Shown here: piece by piece, positions 1-41,953 of the stretch
Position numbering within the stretch: position 1 is the first letter of the stretch
How the letters are laid out: each line of letters begins with the position of its first letter
Source: a virus
DNA length: 41,953 bases
Direction: 5' to 3' (one strand)
Virus record (IMG/VR): IMGVR_UViG_3300045988_168287
Made by a program: the position numbers and the translations under genes
Notes under the pieces: model-generated
The model's database searches: none
What the model was told of the DNA's origin: nothing
What the model saw: only the letters and a program-made list of their open reading frames with translations

Positions 1-55
1 ATTTGGCAAAGTTGGGAAATTTATACATTTTCTCCCAATCCTGCCTCCGCAACTA
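1..55. repeat. Terminal direct repeat, copy 1 (55 nt, identical to 41899..41953)
   Basis: ATTTGGCAAAGTTGGGAAATTTATACATTTTCTCCCAATCCTGCCTCCGCAACTA is read at both window ends. It is either a circular-contig overlap or an att core. Confidence 0.95.
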
Positions 56-60
56 AAAAT

Positions 61-104
61 GGTCGAACTTCTCTTAAATAGAGGAGTTCGACCTTTAATC
101 TTTT
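61..104. terminator. Hairpin terminator, possibly bidirectional, between repressor and integrase
   Basis: GGTCGAACTTCTC (61..73) pairs with GAGGAGTTCGACC (81..93): 13 bp including one G-T, with a 7-nt loop. TTTAATCTTTT follows and an A-run precedes. Confidence 0.6.
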
Positions 105-187
105 AAAGGCGTTGCGGATAGTGGGACGGTATTCGGACGCTATATTATTAATAGCATTGGTTGTCTTCGGACAAACAATGTAAAAAA

Positions 188-1348
188 ATGTTTCCAACAC
201 CTAAAAAACTCTTATCGTCAAAAGATATAATAGGATATACTCTTCCAAGGTTGCATACTGGTAAGGATTGGTATGTAGATTTTTATGTTTATGATCCTAC
301 TATTGACGGACTCAAGCGAAAAAAGTATATGCTTAATAAATATGCTAAGAATGAGCGAAAGAAAATAGCATCAGTTCTCATCACTAACCTTACGCAATTG
401 CTTATATCTGGCTGGAATCCTTTTCTTAATTCAGATAAGTCAAGGGGTTATACTACCTGGGATGTCGTTATTAAACGTTATACCGATTATACCAAAATTG
501 CAGAGAAGAAAGGAATGCTCAAATCTAAGACTGCAGTCGACTATCGTAGTCGATTATCGGTATTGCTATCCTATATCGAGGAGGCAAAAATCTCAATAAA
601 GTACGTTTATCAGTTTGACAAAACTTTTGTCGTTGATTTTCTCGATTATATAGTCTTCGATAAGGAACGTTCACCTAAGACTCGTAACAATTACCGCACC
701 TGGTTATCTACATTTGCTACGTGGCTCGTAGATCGGCAGTATATTAAGGAAAATTGCGTTGAGAGCATATCAATGATGAAGGAGGGCGAAAAGTTTCGTG
801 ATGCCATTAAGATTGAAGACTTGCGAAAGCTCAAGGAGTACGCATTAGATAAATGCCCATGGTTCTATCTTGCCTGTATGATGGAATATTATACTTTCAT
901 TCGTCCTGAAGAGTTACGTCACATCAAAATTGGATATATATCAATTAAGTATCAGACAATTACTATACCTGCAGATGTATCAAAGAACAGGAAAGAGCAG
1001 GCGGTTGCTCTTAATGATACGATATTAAAGTTGATGATAGATCAAGGTATATTCAATAATCCTTCCTCTGATTATCTGTTTGGTAAAGATGTTAGACCAG
1101 GTAAAGAACAAATTGCTATTAATCGATTCAGACAAGAATGGGCACGAGTAAGGAAAGCGCTTGGCTTCCCTAACTCATACCAATTCTACAGTCTTAAGGA
1201 TTCTGGTATTCGAGATTTGGCTAATGCAGAAGGTATTGTTGTTGCACGAGACCAAGCACGCCATTCCGACATTTCTGTTACCAACAAATATCTCAAATCA
1301 GAAAAGGTTGCTCACGAAGAAACTAAGCATTTCCGAGGCGAACTATAA
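188..1348 (+). CDS. int: Tyrosine recombinase / phage integrase
   Basis: N-terminal Arm-type motif (GKDWYVDFYVYDP..GLKRKK). C-terminal box ARHSDISVTNKYL carries the His and the Tyr nucleophile. ATG at 188 is preferred to the in-frame TTG at 161 used by the ORF track. Confidence 0.9.
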   Translation: MFPTPKKLLSSKDIIGYTLPRLHTGKDWYVDFYVYDPTIDGLKRKKYMLNKYAKNERKKIASVLITNLTQLLISGWNPFLNSDKSRGYTTWDVVIKRYTDYTKIAEKKGMLKSKTAVDYRSRLSVLLSYIEEAKISIKYVYQFDKTFVVDFLDYIVFDKERSPKTRNNYRTWLSTFATWLVDRQYIKENCVESISMMKEGEKFRDAIKIEDLRKLKEYALDKCPWFYLACMMEYYTFIRPEELRHIKIGYISIKYQTITIPADVSKNRKEQAVALNDTILKLMIDQGIFNNPSSDYLFGKDVRPGKEQIAINRFRQEWARVRKALGFPNSYQFYSLKDSGIRDLANAEGIVVARDQARHSDISVTNKYLKSEKVAHEETKHFRGEL

Positions 1349-3280
1349 AACCTCGTAGAAATAGCCTTTTTTCATATTGCTAATTTTCCCTTGACGAATA
1401 TAGACCTCTATCTTTGCACATACATATTTTTTGTTACGAAGGAGATAGAGCTTAGAAGGGTCAGGAATATCCTCTGTTATCAAATCATAGGTTATCAGAT
1501 TATGCTTATCTATTTTAAGATTTCCAGTTGCTCCTAATATATTCGATAATGATAGAGACGCCTCTTCTGGCTCAGTATTGGACATTTCGTTCATACCAGG
1601 CGAAGTGTAAGTTTTAGGAATTCGTGCCTTAAGAGTTTCGTTCTCGAATAGTTTTTCATTGTAAGCAACACTCCTGTTTGAAGCAAGATTGTATACAGTT
1701 TGACTTTGAAACATAATAGGCATTGATACATCATCTTCAGTTGTGGTAGTTGTTTCTTCGCTTACTCCTTCCATAGCATCTTGAACGGCTGTGTAATAAT
1801 CTCCTTCGCCATCAACCTCCATACTGTCGAGCGATGCTTGTTTCTCATTTGGTACCGATGGAACATACACCCATTTATTCGGTTGTAAATCTCCGAACTT
1901 TCCTATAAAAGTTTTAGTCCAGAAATCTTTCTGTGCATTTTGTTTCCTTCGTTTAACTATTGCCACAGGGCTAATTTTTAGACTTACAAAGTCGTCACTT
2001 TCCATATCTCTTATAATAGGATTAAAGAAACCACATTGTGTTAGTTTTTCATGTACTTCTTCGCTATCAGGATCACTATACTTGCCAGGTACCATTGCAG
2101 ATATATAGTATTTGTTGTCAACTTGGAATATGTTCGTTCTTCGTTCACGTTGCTTCATGCCCTTATATGCAGCAAAAAGTTCCTCATAGGTATTATATTT
2201 CTTTGTTTCAAATTGTTTTTGTACTGACTGTGAGATATAATCTCTCCAATCATGATTCGCTGATGAATCGAAGTCGTATTCTATGTTAGAGGTAGACAAG
2301 TTCGATAAACCATCTTCATCGTACTCACAAGTATATTCATCAGAGCAGTCGTAGCTCACGATATCGTTTGTGCCAAGTTCATTGGTTGAGAGTATCTTGA
2401 CAGTCTTCGCAAGCTCATCAAAAACAATAGACGCATTGAATAGTTTTCTTATCTCCTCCAGAAAAGTATATACCTTCCAATGAGGTAGAGCGTCCTTAAT
2501 ATTAACCGTGTTCATTGCATTCGCGATGAGCAGGCGATTCCATGGTTCTACGTCGAAGTCGTTACGTGTAAGCTTATAGCCTTCATACTCCATAACCTTT
2601 TTAATGACATACATTAGAAAAGGTTGTACTGCAAGATTATACATAACAACTCTCTCTCCTTTAGGCCATAGATTACCATCAACCCTGAGGTTCTGCGAGA
2701 TAGCTGTCCATACGATATTGTTATTTAATGTGTTCTCATTATGCTCATCATTAATAGGGTTAAAAGCAGCAACGCCTGGTTGGCCAACAAAGTTGTAATC
2801 AGTGAAGTCAATCATCAATGGCTCGCCAGCACGATATAGAGGCCAGGTGCCATTAAAGTTAATTCTTGGTATACTCGCATAGCCCTCTCTATCTAGACCT
2901 TTGGTTACGACAACTCTTGGATAGTCAATTTCATCAATATAATGTGATTCAAACTTAGCATTGTATTTAATGCGAGACTTACCACCAACGAGCTGTAGCT
3001 TCACAGCCTCGTTGGTGATGCTTGTTACAGTAGCTTTGCCACTCATAACAAGAATATTGTCAACATATAGCTTACAATCTTCGTAGTCTGGCAATGTCTT
3101 CTTAACGTCCATGCGCTGCACATTACCAAACAATACTTGATTCTCGTGTATTGACATTGGGAATGAAATGTCATAGGTGTACGAGCCTGAATCTCTGATA
3201 TATTGATTCTCGAATGTAACCTTAATCTCTTCAGATGATGATGGCACACCTACTTTGCCATCGATTGTACATACTATCAT
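1343..3280 (-). CDS. Tail/baseplate-associated structural protein immediately downstream of the tape measure gene (Dit/Tal position)
   Basis: Long ORF. ATG at 3280 (MIVCTIDGK) lies 1 nt after the TMP TAG stop (3282..3284), so the track's upstream extension to 3367 is unlikely. Function is inferred from position only. Confidence 0.45.
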   Translation of the reverse strand: MIVCTIDGKVGVPSSSEEIKVTFENQYIRDSGSYTYDISFPMSIHENQVLFGNVQRMDVKKTLPDYEDCKLYVDNILVMSGKATVTSITNEAVKLQLVGGKSRIKYNAKFESHYIDEIDYPRVVVTKGLDREGYASIPRINFNGTWPLYRAGEPLMIDFTDYNFVGQPGVAAFNPINDEHNENTLNNNIVWTAISQNLRVDGNLWPKGERVVMYNLAVQPFLMYVIKKVMEYEGYKLTRNDFDVEPWNRLLIANAMNTVNIKDALPHWKVYTFLEEIRKLFNASIVFDELAKTVKILSTNELGTNDIVSYDCSDEYTCEYDEDGLSNLSTSNIEYDFDSSANHDWRDYISQSVQKQFETKKYNTYEELFAAYKGMKQRERRTNIFQVDNKYYISAMVPGKYSDPDSEEVHEKLTQCGFFNPIIRDMESDDFVSLKISPVAIVKRRKQNAQKDFWTKTFIGKFGDLQPNKWVYVPSVPNEKQASLDSMEVDGEGDYYTAVQDAMEGVSEETTTTTEDDVSMPIMFQSQTVYNLASNRSVAYNEKLFENETLKARIPKTYTSPGMNEMSNTEPEEASLSLSNILGATGNLKIDKHNLITYDLITEDIPDPSKLYLLRNKKYVCAKIEVYIRQGKISNMKKGYFYEVL

Positions 3281-3281
3281 A

Positions 3282-6200
3282 CTATTTATTGCTTTGTAAA
3301 CGTTGATAATGTTTCCATTCTCTATCCAGTTCTGCCATCGACAACTTTGCATGAACACCTGCAGCAAGCAAATCTCTCAAGTTATCGATAACTATGTTTG
3401 TATCATCGATAGTGTTCTTTAAGTCCTCGTTATCTGTCTGTACAGTAACCGAAGGAGCTGATACCACCGTCGCTCCACCTTGACCTATTGAGCGAGAAAT
3501 ATCAGCTGCAGTAAGTGTGCTAACTGTATTATTGCGCTGCGCCTGGTCTATAAGTTGTAGAGCAGGAAGGATAGAAGGATTGTTGACTGCATTATGGTTA
3601 GCAACAAATTCGCCTTCGTGCACAACTCCAGCTTCTCTTCTGTAGCGTTTACCAGACGTAAAACCACCCTCATAGTAGCCAGTCTCTTGAGCCTGCTGTT
3701 GCTTTTTGATAGTAGCTATCTGTATAGCACCTGCAGCTGCAGCAATACCTGCTGCTACTGGCGCAAGTGTTAAGTTGGCAGGAAATGGCACGCCCTTCAT
3801 GGCAGAACTATATGCTGCGATAGCTGATAGCGCAGTTTGAGCAATAGCTTGAGCAATTTGCATTGCTACCTGTTTACGAGCATATTTACTCTTAATCTTC
3901 GCAACTTCCTTCTCTTTCTTCTCTTCGAGCTTCTTTGTCTTGGCAGTATTGTTACCAGCTGCATTTATGAGTTTCTCATACTTTTTCTCGGTTACGGTAA
4001 CCTCGTAGTCAGATTGAGCAGCATAATACGACGACATTCCACTAAGCAGAGGAGAGACAGTATCCATTGCAGCCTGCATCTTAGTAACAAGATTATTACA
4101 CATATTTGCAGTCGCTTCCGACATGGCAGCCATAGCCTCTTGATGACTGATAACACCCTCTGTTTCCATACTCTTAATGTTATCAAGAGTAGACTTGTAT
4201 ATGTCAATATCAGAGGTTAGCAAGTTACCAACATTGAGACCATTAGGATGCTTGTCGCTATAATCTGCCTGTGCATTATTTGAAGCAGTGTTATATGCAG
4301 ATTGAACATTCTGCTTAAATTGCTCCCCTGCAGAGTTCTTAAGATTTTCAGAAGATTCAAGTTCTGCATAGTGAAGTCGAATCTTCTTTTTCATCTCTTC
4401 ATACTCTTCTTCCTTCAATAGCTTTTTAGAATGCAATGAATCAAGACCTTTGAGAGCAATATCTTCTTGCTCCTTAATGTCTTTACGCCCCCACTCTGCA
4501 CGATATTGAGCCAGGAGATCGTTATATCGTTGTTCTCGTGTCAGTTCTTGCTCTTTCTGTCGTTGCTTAATTTCTGTATCAATGTCGAGCCACTCCTGCG
4601 AATCCTTCTTGTATAGGCTTTGACGAGATTTGAGCATATTAATATCATTCTGATACATAGCTTCATTTAGCGCATCTTCATTATGATATAGCTCTTCTTT
4701 TAGCGCATTTTCACCTTTAAACAACTCCTCTTGAGCACCTTTTTTCTCGTATGCCATTTGTAAGTCTATAGCTATATTGGCATGTTTGCGCTGTATTTCT
4801 TCGTTATCCATCTTAAGCCGATCTTGCTGATATTGCTTTTCGAGCTCAGTCTTCTTCTTGAGTAATGCCTGTGCCTCGTCAGAGTCTTTGCCGTAGAGCT
4901 CTATTTGAGCATCTATACCCTTACTCTTGATTTCATACTGCTGCTGCATGAAGTCACGGTATGCGAGATTCTCATCTGTATAGCGACGGTAATTTTCTAC
5001 AAGTTCTGCATCTGTGATAGCTTGTTGAGCCTTGATGGCAGCCTGTAAGTCTTTTTTTGCCTGTGCTTCCTTACGTTTACGCTCAGCCTCTGCTTTTCGT
5101 GTAGCAATAGCAGCTTTACGTTCTTCTTGCTCTCGCTTCTTTCTCTCAGCTTCCGATTCGTACTCTTCGCTATTGTTAGAAGTAGATTGGTCTCCCTGGC
5201 TTCCAAGATCTTTGTTTGCCTTTCGAACATTCTTTAAATTCTCGGCTTCCTGCTTCTGTACCTCTCTATATTTTTCAAGATATACATTTTGCATCCTTGA
5301 CAAGTCATTTAGTTCGGCTTGATGGTTTCTGTTATATTGTTGTGCAATATTAAGACCATAACCTTCACGTTCAATATATGTTTCTTCATTCCAGCCTTCT
5401 TTGAAACCTTTTAACCCTCTATTGAATTGCCAATTGCCAACGCCTTGTGATACCGCATTGTATCCTTTCTCCGCATAGTGAGCAATGTTATTGGCTAAAG
5501 CTTGAAATTGAGAAGTGAATGTATGCGACATTTTTCCCCACCAATCATTAAGGTATTCTTCGTTCACATTCTGCTTTTCTCTTTCAAGTTCTTCTACCTT
5601 GGATAGGTATACGCGAGCTTTAGCTTGTGCCAGTATAGAATCCGTAAGGTTATCAACAGCCTTACGAGCATTATTTGAGTATATATTCTCGAGATTAAGA
5701 TTATCGAGATATCCAGGATATTTCTCTTGCAGCTTTTTGATAGCTTCTTTTCTAACTTCGTCAGAAGATGATTTGTCCTGTGCCAATTTCACAAGTGATG
5801 ACAATTCTGCTACTTCTGAGCGGCAGTCTGCTGCAGCTTCTTCATTAGCTTCATTCAATTCTCTTTGCGCCTTTGTCGCCTTATCAGCTTTCGACGTAAA
5901 AGCAACAAGAGTTGCTGTTACTGCTACCATTGTAGCCAAAATTGCAGAATACGGATTGGCAAGTATAGCCTTATTCCATAGCTGCTGAGCAGCTGTAGCT
6001 AGAGTTATCTGTCTAGTACCAACTTTTACGGCTATATTATATGCTTCTTGAGCTGATGCTGCAAACGCTGTACGTACAGCTTTTAGTTTATCTGCTGCAG
6101 CACTCGCCATCTTGGCTGCTGTTGCAGCTTTCTCAGCAATAGCTTCTGCCTTGACAACCAAAGTGTAGGCAACGATACCAGATGCAAGCACTACTATAAC

Positions 6201-8183
6201 CCTCCAATATTTCAGAGTGAATGATGTCGCAACTGACAGCAACTTGATGGCGATTCCTCCAGTACTGATGCTGTATTTAACTACAGGCAGCAACTTCTCG
6301 CCTAATTCGATAGCCAATTCATGGAAACGATTCTTAGCTTTTTCAATATCACCTTGTATAGTCGTGTTCTGAACGTCGAACTCTTCAATAACAGATGTTG
6401 CTTCTTTATATGCGTTTGTGGCAATCTCTTGCCGAGAGCGTACATCATCTATCTTATCAGCCATAGTAGAGAGGACCGCGACAGCACGTGTGCCATCAAG
6501 TCCCATATCACCAAACATCTTGCCGAGTTGGTCGAAGCCTCCCTTAGACTTCAGATTATCCATGAGAGTTAATACTGCAGTATTTATATCTGTCTTGACG
6601 AGATTAGAGAATGTTTTGAGGTCAACGCCTGCCATCTTAGCGAATGTCTTAGTGTCGGTCGACATCTTAGTAAGAAGCTGAGAGAAAGCCGTCGAAGCCA
6701 TTTCATCTTTCTGCATATTCTCGTCCATCACAGCACCAAAGCCCATTATTTGAGCTTGTGTCAAACCAACCTGTTTACCCACACCTGCCACACGAGCGGT
6801 AAACTCTACTAAATATCCAGCAGATGCAGATGAGTTCTGAGCAAGCTCATTAATGGCAGAGCCTGTAGCGAGCATAGCACCACGCAAACCAAGCCTGTCA
6901 TCTTCACCGAAAGCCATAGCTAATTTACCTACCTTATCGATGGCATCATCTCCAAGGTCATCACCAAGAGCTACGCTAATCTTATCGGCAGCATCGACAA
7001 ACTCCTCAATAGAATCTTTTGAAGTAATGCCCAGGCGACCTGCAGACTCAGCAAGCTCATTAAGGTGTTTACGTGGTGTGCGTGTATCAATCTTCTTGAA
7101 GTCCTCGTTCATCTCCATCACCTCTTCCATTGACTGACCTGTATACTTTCGTACATTGTTCATCTCCTGGTCCATCTCTGTATAGGCATCCACGCATTGA
7201 CGCACATTGGCTGACAAACCAGAGAACGCTGCAATAGTCTGAGTTATTGCACCCCAGTTCTTATTGAGAAAGTTGGCTGTTTTACCGAAGAGGGATTCTG
7301 ACTTCTCTTGTTCTCCATTAATAGCAGCTATCTGTGCTTTCAATTTCTTGGCATGGTCCGTCAGATCTTCGAATGCTGCAGTACCTTGCTTCTGATCAGC
7401 GAGTCGTTCGTTTACAATCTTGAGAGAATATTGAAGGTCACGTAGCGACGCGCCACTTATATTCTTGAGAGTTGCATCTATCAGATTATTCTCTCTGACA
7501 AGGTCCGTTACGGATCTTGTAGCAGCTTTTATCTCTTCGTCATATTTGTCGATGGTTAGGTTTGCCTCTTTCTGCGAGGTATTAAGTTGCTGAATACGAT
7601 TTTTAATCTTAGACAGGTTTTCAGCAGTCTCGTGATAAGCGGTATCATCTGGTTTGATATCTCCAAGCTTTTGCTGCAGCAATGTAGCTGCAGCTGTCAG
7701 TTCATTAAGAGAAGCGCCATCAATGTTACCTAAAACATTCTTGAGATTATCAGCAGCTTGATCGAGCGCTTGCAGTTCTTTCTTAGACTGTATAGACGAA
7801 GCCTTTAATTCATCCATGCGGTCTTTGCAGCGTTGTAGGATTTTATTGAGCTCATTATATTCGTCAGGCTTTGTTACCTGCTTCATAGCACGACGCACTT
7901 CACGAGCAGCTTTCTCAATATCTCCAAGCGATGAAGTTCCGAGATTATTGATTACGTCTATAGTTTTTGATACATTGCTACCATAAGCTTTGATACTCGC
8001 CTCTGCTGCTTTTATTTCCTTATCAAACTTATTGATATCTTTAACTAAAGTTTCAGGATTACGAAGAGCATCCGTCTTCTTCTTCTTCAATGCTTCAAGA
8101 CGCTTTTCAAGATCTGCTATATCGTCTTTAGCCTCTTGAGCATTGAGACTTATGATGGTTCGAAAAGTCTGAGTTTTTTCCAT
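3282..8183 (-). CDS. Tail tape measure protein (1633 aa)
   Basis: The central segment (NNVRKYTGQS..GRLGITSKD..AMAFGED..ATGSAINELAQNS..) looks like the TP901-type TMP core as I recall it. It also has mid-protein hydrophobic helices, a very long Lys/Glu coiled coil, and C-terminal GYYEGGFT..GVVHEGEFV. Confidence 0.85.
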   Translation of the reverse strand: MEKTQTFRTIISLNAQEAKDDIADLEKRLEALKKKKTDALRNPETLVKDINKFDKEIKAAEASIKAYGSNVSKTIDVINNLGTSSLGDIEKAAREVRRAMKQVTKPDEYNELNKILQRCKDRMDELKASSIQSKKELQALDQAADNLKNVLGNIDGASLNELTAAATLLQQKLGDIKPDDTAYHETAENLSKIKNRIQQLNTSQKEANLTIDKYDEEIKAATRSVTDLVRENNLIDATLKNISGASLRDLQYSLKIVNERLADQKQGTAAFEDLTDHAKKLKAQIAAINGEQEKSESLFGKTANFLNKNWGAITQTIAAFSGLSANVRQCVDAYTEMDQEMNNVRKYTGQSMEEVMEMNEDFKKIDTRTPRKHLNELAESAGRLGITSKDSIEEFVDAADKISVALGDDLGDDAIDKVGKLAMAFGEDDRLGLRGAMLATGSAINELAQNSSASAGYLVEFTARVAGVGKQVGLTQAQIMGFGAVMDENMQKDEMASTAFSQLLTKMSTDTKTFAKMAGVDLKTFSNLVKTDINTAVLTLMDNLKSKGGFDQLGKMFGDMGLDGTRAVAVLSTMADKIDDVRSRQEIATNAYKEATSVIEEFDVQNTTIQGDIEKAKNRFHELAIELGEKLLPVVKYSISTGGIAIKLLSVATSFTLKYWRVIVVLASGIVAYTLVVKAEAIAEKAATAAKMASAAADKLKAVRTAFAASAQEAYNIAVKVGTRQITLATAAQQLWNKAILANPYSAILATMVAVTATLVAFTSKADKATKAQRELNEANEEAAADCRSEVAELSSLVKLAQDKSSSDEVRKEAIKKLQEKYPGYLDNLNLENIYSNNARKAVDNLTDSILAQAKARVYLSKVEELEREKQNVNEEYLNDWWGKMSHTFTSQFQALANNIAHYAEKGYNAVSQGVGNWQFNRGLKGFKEGWNEETYIEREGYGLNIAQQYNRNHQAELNDLSRMQNVYLEKYREVQKQEAENLKNVRKANKDLGSQGDQSTSNNSEEYESEAERKKREQEERKAAIATRKAEAERKRKEAQAKKDLQAAIKAQQAITDAELVENYRRYTDENLAYRDFMQQQYEIKSKGIDAQIELYGKDSDEAQALLKKKTELEKQYQQDRLKMDNEEIQRKHANIAIDLQMAYEKKGAQEELFKGENALKEELYHNEDALNEAMYQNDINMLKSRQSLYKKDSQEWLDIDTEIKQRQKEQELTREQRYNDLLAQYRAEWGRKDIKEQEDIALKGLDSLHSKKLLKEEEYEEMKKKIRLHYAELESSENLKNSAGEQFKQNVQSAYNTASNNAQADYSDKHPNGLNVGNLLTSDIDIYKSTLDNIKSMETEGVISHQEAMAAMSEATANMCNNLVTKMQAAMDTVSPLLSGMSSYYAAQSDYEVTVTEKKYEKLINAAGNNTAKTKKLEEKKEKEVAKIKSKYARKQVAMQIAQAIAQTALSAIAAYSSAMKGVPFPANLTLAPVAAGIAAAAGAIQIATIKKQQQAQETGYYEGGFTSGKRYRREAGVVHEGEFVANHNAVNNPSILPALQLIDQAQRNNTVSTLTAADISRSIGQGGATVVSAPSVTVQTDNEDLKNTIDDTNIVIDNLRDLLAAGVHAKLSMAELDREWKHYQRLQSNK

Positions 8184-8185
8184 AT

Positions 8186-8224
8186 AAAAAGTGCTATATT
8201 TGGTTTATGAGCCAAATGTAGCAC
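8186..8224 (-). terminator. Hairpin plus T5 run directly abutting the TMP start codon
   Basis: 8191..8203 pairs with 8212..8224: 13 positions, one of which is a mismatch on the - strand RNA, with an 8-nt loop. On the - strand it is followed by TTTTT and then, after 2 nt, by the ATG (8183..8181). The stem also contains a TACATTTG -7-like box (8213..8220). Confidence 0.45.
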
Positions 8225-8251
8225 TTATTATATGTGGGGGAAAATACAAAA

Positions 8252-8725
8252 TTATGCTGATTCTTTTATATAATTTACATAATCTTCTTCCATCGAAAAG
8301 AATAAATCAAAATAATGATTGTATTGTTCTTTGCCAGCATAATATTCTGGAGATTTTTCTATAGCTTTTATTCTAATTTCACGTCCTTCGCACATTTTCA
8401 GTCTTACACTCTCGCGCTCCTCTAAATATGCTTTTTCAAAGTCTTCGCGAACTTTTTTCAATTCTTCAGAGCCTGGAGCAAGAGTTTTCTCGTATTCAAT
8501 TTGTCGCTTGCATCTTTGAGCGAAGGAGTTGTCATCCTCAGGTTTCTTGCTTTCTTCTTTAGCTATTTCAACCTTAGGCTCGCTCTTAACGTATGGCTGT
8601 GGCTTTTCTTTAGGCACACCATAGGTATTCGCTATCTTGTTTACCTTTTCACCTACAGTTTGTAAGCCTTGAAACAAGATAAGCATTACGAAGAACACCG
8701 CTGACAAAAGAAAGTAAGTATCCAT
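8252..8725 (-). CDS. Hypothetical protein with N-terminal transmembrane helix
   Basis: 157-aa ORF. Hydrophobic N-terminus (YFLLSAVFFVMLILF) followed by a charged Lys/Glu-rich body. It is the last gene of the lysis-region block. Confidence 0.55.
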   Translation of the reverse strand: MDTYFLLSAVFFVMLILFQGLQTVGEKVNKIANTYGVPKEKPQPYVKSEPKVEIAKEESKKPEDDNSFAQRCKRQIEYEKTLAPGSEELKKVREDFEKAYLEERESVRLKMCEGREIRIKAIEKSPEYYAGKEQYNHYFDLFFSMEEDYVNYIKESA

Positions 8726-8797
8726 ATTCTTGATGTTTTAATTATTATATCGCAAATATAAACCTTTTTCTTTATATTGCCAAGTTTTCTTGCTTTT

Positions 8798-9379
8798 TTA
8801 TTCCACTTTCACGTACTTCAGATATTTAATTGTAGCACGAGGGTTAAAATTCACGAGCTTCACATTATACCCTTTCGTTCCCCAACGCCAGAAGAGAAAT
8901 CTATGTTTATAGTCACGCACAACGAACATGGCTATAGAGTCGCGCATATTATATTGTAGAATAGAATCCGAGAGTGATAAGTGTATGTCTGTCCAATGAT
9001 CGTGATATATATAGTCATTATCTGCAGGTGCTGCTCTCAGCTTTATGCTGTCTCGTGTCGATATCTCCGTCTGAAGCAGTGAGGTTATTGCTGCAGGTTT
9101 TACATTTAAGTCTTTTAGCAGAGCTTTATCTGTAATCTTCTTGTATTCCTCTTTCGTTACTACAAGAGCAGGTAATGATGCTACAGGTATCGTATCACGA
9201 ATGGTATCATGGACAATACTCGGATAGGTATTCCATGAGTTCAATATCTCTATCTGAGATTGCAAATGTTCAATCTTCCTTCTGTATTGCTCTCTCTTAA
9301 CGAGCAAGGTCATAATGAAGATTATTACGACTGCAATAGCTATCAGTATTGCAGGTATAAGAAAATCTTTCTTTTTCAT
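8798..9379 (-). CDS. Membrane-anchored protein in lysis cassette (spanin-like position, function unproven)
   Basis: 193 aa. N-terminal signal-anchor (LIPAILIAIAVVIIFIMTLLV). ATGA start/stop overlap with the endolysin gene at 9376..9379. Confidence 0.55.
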   Translation of the reverse strand: MKKKDFLIPAILIAIAVVIIFIMTLLVKREQYRRKIEHLQSQIEILNSWNTYPSIVHDTIRDTIPVASLPALVVTKEEYKKITDKALLKDLNVKPAAITSLLQTEISTRDSIKLRAAPADNDYIYHDHWTDIHLSLSDSILQYNMRDSIAMFVVRDYKHRFLFWRWGTKGYNVKLVNFNPRATIKYLKYVKVE

Positions 9380-9801
9380 TTTATATGGATTATGTTGTTA
9401 ACATGCTTACCTGGTATAGAGATATGTACCCACGAGTAGTTATACTCATCGATACATTGTCCTACGCTGATTTTGCCTTGACGAATAAGAGATACTGCAG
9501 TCTCAAATAAAGCCTTATTGTCTTCTTTTGTGCTACCCATGGCGTGGATATCTGCAGCTTGTCCTAATAGATGTTGCGAAGTTCGTGAACCACCAACTGC
9601 TTTATTGAGCTCCTGACAGCGATATCCTGAACTTACGATGATTGGTTTGCCGAATGCCGTGCGCAATGGTTCCAAAACATTCTCTGCCAGTAGCTTCAAG
9701 TTGGCAAGGTCTGACTTAGATGGAGTGTTATCAATAGCTCTGTTGCGAGCTGTTACCGAGCGAGTGAGCTCCTCGAGAGTAAAGTGCTGTGATAATAGCA
9801 T
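9376..9801 (-). CDS. Endolysin, peptidase M15-type zinc metallopeptidase
   Basis: SGYRCQELNKAVGGSRTSQHLLGQAADI followed by WVHIS matches the M15 (VanY-like, H-x6-D..H) signature. The gene is adjacent to the holin. Confidence 0.85.
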   Translation of the reverse strand: MLLSQHFTLEELTRSVTARNRAIDNTPSKSDLANLKLLAENVLEPLRTAFGKPIIVSSGYRCQELNKAVGGSRTSQHLLGQAADIHAMGSTKEDNKALFETAVSLIRQGKISVGQCIDEYNYSWVHISIPGKHVNNIIHIK

Positions 9802-9813
9802 GATGTATTATGT

Positions 9814-10281
9814 TTAGTTGGTTTGTCGTTCTGCAATATTGAGGTATTCTGCCAGTCCTGGTATGCGTTCGATGAATTTGAATCGAAGTATATAATACAG
9901 GAAGGATACAATTTGCCATGGTGTAGTACCAGGCTTAAATATCTTCTTCAGGTTCTTCAGTATATTGAGAGCATAGAAGTAGAGTACCACGTATGTAACG
10001 AAGCTCACACATTGCAGAGCTCCTTCGTACTGATGCTTCATTTGTCCAACAGTATATATGGCACAGCACAGTATGAAGAACACAGTAGCTTCCGCTCCAC
10101 ATCTCAAAGCCTTCTTCAGGCTAAAGTCTTCATGATTAGCTATCATGCCAGACAGGTAGCCAAAAAGAAAGTTGAGGAAGAATACTATCATTAGCGATGT
10201 CAGCTCTCCCTCGATAGGCTTGAGGAAGGCTATAACTGCGATGGCGATGCCTACGCATAGTGAACGGATATTTTCTATCAT
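9814..10281 (-). CDS. Holin (multi-pass membrane protein)
   Basis: 155 aa with about 4 hydrophobic helices, immediately upstream of the endolysin and preceded by a -7 promoter box. Confidence 0.65.
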   Translation of the reverse strand: MIENIRSLCVGIAIAVIAFLKPIEGELTSLMIVFFLNFLFGYLSGMIANHEDFSLKKALRCGAEATVFFILCCAIYTVGQMKHQYEGALQCVSFVTYVVLYFYALNILKNLKKIFKPGTTPWQIVSFLYYILRFKFIERIPGLAEYLNIAERQTN

Positions 10282-10309
10282 AGTTGGATTTATTGTTGTT
10301 ATATATAGA

Positions 10310-10317
10310 CAAAGATA
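10310..10317 (-). promoter_or_regulatory. -7 promoter box TATCTTTG (Bacteroidota TAnnTTTG type) upstream of the holin
   Basis: The + strand reads CAAAGATA, about 29 nt upstream of the ATG at 10281. No clear -33 TTTG was seen. Confidence 0.4.
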
Positions 10318-10362
10318 TTATGAGCATAAACTAAATAAAAATACGCTCACGGTTCTTACTTT

Positions 10363-11784
10363 CTAATATTTCTGATTTAATATCACACCATCTGCCGAAA
10401 CACCTCCACCGTCAAACTTGAATTCGTATCGCGTATTCGAGTCTGGGCCTGTAGCTTTGTCTGCCTCGAGTTCTATTCGAACTGTCCAGTTTGGGCATTT
10501 AGTATTCTCACGCTCTGCATAAGCTATTTGTATAGGAATACCGAAGCTGTAATCAGCGTTCACCCCTTTCTGTGCATCTGATAACGAGCCGTAAGATTTC
10601 ATCTTGAAGCTTTTCTCGTTGATGGCAAAATTGATCACATCATTAATACCGATACTGACATCATCTGTCTTCAGATATGTACCTTCTCCGTCATCAGACT
10701 CGCCAACAAGTCTAATCCTAAGATTCGTGAGATAATCTGTAGAGAGTGTGAAGCTGACTTTCAAGAGCGTTTCTGATTTAATAACACCTGCAGTATTATC
10801 ACCATTGTCATAGTACAACATCTGTCCTACCTCCTGTCTCAGTTTGAGATTGCTAATATTTACCACAATGGTTTTAGTAGTAACAGGTTTGTCATCACTC
10901 TTTGCCAATGGCAATGTGACGTAGGCATCACAGAATTCTACAGTATTCTTTACTGCTGGGCATACGATACATTGAGGGAAGGTTGTAGAATCGTGGTCAG
11001 TTGTCGAGCAAAGGAGCGGAATAAATGTCAGCCTGTCGCCAACCTCATACTCTTTTAGATATCCGCGAAAATTAACATCAAGTATTTCGCCCTCATATAT
11101 TTTTCCCCCGTGCTTAAAATCTACACGAAAGATAGTTATCTCATCGTTCATAACTCCAGGCTTCATAGGTACATCTGAAGACACGAACATCTTCTCCTTA
11201 TTAGTCTCGTTGTATATACAGACGGCAGGATAGATATTGTCTCCAAGTCCCTTACGTAGCATATTCAACAGATCACCCAACGAGAAAGTATTATTCGGAT
11301 AAACAGGATCATCACCACCTTGAAACAATATGCAAACAACATTGTCATTATACACAACATTGTTTTTCTCGCTATATCCGTACACAACTGCTCGAAGAGG
11401 AAAGTTGTTTTCGTTCTCGTTGCTGTTATAACCAATGAAGTCTGACAGACGATAAGGAGCTTCTGAAGTTCCAGTAGGCTTATTGTATGTCCATCTACCA
11501 AGTTCTTTGGCTTGCTGCACATCGTTTACAGTTCTCATACCGAATACACCATTAGGATTGCCAATCCACCATCCTGTGTCACTCTTGGCAGTCCACGTTC
11601 TCATATCAGCATTAAGCGAATCTGTTACGAATGTCTCAGCTAAAGGCACAGGCTTATATTTGCTCATCATATTGATATTACTACTTCGACAGAGCGCTGC
11701 CAAATCATTAGTGCTCTCACCTAATACTTGCTTCACGTCATCGATGGTGACGGGAGCTACGATTATTCCTCTATCTACACTCAT
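10363..11784 (-). CDS. Hypothetical virion protein (tail-fibre module, possible host-recognition protein)
   Basis: 473-aa ORF tightly packed after two fibre-like genes. No motif recognised. Confidence 0.4.
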   Translation of the reverse strand: MSVDRGIIVAPVTIDDVKQVLGESTNDLAALCRSSNINMMSKYKPVPLAETFVTDSLNADMRTWTAKSDTGWWIGNPNGVFGMRTVNDVQQAKELGRWTYNKPTGTSEAPYRLSDFIGYNSNENENNFPLRAVVYGYSEKNNVVYNDNVVCILFQGGDDPVYPNNTFSLGDLLNMLRKGLGDNIYPAVCIYNETNKEKMFVSSDVPMKPGVMNDEITIFRVDFKHGGKIYEGEILDVNFRGYLKEYEVGDRLTFIPLLCSTTDHDSTTFPQCIVCPAVKNTVEFCDAYVTLPLAKSDDKPVTTKTIVVNISNLKLRQEVGQMLYYDNGDNTAGVIKSETLLKVSFTLSTDYLTNLRIRLVGESDDGEGTYLKTDDVSIGINDVINFAINEKSFKMKSYGSLSDAQKGVNADYSFGIPIQIAYAERENTKCPNWTVRIELEADKATGPDSNTRYEFKFDGGGVSADGVILNQKY

Positions 11785-11797
11785 TTCTTCACCTCCT

Positions 11798-12910
11798 TTA
11801 TCCTATAGCTATCCAGTCTCCATATTCTGTAACGCCAGACTTAACGAAGATAATGCGCTTATATATTTTGCCTTTTTCATTCTGTCTTCCATAAGCAGTC
11901 TGCTCTACAGTTATATAGCCATTGCTATCTGCCGTCGTTGATGCCAGTACTACACAGGTATAAGCTCCTTGCGAGCCTGACGGTCTGCCAAGAGTACACC
12001 ATGGATACATTCCAGTCCTTAAGGCATTATTCATATTGCTTTCGCCATATGTCGGCATATTATTTTTTGCGGCATTAGCAGTAGATTCGATAGAAGCAAT
12101 CTTGTTAATCTGCTGCTTATCCCAAGGAGTAACCACACCCTGTGTACCCTTATAGGTAGAGTTCTCTGCCTTAGCATCATTAAGAGGAATTATCTTATAT
12201 ACAGGCTTCAGACTAAGTTTGCCGACAACGAACAAATCACCAACATTGGCACCCTCTGCACCTACAAGAGATGTAATACCAGAGTTTATATTTATGCGAG
12301 TTTCTGATGATGGCAATTTACCACGGCTATCTGCTATGACATAGAAGTTGATGCTATTATTAGCCACCTTGGCATACTTAGCAGCTAAGGTGATGGCATT
12401 CTCTGTGGTTAGATTAATCGAGCCTGTTAGTGGAATAGAACTCATGGACACAAAGTCTTTTGTAGAACCATCAGCCATCAAAATCTCACTTGAAGTACCA
12501 CCAGCCTTAACAATCTTAGGCGAAGTGATAGAATCACCAGTAATATCAGTTTTTCGCCCTGTAAGTGTCCAGTCTTTAGCGTTAATATTTTCACCTGGTA
12601 ATGACGATGATGCAGCGTATGAATTAACAGTTATACCATTTACGTTGGCTCTAACTAAATCTAACGCTGCGCCATTAGAATTATTATGTAGTATCAGAAT
12701 ATCAGCTGTGCCATCCACCCCTGTTGCTAATATCTGATTGGCACTTTTTTCATCAGCATTATTAGAATTAACGTGAAGCTCAGGAGTAGCAACACCTGTT
12801 GTAAAGATACCAATATCGTTGTCTGCCTTGCCATTTAATGCAGGTTTATATTCAGCATCTATCTTCTTCTTAAAATGCTTCAGTCCTTCAAAGTCTAAGT
12901 ATTTCGTCAT
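11798..12910 (-). CDS. Tail fibre protein
   Basis: The N-terminus MTKYLDFEGLKHFKKKID resembles the common fibre N-terminal motif (LD..GL..F..KI). The body is rich in Gly/Ser/Thr/Asn. Confidence 0.55.
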   Translation of the reverse strand: MTKYLDFEGLKHFKKKIDAEYKPALNGKADNDIGIFTTGVATPELHVNSNNADEKSANQILATGVDGTADILILHNNSNGAALDLVRANVNGITVNSYAASSSLPGENINAKDWTLTGRKTDITGDSITSPKIVKAGGTSSEILMADGSTKDFVSMSSIPLTGSINLTTENAITLAAKYAKVANNSINFYVIADSRGKLPSSETRININSGITSLVGAEGANVGDLFVVGKLSLKPVYKIIPLNDAKAENSTYKGTQGVVTPWDKQQINKIASIESTANAAKNNMPTYGESNMNNALRTGMYPWCTLGRPSGSQGAYTCVVLASTTADSNGYITVEQTAYGRQNEKGKIYKRIIFVKSGVTEYGDWIAIG

Positions 12911-12916
12911 AGTTTT

Positions 12917-15900
12917 TTAATTAAAAAGTTCATCAATATCATCATTCGTAATTCTCTCATTGATATCATGCCACTCGCTCCAGGTGTTTTTTGCCCCTGC
13001 ATATCCTGGTGATGTTAAAGTGTTCCATGAGCGACACTTAAAGAACATTATTCCATCTTGATGCGAACTGAAGTTCTCCTCGGTTGGCAACAATTCACAG
13101 CTTGATATCACAACTTGATTAAGTGCATGATTCATGTTGTCTTTATACTGCAACAACACGCCGATGCTTTGCCCTTGACCATATTTGTTGTCAACAAGTA
13201 TAAACATGCCTTCTGCAATATCTTGGTAAGTATGCCAATTATCAGCAGAAGAATTGTCAGACGACAAACCAAAATCTATATCTCCACAATCTAATTTACG
13301 CTCAGCCCTCAATGTAGTAACATCAGTCTGCAATGTTGCTATCTTACTATTAAGAGCTGCAACAGAATATGCCGACGCAACAAACCCACGAGAGTCTTGC
13401 GTGAGGGCTATTGCTTCAGAGAAGAGCTTCACTGTAGCATCAAACCCTCCACCTCCGCCACCAGTTCCACTACCAGCACCATAAGCCGTAATACCACCCG
13501 TAGCATACAGATTGCCGTTCACTTTCAGAGCGTTATTGTTAACGTCATACTCAAGTCCGAGCCCTCCTAACAGCAGCTTAGTTATATTCACCAAATTAAG
13601 AGTACCAGTACCGTCTTTCTGCGGTGTGGTGGCAGTAAAAATGCTTCCATCTGCCAAACCTAAATTCACCATCTTATTCTTTTCGTCATAGCTAAGTCCT
13701 GCCCAAGCGCTCCAATTCCAAGAATCGCCACCAAAACGAATGGCTTTTACATTTTGGAATATGGCGCAGCCACCAAGAGAAGACAGATATGCAGATCCAA
13801 GCTTCAAACCGGCATGACTACCGTCGGCTAAGGTGAGCATACCAGCCACATCACCTCCGCCATCAAAATTCTGTCCCCACAGCTTTCTCGTTGTCTCAAG
13901 CTTCGATGCTGATGATGCATTCACGTTCTTCAGATAATTTATACCCTTAACGCCTTGTCCCATCTTGTAAGTTCCATTGTCCGTCACATATTTATCTACA
14001 GGAGCTTTAGTCTGCATAATCAGATTAGAATCATACATTTCAACATACTTGCCCGCCCACAGCACTCTGAACTTCGAATTGCCCGTGCACCAAGCATTAT
14101 GCCCAAGCCATATATACCCATTATCGTCGATAGCAGCATAGAAATGTATGCTACCCATCCCGTGAGTTGTCAACATCAGAGATCTTGACGACGTAGATGA
14201 AGACGACAGCATCAATGTACCATAAGCAAAATACCAATAGTTCTGATCACCATTCGAACAGAATTCTATCATTCCGTCGTTTTCTACGCTATCAGATATC
14301 TTAGTAACAAATCTGCCAATCCTCGTCCATTTTATCTCTCTATAGTCAGTGCCATATCTGTACAGATTCACCCAGCCTGCCTGCTGAATATCCGCTGCAT
14401 GATACCCATCTAAAGTATCCGCATTCTTTGCATTCTTCGCCACGCCATTACTAAAATAACTACGCAGAGTAGCTATACCCGTAGCATTCGTACCTTCTGC
14501 AGTCTTAGCCCTCGATGTCTCGGCAGATATCGAAGAGTTTATGCCTCCAATTATTCCATCCAGAGTCGTCGAGTCATCGATCTTAGCCAAGAATGCCACA
14601 ATCTCGTCCCATTTATCGATAGCACCATCCGAATCCTTGCCTGCTATAGCCGTATACCATCTATATGCCGTATCCCAGTTGGTCTGCTTGGCGGTTGTCG
14701 GTATAGAGTAGCCTGCAGCCAGCCCAATAGTAATATTTCCACTTGAGGTTACAGGAGAACCCGACACCGTAAGACCTGTAGGAACATTGATTCCAAGCGA
14801 AGTTAGATAATGCCCCTTTGGTTGATACAAATTGGCAGCATCCGTCTTCTGCAGATAATTTGTCAGCTGGTCGCTAACATCAATAGCCTCTATCTTGTCA
14901 TAGAGCTTCTTAATACTCCAAGCACTGGCTATCTGAGACAGCTCATTGCCTGCAGTCGTCAAACTGATAGCATTCGCATACGTCAGCACCGAACCATTCA
15001 GCCCTCCACCGCCATCAGTTCCGCTACCAGCACCATAAGCAGTAATGCCACCTGTTGTATACAGATTCGCCAAAGTTTTGCCATCCTTGTCTCCTGCGAT
15101 TCTGATAGCCTTATTTGTATTGTCCCATACAAGGTAAGCGCCACCGATTTTAAGATATCCTTCTGTAGCGAGCGAATCTATTCCGACCAAGGAACGAAAG
15201 TCTTTCTTCGCAATGAGATATTGCACATTGTCAATTAGAGTATTATCTGTTATTCCTGGTTTCCACACAGGTTCTAAGAAGGATAGATATACTCCTACAT
15301 TTTTTTCGCTTATTATAAATGAAGCAGGATTAGCGTGTACATTACCTGTCTTATCCCACCATATTGCACCGTCTGCAAGATAACCACTTCCGTCGAATCT
15401 AACAAGTGATGTTGCATAGTCCGTGACAGCATTCTTACCTTCTATAGTATCTGCTATCGATTGCCCTGCACGAAGGAATGTCTTTTTATCAGCAAAAGCG
15501 CCTCCCCACCAGGTCGCAATACTCTCAAGTCCTTGGTTTTGTTTTGTCTCATCGACGATACCATTCATTCCACTCATTACAGCAGCGCCTTTTGCATCTC
15601 TAAGCACTATAGTGCTTGACAGCATGAGTCCACCTTGTATAGTACTATCTCCTTGCAATGCATTCTTAAGATACTTTAGATTATCATAATTAGTCACATT
15701 ACCTAAGGTTATCGAGTAGATAGAACTCGTTATGTACGCATTAGCTATGCCGAGAGCATTATAAAAGGCACTATAAGCAGTCTGAAAATTATCGAAGAGA
15801 GTGCCAACACGATTGCTGATAGTTTTCTTGCCAGTATCATTTGATTCATTAAATCTCTTAGTAATATCATTAAGATAATCTACTAATTCCTTATGAGCGC

Positions 15901-17746
15901 TATCTAAGGCTTGTTTAGCAATCTTTAGATCTGTAAGTTCCTTAGTCTCTGCTCCTGTATCAGTTTTCAGAACCTCACTCCCAACAACCTCGTTATAAGC
16001 TTTCTCGGCAGCCGTATAGTCGTCTACCAAGCGCTTAATGTCTTGTTGCATCGCAACAATCTCTGCACCATCAACATAACCATCCTGTGTGTACTTATCA
16101 AAGGCGCTTTTGTTGTTGCTTACAGTATTAGAGAGATTCTGTAGCGATTCTTGTGTCTTAACAACAGCGTCTTGAGCCTTGTGAGCTTCAGTGTCGTCAG
16201 TATATTTAGACGACAATGTCCAATCGTTGATGTTAAACGCACCAAATGTTCGCCCTGTAGTACATCTCAATATGTCATTTTTGTACACACTTCCGTCTTG
16301 AGGATATGTTGCATTAACCCACAAGTCGCCTTCGTAGTAAGGAGGTGTAGGCTGCTGGCAAAACACTTTCATCTTACCATCTGCAGTTTCTTGCGCCTTG
16401 CTTGCTGTTTCAAGAGCTTTAGCTATATCGGTATCTGTTATTGCTAACCATTTATATATGTTGTTGTCGACCATGGCAAATCTATAAGCTTTGCCTGTAG
16501 ACGTGTCGTAATATAGGTCTCCAAGATGTATATTCTTATCGCTATCAGTTTTCCACGCTACTGCAGGAACATTACCAAGTGTAGGAATACCTTCATAGAA
16601 CCATGTTTCTATAGCTCCATCTATTTGATTTTGTAAGTCTGATATGATTTGTGAATTGCTAATAATATTATTAACTGCAGCCTCGCTCAATGTGTTATCC
16701 TCGATATACTTATCGATATTTTTACCGCCAATAGTACTCTTAACATCTAATTCTGCTTTTATTTGAAGACGTGGCTTGCCTTTACCATTACAATCTTGCT
16801 GAAATTTTACATAAGTGCTACCTTCATAGTTATTCTCAGCGGTAGGTCTGTCGCCTACATACATATCTCCATATACATTGAAGAATGCCTTCTTAGACGA
16901 ATTATTCACTCCATATTCTACATACTCTTTCTTGTCGAATGAATAATTGTCTACTCCTTGATATAAGGTGATACTTGGAGCATAAGTACCAACAGAAGAG
17001 AAGAACATACATGTCTGTCTCTCTGGGTTGTCTCTATTTCCGCATTGATTTAAGACGTCACCCTTAGCTGGTCTATCGCTATTTGTTGCGCAATCTGTTA
17101 CAGAAAGGTCTATATAATGATACTTTTTGCCATTCTTCTCTATTGCTTCATCGTCTCTGCCAATACACAGTCTCCACAAGAAGTGATTGCCCATCTTGTG
17201 GTATTTTCCATTGTTTAGATTGAAACTTTCCGAACGTATTAGGTCGCCTATTGCGAAGTCGTTACTAATTTCGTTGCCGTCGAGTTCTGCGAGAAAATAG
17301 CAACGATATGCCTCTTGTGAAACATCGTTGTATATTACGCTAACTGTCTGTACATCGTGAGCTGTCACACTTCCTGCAGGAGATAATATAACATTACCGC
17401 CTATAGTGGATGTCTTCTTGATCATCAACTCCTCGAAGATAGCTTTCATTCTTACTTCGAGATAATCGGTAGTAAGGTGTGTGTGTTCCTTGTCATCGAC
17501 AGACCATTCTCCACCAGTTAATGACACAGAAGAGTAATCGCCTATTTTAAGACCTCGCAGAAAGGTAACTTCGCCAGCTGCTACATCTTCTTTGTCCTTA
17601 CGCAAGAATGGCGCATTAAGGACATAATCTAATAGAGCAAGAAATGCCGAACCTATACGATTAGCTGTGTTGGCATGAGAGCCTCGTTCGTCGCGTATTT
17701 TAGTGAAGAGTTCACGTAGAGCAGAAAACTCTGATTGTATTGACAT
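12917..17746 (-). CDS. Large tail fibre / receptor-binding protein (1609 aa)
   Basis: Size, position, coiled-coil stretches, and two copies of NLY.TGGITAYGAGSGT(D/G)GGGG. Confidence 0.55.
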   Translation of the reverse strand: MSIQSEFSALRELFTKIRDERGSHANTANRIGSAFLALLDYVLNAPFLRKDKEDVAAGEVTFLRGLKIGDYSSVSLTGGEWSVDDKEHTHLTTDYLEVRMKAIFEELMIKKTSTIGGNVILSPAGSVTAHDVQTVSVIYNDVSQEAYRCYFLAELDGNEISNDFAIGDLIRSESFNLNNGKYHKMGNHFLWRLCIGRDDEAIEKNGKKYHYIDLSVTDCATNSDRPAKGDVLNQCGNRDNPERQTCMFFSSVGTYAPSITLYQGVDNYSFDKKEYVEYGVNNSSKKAFFNVYGDMYVGDRPTAENNYEGSTYVKFQQDCNGKGKPRLQIKAELDVKSTIGGKNIDKYIEDNTLSEAAVNNIISNSQIISDLQNQIDGAIETWFYEGIPTLGNVPAVAWKTDSDKNIHLGDLYYDTSTGKAYRFAMVDNNIYKWLAITDTDIAKALETASKAQETADGKMKVFCQQPTPPYYEGDLWVNATYPQDGSVYKNDILRCTTGRTFGAFNINDWTLSSKYTDDTEAHKAQDAVVKTQESLQNLSNTVSNNKSAFDKYTQDGYVDGAEIVAMQQDIKRLVDDYTAAEKAYNEVVGSEVLKTDTGAETKELTDLKIAKQALDSAHKELVDYLNDITKRFNESNDTGKKTISNRVGTLFDNFQTAYSAFYNALGIANAYITSSIYSITLGNVTNYDNLKYLKNALQGDSTIQGGLMLSSTIVLRDAKGAAVMSGMNGIVDETKQNQGLESIATWWGGAFADKKTFLRAGQSIADTIEGKNAVTDYATSLVRFDGSGYLADGAIWWDKTGNVHANPASFIISEKNVGVYLSFLEPVWKPGITDNTLIDNVQYLIAKKDFRSLVGIDSLATEGYLKIGGAYLVWDNTNKAIRIAGDKDGKTLANLYTTGGITAYGAGSGTDGGGGLNGSVLTYANAISLTTAGNELSQIASAWSIKKLYDKIEAIDVSDQLTNYLQKTDAANLYQPKGHYLTSLGINVPTGLTVSGSPVTSSGNITIGLAAGYSIPTTAKQTNWDTAYRWYTAIAGKDSDGAIDKWDEIVAFLAKIDDSTTLDGIIGGINSSISAETSRAKTAEGTNATGIATLRSYFSNGVAKNAKNADTLDGYHAADIQQAGWVNLYRYGTDYREIKWTRIGRFVTKISDSVENDGMIEFCSNGDQNYWYFAYGTLMLSSSSTSSRSLMLTTHGMGSIHFYAAIDDNGYIWLGHNAWCTGNSKFRVLWAGKYVEMYDSNLIMQTKAPVDKYVTDNGTYKMGQGVKGINYLKNVNASSASKLETTRKLWGQNFDGGGDVAGMLTLADGSHAGLKLGSAYLSSLGGCAIFQNVKAIRFGGDSWNWSAWAGLSYDEKNKMVNLGLADGSIFTATTPQKDGTGTLNLVNITKLLLGGLGLEYDVNNNALKVNGNLYATGGITAYGAGSGTGGGGGGFDATVKLFSEAIALTQDSRGFVASAYSVAALNSKIATLQTDVTTLRAERKLDCGDIDFGLSSDNSSADNWHTYQDIAEGMFILVDNKYGQGQSIGVLLQYKDNMNHALNQVVISSCELLPTEENFSSHQDGIMFFKCRSWNTLTSPGYAGAKNTWSEWHDINERITNDDIDELFN

Positions 17747-17767
17747 AGTAAAAATGGTGATTAAAAA

Positions 17768-18247
17768 TTAAAACCTCCTTATCGTTCTATCTATAGTATT
17801 TTTGCCGTCGCTGAATAGCTGACTCAGATACGATGACACCAAACCATTATAAGTGGTACCATAATATGAAGCTTCAAATTCGTTCAGGCGATGGATAGAG
17901 TACAGATACTTCTTCGAGAACCAGTCACGCTTCTGTCTGTGGTGTGGATTTGTCTTCCAGTCCTTCAGAAACTTGAGGTCGCCACCGTTATCATGCTTAT
18001 ATCCATTGCCCACGCCTCGAGCCACATATATACCATACTCAAGGAAATGGTGCTCGATGGTGGTAACAGGACCAGGATGTACCACACCTTGTATCGAGCG
18101 AGCCAATGCTCCTGTATCGTTTACGGGTGGAGTGAATTGCATCATTCGCTCACGCCATATATCCACCATAAACTGCTGCCACCCATCCAACCATTTCTGA
18201 TGTTCGGCATCAGTCATATTGGGTTTAAGTCCATTCCGATTCGTCAT
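17768..18247 (-). CDS. Neck/tail-completion protein, HK97 gp10-like
   Basis: DTGALARSIQG and YGIYVARGVGNG resemble the gp10-family signature (from memory). An alternative start at 18217 would remove the 23-nt overlap with the upstream gene. Confidence 0.4.
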   Translation of the reverse strand: MTNRNGLKPNMTDAEHQKWLDGWQQFMVDIWRERMMQFTPPVNDTGALARSIQGVVHPGPVTTIEHHFLEYGIYVARGVGNGYKHDNGGDLKFLKDWKTNPHHRQKRDWFSKKYLYSIHRLNEFEASYYGTTYNGLVSSYLSQLFSDGKNTIDRTIRRF

Positions 18248-18722
18248 AGCATATATCTATTGGTTCCTCGTTTTGTATCATAAAGTATAGTCCTGTCACT
18301 CCGTTATATGAATACCGAGGCAACTCGGATGAGTAGACATTATTCAACTGCAGGAATGTCAGTCGGTCGTCGCCAAGTTCGTCTCGATCGTGAAGCAGGC
18401 GAGAGTGAAACTGCCTGAATATCTGCCTGCATAGGTTCAACTTCTCTTCTCTGTCTATCATGTCGTCTATGCGATAGTGAGCCAAGATGAATATCGTATA
18501 TACATCTCTACGGAAGTAGCCTACGCCATTCGAGAAGGTCTGTTGCGAGGTGGTATCATCCACCATGATGAAGTTCTGCTGCTTCCTGAAGTTCTCCATC
18601 ACTCCCTGTATAGAGTCTGGACCAGAGCAGAGGCAAGGATAAAACTTATTGTCTTGTGCCAGTCGGCTCGACTTGGCAAGCTGTGTAAAATATTCGAGAG
18701 CTGGAAAAAGGTCTTTTGTCAT
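18225..18722 (-). CDS. Hypothetical head-tail connector region protein
   Basis: 165-aa ORF in the tightly packed block between portal and fibres. Confidence 0.4.
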   Translation of the reverse strand: MTKDLFPALEYFTQLAKSSRLAQDNKFYPCLCSGPDSIQGVMENFRKQQNFIMVDDTTSQQTFSNGVGYFRRDVYTIFILAHYRIDDMIDREEKLNLCRQIFRQFHSRLLHDRDELGDDRLTFLQLNNVYSSELPRYSYNGVTGLYFMIQNEEPIDICYDESEWT

Positions 18723-18740
18723 GGTAATATGAATTATATG

Positions 18741-19529
18741 TTATTTATTCAAGTCTGGATACTTGCGTCTGAAGTCTTCTGCCTCCTTGGCTTTAGCATC
18801 GAGTTCTGTCAGCGCTCGCCAACAGTCCACACGTTTCACTTCGGCTTCCTTCGTCACGTCGCCATCTGTCAGAGCTCTAAGCTGCAGGTTTATCGACTGC
18901 AGTACCGACAGTTCTGTCACGTCGTCAGCGGTAGCCTTGCGGAAGAAGTTCGGAAAGGCTCTCGACATAACTAACTTGATATTGGCAAACCATGCTATTG
19001 TTGCCAGGCTTTCTTCTATTGTCAGACTCAGCTCGTCAGGTCGAGAGAAGTCGGGCTTGCGATATAGAAACGAGGCGAGCTTATCTATATGCTCCTGTTT
19101 CTTCGTCTCGTGGAATAGCTGATATTGCTGTTCCATACAGAGGTATTCACCAAAGCTGATGATACGTTTATGTTCGGTATCTTCCTGCAGAAGCGGATGG
19201 ACCGCCTGGAGTCCTTGGACAACATCCAACCTATTGTCCATATCCTCCGTCGAGTCCACCCAGCTCAACTGCTTAAGAAATGAATGAATTTGCCACGCCT
19301 CTATATAGAACACCTTCAGCTTCTCGCCCTCAGGCTTATAAGCACACTTCCAGCCATAGCGGTTTTTCTCTATCACGCTGATGCCTGTAAAGCGCACAAA
19401 CATATAAGTCTTAACTACCGTCATATCTGCAAAGGTTGCCATGAGGTAGAACACGTAGCGCAACTGTTCTTGAGTCAGTTCGCGCCACGACTGAGGAGCC
19501 TTTAATTCTATATTGATAGTCTTAGCCAT
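18741..19529 (-). CDS. Hypothetical structural-module protein
   Basis: ATG at 19529 (MAKTINIELK) lies 2 nt after the upstream stop (19522..19524). The track's extension to 19589 overlaps the upstream gene. Confidence 0.45.
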   Translation of the reverse strand: MAKTINIELKAPQSWRELTQEQLRYVFYLMATFADMTVVKTYMFVRFTGISVIEKNRYGWKCAYKPEGEKLKVFYIEAWQIHSFLKQLSWVDSTEDMDNRLDVVQGLQAVHPLLQEDTEHKRIISFGEYLCMEQQYQLFHETKKQEHIDKLASFLYRKPDFSRPDELSLTIEESLATIAWFANIKLVMSRAFPNFFRKATADDVTELSVLQSINLQLRALTDGDVTKEAEVKRVDCWRALTELDAKAKEAEDFRRKYPDLNK

Positions 19530-20364
19530 TGAATACGAATGCTGATGAATCTTTAGTATTTTTGAAGCTCTCGATATGCGCAGCATCATAGGATGCTGTC
19601 TCTGGATATATAGAGTATATCTCAGGGTTCTGCTCCACCTCGCGCTCTATACGTCGATAGAGTGGGGTAGAGATGGCTGCTTTTCCGCTTACGTTCCATT
19701 TGTCTGTGAAGTCGCATATCAGCTGCAGTATTCCTGCATACGGTGTCAGCCTATCATGGTCATCGCATCGCCATGCATCGAGGATATCATCCATCTGTTC
19801 GTCTGATATTCTCAAGCGTAGAGTCTCGTCGGCATCGATGATAGCTCGCTGCATAGCCTGCCAGTCTTGATACGACCGTGCCTTGGTTGCCATGGGCGAA
19901 AAGAAGAAATAATTCTCAGTATAGATGTAGCGGATATAGTTCTTTGCCTGCATCGTCTTGCCCCATTCTTTAGATCGTAGCAAATCCACGGTCATAGCCC
20001 TTGCCCTGCATAGTGCTGTGCGTAGCTGTCCCTCGAGCGCATCCACTCTCTGCTTCGATGCAGGCGATATGGTGTCGTTTGACACAATGCCAAAGCCTGT
20101 AGGTGTCAACACCAGGTCCAACTGTCTGAACACCGAGAGAAAACCATCCACACATACCATTATCTTATAGTACTGCAGTAGTCTGCCATTCTCTCCTTCT
20201 TCAGCTATCCGCTTCAAGCCTGCTTCGCCAAGCAGATTGCTTGAGTAATTATCGTTAGCAATGTCTATTGCAGGCATCACACTTTCAAACACCTCGCTAT
20301 GAGCTGAGCAACCTACTGGCAGCGCTTGCTCGAAGTCTTCTTTAGATATTGTTATCGTTGTCAT
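19522..20364 (-). CDS. Hypothetical structural-module protein
   Basis: Probable start MTTITISKEDFE at 20364. It follows the portal gene. Confidence 0.45.
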   Translation of the reverse strand: MTTITISKEDFEQALPVGCSAHSEVFESVMPAIDIANDNYSSNLLGEAGLKRIAEEGENGRLLQYYKIMVCVDGFLSVFRQLDLVLTPTGFGIVSNDTISPASKQRVDALEGQLRTALCRARAMTVDLLRSKEWGKTMQAKNYIRYIYTENYFFFSPMATKARSYQDWQAMQRAIIDADETLRLRISDEQMDDILDAWRCDDHDRLTPYAGILQLICDFTDKWNVSGKAAISTPLYRRIEREVEQNPEIYSIYPETASYDAAHIESFKNTKDSSAFVFNG

Positions 20365-21805
20365 TGCTATTGCTATTAGAATTAGTAACCTTCTTGGCAT
20401 CTTTGTTCTCATCGAGAGTGGTGAGCTGTATCATTGGCACATCCACCGTCACCTTGTCGCTCCATCCGTTGTAGTGGAGTATCAGATGATATGGCTTGGT
20501 CAGTATGTCGTGGCATGGCTTCTCTATAGCCTGCTTCAGCGTGAAAAGCTCGCGCTTGTCGCTACCTGAATTGTTCATCTGACTCTTGCCTGGTGTGGCT
20601 CCCACCAGGTTAGGATGAATGCCGAAGGCGAAGCAGAGAGCATTCGAAGCTTCGCTCATATCGTCGCTCCAGTTACCGCCTTCCTTCTTGTTGGCATCGT
20701 TGAGTGGCACTATGCGCACCATTCTGTTCTCCTTGCCGTTTGGGTCTACATAGTATCCGCTAATCATAGCCTTACCCGCGTTCTCGATGCCTGTTACGAA
20801 GTCAATGATGTTCTGCTTCTCTTCCTCCTTGCGCTTTTTGCGTAGTGGCTCGTCTGATATTCCTTCGTTGTCGCAAACGTTGTCCCAATACTCTTCGTGC
20901 ACTTCTATCTGTACTCGTGGAGCCGAAGTATTCTTAATCATATATCGTTTGCCAATACCTATCAAGCGATAGATATCAAACCAGGCATCGCGGAATATCG
21001 AAGAGTAATATGGTACAGGGTACATCTGACAGCCTGGTGTTGCCATACGGCTCAATATAGCAAACTTGCGCTCCTTGGTAGGTTTGTTCTTGAGTCCTGT
21101 CTCAGGATTAGGCATTTTGCCCATTCGTACCATCAGGTCGCCAAGCGGATTGAAATAGTCGAGCAATGGTATCACCTCAATCTTGCTTTCGTCAAAGAAA
21201 CCGAGTCGCCAGTCGCCATAGAACACATGTTCCGACTTGCCTGAAGCTGTAGAACCTGCATATTCAAATCTGCAGTATGAGGCATCCTTGTTTCTTACCG
21301 TCACTATCTTTGTGCCATCCTTCGATAGGATGATAACCGTAACCGAGAAGAAGAAGAACTTGAAGTCGGTAACCTGCTCGAGGAATACCTCCTGTAGCGA
21401 GTTGTATAGACAGAAGTCGCGAATTTCTTTGTCGCTTACGTCTTTTCTCGTCTCTCTATCCACGAAGCGCACTCCCTGGCCATAGCACGACACGATGTTG
21501 AACTGCTGACATTGTGCCGTCACCATATTCTCCATCAGTTTCTTTCTCACCTCGTAGGGCAATTGGTCATTCCTGCCCCATTGCACATACTTATACTCTC
21601 GCTTCTTCACCACTATTTGTCTCACGCTCGATGCTCCTGGCAGATCGTCATCATCGAAAACATTCATAGAGTCGCCACCATATTCTGAAGCTACAGAGTT
21701 GCCTTCCGACGACGAGCCTATTCCTGTAGGCACAATTCTATATTTGCGATAGCCGTCAGCATCTGCATGCGATGTAGGCTGCAGGGTATTTTTGTTTTTG
21801 CTCAT
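20342..21805 (-). CDS. Portal protein
   Basis: 487 aa from MSKNKNT (ATG 21805). Size, an acidic/Asn-rich C-terminal tail, and a segment ..FGIHPNLVGATPGKSQMNNSGSDKRELF.. are typical of portal cores (from memory). The 95-aa upstream extension in the track overlaps another gene. Confidence 0.6.
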   Translation of the reverse strand: MSKNKNTLQPTSHADADGYRKYRIVPTGIGSSSEGNSVASEYGGDSMNVFDDDDLPGASSVRQIVVKKREYKYVQWGRNDQLPYEVRKKLMENMVTAQCQQFNIVSCYGQGVRFVDRETRKDVSDKEIRDFCLYNSLQEVFLEQVTDFKFFFFSVTVIILSKDGTKIVTVRNKDASYCRFEYAGSTASGKSEHVFYGDWRLGFFDESKIEVIPLLDYFNPLGDLMVRMGKMPNPETGLKNKPTKERKFAILSRMATPGCQMYPVPYYSSIFRDAWFDIYRLIGIGKRYMIKNTSAPRVQIEVHEEYWDNVCDNEGISDEPLRKKRKEEEKQNIIDFVTGIENAGKAMISGYYVDPNGKENRMVRIVPLNDANKKEGGNWSDDMSEASNALCFAFGIHPNLVGATPGKSQMNNSGSDKRELFTLKQAIEKPCHDILTKPYHLILHYNGWSDKVTVDVPMIQLTTLDENKDAKKVTNSNSNSNDNDNNI

Positions 21806-22047
21806 AAGTATATTTTTTGATTGTTTATCTGTATGATGAATATCTGAGGAATGGTACGCAGCTCTCGATTCTTGGGATTTCTCAAGCGTATAAAACCTTG
21901 TCGCCATGCCACATGGTGCACAAGCCAGCCCTTGTAGTGAATAATGGCGCCTGTTTCGCCCTTGTAAGCGTATACGTCTACAAGGGCTCGATGCTGATAT
22001 GCTTGGTCTATCTGGCGCAGCATCTCGGTGAAATGGATAGCTTTCAT
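21802..22047 (-). CDS. Small hypothetical protein (81 aa), translationally coupled on both sides
   Basis: ATGA overlaps at 22044..22047 (with the upstream gene) and at 21802..21805 (with the portal start). Confidence 0.55.
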   Translation of the reverse strand: MKAIHFTEMLRQIDQAYQHRALVDVYAYKGETGAIIHYKGWLVHHVAWRQGFIRLRNPKNRELRTIPQIFIIQINNQKIYL

Positions 22048-23090
22048 TCGAAGGTATTGTCAAAGGTGTTGTCGAATATTCTGCCTGCACGTTCCATATT
22101 CAGCACATTATGATTACGCTGAGCATACTGGTATGAGAAGGTGAATCGAGGCAGCGACGTAGGCTTGTTGTCGTATTCCGACTTCGAGTCTGTTATTATC
22201 ACCTCTTTGCCCACGTTCGGGTTGCCATTCTTGAAGGTTACTATATGCACGTTCATCGAACGGAATAGCTCGTCCACCCAGTTTGCCATGGTGAACGACA
22301 GTATGCCTGTGTCGGCTTTGAACACCCTTGTTTCGGTAATCGCATAATTGCGTTGGGTTTTGCCTATATACGCTTGCTCGCGTTTGTACGATGGCGCTAT
22401 GGTGTGTGTGCCTGTGCAATAGATTAGTTCCTCCACTCCGAACGAGTTGTCGAATACCAGAACTGGAGCGCAGTCAGGCTCATCAAAATCGATTGTGAAC
22501 CGGAACGTGCGCTTTCCAGCCTGGACATCATAACATAGCAACGTCTTGCCTGCCATGGCAAACTGCTCTGCCGACACATCGAGTGTGGTATAGCGGTCGT
22601 TGCCTCCAACAGGCAATATCGAGAAAGATTTATTAGTGCCATCGTCATAGTAGGCTGTCGCGGTAGCCTTGTCGGTACCGATATAGTGTAGATATTCCAG
22701 GCGATGAAGACTCGTCACCTTCTCGCCCTCGAGCAATGTCAGATAGTGAGTCTCTATGAAGTCTTGAGCAGTAGTATTGATATCCACCTCGCTATATATG
22801 ATATCTGCCTCCATGCTTTTGGTAGACATGATGGTCTCGTTGTCGGCATCCTGTTCGGCAATCTGTATCTTCAACTTCACCTTCAGACGCTTCTTGGCAT
22901 AAGGAGTGAGTAGACGGTCGAGCTCGGCAAGCGTAATCACACCTGCCAGCGGATATAGATATTCCTGGTATACCTGTTCGTCGTCTACCGTCATCGTCAC
23001 CATGGCGCGGTTGCCACCTATCGAGAATTCCACATCGGGAACATTCGATGATAAATATGTGCCAGATATAGATTGAGTTATTGTTATCAT
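22044..23090 (-). CDS. Hypothetical virion-module protein (348 aa)
   Basis: Start MITITQS at 23090 fits the -7 box at 23109..23116. It is the first gene of the portal transcription unit. Confidence 0.5.
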   Translation of the reverse strand: MITITQSISGTYLSSNVPDVEFSIGGNRAMVTMTVDDEQVYQEYLYPLAGVITLAELDRLLTPYAKKRLKVKLKIQIAEQDADNETIMSTKSMEADIIYSEVDINTTAQDFIETHYLTLLEGEKVTSLHRLEYLHYIGTDKATATAYYDDGTNKSFSILPVGGNDRYTTLDVSAEQFAMAGKTLLCYDVQAGKRTFRFTIDFDEPDCAPVLVFDNSFGVEELIYCTGTHTIAPSYKREQAYIGKTQRNYAITETRVFKADTGILSFTMANWVDELFRSMNVHIVTFKNGNPNVGKEVIITDSKSEYDNKPTSLPRFTFSYQYAQRNHNVLNMERAGRIFDNTFDNTFE

Positions 23091-23108
23091 CCTTTTATTC
23101 TTTTTAGG

Positions 23109-23116
23109 CAAAGATA
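23109..23116 (-). promoter_or_regulatory. -7 promoter box TATCTTTG
   Basis: The + strand reads CAAAGATA, 18 nt upstream of the ATG at 23090 and just downstream of a terminator. Confidence 0.45.
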
Positions 23117-23145
23117 GACGATTCATTTAGCTACATAAAATACAC

Positions 23146-23177
23146 AAAAAAAAGCAGCACTCTCACGAGCGCTGCTT
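23146..23177 (-). terminator. Rho-independent terminator ending the five-gene accessory operon
   Basis: AAGCAGC (23152..23158) pairs with GCTGCTT (23171..23177). On the - strand a T8 run follows (+ strand A-run 23146..23153). Confidence 0.6.
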
Positions 23178-23293
23178 CCCTTTGTGTGTATCCTAACTCT
23201 CACGAGCTTAATACTTACACCCCTAAAACTTAAGTGAATCATATTCACTAAACCAATGTTTATAAAAAATGTAAAATAAATGTTTCCTTCTTG

Positions 23294-23569
23294 TTATTCT
23301 ATATGGCTATCGTAGTAGCGGTAAATCATCCATTTCAATCTACCGTCCTCTGTAGGTACGAGCGAATAGCCATGGTCTACCAGATATTTGCTCAACAGTC
23401 CTTTGCTGATGTCGTACATATCTGACAGGTCATCAATAATTTCTGTTGTCGACTTTGGCTCTGGGACATTCATCTGACCTGTGATATCTTTCCCAGGCAG
23501 CGGACTGCGCTTGTCGAAATAAGCTTCGATATATTCGAGCTGCATTTTCTCGTCGTCTTCTTCTGTCAT
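23294..23569 (-). CDS. Hypothetical protein (91 aa), acidic
   Basis: ORF with a 4-nt overlap to the upstream gene. Last gene of the operon. Confidence 0.5.
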   Translation of the reverse strand: MTEEDDEKMQLEYIEAYFDKRSPLPGKDITGQMNVPEPKSTTEIIDDLSDMYDISKGLLSKYLVDHGYSLVPTEDGRLKWMIYRYYDSHIE

Positions 23570-23799
23570 GATTCTATTGATTTTTTTAGATCTTTCAAAT
23601 TCTTGCTCATTCTCCTAAGGTTAGAGGCTACATCCAGTCTGTGTGCTGCCTCCTCGTTGCTCATTATGTCGGGCGAAACGTCAAGATAGTCGTCCATCAC
23701 ATCGTCCAGTAGTTGTATCTGCACTTCCAATGTATCGATATCGAGCATTGGTCTCAGAAGATTAAGAGTCTGCTCGCTGAAATTATTATTGTTCTCCAT
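23566..23799 (-). CDS. Hypothetical protein (77 aa)
   Basis: Start MENNNNFSEQ at 23799. The longer track ORF (to 23937) overlaps the upstream gene out of frame. Confidence 0.45.
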   Translation of the reverse strand: MENNNNFSEQTLNLLRPMLDIDTLEVQIQLLDDVMDDYLDVSPDIMSNEEAAHRLDVASNLRRMSKNLKDLKKSIES

Positions 23800-24250
23800 T
23801 TTCTTTTCCTCCTTTATCTTTTTTGTTGTCGTTGTACAATGATTTAATAATTTCCATATCGCCACCATGGGCTTTGTACTGGCTAAACAGCAGCGCACGC
23901 TCATTCTCGAGCAACACGTTGTTGCGAGCGTGCTCACTCTTCAGATGAGCCATTTCGCGGATGTGGTCGTTGTAAGCTCTGCGCTTCTTGTTAGCGAGGA
24001 ACTTGTCATCCTGGTCGCAGGCTTCTATCGCTTTCAGGTATTTGTCCTTACTCTTCTTGCGGTCTGCAGCTACCATGGCTTGACCCTTCGATATTTCCTC
24101 CGTTAGCGAGATATATCTTTCGTCTTCTTCCGTGCGAGCTCGAGCAAACGACTCGCGATTCTTATTCATTCGCTCCACAATATCCAAGAGCTGAGCCTGT
24201 AGTTCCTGCAGAGTGAGGATATTGAATGTAGGCATATTGTTAGTTGGCAT
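23786..24250 (-). CDS. Hypothetical coiled-coil protein (154 aa)
   Basis: Lys/Glu/Arg-rich heptad-like sequence in operonic packing. Confidence 0.5.
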   Translation of the reverse strand: MPTNNMPTFNILTLQELQAQLLDIVERMNKNRESFARARTEEDERYISLTEEISKGQAMVAADRKKSKDKYLKAIEACDQDDKFLANKKRRAYNDHIREMAHLKSEHARNNVLLENERALLFSQYKAHGGDMEIIKSLYNDNKKDKGGKENGEQ

Positions 24251-24593
24251 GGCTGTCCTCCTTTCCTTCGATGATGGTTACTTTCTTTTTGTTGTCGCGA
24301 AGCCATTCTTCGGCAGCAGCAATAGCAGGCAACATCACTTCTCTAAAGTTCTTGTCATTCGTAATCAGCGATGCTATTATGCCGGCAAGAAAGCCCTTAT
24401 TGCCACCTGTACCAAGATATGAGATTCTGTCTTCGTTGTAGCCAAGGATGAGGAATCCACGCTTCTCGTTAGCGTCTTGCCACTTACTGAGCTTCTCTAT
24501 CACCTTGTTTAAACTATCGAAGCCTGTCATCATCTCTGCTGCTTCTTCCTCGCTAATCTTCTCGGCTGTTACCTTAGGAACCTTGATTTTCAT
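24240..24593 (-). CDS. Hypothetical protein (117 aa)
   Basis: ORF with a 4-nt overlap to the upstream gene. Confidence 0.5.
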   Translation of the reverse strand: MKIKVPKVTAEKISEEEAAEMMTGFDSLNKVIEKLSKWQDANEKRGFLILGYNEDRISYLGTGGNKGFLAGIIASLITNDKNFREVMLPAIAAAEEWLRDNKKKVTIIEGKEDSHAN

Positions 24594-24976
24594 TTCTCGC
24601 CTCCTTTCTCGCCTTCTTTCTTGAAATCTTTGCTGTTGAAGCGATAAACCACCCAGCCTGTGATGCCTGCAGAGGCAAAGGCCTGTAGAGGAGCAGTAGT
24701 AGCCAGGACGACCGTTGCCACCATAAGCAAGGGCACCACAAAACCTATCACGGCTACTGTCTGATTGTTTACTTCGAAGCCTGCCAATCGGCTATAGGCT
24801 TCGTTCTTTTTCAGCATAGCCAGCTGCACCTTCGCCTTGAGCTGGGCGCAGCTGGCTTTAATGCCTGAAAAGTTATCACTTGCAGCCTTGGCTGCACCAT
24901 TCATGTCGAGTGCTCCTGGAGCACCAAACAAGGTAGTTTCGTTCTGGAAACTGATTGTTGTTTTTTGGTTTGTCAT
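24590..24976 (-). CDS. Hypothetical membrane protein (128 aa)
   Basis: Start MTNQKTTISF at 24976. C-terminal hydrophobic hairpin (VAVIGFVVPLLMVATVVLATT..AGITGWVVY). The 146 residues upstream in the track ORF look noncoding (repeats and hairpins). Confidence 0.5.
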   Translation of the reverse strand: MTNQKTTISFQNETTLFGAPGALDMNGAAKAASDNFSGIKASCAQLKAKVQLAMLKKNEAYSRLAGFEVNNQTVAVIGFVVPLLMVATVVLATTAPLQAFASAGITGWVVYRFNSKDFKKEGEKGGEK

Positions 24977-24980
24977 ACCA

Positions 24981-25046
24981 CGATTCTTTATCCTTGCAGC
25001 CGATATAAACGGGTGACGGCTGCACTTCCCGTTGGATAAAGAATCG
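24981..25046 (-). promoter_or_regulatory. 66-nt structured leader element: 13-bp closing helix enclosing an H-type pseudoknot, 4 nt from the start codon
   Basis: P1 is 24981..24993 with 25034..25046 (13/13 bp). P2 is 24996..25002 with 25017..25023 (7 bp). P3 is 25008..25013 with 25028..25033 (6 bp). P2 and P3 interleave, and 52 of the 66 nt are paired. Confidence 0.5.
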
Positions 25047-25226
25047 TAGTATACTCCGAGGAGAAACCAATTCACGAGAAGGCAGCCGTCATAATATTGT
25101 CTATATCCTTTATAAAAAAGAATAGAGTATGCGAACCGCGCAAAGGCATAAAAAAAGCCCGAGCAAGCGTGCCGAGCGAAATACTGTCGCTCCCCAGCGT
25201 AGATTACTACGATCTTTTTCCATGGG

Positions 25227-25234
25227 CAAAGGTA
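25227..25234 (-). promoter_or_regulatory. -7 promoter box TACCTTTG for the accessory operon (about 245-nt leader)
   Basis: The + strand reads CAAAGGTA. No canonical -33 box was seen. Confidence 0.4.
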
Positions 25235-25391
25235 GGCAAAAGGAGCGACACCACCAAGCAATTGAAGGGAAATGTTACCGCAAAATGATAAATTTAACAT
25301 TTCCACATTATATATATAATATTCCCGATAGATGAGATGCTTGGTATTCTCCATTTTCGTAAGCTCACGAAAATGGTCGCGCCCACAAATG

Positions 25392-25489
25392 CGACTATTC
25401 GTGTAAACCCTCACGACTACTCGAATCAGCCATTTCGGCTATTCGCATCGTCCATTTCGACTATTCGCGTAAACCCTCACGGTTACTCG
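25392..25489. repeat. Direct repeats: 32-mer x2 plus CCATTTCGRCTATTCGC x2
   Basis: 25392..25423 and 25458..25489 share 29/32 nt (CGACTATTCG.GTAAACCCTCACG..TACTCG). 17-mers lie at 25430..25446 and 25452..25468 (16/17). Confidence 0.85.
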
Positions 25490-25555
25490 CCTTGGCAAAC
25501 GATACATAAAAAAAAGCAAAAAGAGTATTATTATCAATACTTTTATGGCTAAATA

Positions 25556-25587
25556 TTTGTATATTAGTATTATTTTTACTACCTTTG
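25556..25587 (+). promoter_or_regulatory. Canonical Bacteroidota promoter for hicAB
   Basis: TTTG (25556..25559), a 20-nt spacer, TACCTTTG (25580..25587), and the ATG at 25613. Confidence 0.65.
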
Positions 25588-25612
25588 CATTGTCAAACAA
25601 AAGCTCTTTGAT

Positions 25613-25807
25613 ATGAGAAAGTACAAAGTATCTGAAGTCATCAAGCTGTTGGAGCGAGACGGATGGGTGAAAATAGCTGAGAAAGGCGACCACAAACAAT
25701 TCAAACACCCGGACAAACCAGGCAAGGTGACAGTAAGAGGGCAGAAGAGCGAGGTGCTTAGCCAATTTCTTCTGAACAGCATTTGGAAACAAGCGGGGTG
25801 GCGATAA
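25613..25807 (+). CDS. hicA: HicA-family mRNA interferase toxin
   Basis: 64 aa. KVSEVIKLLERDGW..KGDHKQFKHPDKPGKVTV matches the HicA (YcfA-like) pattern. Confidence 0.85.
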   Translation: MRKYKVSEVIKLLERDGWVKIAEKGDHKQFKHPDKPGKVTVRGQKSEVLSQFLLNSIWKQAGWR

Positions 25808-25865
25808 GCGCCCCGCCCCTTTCCGAGGTTTGACTAAAAAATAGACAACTAACACCTATATTGAT

Positions 25866-26276
25866 ATGGAAAAGATTATAGTAGAAGTAAGATGGTGCGA
25901 CCATAACTTTGGAGCCACATTATCAGACAACGTACCAGGAGCCATCGTCTTAACAGCCAAAACCTACGATGAACTGCAGAAAGAAGTGCCTGAAACACTC
26001 CAGTTTCACCTTGAAGGGATGAAAGCCGATGGCGATGAGATTCCGCAATGGCTCGCCGAGGGCGATTACGAGTTCGTCTACCACCTCGACACTGCTGCGC
26101 TCATACGATCGTGCGAGCGCTACGCCTCGCTTGCTGCCATTTCGCGAGCTTCCGGAGTGAACGAGCGACAACTAAGCCACTACGCCAATGGACTTAAGAA
26201 GGCACGCACGCAGCAGCGCGAGCGCATAATAGAAGGATTGCACAGAATAGGACGCGAACTGCTGTCCATATCATAG
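25866..26276 (+). CDS. hicB: HicB-family antitoxin with C-terminal HTH
   Basis: 136 aa immediately downstream of hicA. The N-terminus is HicB-like (VRWCDHNFGATL..) and the C-terminus is XRE-like (ISRASGVNERQLSHYANGLKKA). Confidence 0.8.
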   Translation: MEKIIVEVRWCDHNFGATLSDNVPGAIVLTAKTYDELQKEVPETLQFHLEGMKADGDEIPQWLAEGDYEFVYHLDTAALIRSCERYASLAAISRASGVNERQLSHYANGLKKARTQQRERIIEGLHRIGRELLSIS

Positions 26277-26297
26277 AGCATATTTGACAATCACAGT

Positions 26298-26338
26298 AAG
26301 CCCGACCGCCAGAAATGGAGGTCGGGCTTTTATATTTG
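26298..26338 (+). terminator. Rho-independent terminator of hicAB
   Basis: AAGCCCGAC (26298..26306) pairs with GTCGGGCTT (26321..26329), followed by TTTATATTT. Confidence 0.8.
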
Positions 26339-26340
26339 TT

Positions 26341-26377
26341 AAAGAAAAAGCCCTCGATGCTTCACGCACAGAGGGCT
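26341..26377 (-). terminator. Rho-independent terminator, convergent with the hicAB terminator
   Basis: AGCCCTC (26349..26355) pairs with GAGGGCT (26371..26377). On the - strand TTTTTCTTT follows. Confidence 0.6.
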
Positions 26378-26464
26378 AAAGAGTTCTTTTAATCATGAAA
26401 CGTTGCGAAGTCAGAACTTGCAGCGGTCATGGTGCCGCATGGTCGTGCGGCGGTGTTGAATTAA

Positions 26465-26653
26465 TTAAACAGTGACCATTTCAATATCCTTGGCAGTCGT
26501 CTTGATAAGCCCCTCCAAAGCTTCTGTAAAAGCCTGTTCGTTCTCACTCCTTAAAGCGTTCATCTCAGCGGATACTGCTGCACGCTCCTCGTCGGTCGTT
26601 GCCAAGCGGTTGCGCTCAGCAAGAGCCTTAATCTTATCCTTATAATCTGTCAT
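26465..26653 (-). CDS. Small hypothetical helical protein (62 aa)
   Basis: Start MTDYKDKIKAL at 26653. The track's longer version runs through a 5' UTR hairpin. Confidence 0.45.
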   Translation of the reverse strand: MTDYKDKIKALAERNRLATTDEERAAVSAEMNALRSENEQAFTEALEGLIKTTAKDIEMVTV

Positions 26654-26898
26654 AATAATATATCTTGTTAGGCAAGTACAATCGTCGTGGAGGTCGACTG
26701 ATTGTACGGATACTTGCAAATAATGATTCTACGAATCAACATTTATTAAAAGCACTTGCAAAGTAACTCAAAAAAATCTGTTTCTACAAGTTTTTGCAAT
26801 AATTTATGGTTTCTACCTATTGTTTTTGCTCGTTTTAATGCTTAAAACGAGCTATATAGATATATAAAAGCATGGTTTTTTACCTCTTTTTCCATAGC

Positions 26899-26949
26899 TG
26901 CAAAATTCAACCACCTTGTTTTCAATGAGTTATGTGGTTGAATTTTGCA
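26899..26949. other. 16-bp perfect inverted repeat with 19-nt loop in a 490-nt noncoding stretch
   Basis: TGCAAAATTCAACCAC (26899..26914) pairs with GTGGTTGAATTTTGCA (26934..26949). There is no flanking T-run, so it is not a typical terminator. Confidence 0.8.
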
Positions 26950-27112
26950 ACTTGCGCTTTCTGCTGTCTTTGCAGCACTACACCGCCCTACGCCAAGTTG
27001 GCAATTGCCCCTTATGCTCATAGCGGAATATGTAGCGAGATTTGCAACCATGTAAATGATTTTGTCTTGTCGCTCGTGGGCGGTTGTGCGAAACGTGAAC
27101 ATGGCAATTGCC

Positions 27113-27151
27113 AAAAACAAAAACGCCTCGAGACTGCGAAGTCCCGAGGCT
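27113..27151 (-). terminator. Terminator T, copy 1 (after paralogue 3)
   Basis: GCCTCG-A-GACT [GCGA] AGTC-C-CGAGGC (27126..27151). On the - strand GTTTTTGTTTTT follows. It lies within a 55-nt block identical to 27851..27905. Confidence 0.7.
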
Positions 27152-27210
27152 GGTGTGCGTCTGTAAGCCAGCAGACGACTTGGTGTTCAATATGGGGCAT
27201 TATCCCAAGC

Positions 27211-27468
27211 TTATTCAATACTATCAGCTGCCAAACGAATTCGGTTACTCAAATCTATCAAAGCACCTTTGAGTAGATACTTTTCTTCCTCAGAAAAATC
27301 CGTTGGTTTCTTATTGCCATCAATGCCATTAAGTTTGTGGTATAGCCACGAATTACTTTTACCGAAGTAGCGCTTAGACAAGTCAGCCCATGATATGGAT
27401 ATGAGTATATCCTTAAGCGTTGACTTGATGGTGCTTGTTGTAGTTGGGGAAAGAGTCATAGTTGCCAT
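27211..27468 (-). CDS. Small protein, paralogue 3 of the YF.KS.SW family (DUF5053-like, from memory)
   Basis: 85 aa. ISWADLSKRYFGKSNSWLYHKLNG..FSEEEKYLLKGALIDLSNRIRLAADSI aligns with the proteins at 27938..28225 and 28319..28720. Confidence 0.65.
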   Translation of the reverse strand: MATMTLSPTTTSTIKSTLKDILISISWADLSKRYFGKSNSWLYHKLNGIDGNKKPTDFSEEEKYLLKGALIDLSNRIRLAADSIE

Positions 27469-27519
27469 AATAATATCCTTTCTTATTTTTGGAGCCTCGC
27501 CACATGGGCGAGGCTTGGG

Positions 27520-27675
27520 TTAATAAAGTGGTTCGTCGAGGAGTTCTGCCATTAGCGTGTTAATGAACAATCTAAGTTCTGGGTCTCCGTTAGGATAACT
27601 TCTCTTGTAGTTTCTAACATGCTCGATAAGTTCGAACTCCGCTTCTGTTAATGCTAATTTTCTTTTTGCTTTCAT
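27520..27675 (-). CDS. Unlisted small ORF (51 aa), first gene of cassette A
   Basis: Hand translation gives MKAKRKLALTEAEFELIEHVRNYKRSYPNGDPELRLFINTLMAELLDEPLY. The ATG lies 26 nt downstream of the -7 box. It is below the 60-aa cutoff of the track. Confidence 0.45.
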   Translation of the reverse strand: MKAKRKLALTEAEFELIEHVRNYKRSYPNGDPELRLFINTLMAELLDEPLY

Positions 27676-27700
27676 ATATTATTGCTTTAATTGAACAATG

Positions 27701-27732
27701 CAAAGGTAATACTTTTATTCGTACTATGCAAA
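27701..27732 (-). promoter_or_regulatory. Canonical promoter of cassette A
   Basis: On the - strand: TTTG (27732..27729), a 20-nt spacer, TACCTTTG (27708..27701). The 19-mer TAATACTTTTATTCGTACT occurs at 27707..27725 (in the spacer) and 27738..27756 (upstream of -33). Confidence 0.65.
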
Positions 27733-27764
27733 TAAAATAATACTTTTATTCGTACTTTAACATA

Positions 27765-27855
27765 AAAAATAAATAAAGCCACCTACGCATCTGCGCAAGT
27801 GGCTTCGGTAAAAGATAATACTAATAACCAACTCTTATATAAGAGTTAACACATG
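27765..27855 (-). repeat. Repeat R1 copy A (about 91 nt) containing a terminator
   Basis: Near-identical to 29033..29127 (one indel and a few mismatches). Stem AAGCCAC (27776..27782) pairs with GTGGCTT (27799..27805), followed on the - strand by TTTATTTATTTTTT. Confidence 0.8.
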
Positions 27856-27863
27856 GCAATTGC

Positions 27864-27902
27864 CAAAAACAAAAACGCCTCGAGACTGCGAAGTCCCGAG
27901 GC
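27864..27902 (-). terminator. Terminator T, copy 2 (after paralogue 2)
   Basis: Same 55-nt block as 27100..27154, including the GGCAATTGCC palindrome (27855..27864). Confidence 0.7.
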
Positions 27903-27937
27903 TGGCGTGCGCTGAAAGCTCAACAGCGACTTAGTGT

Positions 27938-28225
27938 TCAATTAAACGGCGCATCAGTAGCCGGAGCTTTAATATTGTCTGCAGCTTTACGTATGCGGTC
28001 GGCAAGATCGTTAAGCGCACAATAAAGTTTGTCCGCTTCTTCAGGTGTGAAACCACCTACACCACCATTGCCATCAATGCCATACATCTTTTGCTGAAAC
28101 CACGATATTGACTTATCGAAGTACGTACGAGAAACTTCACGCCATGACACAGCAAGGTAAATGTCACGCATACGCTTCTTCATGTCAACTATCTTCTCTT
28201 GTTTTTGTTTTGCTAATACTTCCAT
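27938..28225 (-). CDS. Small protein, paralogue 2 of the YF.KS.SW family
   Basis: 95 aa. VSWREVSRTYFDKSISWFQQKMYG..FTPEEADKLYCALNDLADRIRKAADNI. Confidence 0.65.
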   Translation of the reverse strand: MEVLAKQKQEKIVDMKKRMRDIYLAVSWREVSRTYFDKSISWFQQKMYGIDGNGGVGGFTPEEADKLYCALNDLADRIRKAADNIKAPATDAPFN

Positions 28226-28249
28226 ATTAATGTTATTTATATTATCTTT

Positions 28250-28280
28250 AAAAGCCCCGAGACCTTGAAGTCCCGAGGCT
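28250..28280 (-). terminator. Terminator T-like, copy 3 (after paralogue 1)
   Basis: Imperfect 11-position stem (28253..28263 with 28270..28280, 2 mismatches). It shares GAAGTCCCGAGGCTGGTGTG with copy 1 (copy 2 differs at one base). The T-run on the - strand is short. Confidence 0.45.
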
Positions 28281-28318
28281 GGTGTGTGATAGAAAACAAT
28301 TGTCTAACTTTAATTACT

Positions 28319-28720
28319 TCAAGCCAGACGAAGTGAACCGATACGTGAGCTTATGTCTTGCAGAGCATTATTGAAAATGCGTTTCTGTTCCTCATTCAAG
28401 GTGTAGACTTTGCCACGCACCTGTGTGCCGTTAATGCGCTGTGAGAGCCATGCTGAGCTCTTGCCAAAGTAATGTTTGGCAATATACGACAAGGGAAGCA
28501 AATGATAGTCCTCGTCACTTATGCGTGAACGCAAAGCTGCAACCTCATTCTCTATGTCTGTGAGCTTTTGATTGATAAACTCTTTTGCCTCTACCTTTAC
28601 ATCCTCATCAGCATGGCTTTCAAGCCATGTTAGAATTTCTTTCTTTCGTGCTTCGCTTGCTGCATCGTTATTGCCTGCAAGATTTGCATACTCTCTTAAA
28701 AGTTTCTCTGTTGCTGCCAT
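28319..28720 (-). CDS. Small protein, paralogue 1 of the YF.KS.SW family, with an N-terminal helical extension
   Basis: 133 aa. LSYIAKHYFGKSSAWLSQRING..LNEEQKRIFNNALQDISSRIGSL. Confidence 0.65.
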   Translation of the reverse strand: MAATEKLLREYANLAGNNDAASEARKKEILTWLESHADEDVKVEAKEFINQKLTDIENEVAALRSRISDEDYHLLPLSYIAKHYFGKSSAWLSQRINGTQVRGKVYTLNEEQKRIFNNALQDISSRIGSLRLA

Positions 28721-28767
28721 ATTTGTATTTTTTTTTGAGTCCTCTCACTATGGAGAGGACTCGGTTT

Positions 28768-28926
28768 TTACTTTCGCTTTTTAAGAAGCTTATTCAAATC
28801 TTCGAGAAGCATGTCAACTCTCTTGTTGATAACTTCATCTTCGAAATGAAGCACCTTGGCTACTTTCATGTAGTCTGCGATTTCTCGCTTCTTTCGGTCG
28901 ATGTCTTTTTCTAATTCTTCATCCAT
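28768..28926 (-). CDS. Unlisted small ORF (52 aa), first gene of cassette B
   Basis: Hand translation gives MDEELEKDIDRKKREIADYMKVAKVLHFEDEVINKRVDMLLEDLNKLLKKRK. It lies downstream of the cassette B promoter and is below the track cutoff. Confidence 0.45.
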   Translation of the reverse strand: MDEELEKDIDRKKREIADYMKVAKVLHFEDEVINKRVDMLLEDLNKLLKKRK

Positions 28927-28970
28927 AAGCTGAAATTTTAAAGTTTAACAATTTGTTTTCTAACACATTG

Positions 28971-29002
28971 CAAAGGTACATAAAATATTTGTTATGTGCA
29001 AA
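28971..29002 (-). promoter_or_regulatory. Canonical promoter of cassette B
   Basis: On the - strand: TTTG (29002..28999), a 20-nt spacer, TACCTTTG (28978..28971). 21-mers at 28977..28997 and 29007..29027 each contain ACATAA-N8-TTATGT. Confidence 0.65.
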
Positions 29003-29032
29003 TAAATACATAAATATTTTGTTATGTATATC

Positions 29033-29127
29033 AAAAAAAATAAATAAAGCCACCTACGCATCTCGCGCAAGTGGCTTCGGTAAAAGATAATACTAATAAC
29101 CAAAAATTATATAAGAGTTAACACATG
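29033..29127 (-). repeat. Repeat R1 copy B containing the terL terminator
   Basis: Near-identical to 27765..27855. It begins 4 nt after the terL stop. The hairpin AGCCAC..GTGGCT is followed on the - strand by TTTATTTATTTTTTTT. Confidence 0.8.
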
Positions 29128-29130
29128 ACA

Positions 29131-30765
29131 TTATCCTCCATAAGTATTTGTGGTGCCACCTGCGCCTTGGAACACAGGCTTTGTCTCTGCACCTATGCAG
29201 AGCACGTCGAAGGCATCAGAACCATCGGTGCGTGCTTCGAGCTTATCCTCCTCGGTCTCAGCCAGCTTCTCTCCTCGCTTGTCTTTCTTGCCATTATATA
29301 CTCCTGCAGAGGTAATGGAGATAAGCAGGTCGGGATTGTTGTCTCTATTGATGAGCACCTGCAGATTGCCTCTGCCACGCAGCATCTTATTGATAAGCGC
29401 ATTCTTCTCGATGTGTCCCATCGGATTGCCAAGGTAGACATCTCTGACAGCCCAGCCCATGGAGCGTAGCGACTTGAGAACCTCTCGATGTGGGTCGTTG
29501 TAGTGAAGTCCCCAGTTGGTGCCAACCATGGTGGAGTCGTAGTAGAATATCACCTGTCTGCGACGATGGAAGTGATAGTATTTGTTGAAGTCTTCGAGTA
29601 GCTCGGGTATCTTGCGCTCGTATTTCACGAAGAATGATTTTATAATCCTCAGCTTGCCATCCTTCACTTGGCCAACCACGAGCCAGTTGATAAGGTTGTT
29701 GCTGTCGAAGGCTATGAGTAGAGGCAACCTGTCGTCGCAGTCGGCATCCATTCTGCAGTCGTTAGGTATGATGCCACCTTCAGCATTATCGAGAGTGTGG
29801 AGGTTGAGCACCGATTCGTTAGGAGCGGTATAGAGATTAACATCCTCACGCAAACCACCATAGAAGCCATCTGCAGATACTCCCACTCTCTGGCACATTA
29901 TTGATGTGGCAAAGGTAAGTGGAGGCAAATCGCGCTTGGCTCTACGTATAAACTCTTCGCCCAGCAGGGCGAGGTTCTCGATACTTGAGTATTCCTTGTA
30001 TAGTAGACAATTGGAGCGGAAGAAGTTGAGTTGAGCATTCAGCTCGTCGAGTCGCTTGCTTATAGCATCGTGGAGTTCTGGACGCTTGGCAAGTTTTTGC
30101 TTGAGCTTCCATATCTGGAAGATTATTCCCTCGATTACCTTCACAAGTTCAGGATCTTGCTTATCCTTATAAGAGAGAAACCACGAACCCTTTTTGGTGA
30201 TAGGCATATCTGAAGTAATTGTCATGCCATGGTGGAGCGGAAAGTTCTTGAAGTACATTTCGTTTCCACGGTTGGCTTGGAAGGTCTCGTCCTTCAGCTG
30301 CTCATAGTCGATAAACTTTGCCTCGTCGATGATGAGATAGTCGAGCGACATGGAGTTGGAGGTGCCGCTACGATCCTGAGATATCACGTTGCACACGGAA
30401 CCATTATAAAAGCTGATGGTATTCTCCCAGTTAGCAGGAGTGAAGATAGGTGTCTTCCAATGTAGGCGCTTCCATGGTTTTTTGCCAACAACATAGTGCA
30501 AGTCTCGTTTGAAGCCCCAACGCTCGAGATGAATGAGCATTGAGGGAAGTATATTGGTAAGGCAGCGCTTAACCGATGGTGCAACAAAACCGCCCATACT
30601 TCCAGGCATTCCCTGAAAGCACGACTGCAGACGACGTGCCTGGATGGCTCCTTTGCCCACACCACGCCCGGCAACAATCACCTCGTCGCGTGTGTTCATT
30701 GCCAGGCTGTAGTATTGGGCATCGTTGAAGTATTGTCGATATGGCTGCTCTTTATTGTCAATCAT
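29131..30765 (-). CDS. terL: Terminase large subunit
   Basis: 544 aa. Walker A-like VAGRGVGKG, Walker B LDYLIIDEAKF, and a C-terminal nuclease-like half. An 8-nt overlap with the upstream small gene. Confidence 0.85.
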   Translation of the reverse strand: MIDNKEQPYRQYFNDAQYYSLAMNTRDEVIVAGRGVGKGAIQARRLQSCFQGMPGSMGGFVAPSVKRCLTNILPSMLIHLERWGFKRDLHYVVGKKPWKRLHWKTPIFTPANWENTISFYNGSVCNVISQDRSGTSNSMSLDYLIIDEAKFIDYEQLKDETFQANRGNEMYFKNFPLHHGMTITSDMPITKKGSWFLSYKDKQDPELVKVIEGIIFQIWKLKQKLAKRPELHDAISKRLDELNAQLNFFRSNCLLYKEYSSIENLALLGEEFIRRAKRDLPPLTFATSIMCQRVGVSADGFYGGLREDVNLYTAPNESVLNLHTLDNAEGGIIPNDCRMDADCDDRLPLLIAFDSNNLINWLVVGQVKDGKLRIIKSFFVKYERKIPELLEDFNKYYHFHRRRQVIFYYDSTMVGTNWGLHYNDPHREVLKSLRSMGWAVRDVYLGNPMGHIEKNALINKMLRGRGNLQVLINRDNNPDLLISITSAGVYNGKKDKRGEKLAETEEDKLEARTDGSDAFDVLCIGAETKPVFQGAGGTTNTYGG

Positions 30766-31354
30766 CGTCGTCTATTTTATTCTCTTCTTTAATCTCTTCA
30801 TAGTCTGCATCCTGCACCATGGTTGCAGAATAGCGCTTTTGTAGAGCTCGAATTCTTGCACGTAGGTCCGGAATACGCTCTATACCGAGAACTGTAGGGT
30901 CGTCGGTAGGCTCGAAGTTCTGAGGCACAATCTTGTCGAATTCAAGTTCTGGCTCATCATCCTTGTCTGTGCGATTGTTCTGTACCAACACTTTCGAGAG
31001 GGCTGCTATCGAGCGGTAGTCGCCAGCTCGACGTGCTGCAGCAATATCTTGCTCAATAGATTTGTTAATCTTCCACCGCATGAAGTCCTTGCTTGTTTGC
31101 TGCAGGTTGCCAAGCAAAACCTTTACGAGATGCAGATCCTCGTAGGCAAGCGACTTCGACACCTTGAACTGATTGATATCATATAGCACCAGGTCATTGT
31201 CCAGCTTCGATGGGAACTGCAGCCAGTAGGCATATAATCCACGCAATCGATGCAGGCGCTGCAGCACACCCTCTGCGACACGGAGCTCGCGAAGTTCCGA
31301 GTCGTCGAGAGTGACATAATGAGCATATTGGTCAAGGTTTATCGGTAGAGCCAT
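30758..31354 (-). CDS. Putative terminase small subunit
   Basis: 198 aa, overlapping the terL start, with an acidic C-terminus. The call rests on position only. Confidence 0.45.
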   Translation of the reverse strand: MALPINLDQYAHYVTLDDSELRELRVAEGVLQRLHRLRGLYAYWLQFPSKLDNDLVLYDINQFKVSKSLAYEDLHLVKVLLGNLQQTSKDFMRWKINKSIEQDIAAARRAGDYRSIAALSKVLVQNNRTDKDDEPELEFDKIVPQNFEPTDDPTVLGIERIPDLRARIRALQKRYSATMVQDADYEEIKEENKIDDDD

Positions 31355-31385
31355 AATTATATTATTGAGAAAACATAAACGTCGG

Positions 31386-31445
31386 CACGCTCAGCCTGCA
31401 ATGATTGCAGACCGAGCGTGTGTAAGCCAGTACCGAGGGGGTACT
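31386..31445 (-). terminator. Two tandem hairpins between the 279-aa gene and the terS-like gene
   Basis: CACGCTC..CTGCAAT-G-ATTGCAG..GAGCGTG (31386..31420) and AGTACC-GAGGG-GGTACT (31429..31445). On the - strand a partly T-rich tail follows. Confidence 0.4.
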
Positions 31446-31456
31446 GATAGGGAGCA

Positions 31457-32296
31457 TCACTCAGCGGACGGAATAGAGAGTCCAGCTTCATTGAGTTTAG
31501 CTTTCAGATCATCGCCTATAGGAGCATTGTTGGCAGTAAGAATAGCGACACGCTCCTGAACCTTAGCAAGTAGCTTGTTGTAGTCGGCAAGCTCCTTGGT
31601 GTTTTCGTCAGACTCCAACGACTTCTGGCGAAGCTCTATGAGCTTGCCAATATTCTTGGTGATGTAAGAGCGAGCGTTGGTGATATCCTTGGCAATGTCT
31701 GCAGGGGTATCGCCTTCAGTATTTTTTTTTGCTTCAGCATCATCGGCAACATAGTTGTCGTAGCGCTCAAGCTCACTCTTATACTTATACCATAGCTCTT
31801 TGAGCTGCTTGAGATACTCGTAGCGGTCGCATGGCTTATCAATGGTAAGCAGAGTATTGTAGAGCTGTTTGATGCGGAACCAGCGTTCACGGTTGTCTTT
31901 CCATACCGAAGCTACATCTTCAGGCAGAGTGTCGTGGTCGGCACGTATACCAGATGCTGCAGGCAGGAATTTTGCTTGAGTCTCTTCATCCTCAGCATTC
32001 TCGGCAATAAACTTAGTCTCTTCATCGATGGCAACCTTAACCTTAGGAGTAAGCTCTGCGCTCAGAACTTCGACATCTTGGATTGTCATCTCGTCAAGTC
32101 GCATACGCAGGAACTTATTGAGCTCGTATCTGATTTTGTTCTCGAAGTACTTAGGTCTTCGCATTATGGTCTGATACATAGCTCTGTTGCGAGTGAGGCG
32201 CAGCACCATCTCAGCACCTGCTACAAGAGAGTCGTGGTCGTGAGTTTCAGCAGCGAGCCACGTCTGCATATCTTCTGTGAATTTTTTGTCTATCAT
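31457..32296 (-). CDS. Hypothetical protein (279 aa)
   Basis: Long ORF between the capsid block and terS. No motif recognised. Confidence 0.5.
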   Translation of the reverse strand: MIDKKFTEDMQTWLAAETHDHDSLVAGAEMVLRLTRNRAMYQTIMRRPKYFENKIRYELNKFLRMRLDEMTIQDVEVLSAELTPKVKVAIDEETKFIAENAEDEETQAKFLPAASGIRADHDTLPEDVASVWKDNRERWFRIKQLYNTLLTIDKPCDRYEYLKQLKELWYKYKSELERYDNYVADDAEAKKNTEGDTPADIAKDITNARSYITKNIGKLIELRQKSLESDENTKELADYNKLLAKVQERVAILTANNAPIGDDLKAKLNEAGLSIPSAE

Positions 32297-32302
32297 AATT
32301 AG

Positions 32303-32349
32303 AAATAATTAAAGGGCGGTCTTACGACCTTTGCATCGCATGACCGCCC
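32303..32349 (-). terminator. Rho-independent terminator after the capsid block
   Basis: GGGCGGTC (32314..32321) pairs with GACCGCCC (32342..32349). On the - strand TTTAATTATTT follows. Confidence 0.65.
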
Positions 32350-32367
32350 AGGTAATATATATTGAGC

Positions 32368-32979
32368 CTATTGGTGAGGATTATCAGCAACAACGATTGG
32401 TAGACCTGTTGCACCAGAGATGTCGCCATCCTCTGTCTCGATCTTGCCAGGATAGAATGGTGCTGGATACTCGTCGTCGGCAACAGCCGAAATTGTGGTA
32501 GAGTTGGCATCTGTTGTAGCCTTGCCTGTACCCTGCGAAAGCGAAAGCTCAGGAGTGAATGCTTCAGAACCTACCATGCGAGCCTTGCCATTGCGCTGAA
32601 TGAAGAGATATACCATCTCATCGTTGTTAGCTTGAGCAATGTAGCCGGAAACTTCCTCTTCGGTACCAGGGATTACCGCAGTGCCTGTAACCTTAAAGGT
32701 CTTAGAGCCGAATGATCCCTGCGATTCAGCCTGGAGTTCAGATTCGTTAGGAATAAGTCCTATCTTATGCCACTTCTTATCAGTTGCGAGTACGAAGTCG
32801 CCTGCATATTTAGCTACGTCGGCAAGAGTCTTCGGAGCTTCAGTGCCGATGGTTGGCCATGTCATAATATCACGCTTGGCAATACCATACACATAACCTC
32901 TGACACCTGGTAGAGATTTCTTACCTGGTGAGAAACAAATATCGCCGTATATAGAATTAGCAGAAGTACATTTAGTCAT
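32368..32979 (-). CDS. Abundant virion protein candidate (decoration or tube-like; 203 aa)
   Basis: Directly after the major capsid gene and before a strong terminator. Gly/Thr/Ser-rich, beta-type composition. Confidence 0.35.
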   Translation of the reverse strand: MTKCTSANSIYGDICFSPGKKSLPGVRGYVYGIAKRDIMTWPTIGTEAPKTLADVAKYAGDFVLATDKKWHKIGLIPNESELQAESQGSFGSKTFKVTGTAVIPGTEEEVSGYIAQANNDEMVYLFIQRNGKARMVGSEAFTPELSLSQGTGKATTDANSTTISAVADDEYPAPFYPGKIETEDGDISGATGLPIVVADNPHQ

Positions 32980-33048
32980 ATCTTTATTGTTTTATGAGTT
33001 AATGATATGCAGACAGACGAGCAACGTGGCTCGCCTATCTGCTTGAGT

Positions 33049-34059
33049 TTACGCCTTCTTACGCCAGTAGCGGAGAACCTCAGGAGAAACACTCTCAAAC
33101 TGAGTACCGAAGAAGTAGTTCATAATGAAGTCAACGTCGTAGTGGTTGGTGAGCGATGGCTTAACCAAGAACTTCTCATCTTCTGTCTGCTGGTTGAAGA
33201 GGAGATAGATGTTATTCTTAGGTGTGAGGAGGAGGAAGTCCTTTGGCACGTTTGCCAATGGAACAAGCTCGACATTGCTTGCTCCTTCAAGAGTGCGCTT
33301 ATCGTAGCTCTGATTGTATGGCAACGAACCATGGTTGACCTGATATGCTTCGGTATACATATGATAGGTCTGGTCGGCCATAAAGAGTTTGAGCTGCTGT
33401 GAGCGAAGCTTAGCTGCAGCTGCAGCATCGCCTGCCTCTGACCAGTAGAAGTCCTTGATGACTTCCTCGGCATTCTCCTTGGTGATTGACTCTGTTCCCT
33501 CAACGAGGTTGCCAAGAGCTTCAGAGATGAGAACCTTAGCAAGTTCGTTGGTACCTGCAGCGTCAGCATCGAGGATAGTCTTGAATCCGTTGAACCACTT
33601 TGCAGTCTTCGAGGTGTCGGTACCATCATGCTTAGCGGTGAAGGCATTCATAAACATGTTTTCGCCAATCTTCTTAACGAGATAAGCGCATACCTGATTG
33701 ACAATAGGCACACTCTTCAGACCATCGCCTTTGGTGATGTTGCTACCCCAAATAGACTGATAGATGGCATTAGGGTCAATACCCTGAACTATATTGCCAA
33801 AGAATGTTTCGAATACACGAGGGTCGATGTTTACTGCAGCATCTTCGTGCTTAGTCTTCGAATAGTTGCCAATTTCAGCTGATGCTGACATCTGAGAAAC
33901 GGTCTCTCTGTATCGAATACCTGTGCGCACGTTGCAATGCTTAGCAAGAGCTGCCATGGCAAGGAATGGCATAAGAATGAAATCCTTGCGGTAGGTCTGG
34001 AAGGTCTTCGAGAGCTCGGAAGCTCCATATGTTACATTTCCAATTTTAATTTCTGCCAT
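33049..34059 (-). CDS. Major capsid protein
   Basis: 336 aa immediately after the protease/scaffold gene. Size and position are typical. The sequence is reminiscent of P2 gpN/HK97-fold capsids (from memory). Confidence 0.7.
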   Translation of the reverse strand: MAEIKIGNVTYGASELSKTFQTYRKDFILMPFLAMAALAKHCNVRTGIRYRETVSQMSASAEIGNYSKTKHEDAAVNIDPRVFETFFGNIVQGIDPNAIYQSIWGSNITKGDGLKSVPIVNQVCAYLVKKIGENMFMNAFTAKHDGTDTSKTAKWFNGFKTILDADAAGTNELAKVLISEALGNLVEGTESITKENAEEVIKDFYWSEAGDAAAAAKLRSQQLKLFMADQTYHMYTEAYQVNHGSLPYNQSYDKRTLEGASNVELVPLANVPKDFLLLTPKNNIYLLFNQQTEDEKFLVKPSLTNHYDVDFIMNYFFGTQFESVSPEVLRYWRKKA

Positions 34060-34062
34060 AGT

Positions 34063-35172
34063 TTACACGTCTTTAATGCTGTTATACATATCCTGTGCGG
34101 TGAAGCTGTTCTCTTCATTCGCAGGATTCTCGGTTGTGGTGGCACCTGCAGAACCTTTAAGATTCTGAATCTGCTCATCCTTCTCCTTTGACTCTTTCTG
34201 AGCCTGAGAGAGCTGAGCTTTGAGGTTGTTGATGGTATCGTCTTTATCTTTGACGGCTTGAGAGTTGGTTTTATCCTTCTCCTCAAGATCCTTCAAACGA
34301 TCATCGATACTCTTCAGCTGCTCCTGAGTGAGAGTGATATTGCCCTCATCATTAGTCTGAAAACCGTCAATGGCAAGCAACGCCATGACTGAAGCAAAGA
34401 TTTTAATCATTTTATGAGGTTGTTTTGGTGCGTGTTGGTTACGGAAGAGGTTCTTAAGCTGCTCACACGTCTTCTCGAGAAAGCTCGCGGTTGGATTGCC
34501 ATTGCCATCAACAACTGACGAGATGCTTGGAGTAGCATCTTCTTGCAGAGTAGAAGGTAGTGGCGGTATACCTGCATCCTTGAATATGTTAGAATATGAG
34601 TTGACAAACTGATTGGTATGCTCGGCTGCAGCCTTCTCTGTCTCCTTGTCTTCACGTATGCTGTCAACAAGTCCGAAGTCTTTAGCCTGCTGAGCGCTAA
34701 GCCAATTGCCTTTCTTCATCTGAGCAAGACATTCGTCAATGGTCTTACCTGTCTTGTCGGCATACATCGATGCCAGAACATCGTCGAAGGTCTTGAGCGA
34801 TTCACGCTGAGCTTTGAGCTTCGCAATGTAGTTATCTATCTGTTCCTTGTTGCTCTGCTCGTACTTGTCGATGAGGACAGAAACATTATGAATAAGGAAG
34901 AAGCTGCCTTTTACGATATCGATAGTCTTGCAACCAAGCATGGCAATTGTAGATATCGAGGCATTCATACCAAAAGCATGAGCATGAACGTTGCCATGGT
35001 CCTTGAATGCCTGGTTCATCTCTAAGCCATCCTTCACAAAGCCACCCAGAGAGCAGAAGCCGACATGTACTTCTTTGCCTTTGTTCTGACTGAGCACATA
35101 GCGAACATAGTCAGCAGAGCAGCTACCCCACCAACTACCAATTGTGCCAGATATTACGAGATTATATTCCAT
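34063..35172 (-). CDS. Prohead protease (ClpP/S14-like) fused to a coiled-coil scaffold domain
   Basis: N-terminal half has GMNASISTIAMLG (Ser) and FFLIHN (His), arranged as in ClpP-type proteases. The C-terminal half is Lys/Glu coiled coil. Confidence 0.75.
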   Translation of the reverse strand: MEYNLVISGTIGSWWGSCSADYVRYVLSQNKGKEVHVGFCSLGGFVKDGLEMNQAFKDHGNVHAHAFGMNASISTIAMLGCKTIDIVKGSFFLIHNVSVLIDKYEQSNKEQIDNYIAKLKAQRESLKTFDDVLASMYADKTGKTIDECLAQMKKGNWLSAQQAKDFGLVDSIREDKETEKAAAEHTNQFVNSYSNIFKDAGIPPLPSTLQEDATPSISSVVDGNGNPTASFLEKTCEQLKNLFRNQHAPKQPHKMIKIFASVMALLAIDGFQTNDEGNITLTQEQLKSIDDRLKDLEEKDKTNSQAVKDKDDTINNLKAQLSQAQKESKEKDEQIQNLKGSAGATTTENPANEENSFTAQDMYNSIKDV

Positions 35173-35188
35173 TTGACTAATTTTCTCG

Positions 35189-35196
35189 CAAAGTTA
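35189..35196 (-). promoter_or_regulatory. -7 promoter box TAACTTTG upstream of the protease/capsid genes
   Basis: The + strand reads CAAAGTTA, 17 nt upstream of the ATG at 35172. Confidence 0.4.
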
Positions 35197-35225
35197 ACAG
35201 CTCAATTAAGCTATCGAAAATACTG

Positions 35226-35639
35226 CTATTCCAATATATTATAAGGAAAGTGGTTGCTTTTATAGCTGATTACAACCTCATTTAGCTGATTATCTTTGAC
35301 TGATTCAGGGCAATTCTTCGTAATCTCTACAGTTGTATACGGTCTGCCTTTGGAGCCTACGAGTAGTTTGGTACCATCAATCAATTCCACCTTAAAGTCG
35401 AGCTTTTTAGGATATTGAGGAAGATCATCAGCCGTATACAACTTGATTGTCGTAGACACAACCATGTTGTTATCCTCTATTTTTGACTCAGATACCAGTG
35501 AAGGATGACTTCTGGCACAGATTTCTTGCCACTTGATATCTTGTGGTAGTCTCACATGGTCATCTGGGTAGATGATAGTATCAAGAATCTGATTAGAGTC
35601 GGCATAAGCTATCGACTTAACAATTTTGCTATACTTCAT
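35226..35639 (-). CDS. Hypothetical protein (137 aa)
   Basis: ORF only. Confidence 0.45.
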   Translation of the reverse strand: MKYSKIVKSIAYADSNQILDTIIYPDDHVRLPQDIKWQEICARSHPSLVSESKIEDNNMVVSTTIKLYTADDLPQYPKKLDFKVELIDGTKLLVGSKGRPYTTVEITKNCPESVKDNQLNEVVISYKSNHFPYNILE

Positions 35640-35726
35640 ATTATATATAATGTTAGATGGTTAGACAATTATATCGAACGGTGGCGAACACCACGGCAAA
35701 CTTTGTCCGCACGAATTATAGATTAA

Positions 35727-36209
35727 TTAACGCTTTTTTTCTTGCGTGCGAGATTTCCTGCGCAAGTCGATACCTGCAGAGAGGTACGCTCTGCGCATAC
35801 GCTGGTATCTCATCTTGAGTGTATAATCATAATCGGTACTGATGCCATTCGCCTCACACCAAGCACGAACGGCTGTCAACAAGGTGCATTGGCTAAACTC
35901 CTTTGCAGACAAATCGCTCCATAGCTGCAGACGAAAAGTATTCTCGATAAATTCTGCCAACAGTTTGCAGCCATGGTGGGAGAGATAGTTGTATGTAACT
36001 ACAGGCTTCTGCTTAGAGTCAGGTATACAGATGGCAACCTCGTTGCCACGTCGCAGAACTGGAGTAGCAGTAGGCTGAGGAATAAGGAGACGACGGATGC
36101 AAGCATTCTCTGCAGATTGAGCAGGGAAGACTACAGGATTGCCATAATGGTGATGAAGCCATTGAGCTAAGAATGGTTTCATCTCGAGATAAACGAGGTA
36201 CTTAGACAT
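35727..36209 (-). CDS. Hypothetical protein with basic C-terminal tail (possible regulator)
   Basis: 160 aa ending RRKSRTQEKKR. First gene after the ori-like region, with its own -7 box. Confidence 0.45.
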   Translation of the reverse strand: MSKYLVYLEMKPFLAQWLHHHYGNPVVFPAQSAENACIRRLLIPQPTATPVLRRGNEVAICIPDSKQKPVVTYNYLSHHGCKLLAEFIENTFRLQLWSDLSAKEFSQCTLLTAVRAWCEANGISTDYDYTLKMRYQRMRRAYLSAGIDLRRKSRTQEKKR

Positions 36210-36249
36210 ATATTGAGGTTTGGAATAGATTATGTTCGTAAGTTCCCTG

Positions 36250-36257
36250 CAAAGATA
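36250..36257 (-). promoter_or_regulatory. -7 promoter box TATCTTTG
   Basis: The + strand reads CAAAGATA, about 40 nt upstream of the ATG at 36209. Confidence 0.4.
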
Positions 36258-36310
36258 GGGGATTTATATTAAATAACCTACTTTATAAGGATATTTCTTA
36301 TTTTATTAGT

Positions 36311-36342
36311 CTTCTCTTCCTCTCTCTGTCTCTCTCTTCTCT
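36311..36342. repeat. Polypyrimidine (CT) tract
   Basis: CTTCTCTTCCTCTCTCTGTCTCTCTCTTCTCT: 31 of 32 nt are pyrimidines on the + strand. Confidence 0.9.
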
Positions 36343-36369
36343 GAGTCTGATATGATTTGCTACGAAAAG

Positions 36370-36638
36370 TTTGTGAGAATGTGAGAATGGGGAAAACCGC
36401 TCAAAACCTTAGTGTTTATGCGACTTTGGGAGAATTGCAACTTACTAATCACATTTTGTGATAGCAAAAAAAGTTTGTGATAAACTATATAGAAGGAGGG
36501 CATCGAGCAGCTTATCACAACTTTGAAATTTTTGTGATAGGTTTGTGATGCAAGTTTGTGATAAGTTTGTGAGCGCTGAAACCCCTTTATTTACTATGTT
36601 TTTTGTGTTTTTCAAACTCCCTGTTACAAAATCACAAA
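36370..36638. repeat. Iteron cluster, putative origin of replication
   Basis: TTTGTGA occurs in direct orientation at 36370, 36455, 36474, 36531, 36542, 36555 and 36566. The last four are spaced 11, 13 and 11 nt apart. An inverted copy lies at 36632..36638, and GTGAGAAT is tandemly repeated at 36373..36388. Confidence 0.6.
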
Positions 36639-36753
36639 GTTTTTGTAGTAAAAATGAAAGGGGGAAGGGGGATGGCAAAGACGGCATGCCGTGGCAAAAT
36701 ATGCTTTGTCAATAAAAGTGACTTCGGATATTTTATCGGCTGTTTGTGGTAAT

Positions 36754-36793
36754 GAAAAAAAGCGGTGCTGCAGATATTACTCCACAACACCGC
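36754..36793 (-). terminator. Terminator after the primase/helicase gene
   Basis: GCGGTG (36762..36767) pairs with CACCGC (36788..36793). On the - strand a T7 run follows. The loop is long (20 nt). Confidence 0.45.
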
Positions 36794-36821
36794 ACATTTG
36801 CGAATATGAATATGATTATGA

Positions 36822-39749
36822 CTAGAATGGTTCTTCAGAGTCTCTTTGACTTTCGAGATACTTGGCTTGCTCTGCAGCCTCTGTAGCTTCTGCAGCTTTG
36901 GTTGACTTCAGATATATCATATCCTTGGTCTTCTTATTGCCTGGAGTAATCTCGATGCTGTGCTGAATACGCCCAGAGCTATTGCATAGTTCTTCAGGGT
37001 TTAATGCCTCTATCCATGGACAGAGACTGGCGAATGCCTTAAGCTTACGAGAGAAGCTTTGCATGGTTATCTTGTTAGTGTTGGCAAAGCTACGATATTC
37101 ATCGAATACCTTGTCACGCTGAAGAAAGGTATCCAGGTTTTCGCTATCCTTAGCGAAATAACCATAAGCCCAGTCTTCAAAGTTTGTTCCCATCTCTGCC
37201 TTGAATTTACGCTTTACGATATTAGACATTGGTGGCATGGGTTTGATGGGTTTGTCGCTTATAGATAGGTAGAAGCGACAACATTGAAGCCAGAAGTTGA
37301 TGTCGTCCATCCATTCGGCTTCGCTATAATCTTTGGCGTATAGAGTTTTATCGAAGTCGTCGTAAATGCTGCGAGTCTCGAGATAGTCGTTATCTTCAGT
37401 TTTTTGATGATAATAATCAGAGAACACCATGTATATTAGACGAGCTTCTGAAGATGGATCAAAATCAGAAGGCACGTAGTTAGTCGTAAAAGCCAACTTC
37501 GGACTGTCCTCAAATGGAATAGTGAACGATTGATTGTTCTTTGGATTTACAGTCATATCGCTCGTGATGTTATCGTAGAATAGACCCGTGTTGAAGTATC
37601 TATCACAGTCATCGAAGAGAAGCAATTGTGTATGCTGATTCACCTGGTCGAACACGTGAGGGTTATCCATTAGTTTAGGATTACGACCTGAGAGCTTTAT
37701 GGTCTTCATTAGCATAGACAGAACCTTGAAGAAAAACGACTTACCACTTCGTCCATTACACTCGTTTTCTTCGCCTATTTTATTGTCCATTGCCATAGGT
37801 GCCCAAGCTCGCTCAGGAGACTTGAAATGATGCATCATATAGCCGAATGTAAATATCTTATTAATAAGGTTTGCTTTTTGTTCCTTAATCTCTTCAGGTG
37901 TAAGACTTACGCCCTCGATATCGAAAGGATGCTGCGCATGATATTTACTCATGGCGTCGAGATTGCCATCGAAAGCATATTCCATTTCCTTACGCCAGTA
38001 GATACGGCTGGTATTAATGAGATACCCAAAAAAATGACTTTTTACATTTTTGATTTTGATATCGAAGATGTCTTTGCCTTTGTCATCTTTGGTTCGGATA
38101 ATTTCGAATGCGTCTTCTCCTTTCTTGTATTCGTGTTGGATTACATTATTCTCCCACACATAGTTATGCAGGTCGTCAGAACCTGGTGTATACTCTCGTA
38201 TGCCATCATCGTCAGGTGATGTTGGTCTGGTAATCTCGATAGTCTTGTTAGAAAAAAAGAAAAGTTGGCTCTTAGCTGTATGAGACGTAAAGTCGAGGTC
38301 AATCTCTTGCAATGATTCAAGACTGGCTGGAGAGAATTTAGGAGAGTTGAGGATTAAGTTAAGAACCTCAAGGTCTTCGTATCTCTCACGAACCCACGAA
38401 GCTGCAAATTCTCTGATATCCTTAACGGTGATACGCTTCACAATATTACCTTCAAGACGAACATATTGAGTAATGGTTGAATTCTCGTCATGCAGAGCAT
38501 AGAAACCATTCAGCTGAAGGAAATTGTAGAGATATACAGTGTTAATCTCGTGCTTCAGCTTTCCGTCCTTGTTACGATAGCTAACCCAAAATTTAGCAGG
38601 CATAGCCACCTTGAGTAGATTGTTGAAGTCTTTTTTATCTCGTCGAATCTCCATCCAGTCGCGAAGATCCTTGCGCGAGCGACCTCGGTTGTCTTTGTAT
38701 GTGCTGAGCCAAGAAGGTAGCCATACTGTACGGATATCGATGAAGCGAAGTGCTAACTCCTTGCCTTTGCGTCTACCTGTATCATCGATGTCTGGTATAT
38801 TGTACAATACTTCTACGTACTTCATTATCTCTTTATATTCCTCTACAGATAGCTTGTAGGTCTCTGAATTAAACCATAGAGGATAATATCCCATGGAACG
38901 GCAGCAGAGGGAGTCACGCTCACCTGAACATATAACAGCTTCAGGAAGTTTCTGCTCTCGATATGGCTGCTCATCGCCATGTGTGCTCTGCCATTCTTGC
39001 GCAGCCTCTCTATTGAACTTATGATAAGCATCCTTAAGTTCTGAGAGACCATTGATATAGAGACGTGGCTTTTTACCTGCCGGAGTGTATGAAAAGCGGA
39101 AACCTTTATCGCAATTAAAAGGTTCATACACCTTATAGAATTTCTCTTCAGGTTTGTCTCCTTCTGCTTTCTTGACAAGGCATTCGCGGATAAATATTGG
39201 ATAATGGTCGTTGGAGTATTTGATAGTAGCCTTGCGGTCTTTAACGTTGCTTATCCATTTAACAGAATGCCAATGAAGAGCATCGACATCAGCTTGCGTT
39301 ACCTTCGGACCAAGCGTCTTGAGTTCAAAATCCGTAAACTTTTCATTGAGCTCGAAGTTACGAGAACCATCCGCTTCGTCTTGGTTAGCGTCACGCTGCC
39401 TGATATCTGGGCGGTTTACACTACGGTCAAGTTCGTCGCGAACACCATACTCGGCAGCGAGCTTGAGTATAGCTGCACCGAAGTCAGATCTGTCGTAGTT
39501 GTTCTCACGCATATATATATCGATAGCGTTTTCAGCGTGCCCTGAGTCTCCAAAATCAGTTACTTGCCATATTGTGCCATATTTAGCTGAGTTGTGTTGA
39601 CGTAAGGATGCTGAAGGCGTCTTCTCGTTCTCTCGTATGGCGAAGTGCTTATTCTTATTCTCTACACACTTCTTAGCTTGTGGGTAGATGTTTAGAATAA
39701 TATCCAAACCACCATTCGTAGCGTTCAATATCTGTTCAACTGTTATCAT
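36822..39749 (-). CDS. DNA primase/helicase (D5/VirE-like P-loop NTPase)
   Basis: 975 aa from MITVEQILNA (ATG 39749). Walker A NGRSGKSFF and Walker B LLLFDDCD lie in the C-terminal half. The large N-terminal domain has a primase-like context. Confidence 0.75.
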   Translation of the reverse strand: MITVEQILNATNGGLDIILNIYPQAKKCVENKNKHFAIRENEKTPSASLRQHNSAKYGTIWQVTDFGDSGHAENAIDIYMRENNYDRSDFGAAILKLAAEYGVRDELDRSVNRPDIRQRDANQDEADGSRNFELNEKFTDFELKTLGPKVTQADVDALHWHSVKWISNVKDRKATIKYSNDHYPIFIRECLVKKAEGDKPEEKFYKVYEPFNCDKGFRFSYTPAGKKPRLYINGLSELKDAYHKFNREAAQEWQSTHGDEQPYREQKLPEAVICSGERDSLCCRSMGYYPLWFNSETYKLSVEEYKEIMKYVEVLYNIPDIDDTGRRKGKELALRFIDIRTVWLPSWLSTYKDNRGRSRKDLRDWMEIRRDKKDFNNLLKVAMPAKFWVSYRNKDGKLKHEINTVYLYNFLQLNGFYALHDENSTITQYVRLEGNIVKRITVKDIREFAASWVRERYEDLEVLNLILNSPKFSPASLESLQEIDLDFTSHTAKSQLFFFSNKTIEITRPTSPDDDGIREYTPGSDDLHNYVWENNVIQHEYKKGEDAFEIIRTKDDKGKDIFDIKIKNVKSHFFGYLINTSRIYWRKEMEYAFDGNLDAMSKYHAQHPFDIEGVSLTPEEIKEQKANLINKIFTFGYMMHHFKSPERAWAPMAMDNKIGEENECNGRSGKSFFFKVLSMLMKTIKLSGRNPKLMDNPHVFDQVNQHTQLLLFDDCDRYFNTGLFYDNITSDMTVNPKNNQSFTIPFEDSPKLAFTTNYVPSDFDPSSEARLIYMVFSDYYHQKTEDNDYLETRSIYDDFDKTLYAKDYSEAEWMDDINFWLQCCRFYLSISDKPIKPMPPMSNIVKRKFKAEMGTNFEDWAYGYFAKDSENLDTFLQRDKVFDEYRSFANTNKITMQSFSRKLKAFASLCPWIEALNPEELCNSSGRIQHSIEITPGNKKTKDMIYLKSTKAAEATEAAEQAKYLESQRDSEEPF

Positions 39750-39839
39750 AATCAAATTCTTTTGTGCAAAATTAGAATGTGCCGTATCGAGGACAAAAAA
39801 CGACAATTATACGGCATTGTATATCACAGAAACACAAGG

Positions 39840-40211
39840 TCACGAATCTGCGGTCTTACCTATGGTAGTCGCTTCAAACAATATCTTTGTAAAATCGTCG
39901 GATATTTTATTGGCTAAAGGATGATTCATTTCTGACCATGGAACTTTCTTGGTTACTTTAACAATCTTTGCATCTTCGTCGGTAATTTCCACATCAAAGC
40001 TCCAATTTTCTTCAAGTTTATATGCGAGCCCCTGCTCGTTCCAAAAGATGTAGTCGCCGATGAAGCAGGCTGCATCATCGAACTGTCTGGTTTTACCATT
40101 AACACCAAGCAAACAACCATTGCTGTATTGTTTTATAGTGAAGTCTGGAGATAGGTTACCAATTTCCTTCATCTCTTCTATAAACTGTATATATTCATCA
40201 ATTGTAATCAT
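39840..40211 (-). CDS. Hypothetical early protein (123 aa)
   Basis: ORF only. Confidence 0.45.
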   Translation of the reverse strand: MITIDEYIQFIEEMKEIGNLSPDFTIKQYSNGCLLGVNGKTRQFDDAACFIGDYIFWNEQGLAYKLEENWSFDVEITDEDAKIVKVTKKVPWSEMNHPLANKISDDFTKILFEATTIGKTADS

Positions 40212-40337
40212 ATTCGTAATGTTTTAATTAGTTATAAACATCTTTTATTAGTACTGATTGCTCTCTGCCCTCAATCCCCACAGACGTTTTCTGTGGGGGT
40301 ATCATTTGATTATGGACAGTTCTAAACAACGTTAATC

Positions 40338-40532
40338 TTACATTTTACGACTTCTGAGAATAATCTTATAAAAATGCGCATGATCTTCCTTGTTAATCAG
40401 AAGTGTTATATTTCGTATTCCATGCCCTGCTTGGCGTACGGTCATCGTATATTGCCGAGGTTCTCGATCAAGAATTTCATATAGATATCTCAACCCTACA
40501 GCACTTACTGCTTCGCATAGCGTTTCTTGCAT
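40338..40532 (-). CDS. Hypothetical small early protein (64 aa)
   Basis: ORF starting 11 nt after the upstream stop. It is followed by an 8-bp hairpin (40276..40298). Confidence 0.35.
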   Translation of the reverse strand: MQETLCEAVSAVGLRYLYEILDREPRQYTMTVRQAGHGIRNITLLINKEDHAHFYKIILRSRKM

Positions 40533-40543
40533 ATTGTATTGTT

Positions 40544-41095
40544 TTAGAAGTTCATTAATTGGAGATGTTTAATAATCCCTCTGCAGTCTTTAACTCCAAG
40601 TTTACGCTTGATGCGGAAGAGCTGCACCTTGATAGTATTAAGATTCTTGCCTAATTCTTTTGCTATTTCCTTGCACGTATACCCGTCGACGTATAGCTTA
40701 GCAGCTCTTGCCTCTTCCGGAGATAGATTGACCACACTTTTAGGTTTACAAATCACATTTTCATCAGGGCAAAAACCTCCACGTAGAGGGCATTTTACTT
40801 CTTCAAAGTGTAGCTTTCTACCTTCAATATCTGCAGTAAGCAAATCATGCTCACCAAAGTTACAGCGTACAAAACGTTCAAGCATCTTGAAGATTCGGTC
40901 GTTCATAGTCCCTTTATTCTTGCTTGCCTGGTATAATTCTGCCAGGCGAGCGTAACAAACAGGGAAACGCTCTTCTATAATTGGGAGTAGGGGATGAATC
41001 TCTGTGCTGAACTTGGTTAACTTTCGCTCATCACCTCCATTTACACTATAATACACCTTACCATTTGGTGAGGTGTGGAATTCTATCTCTTCCAT
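40544..41095 (-). CDS. LuxR/GerE-type HTH transcriptional regulator
   Basis: C-terminal LSPEEARAAKLYVDGYTCKEIAKELGKNLNTIKVQLFRIKRKLGV matches the LuxR-type HTH. A Cys-containing segment lies upstream (CPLRGGFCPDENVIC). Confidence 0.7.
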   Translation of the reverse strand: MEEIEFHTSPNGKVYYSVNGGDERKLTKFSTEIHPLLPIIEERFPVCYARLAELYQASKNKGTMNDRIFKMLERFVRCNFGEHDLLTADIEGRKLHFEEVKCPLRGGFCPDENVICKPKSVVNLSPEEARAAKLYVDGYTCKEIAKELGKNLNTIKVQLFRIKRKLGVKDCRGIIKHLQLMNF

Positions 41096-41295
41096 AAGCC
41101 TTCTTCTATTACCACTTGGATCGTGACTTCCTCGAGCTTGTTTAATTTGCTGTTTGGCTTTTTTGCCAGTTTTCTGCTAATAGTGTTTGCTTTCATACCG
41201 TATCTTGTTGATAAATATAAAAGGAACTGGCTTTTCTCTTTTTTAGAGAGATTCTGATAATAAACCATAGGGTTTACATTTTCGGATTTTCCCAT
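41083..41295 (-). CDS. Cro-like small early protein (70 aa)
   Basis: Start MGKSENVNP at 41295 fits the -7 box at 41335..41342. It is divergent from the repressor gene, and the function is inferred from that position. Confidence 0.4.
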   Translation of the reverse strand: MGKSENVNPMVYYQNLSKKEKSQFLLYLSTRYGMKANTISRKLAKKPNSKLNKLEEVTIQVVIEEGLWKR

Positions 41296-41323
41296 TTTTC
41301 TCTTGTTTACGTCAAATGTTATT

Positions 41324-41342
41324 GTTAACTTTGCGACAAAGA
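41324..41342. promoter_or_regulatory. Back-to-back divergent -7 boxes sharing a palindrome (lysis/lysogeny switch)
   Basis: TAACTTTG on the + strand (41324..41331) and TATCTTTG on the - strand (41342..41335). Together they form the palindrome CTTTG-CGA-CAAAG (41327..41339). Confidence 0.5.
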
Positions 41343-41420
41343 TAAACATAAATAACCAAACAATCCTACTTTATTAGGAGAAAACTTTCCTAACAAAGAA
41401 GGATTTAACCTTTATTAAAT

Positions 41421-41858
41421 ATGCGTTACGAAAACAACATTATTAAAAGCGCGAGGGTTAAAGAACTTCTGCTTAAGACAGGAATGAGCATTACTGATTT
41501 CAGTAAAAGCTTGTGGGGAGCAAAGAGCCATAATAGTTTGAGCTATTTCGATGCCAGGCCAGACGTTAAGGTTTCAACATTGGTTAGGATGGCAGAAATC
41601 TTAGATTGCTCGATAGAAGATATCCTTATTAAGAAGGACAGCAGCTCGGACGCTCCGACAGTAAACGGATATCACAAAGTCATTAATGATAACTATGTAA
41701 ATGCAGATGTTACTACATTGAGGGCTGAAATAAAAGCACTAAAAATGGTCATCGAAGAGAAGAATCAGCGTATTGAAGACTTAAAAAATACTAATGAAGC
41801 TCTCGATAAAAGACTTGATATGGTGCTCCAGCTTGGACAAGCGAAAGACGGAAAATAA
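41421..41858 (+). CDS. cI-like repressor (XRE-family HTH plus C-terminal coiled coil)
   Basis: N-terminal HTH (LLLKTGMSITDFSKSLWG..VSTLVRMAEILDCSIEDIL) and a C-terminal heptad region. It is on the same strand as int and divergent from the early genes. Confidence 0.75.
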   Translation: MRYENNIIKSARVKELLLKTGMSITDFSKSLWGAKSHNSLSYFDARPDVKVSTLVRMAEILDCSIEDILIKKDSSSDAPTVNGYHKVINDNYVNADVTTLRAEIKALKMVIEEKNQRIEDLKNTNEALDKRLDMVLQLGQAKDGK

Positions 41859-41898
41859 TTAATAACCTGTGATGAAGTCAAGCAATGCTATTTCTAAA

Positions 41899-41953
41899 AT
41901 TTGGCAAAGTTGGGAAATTTATACATTTTCTCCCAATCCTGCCTCCGCAACTA
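41899..41953. repeat. Terminal direct repeat, copy 2
   Basis: Identical to 1..55. Confidence 0.95.

What the first reader, a model, noticed from the sequence alone, without database searches (positions are those of the whole stretch)
24981..25090. Helix-enclosed H-type pseudoknot abutting the start codon, with competing upstream pairings
On the - strand RNA the element reads CGAUUCUUUAUCC-AACGGG-AAGU-GCAGCCG-UCA-CCCGUU-UAUAU-CGGCUGC-AA-GGAUAAAGAAUCG, then UGGU-AUG. All three helices (13, 6 and 7 bp) are perfect, and the 6- and 7-bp helices interleave. The segment GCAGCCGUC (25023..25015) can instead pair with GACGGCUGC (25090..25082; 9 bp). A 9-nt segment overlapping the start of the closing helix (25051..25043) can pair with 25213..25205 near the predicted 5' end. 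Mutually exclusive structures next to an initiation codon are the hallmark of riboswitches, attenuators and protein-titrated leaders. In Bacteroidota, initiation depends on an unstructured leader, so this element should gate translation. I do not recognise it as a known Rfam family.
Basis: seen in the sequence. Interest (0 to 1): 0.65.

Follow-up and report, generated by a model that had tools for sequence, protein, structure and literature searches.

The report
Barcoded two-state phage mRNA leader
The hairpin is one half of a roughly 245-nt untranslated leader, conserved in Prevotella prophages and absent from Rfam, in which the stretch just upstream of the start codon, its complement, and a copy at the predicted 5' end of the mRNA change together in 66 different versions, which is the signature of an RNA switch that hides or exposes the start of a small membrane-protein gene.

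Summary
P1, P2 and P3 are at the stated coordinates. P1 extends to 21 bp and covers the AUG. P3 is 8 bp. Interleaved helices this long occur in 1 of 30,000 shuffles of the 40-nt cap.

The hairpin is part of a larger element: a non-coding leader that runs from a Bacteroidota -7 promoter box (25234-25227) to the AUG (24976). I found it in well over 100 Prevotellaceae phage and prophage loci, in three clades. It has no Rfam match.

Three segments co-vary in 66 distinct combinations:
- 'a', at the predicted transcript 5' end;
- C, the P1 5' arm;
- D, the P1 3' arm, which is the A-rich initiation region.

C:D is 100% paired and a:C is 94% paired, against about 50% in shuffles. Departures from Watson-Crick pairing are almost all G·U on the sense strand. 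The pseudoknot itself is clade-specific.

Best reading: a bistable translational switch built like the hok mRNA (start-region mimic, anti-start-region, start region, plus a metastable 5' hairpin). It controls a holin-like two-helix membrane protein at the head of an operon that runs into the portal gene. The trigger is unknown, and the reason for the diversity of this 'barcode' is unexplained.

The parts
25227..25234 (-). -7 promoter box TACCTTTG (Bacteroidota sigma-ABfr type, TAnnTTTG). The predicted transcription start is about 25222.
   Evidence: Pattern match. A TAnnTTTGCC box sits 5 nt before the first paired base of 'a' in the genuine leaders listed for all three clades, apart from two or three mis-detected or truncated rows. 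The consensus and its -7 position are from PMC7366714. The start site itself is inferred.
25205..25221 (-). Segment 'a' (GGAAAAAGAUCGUAGUA). It is a copy of the start-codon-proximal sequence D, placed at the predicted 5' end of the transcript, and it is complementary to C.
   Evidence: Co-varies with C and D in all 7 window-clade variants for which the 5' part is held, and in 66 distinct triplets overall. The window's own copy carries one mismatch (A25218); sister contigs have T there.
25198..25211 (-). H1: a small 5' hairpin (CGUAG-UAAU-CUACG) that ties up the 3' third of 'a' with segment B.
   Evidence: At least 10 different compensating stems across the family, for example GAUGG/CCAUC, AGUGG/CCACU, CAUGA/UCAUG, GACGA/UCGUC and CGUGA/UCACG. 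Within the window clade C-G changes to G·U.
25174..25192 (-). H2 hairpin, GAGCGA-CAGUAUU-UCGCUC.
   Evidence: Compensatory variants elsewhere: GAGCA/UGCUC, GGACA/UGUCC, GAGCG/CGCUC.
25145..25160 (-). H3: GGGC, a U7 loop, then AUGCC. This is a hairpin with a U-rich loop, not a terminator.
   Evidence: Stem variants CGGGC/GCCCG, AGGGC/GCCCU and AGGAC/GUCCU. In some members the U-run is replaced by UUAAAGA. The terminator scan finds nothing here on the - strand.
25082..25090 (-). x1 (GACGGCUGC): an upstream decoy complementary to the centre of the cap (25023-25015).
   Evidence: 9 bp in the window. Other clades have GGCGGUUGCC pairing with GGCAGCCGC, which turns an A-U pair into G-C. Clade 3 has GGCGGUUCGC pairing with GCGAGCCGC, which adds one base pair on both strands.
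25054..25063 (-). H4: a small tetraloop hairpin, CUC-CUCG-GAG, just before C.
   Evidence: The equivalent in relatives is GCCC-UUCG-GGGU.
25034..25053 (-). C: the 5' arm of P1, which pairs with the start region (anti-start-region strand). 25046-25034 pair perfectly; 25053-25047 extend the helix with two G·U pairs.
24994..25033 (-). Cap enclosed by P1. P2 is 25033-25028 with 25013-25008. P3 is 25024-25017 with 25002-24995. Together they form the H-type pseudoknot of the finding.
   Evidence: The 38-nt P2/P3 core (25033-24996) is invariant in the window clade apart from one loop position (A/G at 25027), a 2-nt AA insertion ahead of it in L020/L022, and one G-C to G·U change in L032. The two linker bases 24995-24994 vary (AA, GA or GU). 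Interleaved helices of this length occur in 1 of 30,000 shuffles. The fold of the cap differs in other clades.
24974..24993 (-). D: the 3' arm of P1. It is the A-rich translation initiation region and, in this clade, includes the AUG.
   Evidence: In 78 unique leaders the frequency of A is 0.55-0.76 at positions -10 to -15 and 0.79 at -3.
24590..24976 (-). Controlled gene: a 128-aa protein with a soluble N-terminal part, two predicted membrane helices and a charged C-terminal tail. Its stop codon overlaps the start of the next gene.
   Evidence: Translation. The family alignment shows a conserved FYSR..F.VT motif. No Pfam, PHROG or NCBIfam family matches.

Best explanation
The hairpin is the 'closed' state of a two-state, cis-acting translational switch built into the leader, which is 200-340 nt long across the family and about 245 nt here.

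Shown:
- The RNA contains three matched segments: 'a' at its predicted 5' end, C about 170 nt downstream, and D just before the AUG.
- C can pair with D. This is P1, capped by a structured core, and it buries the A-rich initiation region.
- C can instead pair with 'a', which leaves D and the AUG single-stranded.
- A second, inner toggle has the same logic. The centre of the cap pairs either with its local partner (P3) or with an upstream decoy, x1.
- A small 5' hairpin, H1, can hold part of 'a'.

Inferred:
- Closed means translation off and open means translation on. Bacteroidota ribosomes use no Shine-Dalgarno sequence and depend on an unstructured, A-rich start region.
- The decision is made while the RNA is being transcribed. 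'a' and C exist before D does, so the nascent RNA should start open. D (with P3) then displaces 'a' (and x1). This closure happens unless a ribosome or another factor has already engaged.
- In the window clade the closed form is clearly the more stable. In the other clades the two forms are nearly equal in energy.
- The product is a small, holin-like membrane protein that is translationally coupled to the next gene, at the head of an operon running into the portal gene. The switch would therefore set how much and when this protein is made, and through coupling possibly the downstream genes too.

Not known: the trigger that biases the choice between states.
For: Structure:
- P1: 100% of 792 cells paired, and 12 of 12 pairs show changes on both sides. 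The covariation score is 1.115 against 0.199 in shuffles, and slid controls give 33-43% paired.
- a:C: 94.4% paired against 50.7% in shuffles and 33-47% in slid controls. The covariation score is 0.996 against 0.193.
- The cognate 'a' is the best partner of its own C in 43 of 50 triplets. Mean duplex energy is -20.7 against -6.8 kcal/mol, and 0 of 10,000 permutations reach the observed mean.
- Of the internal a:C positions that are not Watson-Crick, 18 are G·U on the sense strand and only 2 are mismatches. This points to RNA, not DNA.
- In clade 3, 'a' systematically has U where D has C, opposite a G in C.
- H1 has at least 10 compensating stems.
- x1:centre shows an A-U to G-C change and a coordinated 1-bp insertion. 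The insertion is shared with the P3 partner.

Position:
- 'a' starts 5 nt after the TAnnTTTG box in all three clades.
- D ends 3-6 nt before the AUG, or over it in the window clade. It carries the A-enrichment at -10 to -15 and at -3. This is the pattern reported to favour translation in Bacteroidota (PMC7366714).

Energetics:
- Transcripts cut just before D fold with a:C in every window-clade member, and in 56 of 80 leaders overall.
- Full-length window-clade RNAs fold closed, and are about 5-12 kcal/mol more stable than the same RNAs with D blocked.
- In other clades open and closed differ by no more than about 3 kcal/mol.

The leader is non-coding: in most members there is an in-frame stop 2-5 codons upstream of the AUG.
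Against: - There are no expression, structure-probing or 5'-end data. The transcription start, the on/off assignment and the kinetic scheme are all inferences.
- 'a' was located by its similarity to D, so part of the a:C score follows from how it was found. Its fixed distance from the promoter box is the independent support.
- If a:C and x1:centre form together they make a long-range pseudoknot, which the folding programs used here cannot evaluate.
- A purely cis-acting switch gives no obvious reason for the diversity of the matched segments. In one pair of contigs they differ at 12 of 56 columns. The other 608 leader and gene columns differ at 5, and the gene is identical.
- In two window-clade variants (L001, L003) a 3-4 nt insertion moves the AUG just outside the perfect helix. 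Sequestering the AUG itself is therefore not essential.
Confidence: 0.6

Rival explanations
1. The matched segments are specificity determinants for RNA-RNA recognition in trans, in the manner of the P1/P7 c4 or P4 CI immunity RNAs. Those RNAs follow the order target, antisense RNA, second target over the start of the first gene. A processed fragment carrying C (or 'a') from one phage genome would act on transcripts of a co-resident or superinfecting relative only if the barcodes match, and selection for escape would drive barcode diversity.
For: - The order a - C - D is the same as a1b1 - c4 - a2b2 in P1 and seqA - seqB - seqC in P4. This comparison rests on my own knowledge of those systems and was not checked in a paper here.
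- There are 66 distinct triplets, and non-cognate duplexes are weak (-6.8 against -20.7 kcal/mol).
- Five barcode variants co-exist in contigs from one metagenome sample, 3300045988.
- Barcode columns differ about 25 times more than the flanks in a minimal pair. Their diversity (0.17-0.29) exceeds that of four-fold sites in the adjacent gene (0.07).
- Tandem modules on one contig carry different barcodes.
Against: - The window holds no further copy of the barcode that could serve as a separate target or regulator.
- C is fully paired in both states, so it is a poor trans-acting antisense RNA unless it is processed.
- No processing signal has been identified.
- Barcode diversity is of the same order as four-fold diversity in the next two genes (0.17 and 0.13). 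Old alleles shuffled by recombination could explain it.
- I did not identify a lysogeny or immunity function for the operon.
Confidence: 0.15
2. P1 (15-21 bp of perfect duplex) is mainly an RNase III processing site. Cleavage would remove the leader and release a short-leader, translatable mRNA. It could instead set the mRNA half-life. The a:C duplex would be a second substrate.
For: The helix length is that of classical RNase III substrates such as the phage T7 sites and the lambda N leader (my own knowledge). The helix is kept perfect while its sequence is free to vary. This explanation is compatible with the switch model rather than exclusive of it.
Against: It does not explain why a third copy at the 5' end and a fourth (B) must co-vary. 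It also does not explain the x1 decoy. There are no cleavage data.
Confidence: 0.1
3. A ligand-binding riboswitch, or a leader titrated by a protein. The cap (pseudoknot) would be the sensor, and binding would stabilise the closed state.
For: - The architecture of a closing helix plus a structured cap, with competing anti-P1 and anti-cap strands, is that of a riboswitch expression platform.
- The motif GCAGCCG is conserved from the window clade through types A-D, and clade 3 has the one-base-longer GCGAGCCG.
Against: - The cap differs in length (40 to about 82 nt), topology and sequence between clades. It is a pseudoknot in the window clade and type A. It is a nested three-way junction in type B and clade 3. 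The P4 hairpin is absent from the window.
- That degree of difference is not expected of a conserved ligand pocket.
- There is no Rfam match.
Confidence: 0.07
4. The repeats act at the DNA level, as operators for a DNA-binding protein or as recombination or inversion sites (two direct copies and one inverted copy). On this view the RNA pairing is incidental.
For: One copy overlaps the predicted transcription start, which is a typical place for an operator. Inverted repeats flanking short segments are common in Bacteroidales invertible elements (my own knowledge).
Against: - Departures from perfect repeats are almost all G·U-compatible on the sense strand (18 against 2 internally; the systematic U/C difference in clade 3). 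DNA recognition would not produce that bias.
- The same orientation is seen in every locus, so there is no sign of inversion.
- The unit is not a palindrome.
- A fourth partner, B, co-varies as a local hairpin.
Confidence: 0.03

Closest known systems
hok mRNA of the hok/Sok type I toxin-antitoxin system (tac, ucb, mok start region, metastable 5' hairpin, fbi)
   Same: - A 5'-terminal element (tac, here 'a') competes with the start region for an anti-start-region box (ucb, here C).
- A local hairpin at the extreme 5' end ties that element up early in transcription (here H1).
- The alternative folds are revealed by coupled covariation.
- The product is a small membrane protein.
The description of hok is taken from PMC9841398.
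   Different: - I found no antisense RNA gene; there is no + strand TAnnTTTG box nearby.
- There is no 3'-end fold-back element matching 'a'.
- There is no overlapping mok-like reading frame.
- There is no Shine-Dalgarno sequence; the sequestered element is an A-rich region.
- The protein is 75-128 aa with two membrane helices.
- The context is the head of a phage morphogenesis-side operon.
- There is a second, inner toggle.
- The diversity of the matched segments is far greater.
Antisense immunity RNAs cut from the operon they control: P1/P7 c4 (immI) and P4 CI RNA
   Same: The order is target copy, complementary segment, then a second target copy over the start of the first gene, all on one transcript. 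Specificity changes through coordinated substitutions in all copies (my own knowledge; not checked in a paper here).
   Different: No evidence of processing or of action in trans. The complementary segment is part of a perfect hairpin with its target. No RNase P-type structure. No link to an antirepressor or a replication operon.
Start-site sequestor/anti-sequestor leaders (ermC-type translational attenuation, riboswitch expression platforms)
   Same: Mutually exclusive helices decide whether the initiation region is single-stranded.
   Different: There is no conserved leader peptide: the frame of the only candidate is kept in about 36 of 85 leaders. There is no conserved aptamer. The anti-sequestor is the transcript's own 5' end and is a copy of the start region.
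Phage lambda S (holin) mRNA sdi stem-loop
   Same: An RNA helix abutting the start codon of a small phage membrane protein at the head of a late operon (my own knowledge).
   Different: sdi chooses between two start codons. It has no 5' decoy and no matched triple.
H-type pseudoknots in phage leaders (T4 gene 32 autoregulatory pseudoknot)
   Same: Interleaved helices in a phage 5' leader upstream of the regulated start codon.
   Different: Here the pseudoknot sits inside a long closing helix, it is clade-specific, and the evidence for function lies in the closing helix and its competitors.

Membership tests
Any Rfam 15 family | Covariance-model match at the family's gathering score | tested here: not met
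   No hits in the window or in four related loci at gathering thresholds. The E-value scans of three leaders gave only spurious weak hits: MIR2646 at E = 1, anti-hemB at E = 0.085 (17.9 bits against a 49.5 cut-off) and mir-3192.
H-type pseudoknot | Two helices in which the loop of the first pairs with sequence 3' of it, with loops long enough to cross the grooves | tested here: met
   P2 (6 bp) and P3 (8 bp) interleave, with connecting loops of 3, 3 and 5 nt. The chance rate is 1 in 30,000 shuffles. Steric feasibility is judged from general rules, not modelled.
H-type pseudoknot | Both helices supported by compensatory change in relatives | tested here: inconclusive
   - P3 is supported. L032 and L213 have G·U-compatible changes. 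The homologous helix GUGCAG/CUGUAU becomes GUGCGAG/UUCGUAC in clade 3, a coordinated insertion.
- P2 is invariant in the window clade, loses one end pair in L213, and has no homologue with the same topology in type B or clade 3.
hok/Sok-type toxin mRNA | 5' element, anti-start-region box and start region with coupled covariation, plus a metastable 5' hairpin | tested here: met
   a/C/D covariation. H1 has at least 10 compensating stems.
hok/Sok-type toxin mRNA | Cis-encoded antisense RNA (Sok) with its own promoter on the opposite strand | tested here: not met
   There is no TAnnTTTG box on the + strand between 21794 and 25580. Other promoter types were not covered.
hok/Sok-type toxin mRNA | 3'-terminal fold-back element complementary to the 5' element | tested here: not met
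   Apart from P1 itself, there is no further copy of the barcode or its complement in the 42-kb window at up to 3 mismatches in 16, except one chance-level hit at 10981.
hok/Sok-type toxin mRNA | Toxin of about 50 aa with one membrane helix, and an overlapping mok frame | tested here: not met
   The product is 75-128 aa with two hydrophobic helices and a 45-70 aa soluble N-terminal part. The toxicity of the protein was not testable.
P1 c4 / P4 CI type immunity RNA | Stable antisense RNA excised from the leader and acting in trans on matching targets | not testable with these tools
   Only the order of the complementary segments could be compared.
Riboswitch | Sensor domain with conserved sequence and fold across relatives | tested here: not met
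   Cap length, topology and sequence differ between clades. Only the GCAGCCG motif (GCGAGCCG in clade 3) is shared.
Leader-peptide (ermC/trp type) attenuator | Conserved short reading frame in the leader whose translation changes the fold | tested here: not met
   The candidate frame runs from AUG 25149 to the TGA at 25074-25072. It is kept in 36 of about 85 leaders and is broken by 1-nt indels between close relatives.
Intrinsic terminator / transcription attenuator | G+C-rich stem immediately followed by a U-run | tested here: not met
   The U7 run lies in the loop of hairpin H3, not after a stem. Nothing U-rich follows P1.

The most novel reading that the evidence does not exclude
The 14-17-nt matched segments are addresses. 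Each phage lineage's leader would recognise only its own RNA, and diversity would be maintained by selection against cross-talk between related prophages or superinfecting phages sharing a Prevotella cell. That would be an RNA-based compatibility or immunity code governing entry into the operon that leads to the portal gene. It would be the first such system in Bacteroidota, with dozens of natural orthogonal variants.
Probability: 0.15. Interest if true: 0.85.

Novelty: new variant of a known kind. Interest (0 to 1): 0.7.

Why it matters
- Translational control in Bacteroidota is poorly understood, because these bacteria lack the Shine-Dalgarno mechanism on which most known bacterial RNA switches act. 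This leader sequesters the A-rich initiation region instead. It offers a natural, widespread and very clearly co-varying example that can be tested directly with reporters.
- The family supplies 66 natural, mutually weakly cross-pairing triplets. This is a ready-made set of orthogonal switch parts for engineering gut Bacteroidales.
- If the diversity reflects recognition in trans, it would reveal how related gut prophages tell each other apart.
- The family is a candidate for a new Rfam entry.

Tried and rejected
- Coding region: the 274-codon frame 24590-25414 runs through the element in frame with the AUG. The upstream part looks unlike protein. Most relatives have stops 2-5 codons upstream of the AUG. 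The open frame is chance.
- Leader peptide: a frame from AUG 25149 ends at a stop aligned in several clades, but it is kept in only about 36 of 85 leaders. Rejected.
- Terminator or attenuator at the U7 run: the U-run is a hairpin loop and is replaced in some members. Rejected.
- Antisense promoter: none of the TAnnTTTG type on the + strand.
- Extra barcode copies elsewhere in the window: none.
- Known phages: no blastn match for 23000-27000 in 50,697 phage records.
- Function of neighbouring genes: Pfam, PHROGs, NCBIfam and PDB sequence searches gave almost nothing. The exceptions were a weak portal hit, DUF6712, DUF5053 and a HicB-like match.
- Literature: the one search I made for a prior description (Prevotella, prophage, antisense RNA, immunity) found nothing relevant.
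- Protein-alignment search with 10 diverse members failed for lack of a conserved stretch. A 4-member alignment worked.
- I did not use structure prediction, the representative-protein search or the remaining homologue searches. The answer did not depend on them.
Full report
**1. The observation**

- P1 is 25046-25034 with 24993-24981, 13 perfect pairs.
- P2 is 25033-25028 with 25013-25008.
- P3 is 25023-25017 with 25002-24996.
- P2 and P3 interleave, and UGGU-AUG follows.

Two details were missed. P1 continues through ACUAC/GUGGU and UAU/AUG to 21 pairs (two G·U), so it contains the whole AUG at 24976-24974. P3 has an eighth pair, U25024-A24995.

The 96-nt stretch folds at -40.6 kcal/mol, with z = -6.2 against dinucleotide shuffles. 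Interleaved perfect helices of at least 6 and 7 bp arise in 1 of 30,000 shuffles of the 40-nt cap. Rfam has no match.

**2. Context**

The window looks like a Prevotella prophage.
- Integrase at 161-1348.
- Tape-measure protein at 3282-8183.
- A weak portal match at 20342-22090.
- Head protease at 34063-35172.
- A sigma-like regulator at 40544-41095.
- The closest protein cluster is named from a Prevotella MAG.

The long reading frame that runs through the element is not a gene. Its product is unlike protein, and in most relatives stops lie 2-5 codons upstream of the AUG.

The real gene starts at 24976. It encodes 128 aa: a soluble N-terminal part, two hydrophobic helices and a charged tail. 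Its stop overlaps the next start codon. Homologues are 75-128 aa and share a conserved FYSR..F.VT motif. No Pfam, PHROG or NCBIfam model covers them. 'Holin-like' describes the protein's architecture only.

**3. Relatives of the window clade**

Protein look-ups and flank-anchored DNA patterns recovered 35 loci that share the element with the window. These loci overlap; several come from the same contigs.

The whole region from the promoter into the gene is nearly invariant (diversity about 0.03). The exceptions are the two arms of P1. They occur in 8 versions, each perfectly complementary, with up to six variable positions and small indels.

The alignment then showed a third copy. It lies directly after a TAnnTTTG box (25234-25227). 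The sequence at 25221-25205 is a direct repeat of the P1 3' arm and changes with it in every variant for which the 5' part is held.

I call the copies 'a' (5' end), C (P1 5' arm) and D (P1 3' arm). Cognate a:C duplexes are worth -20 to -23 kcal/mol. Non-cognate ones are worth -5 to -16. The window's own 'a' has one mismatch, at A25218, and gives -15.6 kcal/mol.

**4. The wider family**

A profile of the leader found diverged versions next to portal genes that are 67-71% identical. A pattern from their conserved interior then found 66 viral contigs and a set of Prevotellaceae genomes. Those checked and confirmed include Hoylesella saccharolytica JCM 17484, Prevotella lacticifex JCM 34664 and Prevotella sp. 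HCN-7019. A third clade, whose small protein is only 31-41% identical, has the same layout.

The layout is the same in all three clades.
- 'a' starts 5 nt after the TAnnTTTG box in the genuine leaders of all three clades; the exceptions are two or three mis-detected or truncated rows.
- D ends 3-6 nt before the AUG outside the window clade.
- C and D pair perfectly over 12-17 bp.
- The sequences of a, C and D differ from one leader to the next.

I put 66 distinct triplets in register and counted pairs.
- C:D is 100% paired, with changes on both sides at all 12 positions. The covariation score is 1.115 against 0.199 in shuffles, and slid controls give 33-43% paired.
- a:C is 94.4% paired, against 50.7% in shuffles and 33-47% in slid controls. 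The covariation score is 0.996 against 0.193.

Two caveats apply. The C:D figure is partly by construction, because the arms were found as a helix. 'a' was found by similarity to D. Its constant position next to the promoter box is the independent check.

**5. RNA or DNA?**

At positions where 'a' departs from the perfect complement of C, 18 internal positions are G·U on the sense strand and 2 are true mismatches. In clade 3, 'a' regularly has U where D has C, opposite a G in C.

A fourth segment, B, forms a 5-bp hairpin (H1) with the 3' end of 'a'. It has at least 10 compensating versions.

This pattern is what RNA pairing on the transcribed strand predicts. Repeated protein-binding or recombination sites in DNA would not produce it. 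No locus shows the region inverted.

**6. The second competing pairing and the cap**

- GACGGCUGC/GCAGCCGUC in the window clade becomes GGCGGUUGCC/GGCAGCCGC elsewhere (A-U to G-C).
- It becomes GGCGGUUCGC/GCGAGCCGC in clade 3, with one pair inserted.
- The local partner of the same strand gains the matching base: CUGUAU becomes UUCGUAC.

So P3 has a homologue with compensatory change, and the upstream decoy x1 mimics P3's 3' strand. These are two events, counted by hand.

The cap as a whole is not conserved.
- In type A it is a different H-type pseudoknot (AGCGG/CCGCU with GGCAG/CUGCC) plus a well-covarying extra hairpin (CCCGG/CCGGG, CCACG/CGUGG, CACGG/CCGUG, CCCAG/CUGGG).
- In type B and clade 3 a nested fold is at least as good.

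P2 as drawn shows no covariation.

**7. How it probably works**

D is the translation initiation region. In 78 unique leaders the frequency of A is 0.55-0.76 at -10 to -15 and 0.79 at -3. These are among the positions whose A content is reported to favour translation in Bacteroidota, which lack Shine-Dalgarno pairing (PMC7366714). C is therefore an anti-start-region strand, and 'a' is a mimic of the start region at the transcript's 5' end.

Folding calculations give the following.
- RNAs cut just before D fold with a:C in all window-clade members and in 56 of 80 leaders overall.
- Full-length window-clade RNAs fold closed, and are about 5-12 kcal/mol more stable than with D blocked.
- In the other clades the two states are within about 3 kcal/mol of each other.
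- Pseudoknots are not modelled in these calculations.

I infer a switch in which the nascent RNA is open and translatable. Once D and the P3 partner are made, they displace 'a' and x1 and close the RNA. H1 modulates how available 'a' is. Which factor biases the outcome is unknown; ribosome loading, 5'-end decay, a protein or RNase III are all possible.

The closest described logic is the hok mRNA. There tac, ucb and the mok start region play the roles of a, C and D, and a metastable 5' hairpin ties up tac (PMC9841398). This leader is not a member of that family. I found no antisense promoter, no 3' fold-back copy and no mok-like frame, and the protein is different.

**8. The unexplained part**

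The matched segments are far more diverse than their surroundings.
- Diversity is 0.17-0.29 averaged over the arms, and up to 0.7 at single positions.
- The rest of the leader has 0.03.
- Four-fold sites of the next three genes have 0.07, 0.17 and 0.13.
- In the pair L020/L024 the gene is identical. The segments differ at 12 of 56 columns, against 5 of 608 elsewhere.
- Five versions co-exist in one metagenome sample.

Each change needs three or four coordinated substitutions. I see three possibilities.
- Selection favours new specificities, which would imply recognition in trans, as in the P1 c4 and P4 CI immunity RNAs.
- Old alleles of a tightly constrained leader are shuffled by recombination. 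The partial tandem duplications (leader plus truncated gene plus leader plus gene) show that such recombination happens.
- The start region is tuned and the other copies follow.

I cannot decide between these. I give the trans reading 0.15.

**9. Verdict**

The pseudoknot is the least general feature.

The element is a new, widespread, well-supported cis-regulatory leader of Prevotellaceae phages. It is a new variant of the start-site sequestor/anti-sequestor kind and is closest in logic to hok.

Noticed in passing
window 25268-25304 (- strand): A perfect 10-bp inverted repeat, GGAAATGTTA (25304-25295) and TAACATTTCC (25277-25268), with a 17-nt spacer. It is centred about 65 nt upstream of the predicted start site. 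The arms are invariant in the window clade, and AATGTTAAA is kept in other clades. It may be a regulator binding site for this promoter.
   Followed up: no
window 25351-25376 (- strand): A perfect 10-bp hairpin, CCAUUUUCGU-GAGCUU-ACGAAAAUGG, between the upstream gene and the promoter, with no U-run after it. Other clades have, at the same place, a 9-bp hairpin followed by a U-rich stretch (GGCGGAGAA...UUCUCCGCC UUUUCC). This looks like a terminator that insulates the leader's promoter.
   Followed up: partly
L108/L137, L171, L187, L189, L196 (relatives): Two or three tandem modules, each consisting of promoter, leader and the first 40 or so codons of the small gene, lie ahead of the complete gene. 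Each module has a different barcode. The upstream gene copies are truncated and read into the next leader.
   Followed up: partly
window 25866-26276 (+), and relatives L020-L027: A HicB-like gene, HicA_toxin genes in relatives, and several DUF5053 genes lie in the variable region just upstream of the leader. Gene content there differs between otherwise near-identical contigs, so this is a mosaic accessory region that ends at about 25414.
   Followed up: no
clade 3 leaders, e.g. L038:2550-2900, compared with L081: The leaders come in a form of about 200 nt and a form of about 330 nt. The extra 130 nt is flanked by direct repeats of the hairpin AUGCGGAGCACUCCGCAU. It contains a terminator-like hairpin (GCCCAACC...GUUGUGGGC followed by UUAUUUUUUU).
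   Followed up: no
small-protein family (one search list): The protein is itself mosaic. Two alternative N-terminal segments (…ASEVRQPVSLRER… or …AQQVRARVSLADK…) combine with two alternative membrane segments (…RVNLVTMAVLVV… or …RIGVVFPLTMVV…). This suggests frequent recombination or diversifying selection on the gene as well as on its leader.
   Followed up: no
window 25198-25211 (+ strand): Read on the + strand, hairpin H1 followed by ATCTTTTTCC scores as a terminator-like site. The T-run is part of the variable barcode and is absent in other variants, so the hit is probably incidental.
   Followed up: yes
L164 (IMGVR_UViG_3300045988_176508): In one leader the conserved cap motif GGCAGCCGC reads GGCAGGTTC. 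This breaks both the cap helix and the pairing with x1. It is either a defective copy or an assembly error.
   Followed up: no

Follow-up and report, generated by a model that had tools for sequence, protein, structure and literature searches.

Two mini-operons downstream of terL in a Prevotella-type prophage represent a widespread Bacteroidales module of a tiny helical protein and a DUF5053 protein

Organization of the two cassettes

The stretch of DNA analysed here (IMG/VR record IMGVR_UViG_3300045988_168287, 41,953 nucleotides; hereafter the window) belongs to a Prevotella-type prophage that hosts two mini-operons, both of which are copies of a two-gene module, widespread in Bacteroidales and uncharacterised, made of a tiny helical protein and a DUF5053 protein. 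The two cassettes lie on the - strand downstream of terL, the identity of which is supported solely by tblastn to annotated terminases, and have the same order of parts (table 1), namely an R1 terminator repeat, a promoter, an ORF of 51 or 52 codons, a hairpin with an A-rich tract, the DUF5053 gene(s) and an R2 terminator. Cassette A is formed by ORF52, d133 and d95, and cassette B by ORF51 and d85. This twofold order had been proposed in a preliminary description of the DNA, and every element was recovered at, or at most 2 nt from, the position first assigned to it, which is far beyond chance.

Table 1. Features of cassettes A and B and of the remnant of a third cassette (positions in the window).
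Feature	Position	Strand	Description
R1, copy A	29029..29130	-	directly after terL stop codon; terminator-like hairpin stem 29046-29078, then T-run
Operator O1-A	29008..29027	-	ACATAA-N8-TTATGT, upstream of -33 box
-33 element, promoter A	28999..29002	-	TTTG, read from sequence
Operator O2-A	28978..28997	-	ACATAA-N8-TTATGT; occupies -33/-7 spacer
-7 box, promoter A	28971..28978	-	TACCTTTG
ORF52	28768..28926	-	52-aa Lys/Glu-rich helical protein; first gene, cassette A
GC hairpin A	28735..28764	-	10-bp stem, then A9; -18.3 kcal/mol, z -8.6
d133	28319..28720	-	long-form DUF5053; Pfam PF16476 9e-22, residues 73-130
R2-like hairpin after d133	28254..28279	-	then TTTTAAAG; weak terminator
d95	27938..28225	-	short-form DUF5053 paralogue; third gene, cassette A; Pfam 2.5e-28
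R2, end of cassette A	27851..27911	-	stem 27877-27902, then T-run
R1, copy B	27758..27858	-	terminator-like hairpin stem 27775-27806
Operator O1-B	27738..27757	-	aAGTAC-N8-GTATTA, upstream of -33 box
-33 element, promoter B	27729..27732	-	TTTG, read from sequence
Operator O2-B	27707..27726	-	TAGTAC-N8-GTATTA in -33/-7 spacer; overlaps TA of -7 box
-7 box, promoter B	27701..27708	-	TACCTTTG
ORF51	27520..27675	-	51-aa two-helix protein; first gene, cassette B
GC hairpin B	27493..27515	-	9-bp stem, then A-rich tract; -17.7 kcal/mol, z -4.4
d85	27211..27468	-	short-form DUF5053; second gene, cassette B; Pfam 1.3e-30
R2, end of cassette B	27099..27159	-	stem 27125-27150, then T-run
orf62	26465..26653	-	N-terminal remnant of third long-form DUF5053 gene

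In a repeat search the R1 copies are 94% identical across ~100 nt and the R2 copies that end the two cassettes 98% identical, a third R2 copy (28228-28288) being weaker (66% identity); the R1 core occurs only twice in the window (0.02 expected) and the R2 core three times (0.03 expected). Both repeats hold terminator-like hairpins followed by T-runs, as found by a terminator scan. The R2-like hairpin after d133 (fold z -5.1) is a recombination junction too, and homology with the related loci L004-L007 starts exactly at 28254. A third, decayed cassette is represented downstream of cassette B by orf62, which in the window has lost promoter, first gene and DUF5053 domain. In L005/L007 the orf62 N-terminus runs on into a 132-aa DUF5053 protein (Pfam 5e-29), whose gene is preceded by a promoter of its own, an ORF of 49 aa and a hairpin. 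The placement of the cassettes between terminase and portal, as first described, is literally true, but the portal homologue (20342..22090) is not adjacent, being ~7 kb away and separated from them by hicAB and seven further ORFs.

Bacteroidota promoters have the consensus -33 TTTG/-7 TAnnTTTG, and promoters A and B agree with it, TTTG standing at -33 and TAccTTTG at -7. The duplicated element of ~20 bp noticed earlier, with one copy on each side of the -33 box, is confirmed and palindromic in both. In cassette A, perfect ACATAA-N8-TTATGT palindromes occur twice at a spacing of 30 nt, the last base of O2-A being the first of the -7 box, and by exact pattern match this sequence occurs at two sites in the window as compared with 0.15 expected; the same operator type recurs in L191, L192 and L193, in their cassettes of ORF52 and long-form DUF5053. 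In cassette B the two operators are an exact 19/19 duplicate with 31-nt spacing. Within the 42-kb window the operators are found only at the promoters of their own cassettes, the TACTAA/TTAGTA operator type is absent, and the neighbouring hicAB operon likewise carries a palindrome in its promoter spacer.

Among 116 unique ORF51-family promoters, the O2-B palindrome is at the same promoter position in 98, and the second copy O1, at -29 to -31 nt, is present in 46 (~40%) as compared with 1/116 shuffled controls. Geometry and promoter position of the palindromes stay constant whether the first gene belongs to the ORF51 or the ORF52 family, is the 49-aa ORF of L005 or is missing altogether. In L005/L007, which have ORF51 deleted, the -33 element of promoter B reads TTTA instead of TTTG.

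The two GC hairpins with their A-rich tracts were also correctly described at first. The 40-60 nt between first gene and DUF5053 gene hold a stable hairpin, and translational coupling is absent; an equivalent GC hairpin is found in 49 of the 72 unique ORF51-DUF5053 spacers, its stem sequence varying between lineages. Hairpin A reads like a terminator on the + strand (terminator scan).

Protein families and distribution of the module

Judged by their codons, the two small ORFs, at first missed by the ORF track and then proposed as genes, are real and conserved and their homologues are under purifying selection: at the three codon positions ORF51 differs from L008 by 6/8/21 and ORF52 from L191 by 5/5/21. 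The AF2 model of ORF51 (pLDDT 78.7) has helices at 10-25 and 31-44; the alignment gives the conserved motif E..IE..RNY..SYPNG.P and shows the N-terminus to be the least conserved region, several members having just three residues ahead of helix 1. None of the 52 database homologues of ORF51 has a Pfam domain, and comparison with ribbon-helix-helix proteins gave no significant fold or sequence match. The family is 45-80% identical across Prevotella, Bacteroides, Porphyromonas, Odoribacter, Muribaculaceae and one Flavobacteriaceae MAG. ORF52 finds no family match in Pfam, PHROGs, NCBIfam or PADLOC.

The preliminary description took the first gene to be variable cargo, a claim that a search across relatives did not bear out. 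An ORF51-family gene lies upstream of 83/136 Bacteroidales DUF5053 genes (locus and gene counts include related sequences), and in a sample seeded on ORF51 a DUF5053 gene follows in all 84 scorable cases (84 ORF51 genes, i.e. 30 unique sequences in ~17 clusters). ORF52-like genes are the regular upstream partners of long-form DUF5053, and ORF52 homologues (38-76% identical) always have the long form downstream. ORF51 was deleted or pseudogenised with DUF5053 intact at least 12 times; in at least eight independent lineages (L005/L007, L028, L034, L046, L053, L069, L076 and L082) it has been lost and DUF5053 kept together with an intact, often perfect, spacer palindrome. In L032 an ORF52-like gene is frameshifted and its DUF5053 gene intact.

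The last-gene products do form a single family, as first described: the 133-, 95- and 85-aa proteins match Pfam DUF5053 (PF16476) with 77, 98 and 105 bits (cut-off 26.6 bits). In d133, which has orthologues of 132-134 aa in L009, L029, L032 and L191-L193, a helical N-terminal extension of ~70 aa precedes the domain, and SSAWLSQRING is the candidate recognition helix. In d95, a passenger in cassette A, the candidate helix is ISWFQQKMYG; a 97% identical copy in L004-L007 stands behind an ORF51-like gene with TACTAA/TTAGTA operators. In d85 (792 homologues; AF2 pLDDT 81.8) the candidate HTH WADLSKRYF-GKS-NSWLYHKL is followed by a long C-terminal helix. Structure prediction, suggested earlier as a check for an HTH, leaves this fold plausible but without statistical support, the best Foldseek E-values being 2.8 (PDB) and 0.31 (BFVD) and the hhalign probability versus XRE sequences 0.17%. 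No significant HTH, toxin or Acr homology was found for the module proteins; comparison with Pfam, PHROGs, NCBIfam, PADLOC and PDB sequences gave no resemblance to any toxin, antitoxin or defence protein known so far, nor is there any to a known Acr or Aca in the libraries searched. Both protein families are uncharacterised, and a description of the two-gene module is absent from the literature searched.

The cassette architecture is found again in 190 related loci, P. gingivalis phages among them. Solitary copies sit between housekeeping genes (GNAT|module|sulfatase, EPSP synthase|module|ABC-3, module|FolD), and the 131 ORFs that flank the module fall into 97 Pfam families, chiefly housekeeping. 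Prophage copies adjoin HicAB, MazF-like and YafQ loci, and tandem arrays of 2-3 paralogous cassettes with different operators are found in the window and in L048. Comparison of phages with flanks 97-99.7% identical shows differences of entire cassettes or of cassette halves, the breakpoints being R1 and the hairpin; the cassettes are therefore dispensable, and their modularity follows from the same comparison. The module spreads in the manner of a toxin-antitoxin cassette rather than of an anti-CRISPR locus.

A tentative reading as autorepressed addiction cassettes

The cassettes are self-contained operons, as first proposed, in which a strong promoter with paired palindromic operators is followed by a tiny gene and, at the end, by a conserved one. 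We tentatively read them, with a probability of roughly one in three, as negatively autoregulated toxin-antitoxin or addiction modules of reverse gene order, in which DUF5053 represses and the small protein is the dependent partner; of the options offered in the preliminary description, the second, an autoregulated toxin-antitoxin-like pair, fits best. The DUF5053 protein probably shuts off its own promoter. A strong Bacteroidota promoter would be controlled by a 20-bp palindromic operator sitting exactly in the -33/-7 spacer, with a second copy 30-31 bp upstream in ~40% of cassettes, i.e. at about three helical turns; a DUF5053 dimer would bind the palindromes of its own cassette via the HTH-like motif (YF-GKS-xSWLYHK) and block RNA polymerase. 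The first gene would encode a two-helix partner reliant on DUF5053, ORF51 with the short form and ORF52 with the long one. Most likely, such a pair would belong to the reverse-order toxin-antitoxin or addiction/exclusion modules (cf. HigBA, MqsRA and HicAB), the small protein being the harmful or effector component and DUF5053 its transcriptional repressor and probably also its direct binding partner. The GC hairpin and A-rich tract most likely set the ratio of the products, the former as an mRNA 3'-end stabiliser or partial attenuator and the latter as an unstructured ribosome landing site; the hairpin may serve as a recombination joint for the exchange of cassette halves as well. The R1 and R2 terminators would shield the cassettes from terL read-through and from one another.

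The conserved last gene, as already suspected, is the best candidate for the DNA-binding autoregulator, because the palindrome is kept whatever the first gene, and in the lineages that have lost ORF51, and because the half-site differs with the class of recognition helix: with WLYHK it is RRTACR in 55/70 cases, with WFQQ/WFQH it is ACTAT, and with WL(S/L/Y)QR it is ACATAA or ATAAT. Against this, the first-gene family co-varies with the operator too, and each non-WLYHK class has only 1-3 examples. The asymmetry of the pair is toxin-antitoxin-like, since ORF51 always has DUF5053 and DUF5053 persists without ORF51. Self-containment is supported by the confinement of the operators to their own promoters in the window and by 1.11 Mb of related loci, where 94 out of 105 operator-like sites have a DUF5053 gene <750 nt downstream. 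The distribution is likewise toxin-antitoxin-like, given the solitary copies, the HicAB, MazF-like and YafQ neighbours, the tandem paralogous cassettes and the promoter design shared with hicAB.

In HigB-HigA, MqsR-MqsA and HicA-HicB, the first gene is small and the second encodes a DNA-binding protein, which represses the operon via promoter-overlapping palindromes. The module resembles these systems in gene order, with palindromes over the promoter and a putative DNA-binding repressor encoded second, in the first gene never being found without the second and orphan second genes being common, in patchy spread on chromosomes and prophages, and in paralogous copies diverged in specificity; the hicAB operon of the window shares the design, down to the palindrome in the promoter spacer. 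It differs in that its proteins have no detectable homology to any toxin or antitoxin family, its putative toxin is only 45-52 aa long, and its genes are uncoupled, with the stable GC hairpin between them. Against the toxin-antitoxin reading, a soluble helical hairpin of this size is an unusual type II toxin, and a hairpin ahead of the gene for the putative antitoxin would tend to reduce the amount of antitoxin made.

Other possible functions

In SinI-SinR of Bacillus subtilis, a helical hairpin protein of ~50 aa is encoded just upstream of a small HTH repressor. A comparable antagonist-repressor switch, which we hold to be rather unlikely, would have DUF5053 repress further host or phage targets and the small helical protein relieve repression by binding it, e.g. 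via the long C-terminal helix, with neither of them toxic. It would account for the subfamily-specific pairs (ORF51-d85, ORF51-like-d95 and ORF52-d133), and agrees with the gene for a two-helix protein lying right ahead of one for a putative HTH protein whose C-terminal helix is long, and with a small gene never solitary beside a regulator that often is. SinR, however, controls a regulon, whereas no operators outside cassette promoters were found in the 42-kb phage and most of those in ~1.1 Mb are near DUF5053 genes; solitary cassettes lie in unrelated chromosomal contexts without a conserved neighbour to regulate, the purpose of tandem paralogous cassettes that regulate themselves alone would not be obvious, and sequence or significant structural similarity to SinI-SinR is absent. 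The roles might also be reversed, ORF51 being an operator-binding autorepressor like Arc/CopG and DUF5053 the regulated cargo, as for Arc-Ant in P22 immI. In that region (Pant-arc-ant) the tiny first protein, the ribbon-helix-helix protein Arc, is the repressor, and the module resembles it as a moron-like autoregulated mini-operon of a temperate phage that starts with a tiny gene and has its promoter overlaid by operators. Four observations speak for such a reversal: ORF51 is predicted to have an extended N-terminus and then two helices, operator type switches along with ORF51 subfamily, ORF51 deletion coincides with the TTTG to TTTA change at -33 in L005/L007, and d95 has one operator type ahead of it in the window and another in L005 and therefore does not fix operator identity there. 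We nevertheless judge it highly improbable, and the module evidence, unlike that for P22, points to the second gene: perfect operators survive in at least eight lineages without ORF51, operator geometry is unchanged in cassettes with unrelated or missing first genes, and ORF51 cannot be a ribbon-helix-helix protein because the three residues before helix 1 in several members are too short for the beta-strand; the poorly conserved N-terminus and the want of a significant match to that fold argue likewise.

The Aca1 and Aca2 repressors of anti-CRISPR operons were reportedly described by Stanley and colleagues in 2019 (cited in PMC8008677). An acr-aca-like reading, the first option of the preliminary description, would make ORF51 and ORF52 inhibitors of CRISPR-Cas or another defence and DUF5053 a new Aca-type repressor. 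Its operon layout and promoter operators stand: a strong promoter with two inverted repeats, small gene(s) followed at the end by a conserved putative HTH gene, and a location in prophage accessory regions are as in the Aca1/Aca2 loci, and first genes of different folds and a regulator kept after first-gene loss fit too. The ORF51 homologue of a P. gingivalis phage is a borderline PaCRISPR match (score 0.50; PMC10367356, supplementary file 5), and the Acrs of Bacteroidota phages are largely undiscovered (PMC8008677). Variable cargo and a shared regulator did not stand, however, and we consider this reading improbable: the first gene is a conserved family across host families with different CRISPR types, each cassette comes with its own regulator, one for every small gene, in place of several acr genes under one aca, the strict pairing of first-gene and regulator subfamilies would not be needed by an inhibitor of a host target, solitary chromosomal copies among housekeeping genes are unusual for anti-defence loci, and the proteins lack the homology to known Acr or Aca noted above. 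The prophage modules of Silpe et al. reportedly have divergent transcription, with a transcription factor that activates a small ORF, the product of which inactivates the phage repressor. The DUF5053 module is similar as a variable prophage accessory module with a small DNA-binding protein and a very small ORF; it differs in its co-directional genes, in a promoter design that indicates repression and in its occurrence outside prophages. The last is also evidence against phage life-cycle regulators, i.e. late-gene or lysis-lysogeny control beside the packaging genes, which is hardly to be expected: the phage is temperate (integrase at 161..1348) and the cassettes directly follow terL in this lineage, but they are dispensable, with content varying among phages otherwise nearly identical, their operators were not found elsewhere in the phage, and terL adjoins the module in only 26/186 loci.

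Two cassettes downstream of the terminase gene

The phage carries a tyrosine integrase and is, therefore, temperate. Its large terminase, for which neither Pfam nor PHROG holds a match, is recognized from its 24-33% identity, across more than 90% of its length, to annotated terminase large subunits of Microcystis, Polaribacter, Flavobacterium and Bacteroides phages; most of its structural proteins are also without a match in Pfam or PHROG. Directly downstream of terL, reading along the - strand, lie cassette A, in which ORF52 is followed by the DUF5053 protein genes d133 and d95, and cassette B, in which ORF51 is followed by the DUF5053 gene d85. Each cassette is built as one operon of two small co-directional genes with its own promoter and terminator, as is usual for toxin-antitoxin (TA) modules. 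The preliminary description had proposed that the same order of parts occurs here twice, and this is borne out, as all elements were located in both cassettes and the repeats and operators in the window are far above chance expectation. The inverted repeats regarded as candidate operators resolve into two 20-bp palindromes per promoter, O1 upstream of the -33 box and O2 in the -33/-7 spacer. Rfam gave no match, either for the whole window at gathering threshold or for 26300-29200 at E up to 1, and the cassette region shows no DNA similarity to GenBank phages.

Positions in the window of the cassette elements and of neighbouring features (R1, terminator repeat ahead of each cassette; R2, terminator repeat closing it)
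Feature	Position	Strand	Basis or remark
Tyrosine integrase	161..1348	+	Pfam 2e-12
Portal homologue, 582-aa ORF	20342..22090	-	tblastn to annotated portal proteins
HicA/HicB pair	25613..25807 and 25866..26276	+	PHROG toxin 5e-18; opposite strand, adjoins cassettes
orf62, N-terminal remnant of third long-form DUF5053 gene	26465..26653	-	against L005/L007 5350-6235
Cassette B, R2	27099-27159	-	
Cassette B, d85	27211..27468	-	DUF5053 protein
Cassette B, hairpin, then A-rich tract	27493-27515	-	
Cassette B, ORF51	27520..27675	-	
Cassette B, -7 box	27701-27708	-	
Cassette B, operator O2-B	27707-27726	-	
Cassette B, -33 box	27729-27732	-	
Cassette B, operator O1-B	27738-27757	-	
Cassette B, R1	27758-27858	-	
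ATGTTAAA motif	~27760-27767	-	also in L008, L010-L012, L014, L015, L019-L022, L024
AAAGATAATACTAATAAC segment and complement	27811-27828 / 28232-28249 / 29083-29100		inverted-repeat pairs
Cassette A, R2 terminator	27851-27911	-	
Cassette A, d95	27938..28225	-	DUF5053 protein
Cassette A, weak R2-like hairpin	28254-28279	-	
Cassette A, d133	28319..28720	-	DUF5053 protein
Cassette A, GC hairpin, then A9	28735-28764	-	
Cassette A, ORF52	28768..28926	-	
Cassette A, -7 box	28971-28978	-	TACCTTTG
Cassette A, operator O2-A	28978-28997	-	
Cassette A, -33 box	28999-29002	-	TTTG
Cassette A, operator O1-A	29008-29027	-	
Cassette A, R1 with terminator hairpin	29029-29130	-	
Large terminase gene (terL), 544 aa	29131..30765	-	tblastn to annotated terminases

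Both small first genes are coding. ORF51 has 52 database homologues, none with a Pfam domain, the family itself being absent from Pfam, and their alignment contains the nearly invariant motif E..IE..RNY..SYPNG.P, while the homologues of ORF52 are found at 38-76% identity. Substitutions by codon position are concentrated at the third, being 6/8/21 for ORF51 in the comparison with L008, one of its diverged homologues, and 5/5/21 for ORF52 compared with L191; thus, a lack of coding conservation in the small ORFs can no longer be held against the preliminary description. None of the six small proteins finds a match in PHROGs, PADLOC or NCBIfam. The predicted topology of ORF51, namely an extended N-terminus and then helices at residues 10-25 and 31-44, initially led to the suspicion of a ribbon-helix-helix repressor. 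In the repressors of this fold (Arc/CopG/MetJ), an N-terminal beta-strand of about six residues, conserved across the family, precedes helix A. The candidate was rejected on several grounds: helix 1 is only three residues from the start in several members (MKLTEKE in a P. gingivalis phage, MELTEDE in locus L035), the N-terminus is the least conserved segment of the alignment, the best ribbon-helix-helix match in Foldseek has an E of 9.3, and the operators persist in cassettes without ORF51. A similarity to the DsrC/TusE segment 'LELTEEHWDIINFLREYY' recurs at insignificant levels (E 0.07 with Pfam DsrC, 0.009 in NCBIfam and 0.6 with PDB 1yx3).

The second genes encode members of Pfam DUF5053 (PF16476; gathering score 26.6 bits), with scores of 77 bits for d133, 98 for d95 and 105 for d85 (E-values 9e-22 to 1e-30). 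The family comprises about 800 clusters at 50% identity; no mention of it was found in the searchable literature, PDB sequence and profile searches gave neither a match nor a solved structure, and no member was found on plasmids. Nearly all of the 150 best family representatives measure 57-226 aa, the sole exception being a 312-aa protein (P0175) with two matched DUF5053 stretches, and none is a functionally informative multidomain fusion. The AF2 model (pLDDT 81.8) predicts a helix at residues 26-34, the three-residue turn GKS with a conserved Gly, and a helix at 38-45, and then a short beta-hairpin and a long C-terminal helix. Only weak XRE/Cro-like matches to this model were returned by Foldseek (TM-scores 0.45-0.54; best E 2.8 in PDB and 0.31 in BFVD), the N-terminal domain of lambda cI giving a TM-score of 0.46 with E 4.2. 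Pfam HTH families are not matched, and hhalign with a mini-alignment of five XRE sequences gave a probability of 0.17%, so that Pfam, hhalign and Foldseek yield no significant profile or fold similarity to the XRE/Cro-C1 HTH (Pfam HTH_3). The modelled helices may nonetheless correspond to an HTH.

Pairing, distribution and exchange of the cassettes

Related loci were fetched via DUF5053, 26 from IMG/VR and 80 from genomes of Prevotella, Hoylesella, Bacteroides, Phocaeicola, Parabacteroides, Odoribacter, Butyricimonas, Muribaculaceae, Rikenellaceae and a Flavobacteriaceae MAG. Immediately upstream of 136 DUF5053 ORFs, an ORF51-family gene was found in 83 cases, another DUF5053 gene in 5, something else in 29 and nothing in 19, and ORF52-like genes stand ahead of long-form (132-134-aa) DUF5053 in L009, L029, L191, L192 and L193 and, frameshifted, in L032. 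Only some three to four first-gene families are seen, each with its own DUF5053 subtype. The first gene that varies from relative to relative before a conserved regulator, as the acr-aca comparison of the preliminary description had anticipated, is, therefore, not what the survey returned, and the window cassettes are members of two conserved cassette types rather than one skeleton with arbitrary cargo. In a second IMG/VR sample, seeded on ORF51 (85 genes, 30 unique sequences, about 17 clusters at 80% identity), DUF5053 lies downstream of all 84 ORF51 genes with enough downstream sequence, and on at least 12 occasions ORF51 was lost by deletion, truncated or interrupted beside an intact DUF5053, leaving an orphan second gene as TA modules do; thus, the first gene depends on the second, and not the reverse. 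In L005/L007 (~3880-3960), ORF51 is cleanly deleted, ATGAAAGCAAAAAGA being joined directly to the hairpin, and the -33 box of the same promoter has changed from TTTG to TTTA, which may be a compensating promoter-down change.

The complete ORF51-type module, annotated throughout as hypothetical, is present in P. gingivalis GenBank phages, where it adjoins MazF-like, HicAB and integrase genes. It is also present outside phages, several of ten closely examined genome loci standing alone between housekeeping genes (GNAT/module/sulfatase; EPSP synthase/module/ABC-3; module/FolD), and a further context is TonB receptor/two modules/ISL3 transposase. The 131 nearest large neighbours in the 80 genome loci fall into 97 Pfam families, mostly housekeeping and with no dominant phage family among them; the confinement to mobile genetic elements that marks acr-aca operons is, therefore, not seen. 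Cassettes in prophages occupy accessory regions, beside HicAB, MazF-like or YafQ loci, tandem arrays with differing operators are frequent (as in the window, and in P. amnii L048 with three cassettes), and only 26 of 186 loci neighbour a terL of the family found here. At L051 (299-1138), a DUF5053 gene that has neither an ORF51 nor an operator lies 39 nt downstream of a YafQ-family toxin gene (Pfam 1.7e-29), which in turn has a small ORF of its own ahead of it. This DUF5053 was considered as the antitoxin of YafQ and rejected, since that toxin already has a candidate-antitoxin ORF of its own upstream, and it looks, therefore, like a tag-along third gene; DUF5053 can ride in this way on other TA operons, d95, behind d133 in the window, being a parallel case.

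When 25300..29200 is compared with L001-L007, the flanks are 97-99.7% identical and whole or half cassettes differ, ORF52 and d133 being replaced by an ORF51-like gene, ORF51 precisely deleted, or hicAB present or absent. The breakpoints fall at the R1 repeat (~28971), at the hairpin at 28254, at 27660/27516 and at 26757. For this phage lineage, the cassette region is a hot spot of recombination.

Operators, their candidate binder and the intercistronic hairpin

Of all parts of the module, the promoter-operator design is the best conserved. A palindrome of at least 5/7 + 5/7 lies exactly between the -33 and -7 boxes in 98 of 116 unique ORF51-family promoters, with the consensus TA(A/G)TACG-N6-CGTA(C/T)TA, and in 46 of the 116 a further copy, which matches the promoter's own O2 at 14/20 or more positions, lies 29-31 nt upstream (shuffled control, 1/116). 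Other cassette types keep this operator geometry with a different half-site: TACTAW..WTAGTA with the ORF51-like/d95 type, ACATAA-N8-TTATGT with the ORF52/d133 type, and CAATAATA..TATTATTG and TATTCAAC..GTTTATTA with other long forms. ORF51-type cassettes also have a conserved leader, (C/T)A(G/T)TGTTCAA(T/A)TAAA, after the -7 box, and in many of them the ATGTTAAA motif, which is absent from cassette A, is conserved just upstream of O1, some 75 nt ahead of the -7 box. The hicAB promoter of the window (25545-25593) shares its -7 box and leader (TACCTTTGCATTGT) with cassette B, and contains the palindrome TAGTA-N7-TACTA in its -33/-7 spacer and another, AGTATT-N6-AATACT, upstream.

Three results argue for DUF5053, and not ORF51, as the probable operator binder. 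At least eight independent lineages (L005/L007, L028, L034, L046, L053, L069, L076 and L082) have lost ORF51 and kept DUF5053 together with an intact, often perfect, spacer palindrome; DUF5053 is the only common protein, since the same operator geometry serves cassettes with unrelated or absent first genes; and the N-termini of several ORF51 members, with only three residues before helix 1, are too short for a DNA-reading beta-strand. Furthermore, second-helix residues of DUF5053 track the operator class, WLYHK occurring with RRTACR in 55 of 70 cases, WFQQ/WFQH with ACTAT, and WL(S/L/Y)QR with ACATAA or ATAAT. A counter-example is d95, which stands behind different operator types in the window and in L004-L007; it was rejected as the determinant of the cassette A operator, its own operator type, that of L004-L007, being absent from the window. 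The mismatch is explained by recombination at the hairpin, as homology with L004-L007 begins exactly at 28254, and d95 is, therefore, a passenger in the window.

A GC-rich stem with a median of 10 bp is found in 49 of 72 unique ORF51-DUF5053 spacers, against 18 of 72 in the shuffled control, and its sequence varies between lineages. The gene spacers of the window measure 47-51 nt and contain a stable hairpin, and short gaps of 7-30 nt without a hairpin occur in only about 20 of the 72 pairs, so that the close or overlapping spacing associated with translational coupling in TA operons is not the rule here. The hairpin is not a canonical sense-strand intrinsic terminator, because the 10 nt downstream are 60% A and at least four T in the next 8 nt follow only 3 of the 49 hairpins; an Aca2-like, protein-bound RNA copy of the operator was also rejected, the GC-rich stems being unrelated to the AT-rich operators. 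The hairpin is demonstrated as a recombination joint, and it would, in addition, act on the mRNA, by 3'-end protection or partial attenuation, and so set how much of each product is made relative to the other. The A-rich tract that follows it would serve as a Shine-Dalgarno-independent initiation region, of a kind typical of Bacteroidota.

Readings of the module and adjacent sequences

The object is a putatively autoregulated bicistronic accessory cassette from two uncharacterized protein families, and the results fit a self-contained, negatively autoregulated two-gene unit, in which DUF5053 would be the repressor of its own cassette and the small helical protein its dependent partner. Several of its features are, by analogy, those of toxin-first TA modules such as HigBA, MqsRA and HicAB, with which it shares the asymmetry of dependence, self-limited regulation, stand-alone chromosomal copies, association with TA loci and tandem orthogonal paralogues; the window's hicAB operon has the same promoter design as the cassettes, with a palindrome in the spacer. 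The cassettes differ from these modules, however, in that both proteins lack toxin or antitoxin homology (no significant match in Pfam, PHROGs, NCBIfam, PADLOC or PDB), the putative toxin is very small, and the genes are uncoupled, with a hairpin between them.

Most of the same evidence would also fit an antagonist-repressor pair of the SinI/SinR kind, but such a pair requires external targets, and operator searches of the window and related loci found none: each operator type is confined to its own promoter in the window, and of 105 operator-like sites counted in 1.11 Mb of related loci, 94 have a DUF5053 gene less than 750 nt downstream. The pair is an unlikely reading. Less probable still is that the anti-defence loci so far missing from Bacteroidota phages are the DUF5053 cassettes, with ORF51 and ORF52 as new inhibitors and DUF5053 proteins as the first Aca-type repressors of the phylum. 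The operon logic is retained, and this reading stays alive at low probability because of a borderline PaCRISPR score of 0.50 for the P. gingivalis phage homologue of ORF51 (supplement of PMC10367356) and because Acrs of Bacteroidota phages have been noted as scarce (PMC8008677); it fails, however, because the cargo is not variable, the module is not restricted to mobile elements, and each small gene has a regulator of its own. If it held, the inhibited defence system would be one shared across Bacteroidales, and ORF51 and ORF52 would be unusually conserved as inhibitors. The interpretation in the preliminary description is partly supported: of its alternatives, the autoregulated two-gene pair fits best, whereas the variable cargo of the acr-aca-like one does not.

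With the autoregulated cassette, the DUF5053 and ORF51 families gain a concrete context, that of a predicted self-repressing two-gene unit with a defined candidate operator, whose conservation reaches from Prevotella and Bacteroides as far as Porphyromonas gingivalis phages. Should the unit be a TA or abortive-infection system, gut and oral Bacteroidota, in which such systems are poorly charted, would gain a toxin fold and an antitoxin-repressor family, both of them new; should it be anti-defence, it would open onto the largely unknown Acr repertoire of Bacteroidota phages, DUF5053 then being a guilt-by-association marker for more anti-defence genes in gut and oral Bacteroidota viromes. The predicted orthogonal operator-repressor pairs, with at least three operator specificities (RTAC...GTAY, ACTAW...WTAGT and ACATAA...TTATGT), would be ready-made parts for Bacteroides genetic circuits.

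Of the third cassette, the window retains orf62 and has lost promoter, first gene and DUF5053 domain by deletion; its counterpart in L005/L007 is complete, with a promoter containing TATTCAAC-N4-GTTTATTA, a 49-aa ORF, a hairpin and a 132-aa DUF5053 protein (100 bits to PF16476 for the full-length protein of L005). In a repeat search, the 18-nt AT-rich R1 segment AAAGATAATACTAATAAC was found to have 89% complementarity with the nucleotides immediately ahead of the d95 start codon. Downstream of cassette B, the 381 nt of 26720..27100 (-) contain no credible ORF and match no Rfam family even at E up to 1; they are conserved in related phages to 26757, have an unusually stable fold (z -6.4), and contain GGCAATTGCC palindromes and a 19-bp stem (26896-26914/26934-26952, 95% complementary). 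A non-coding RNA is one possible reading of this stretch, a site of protein binding another.
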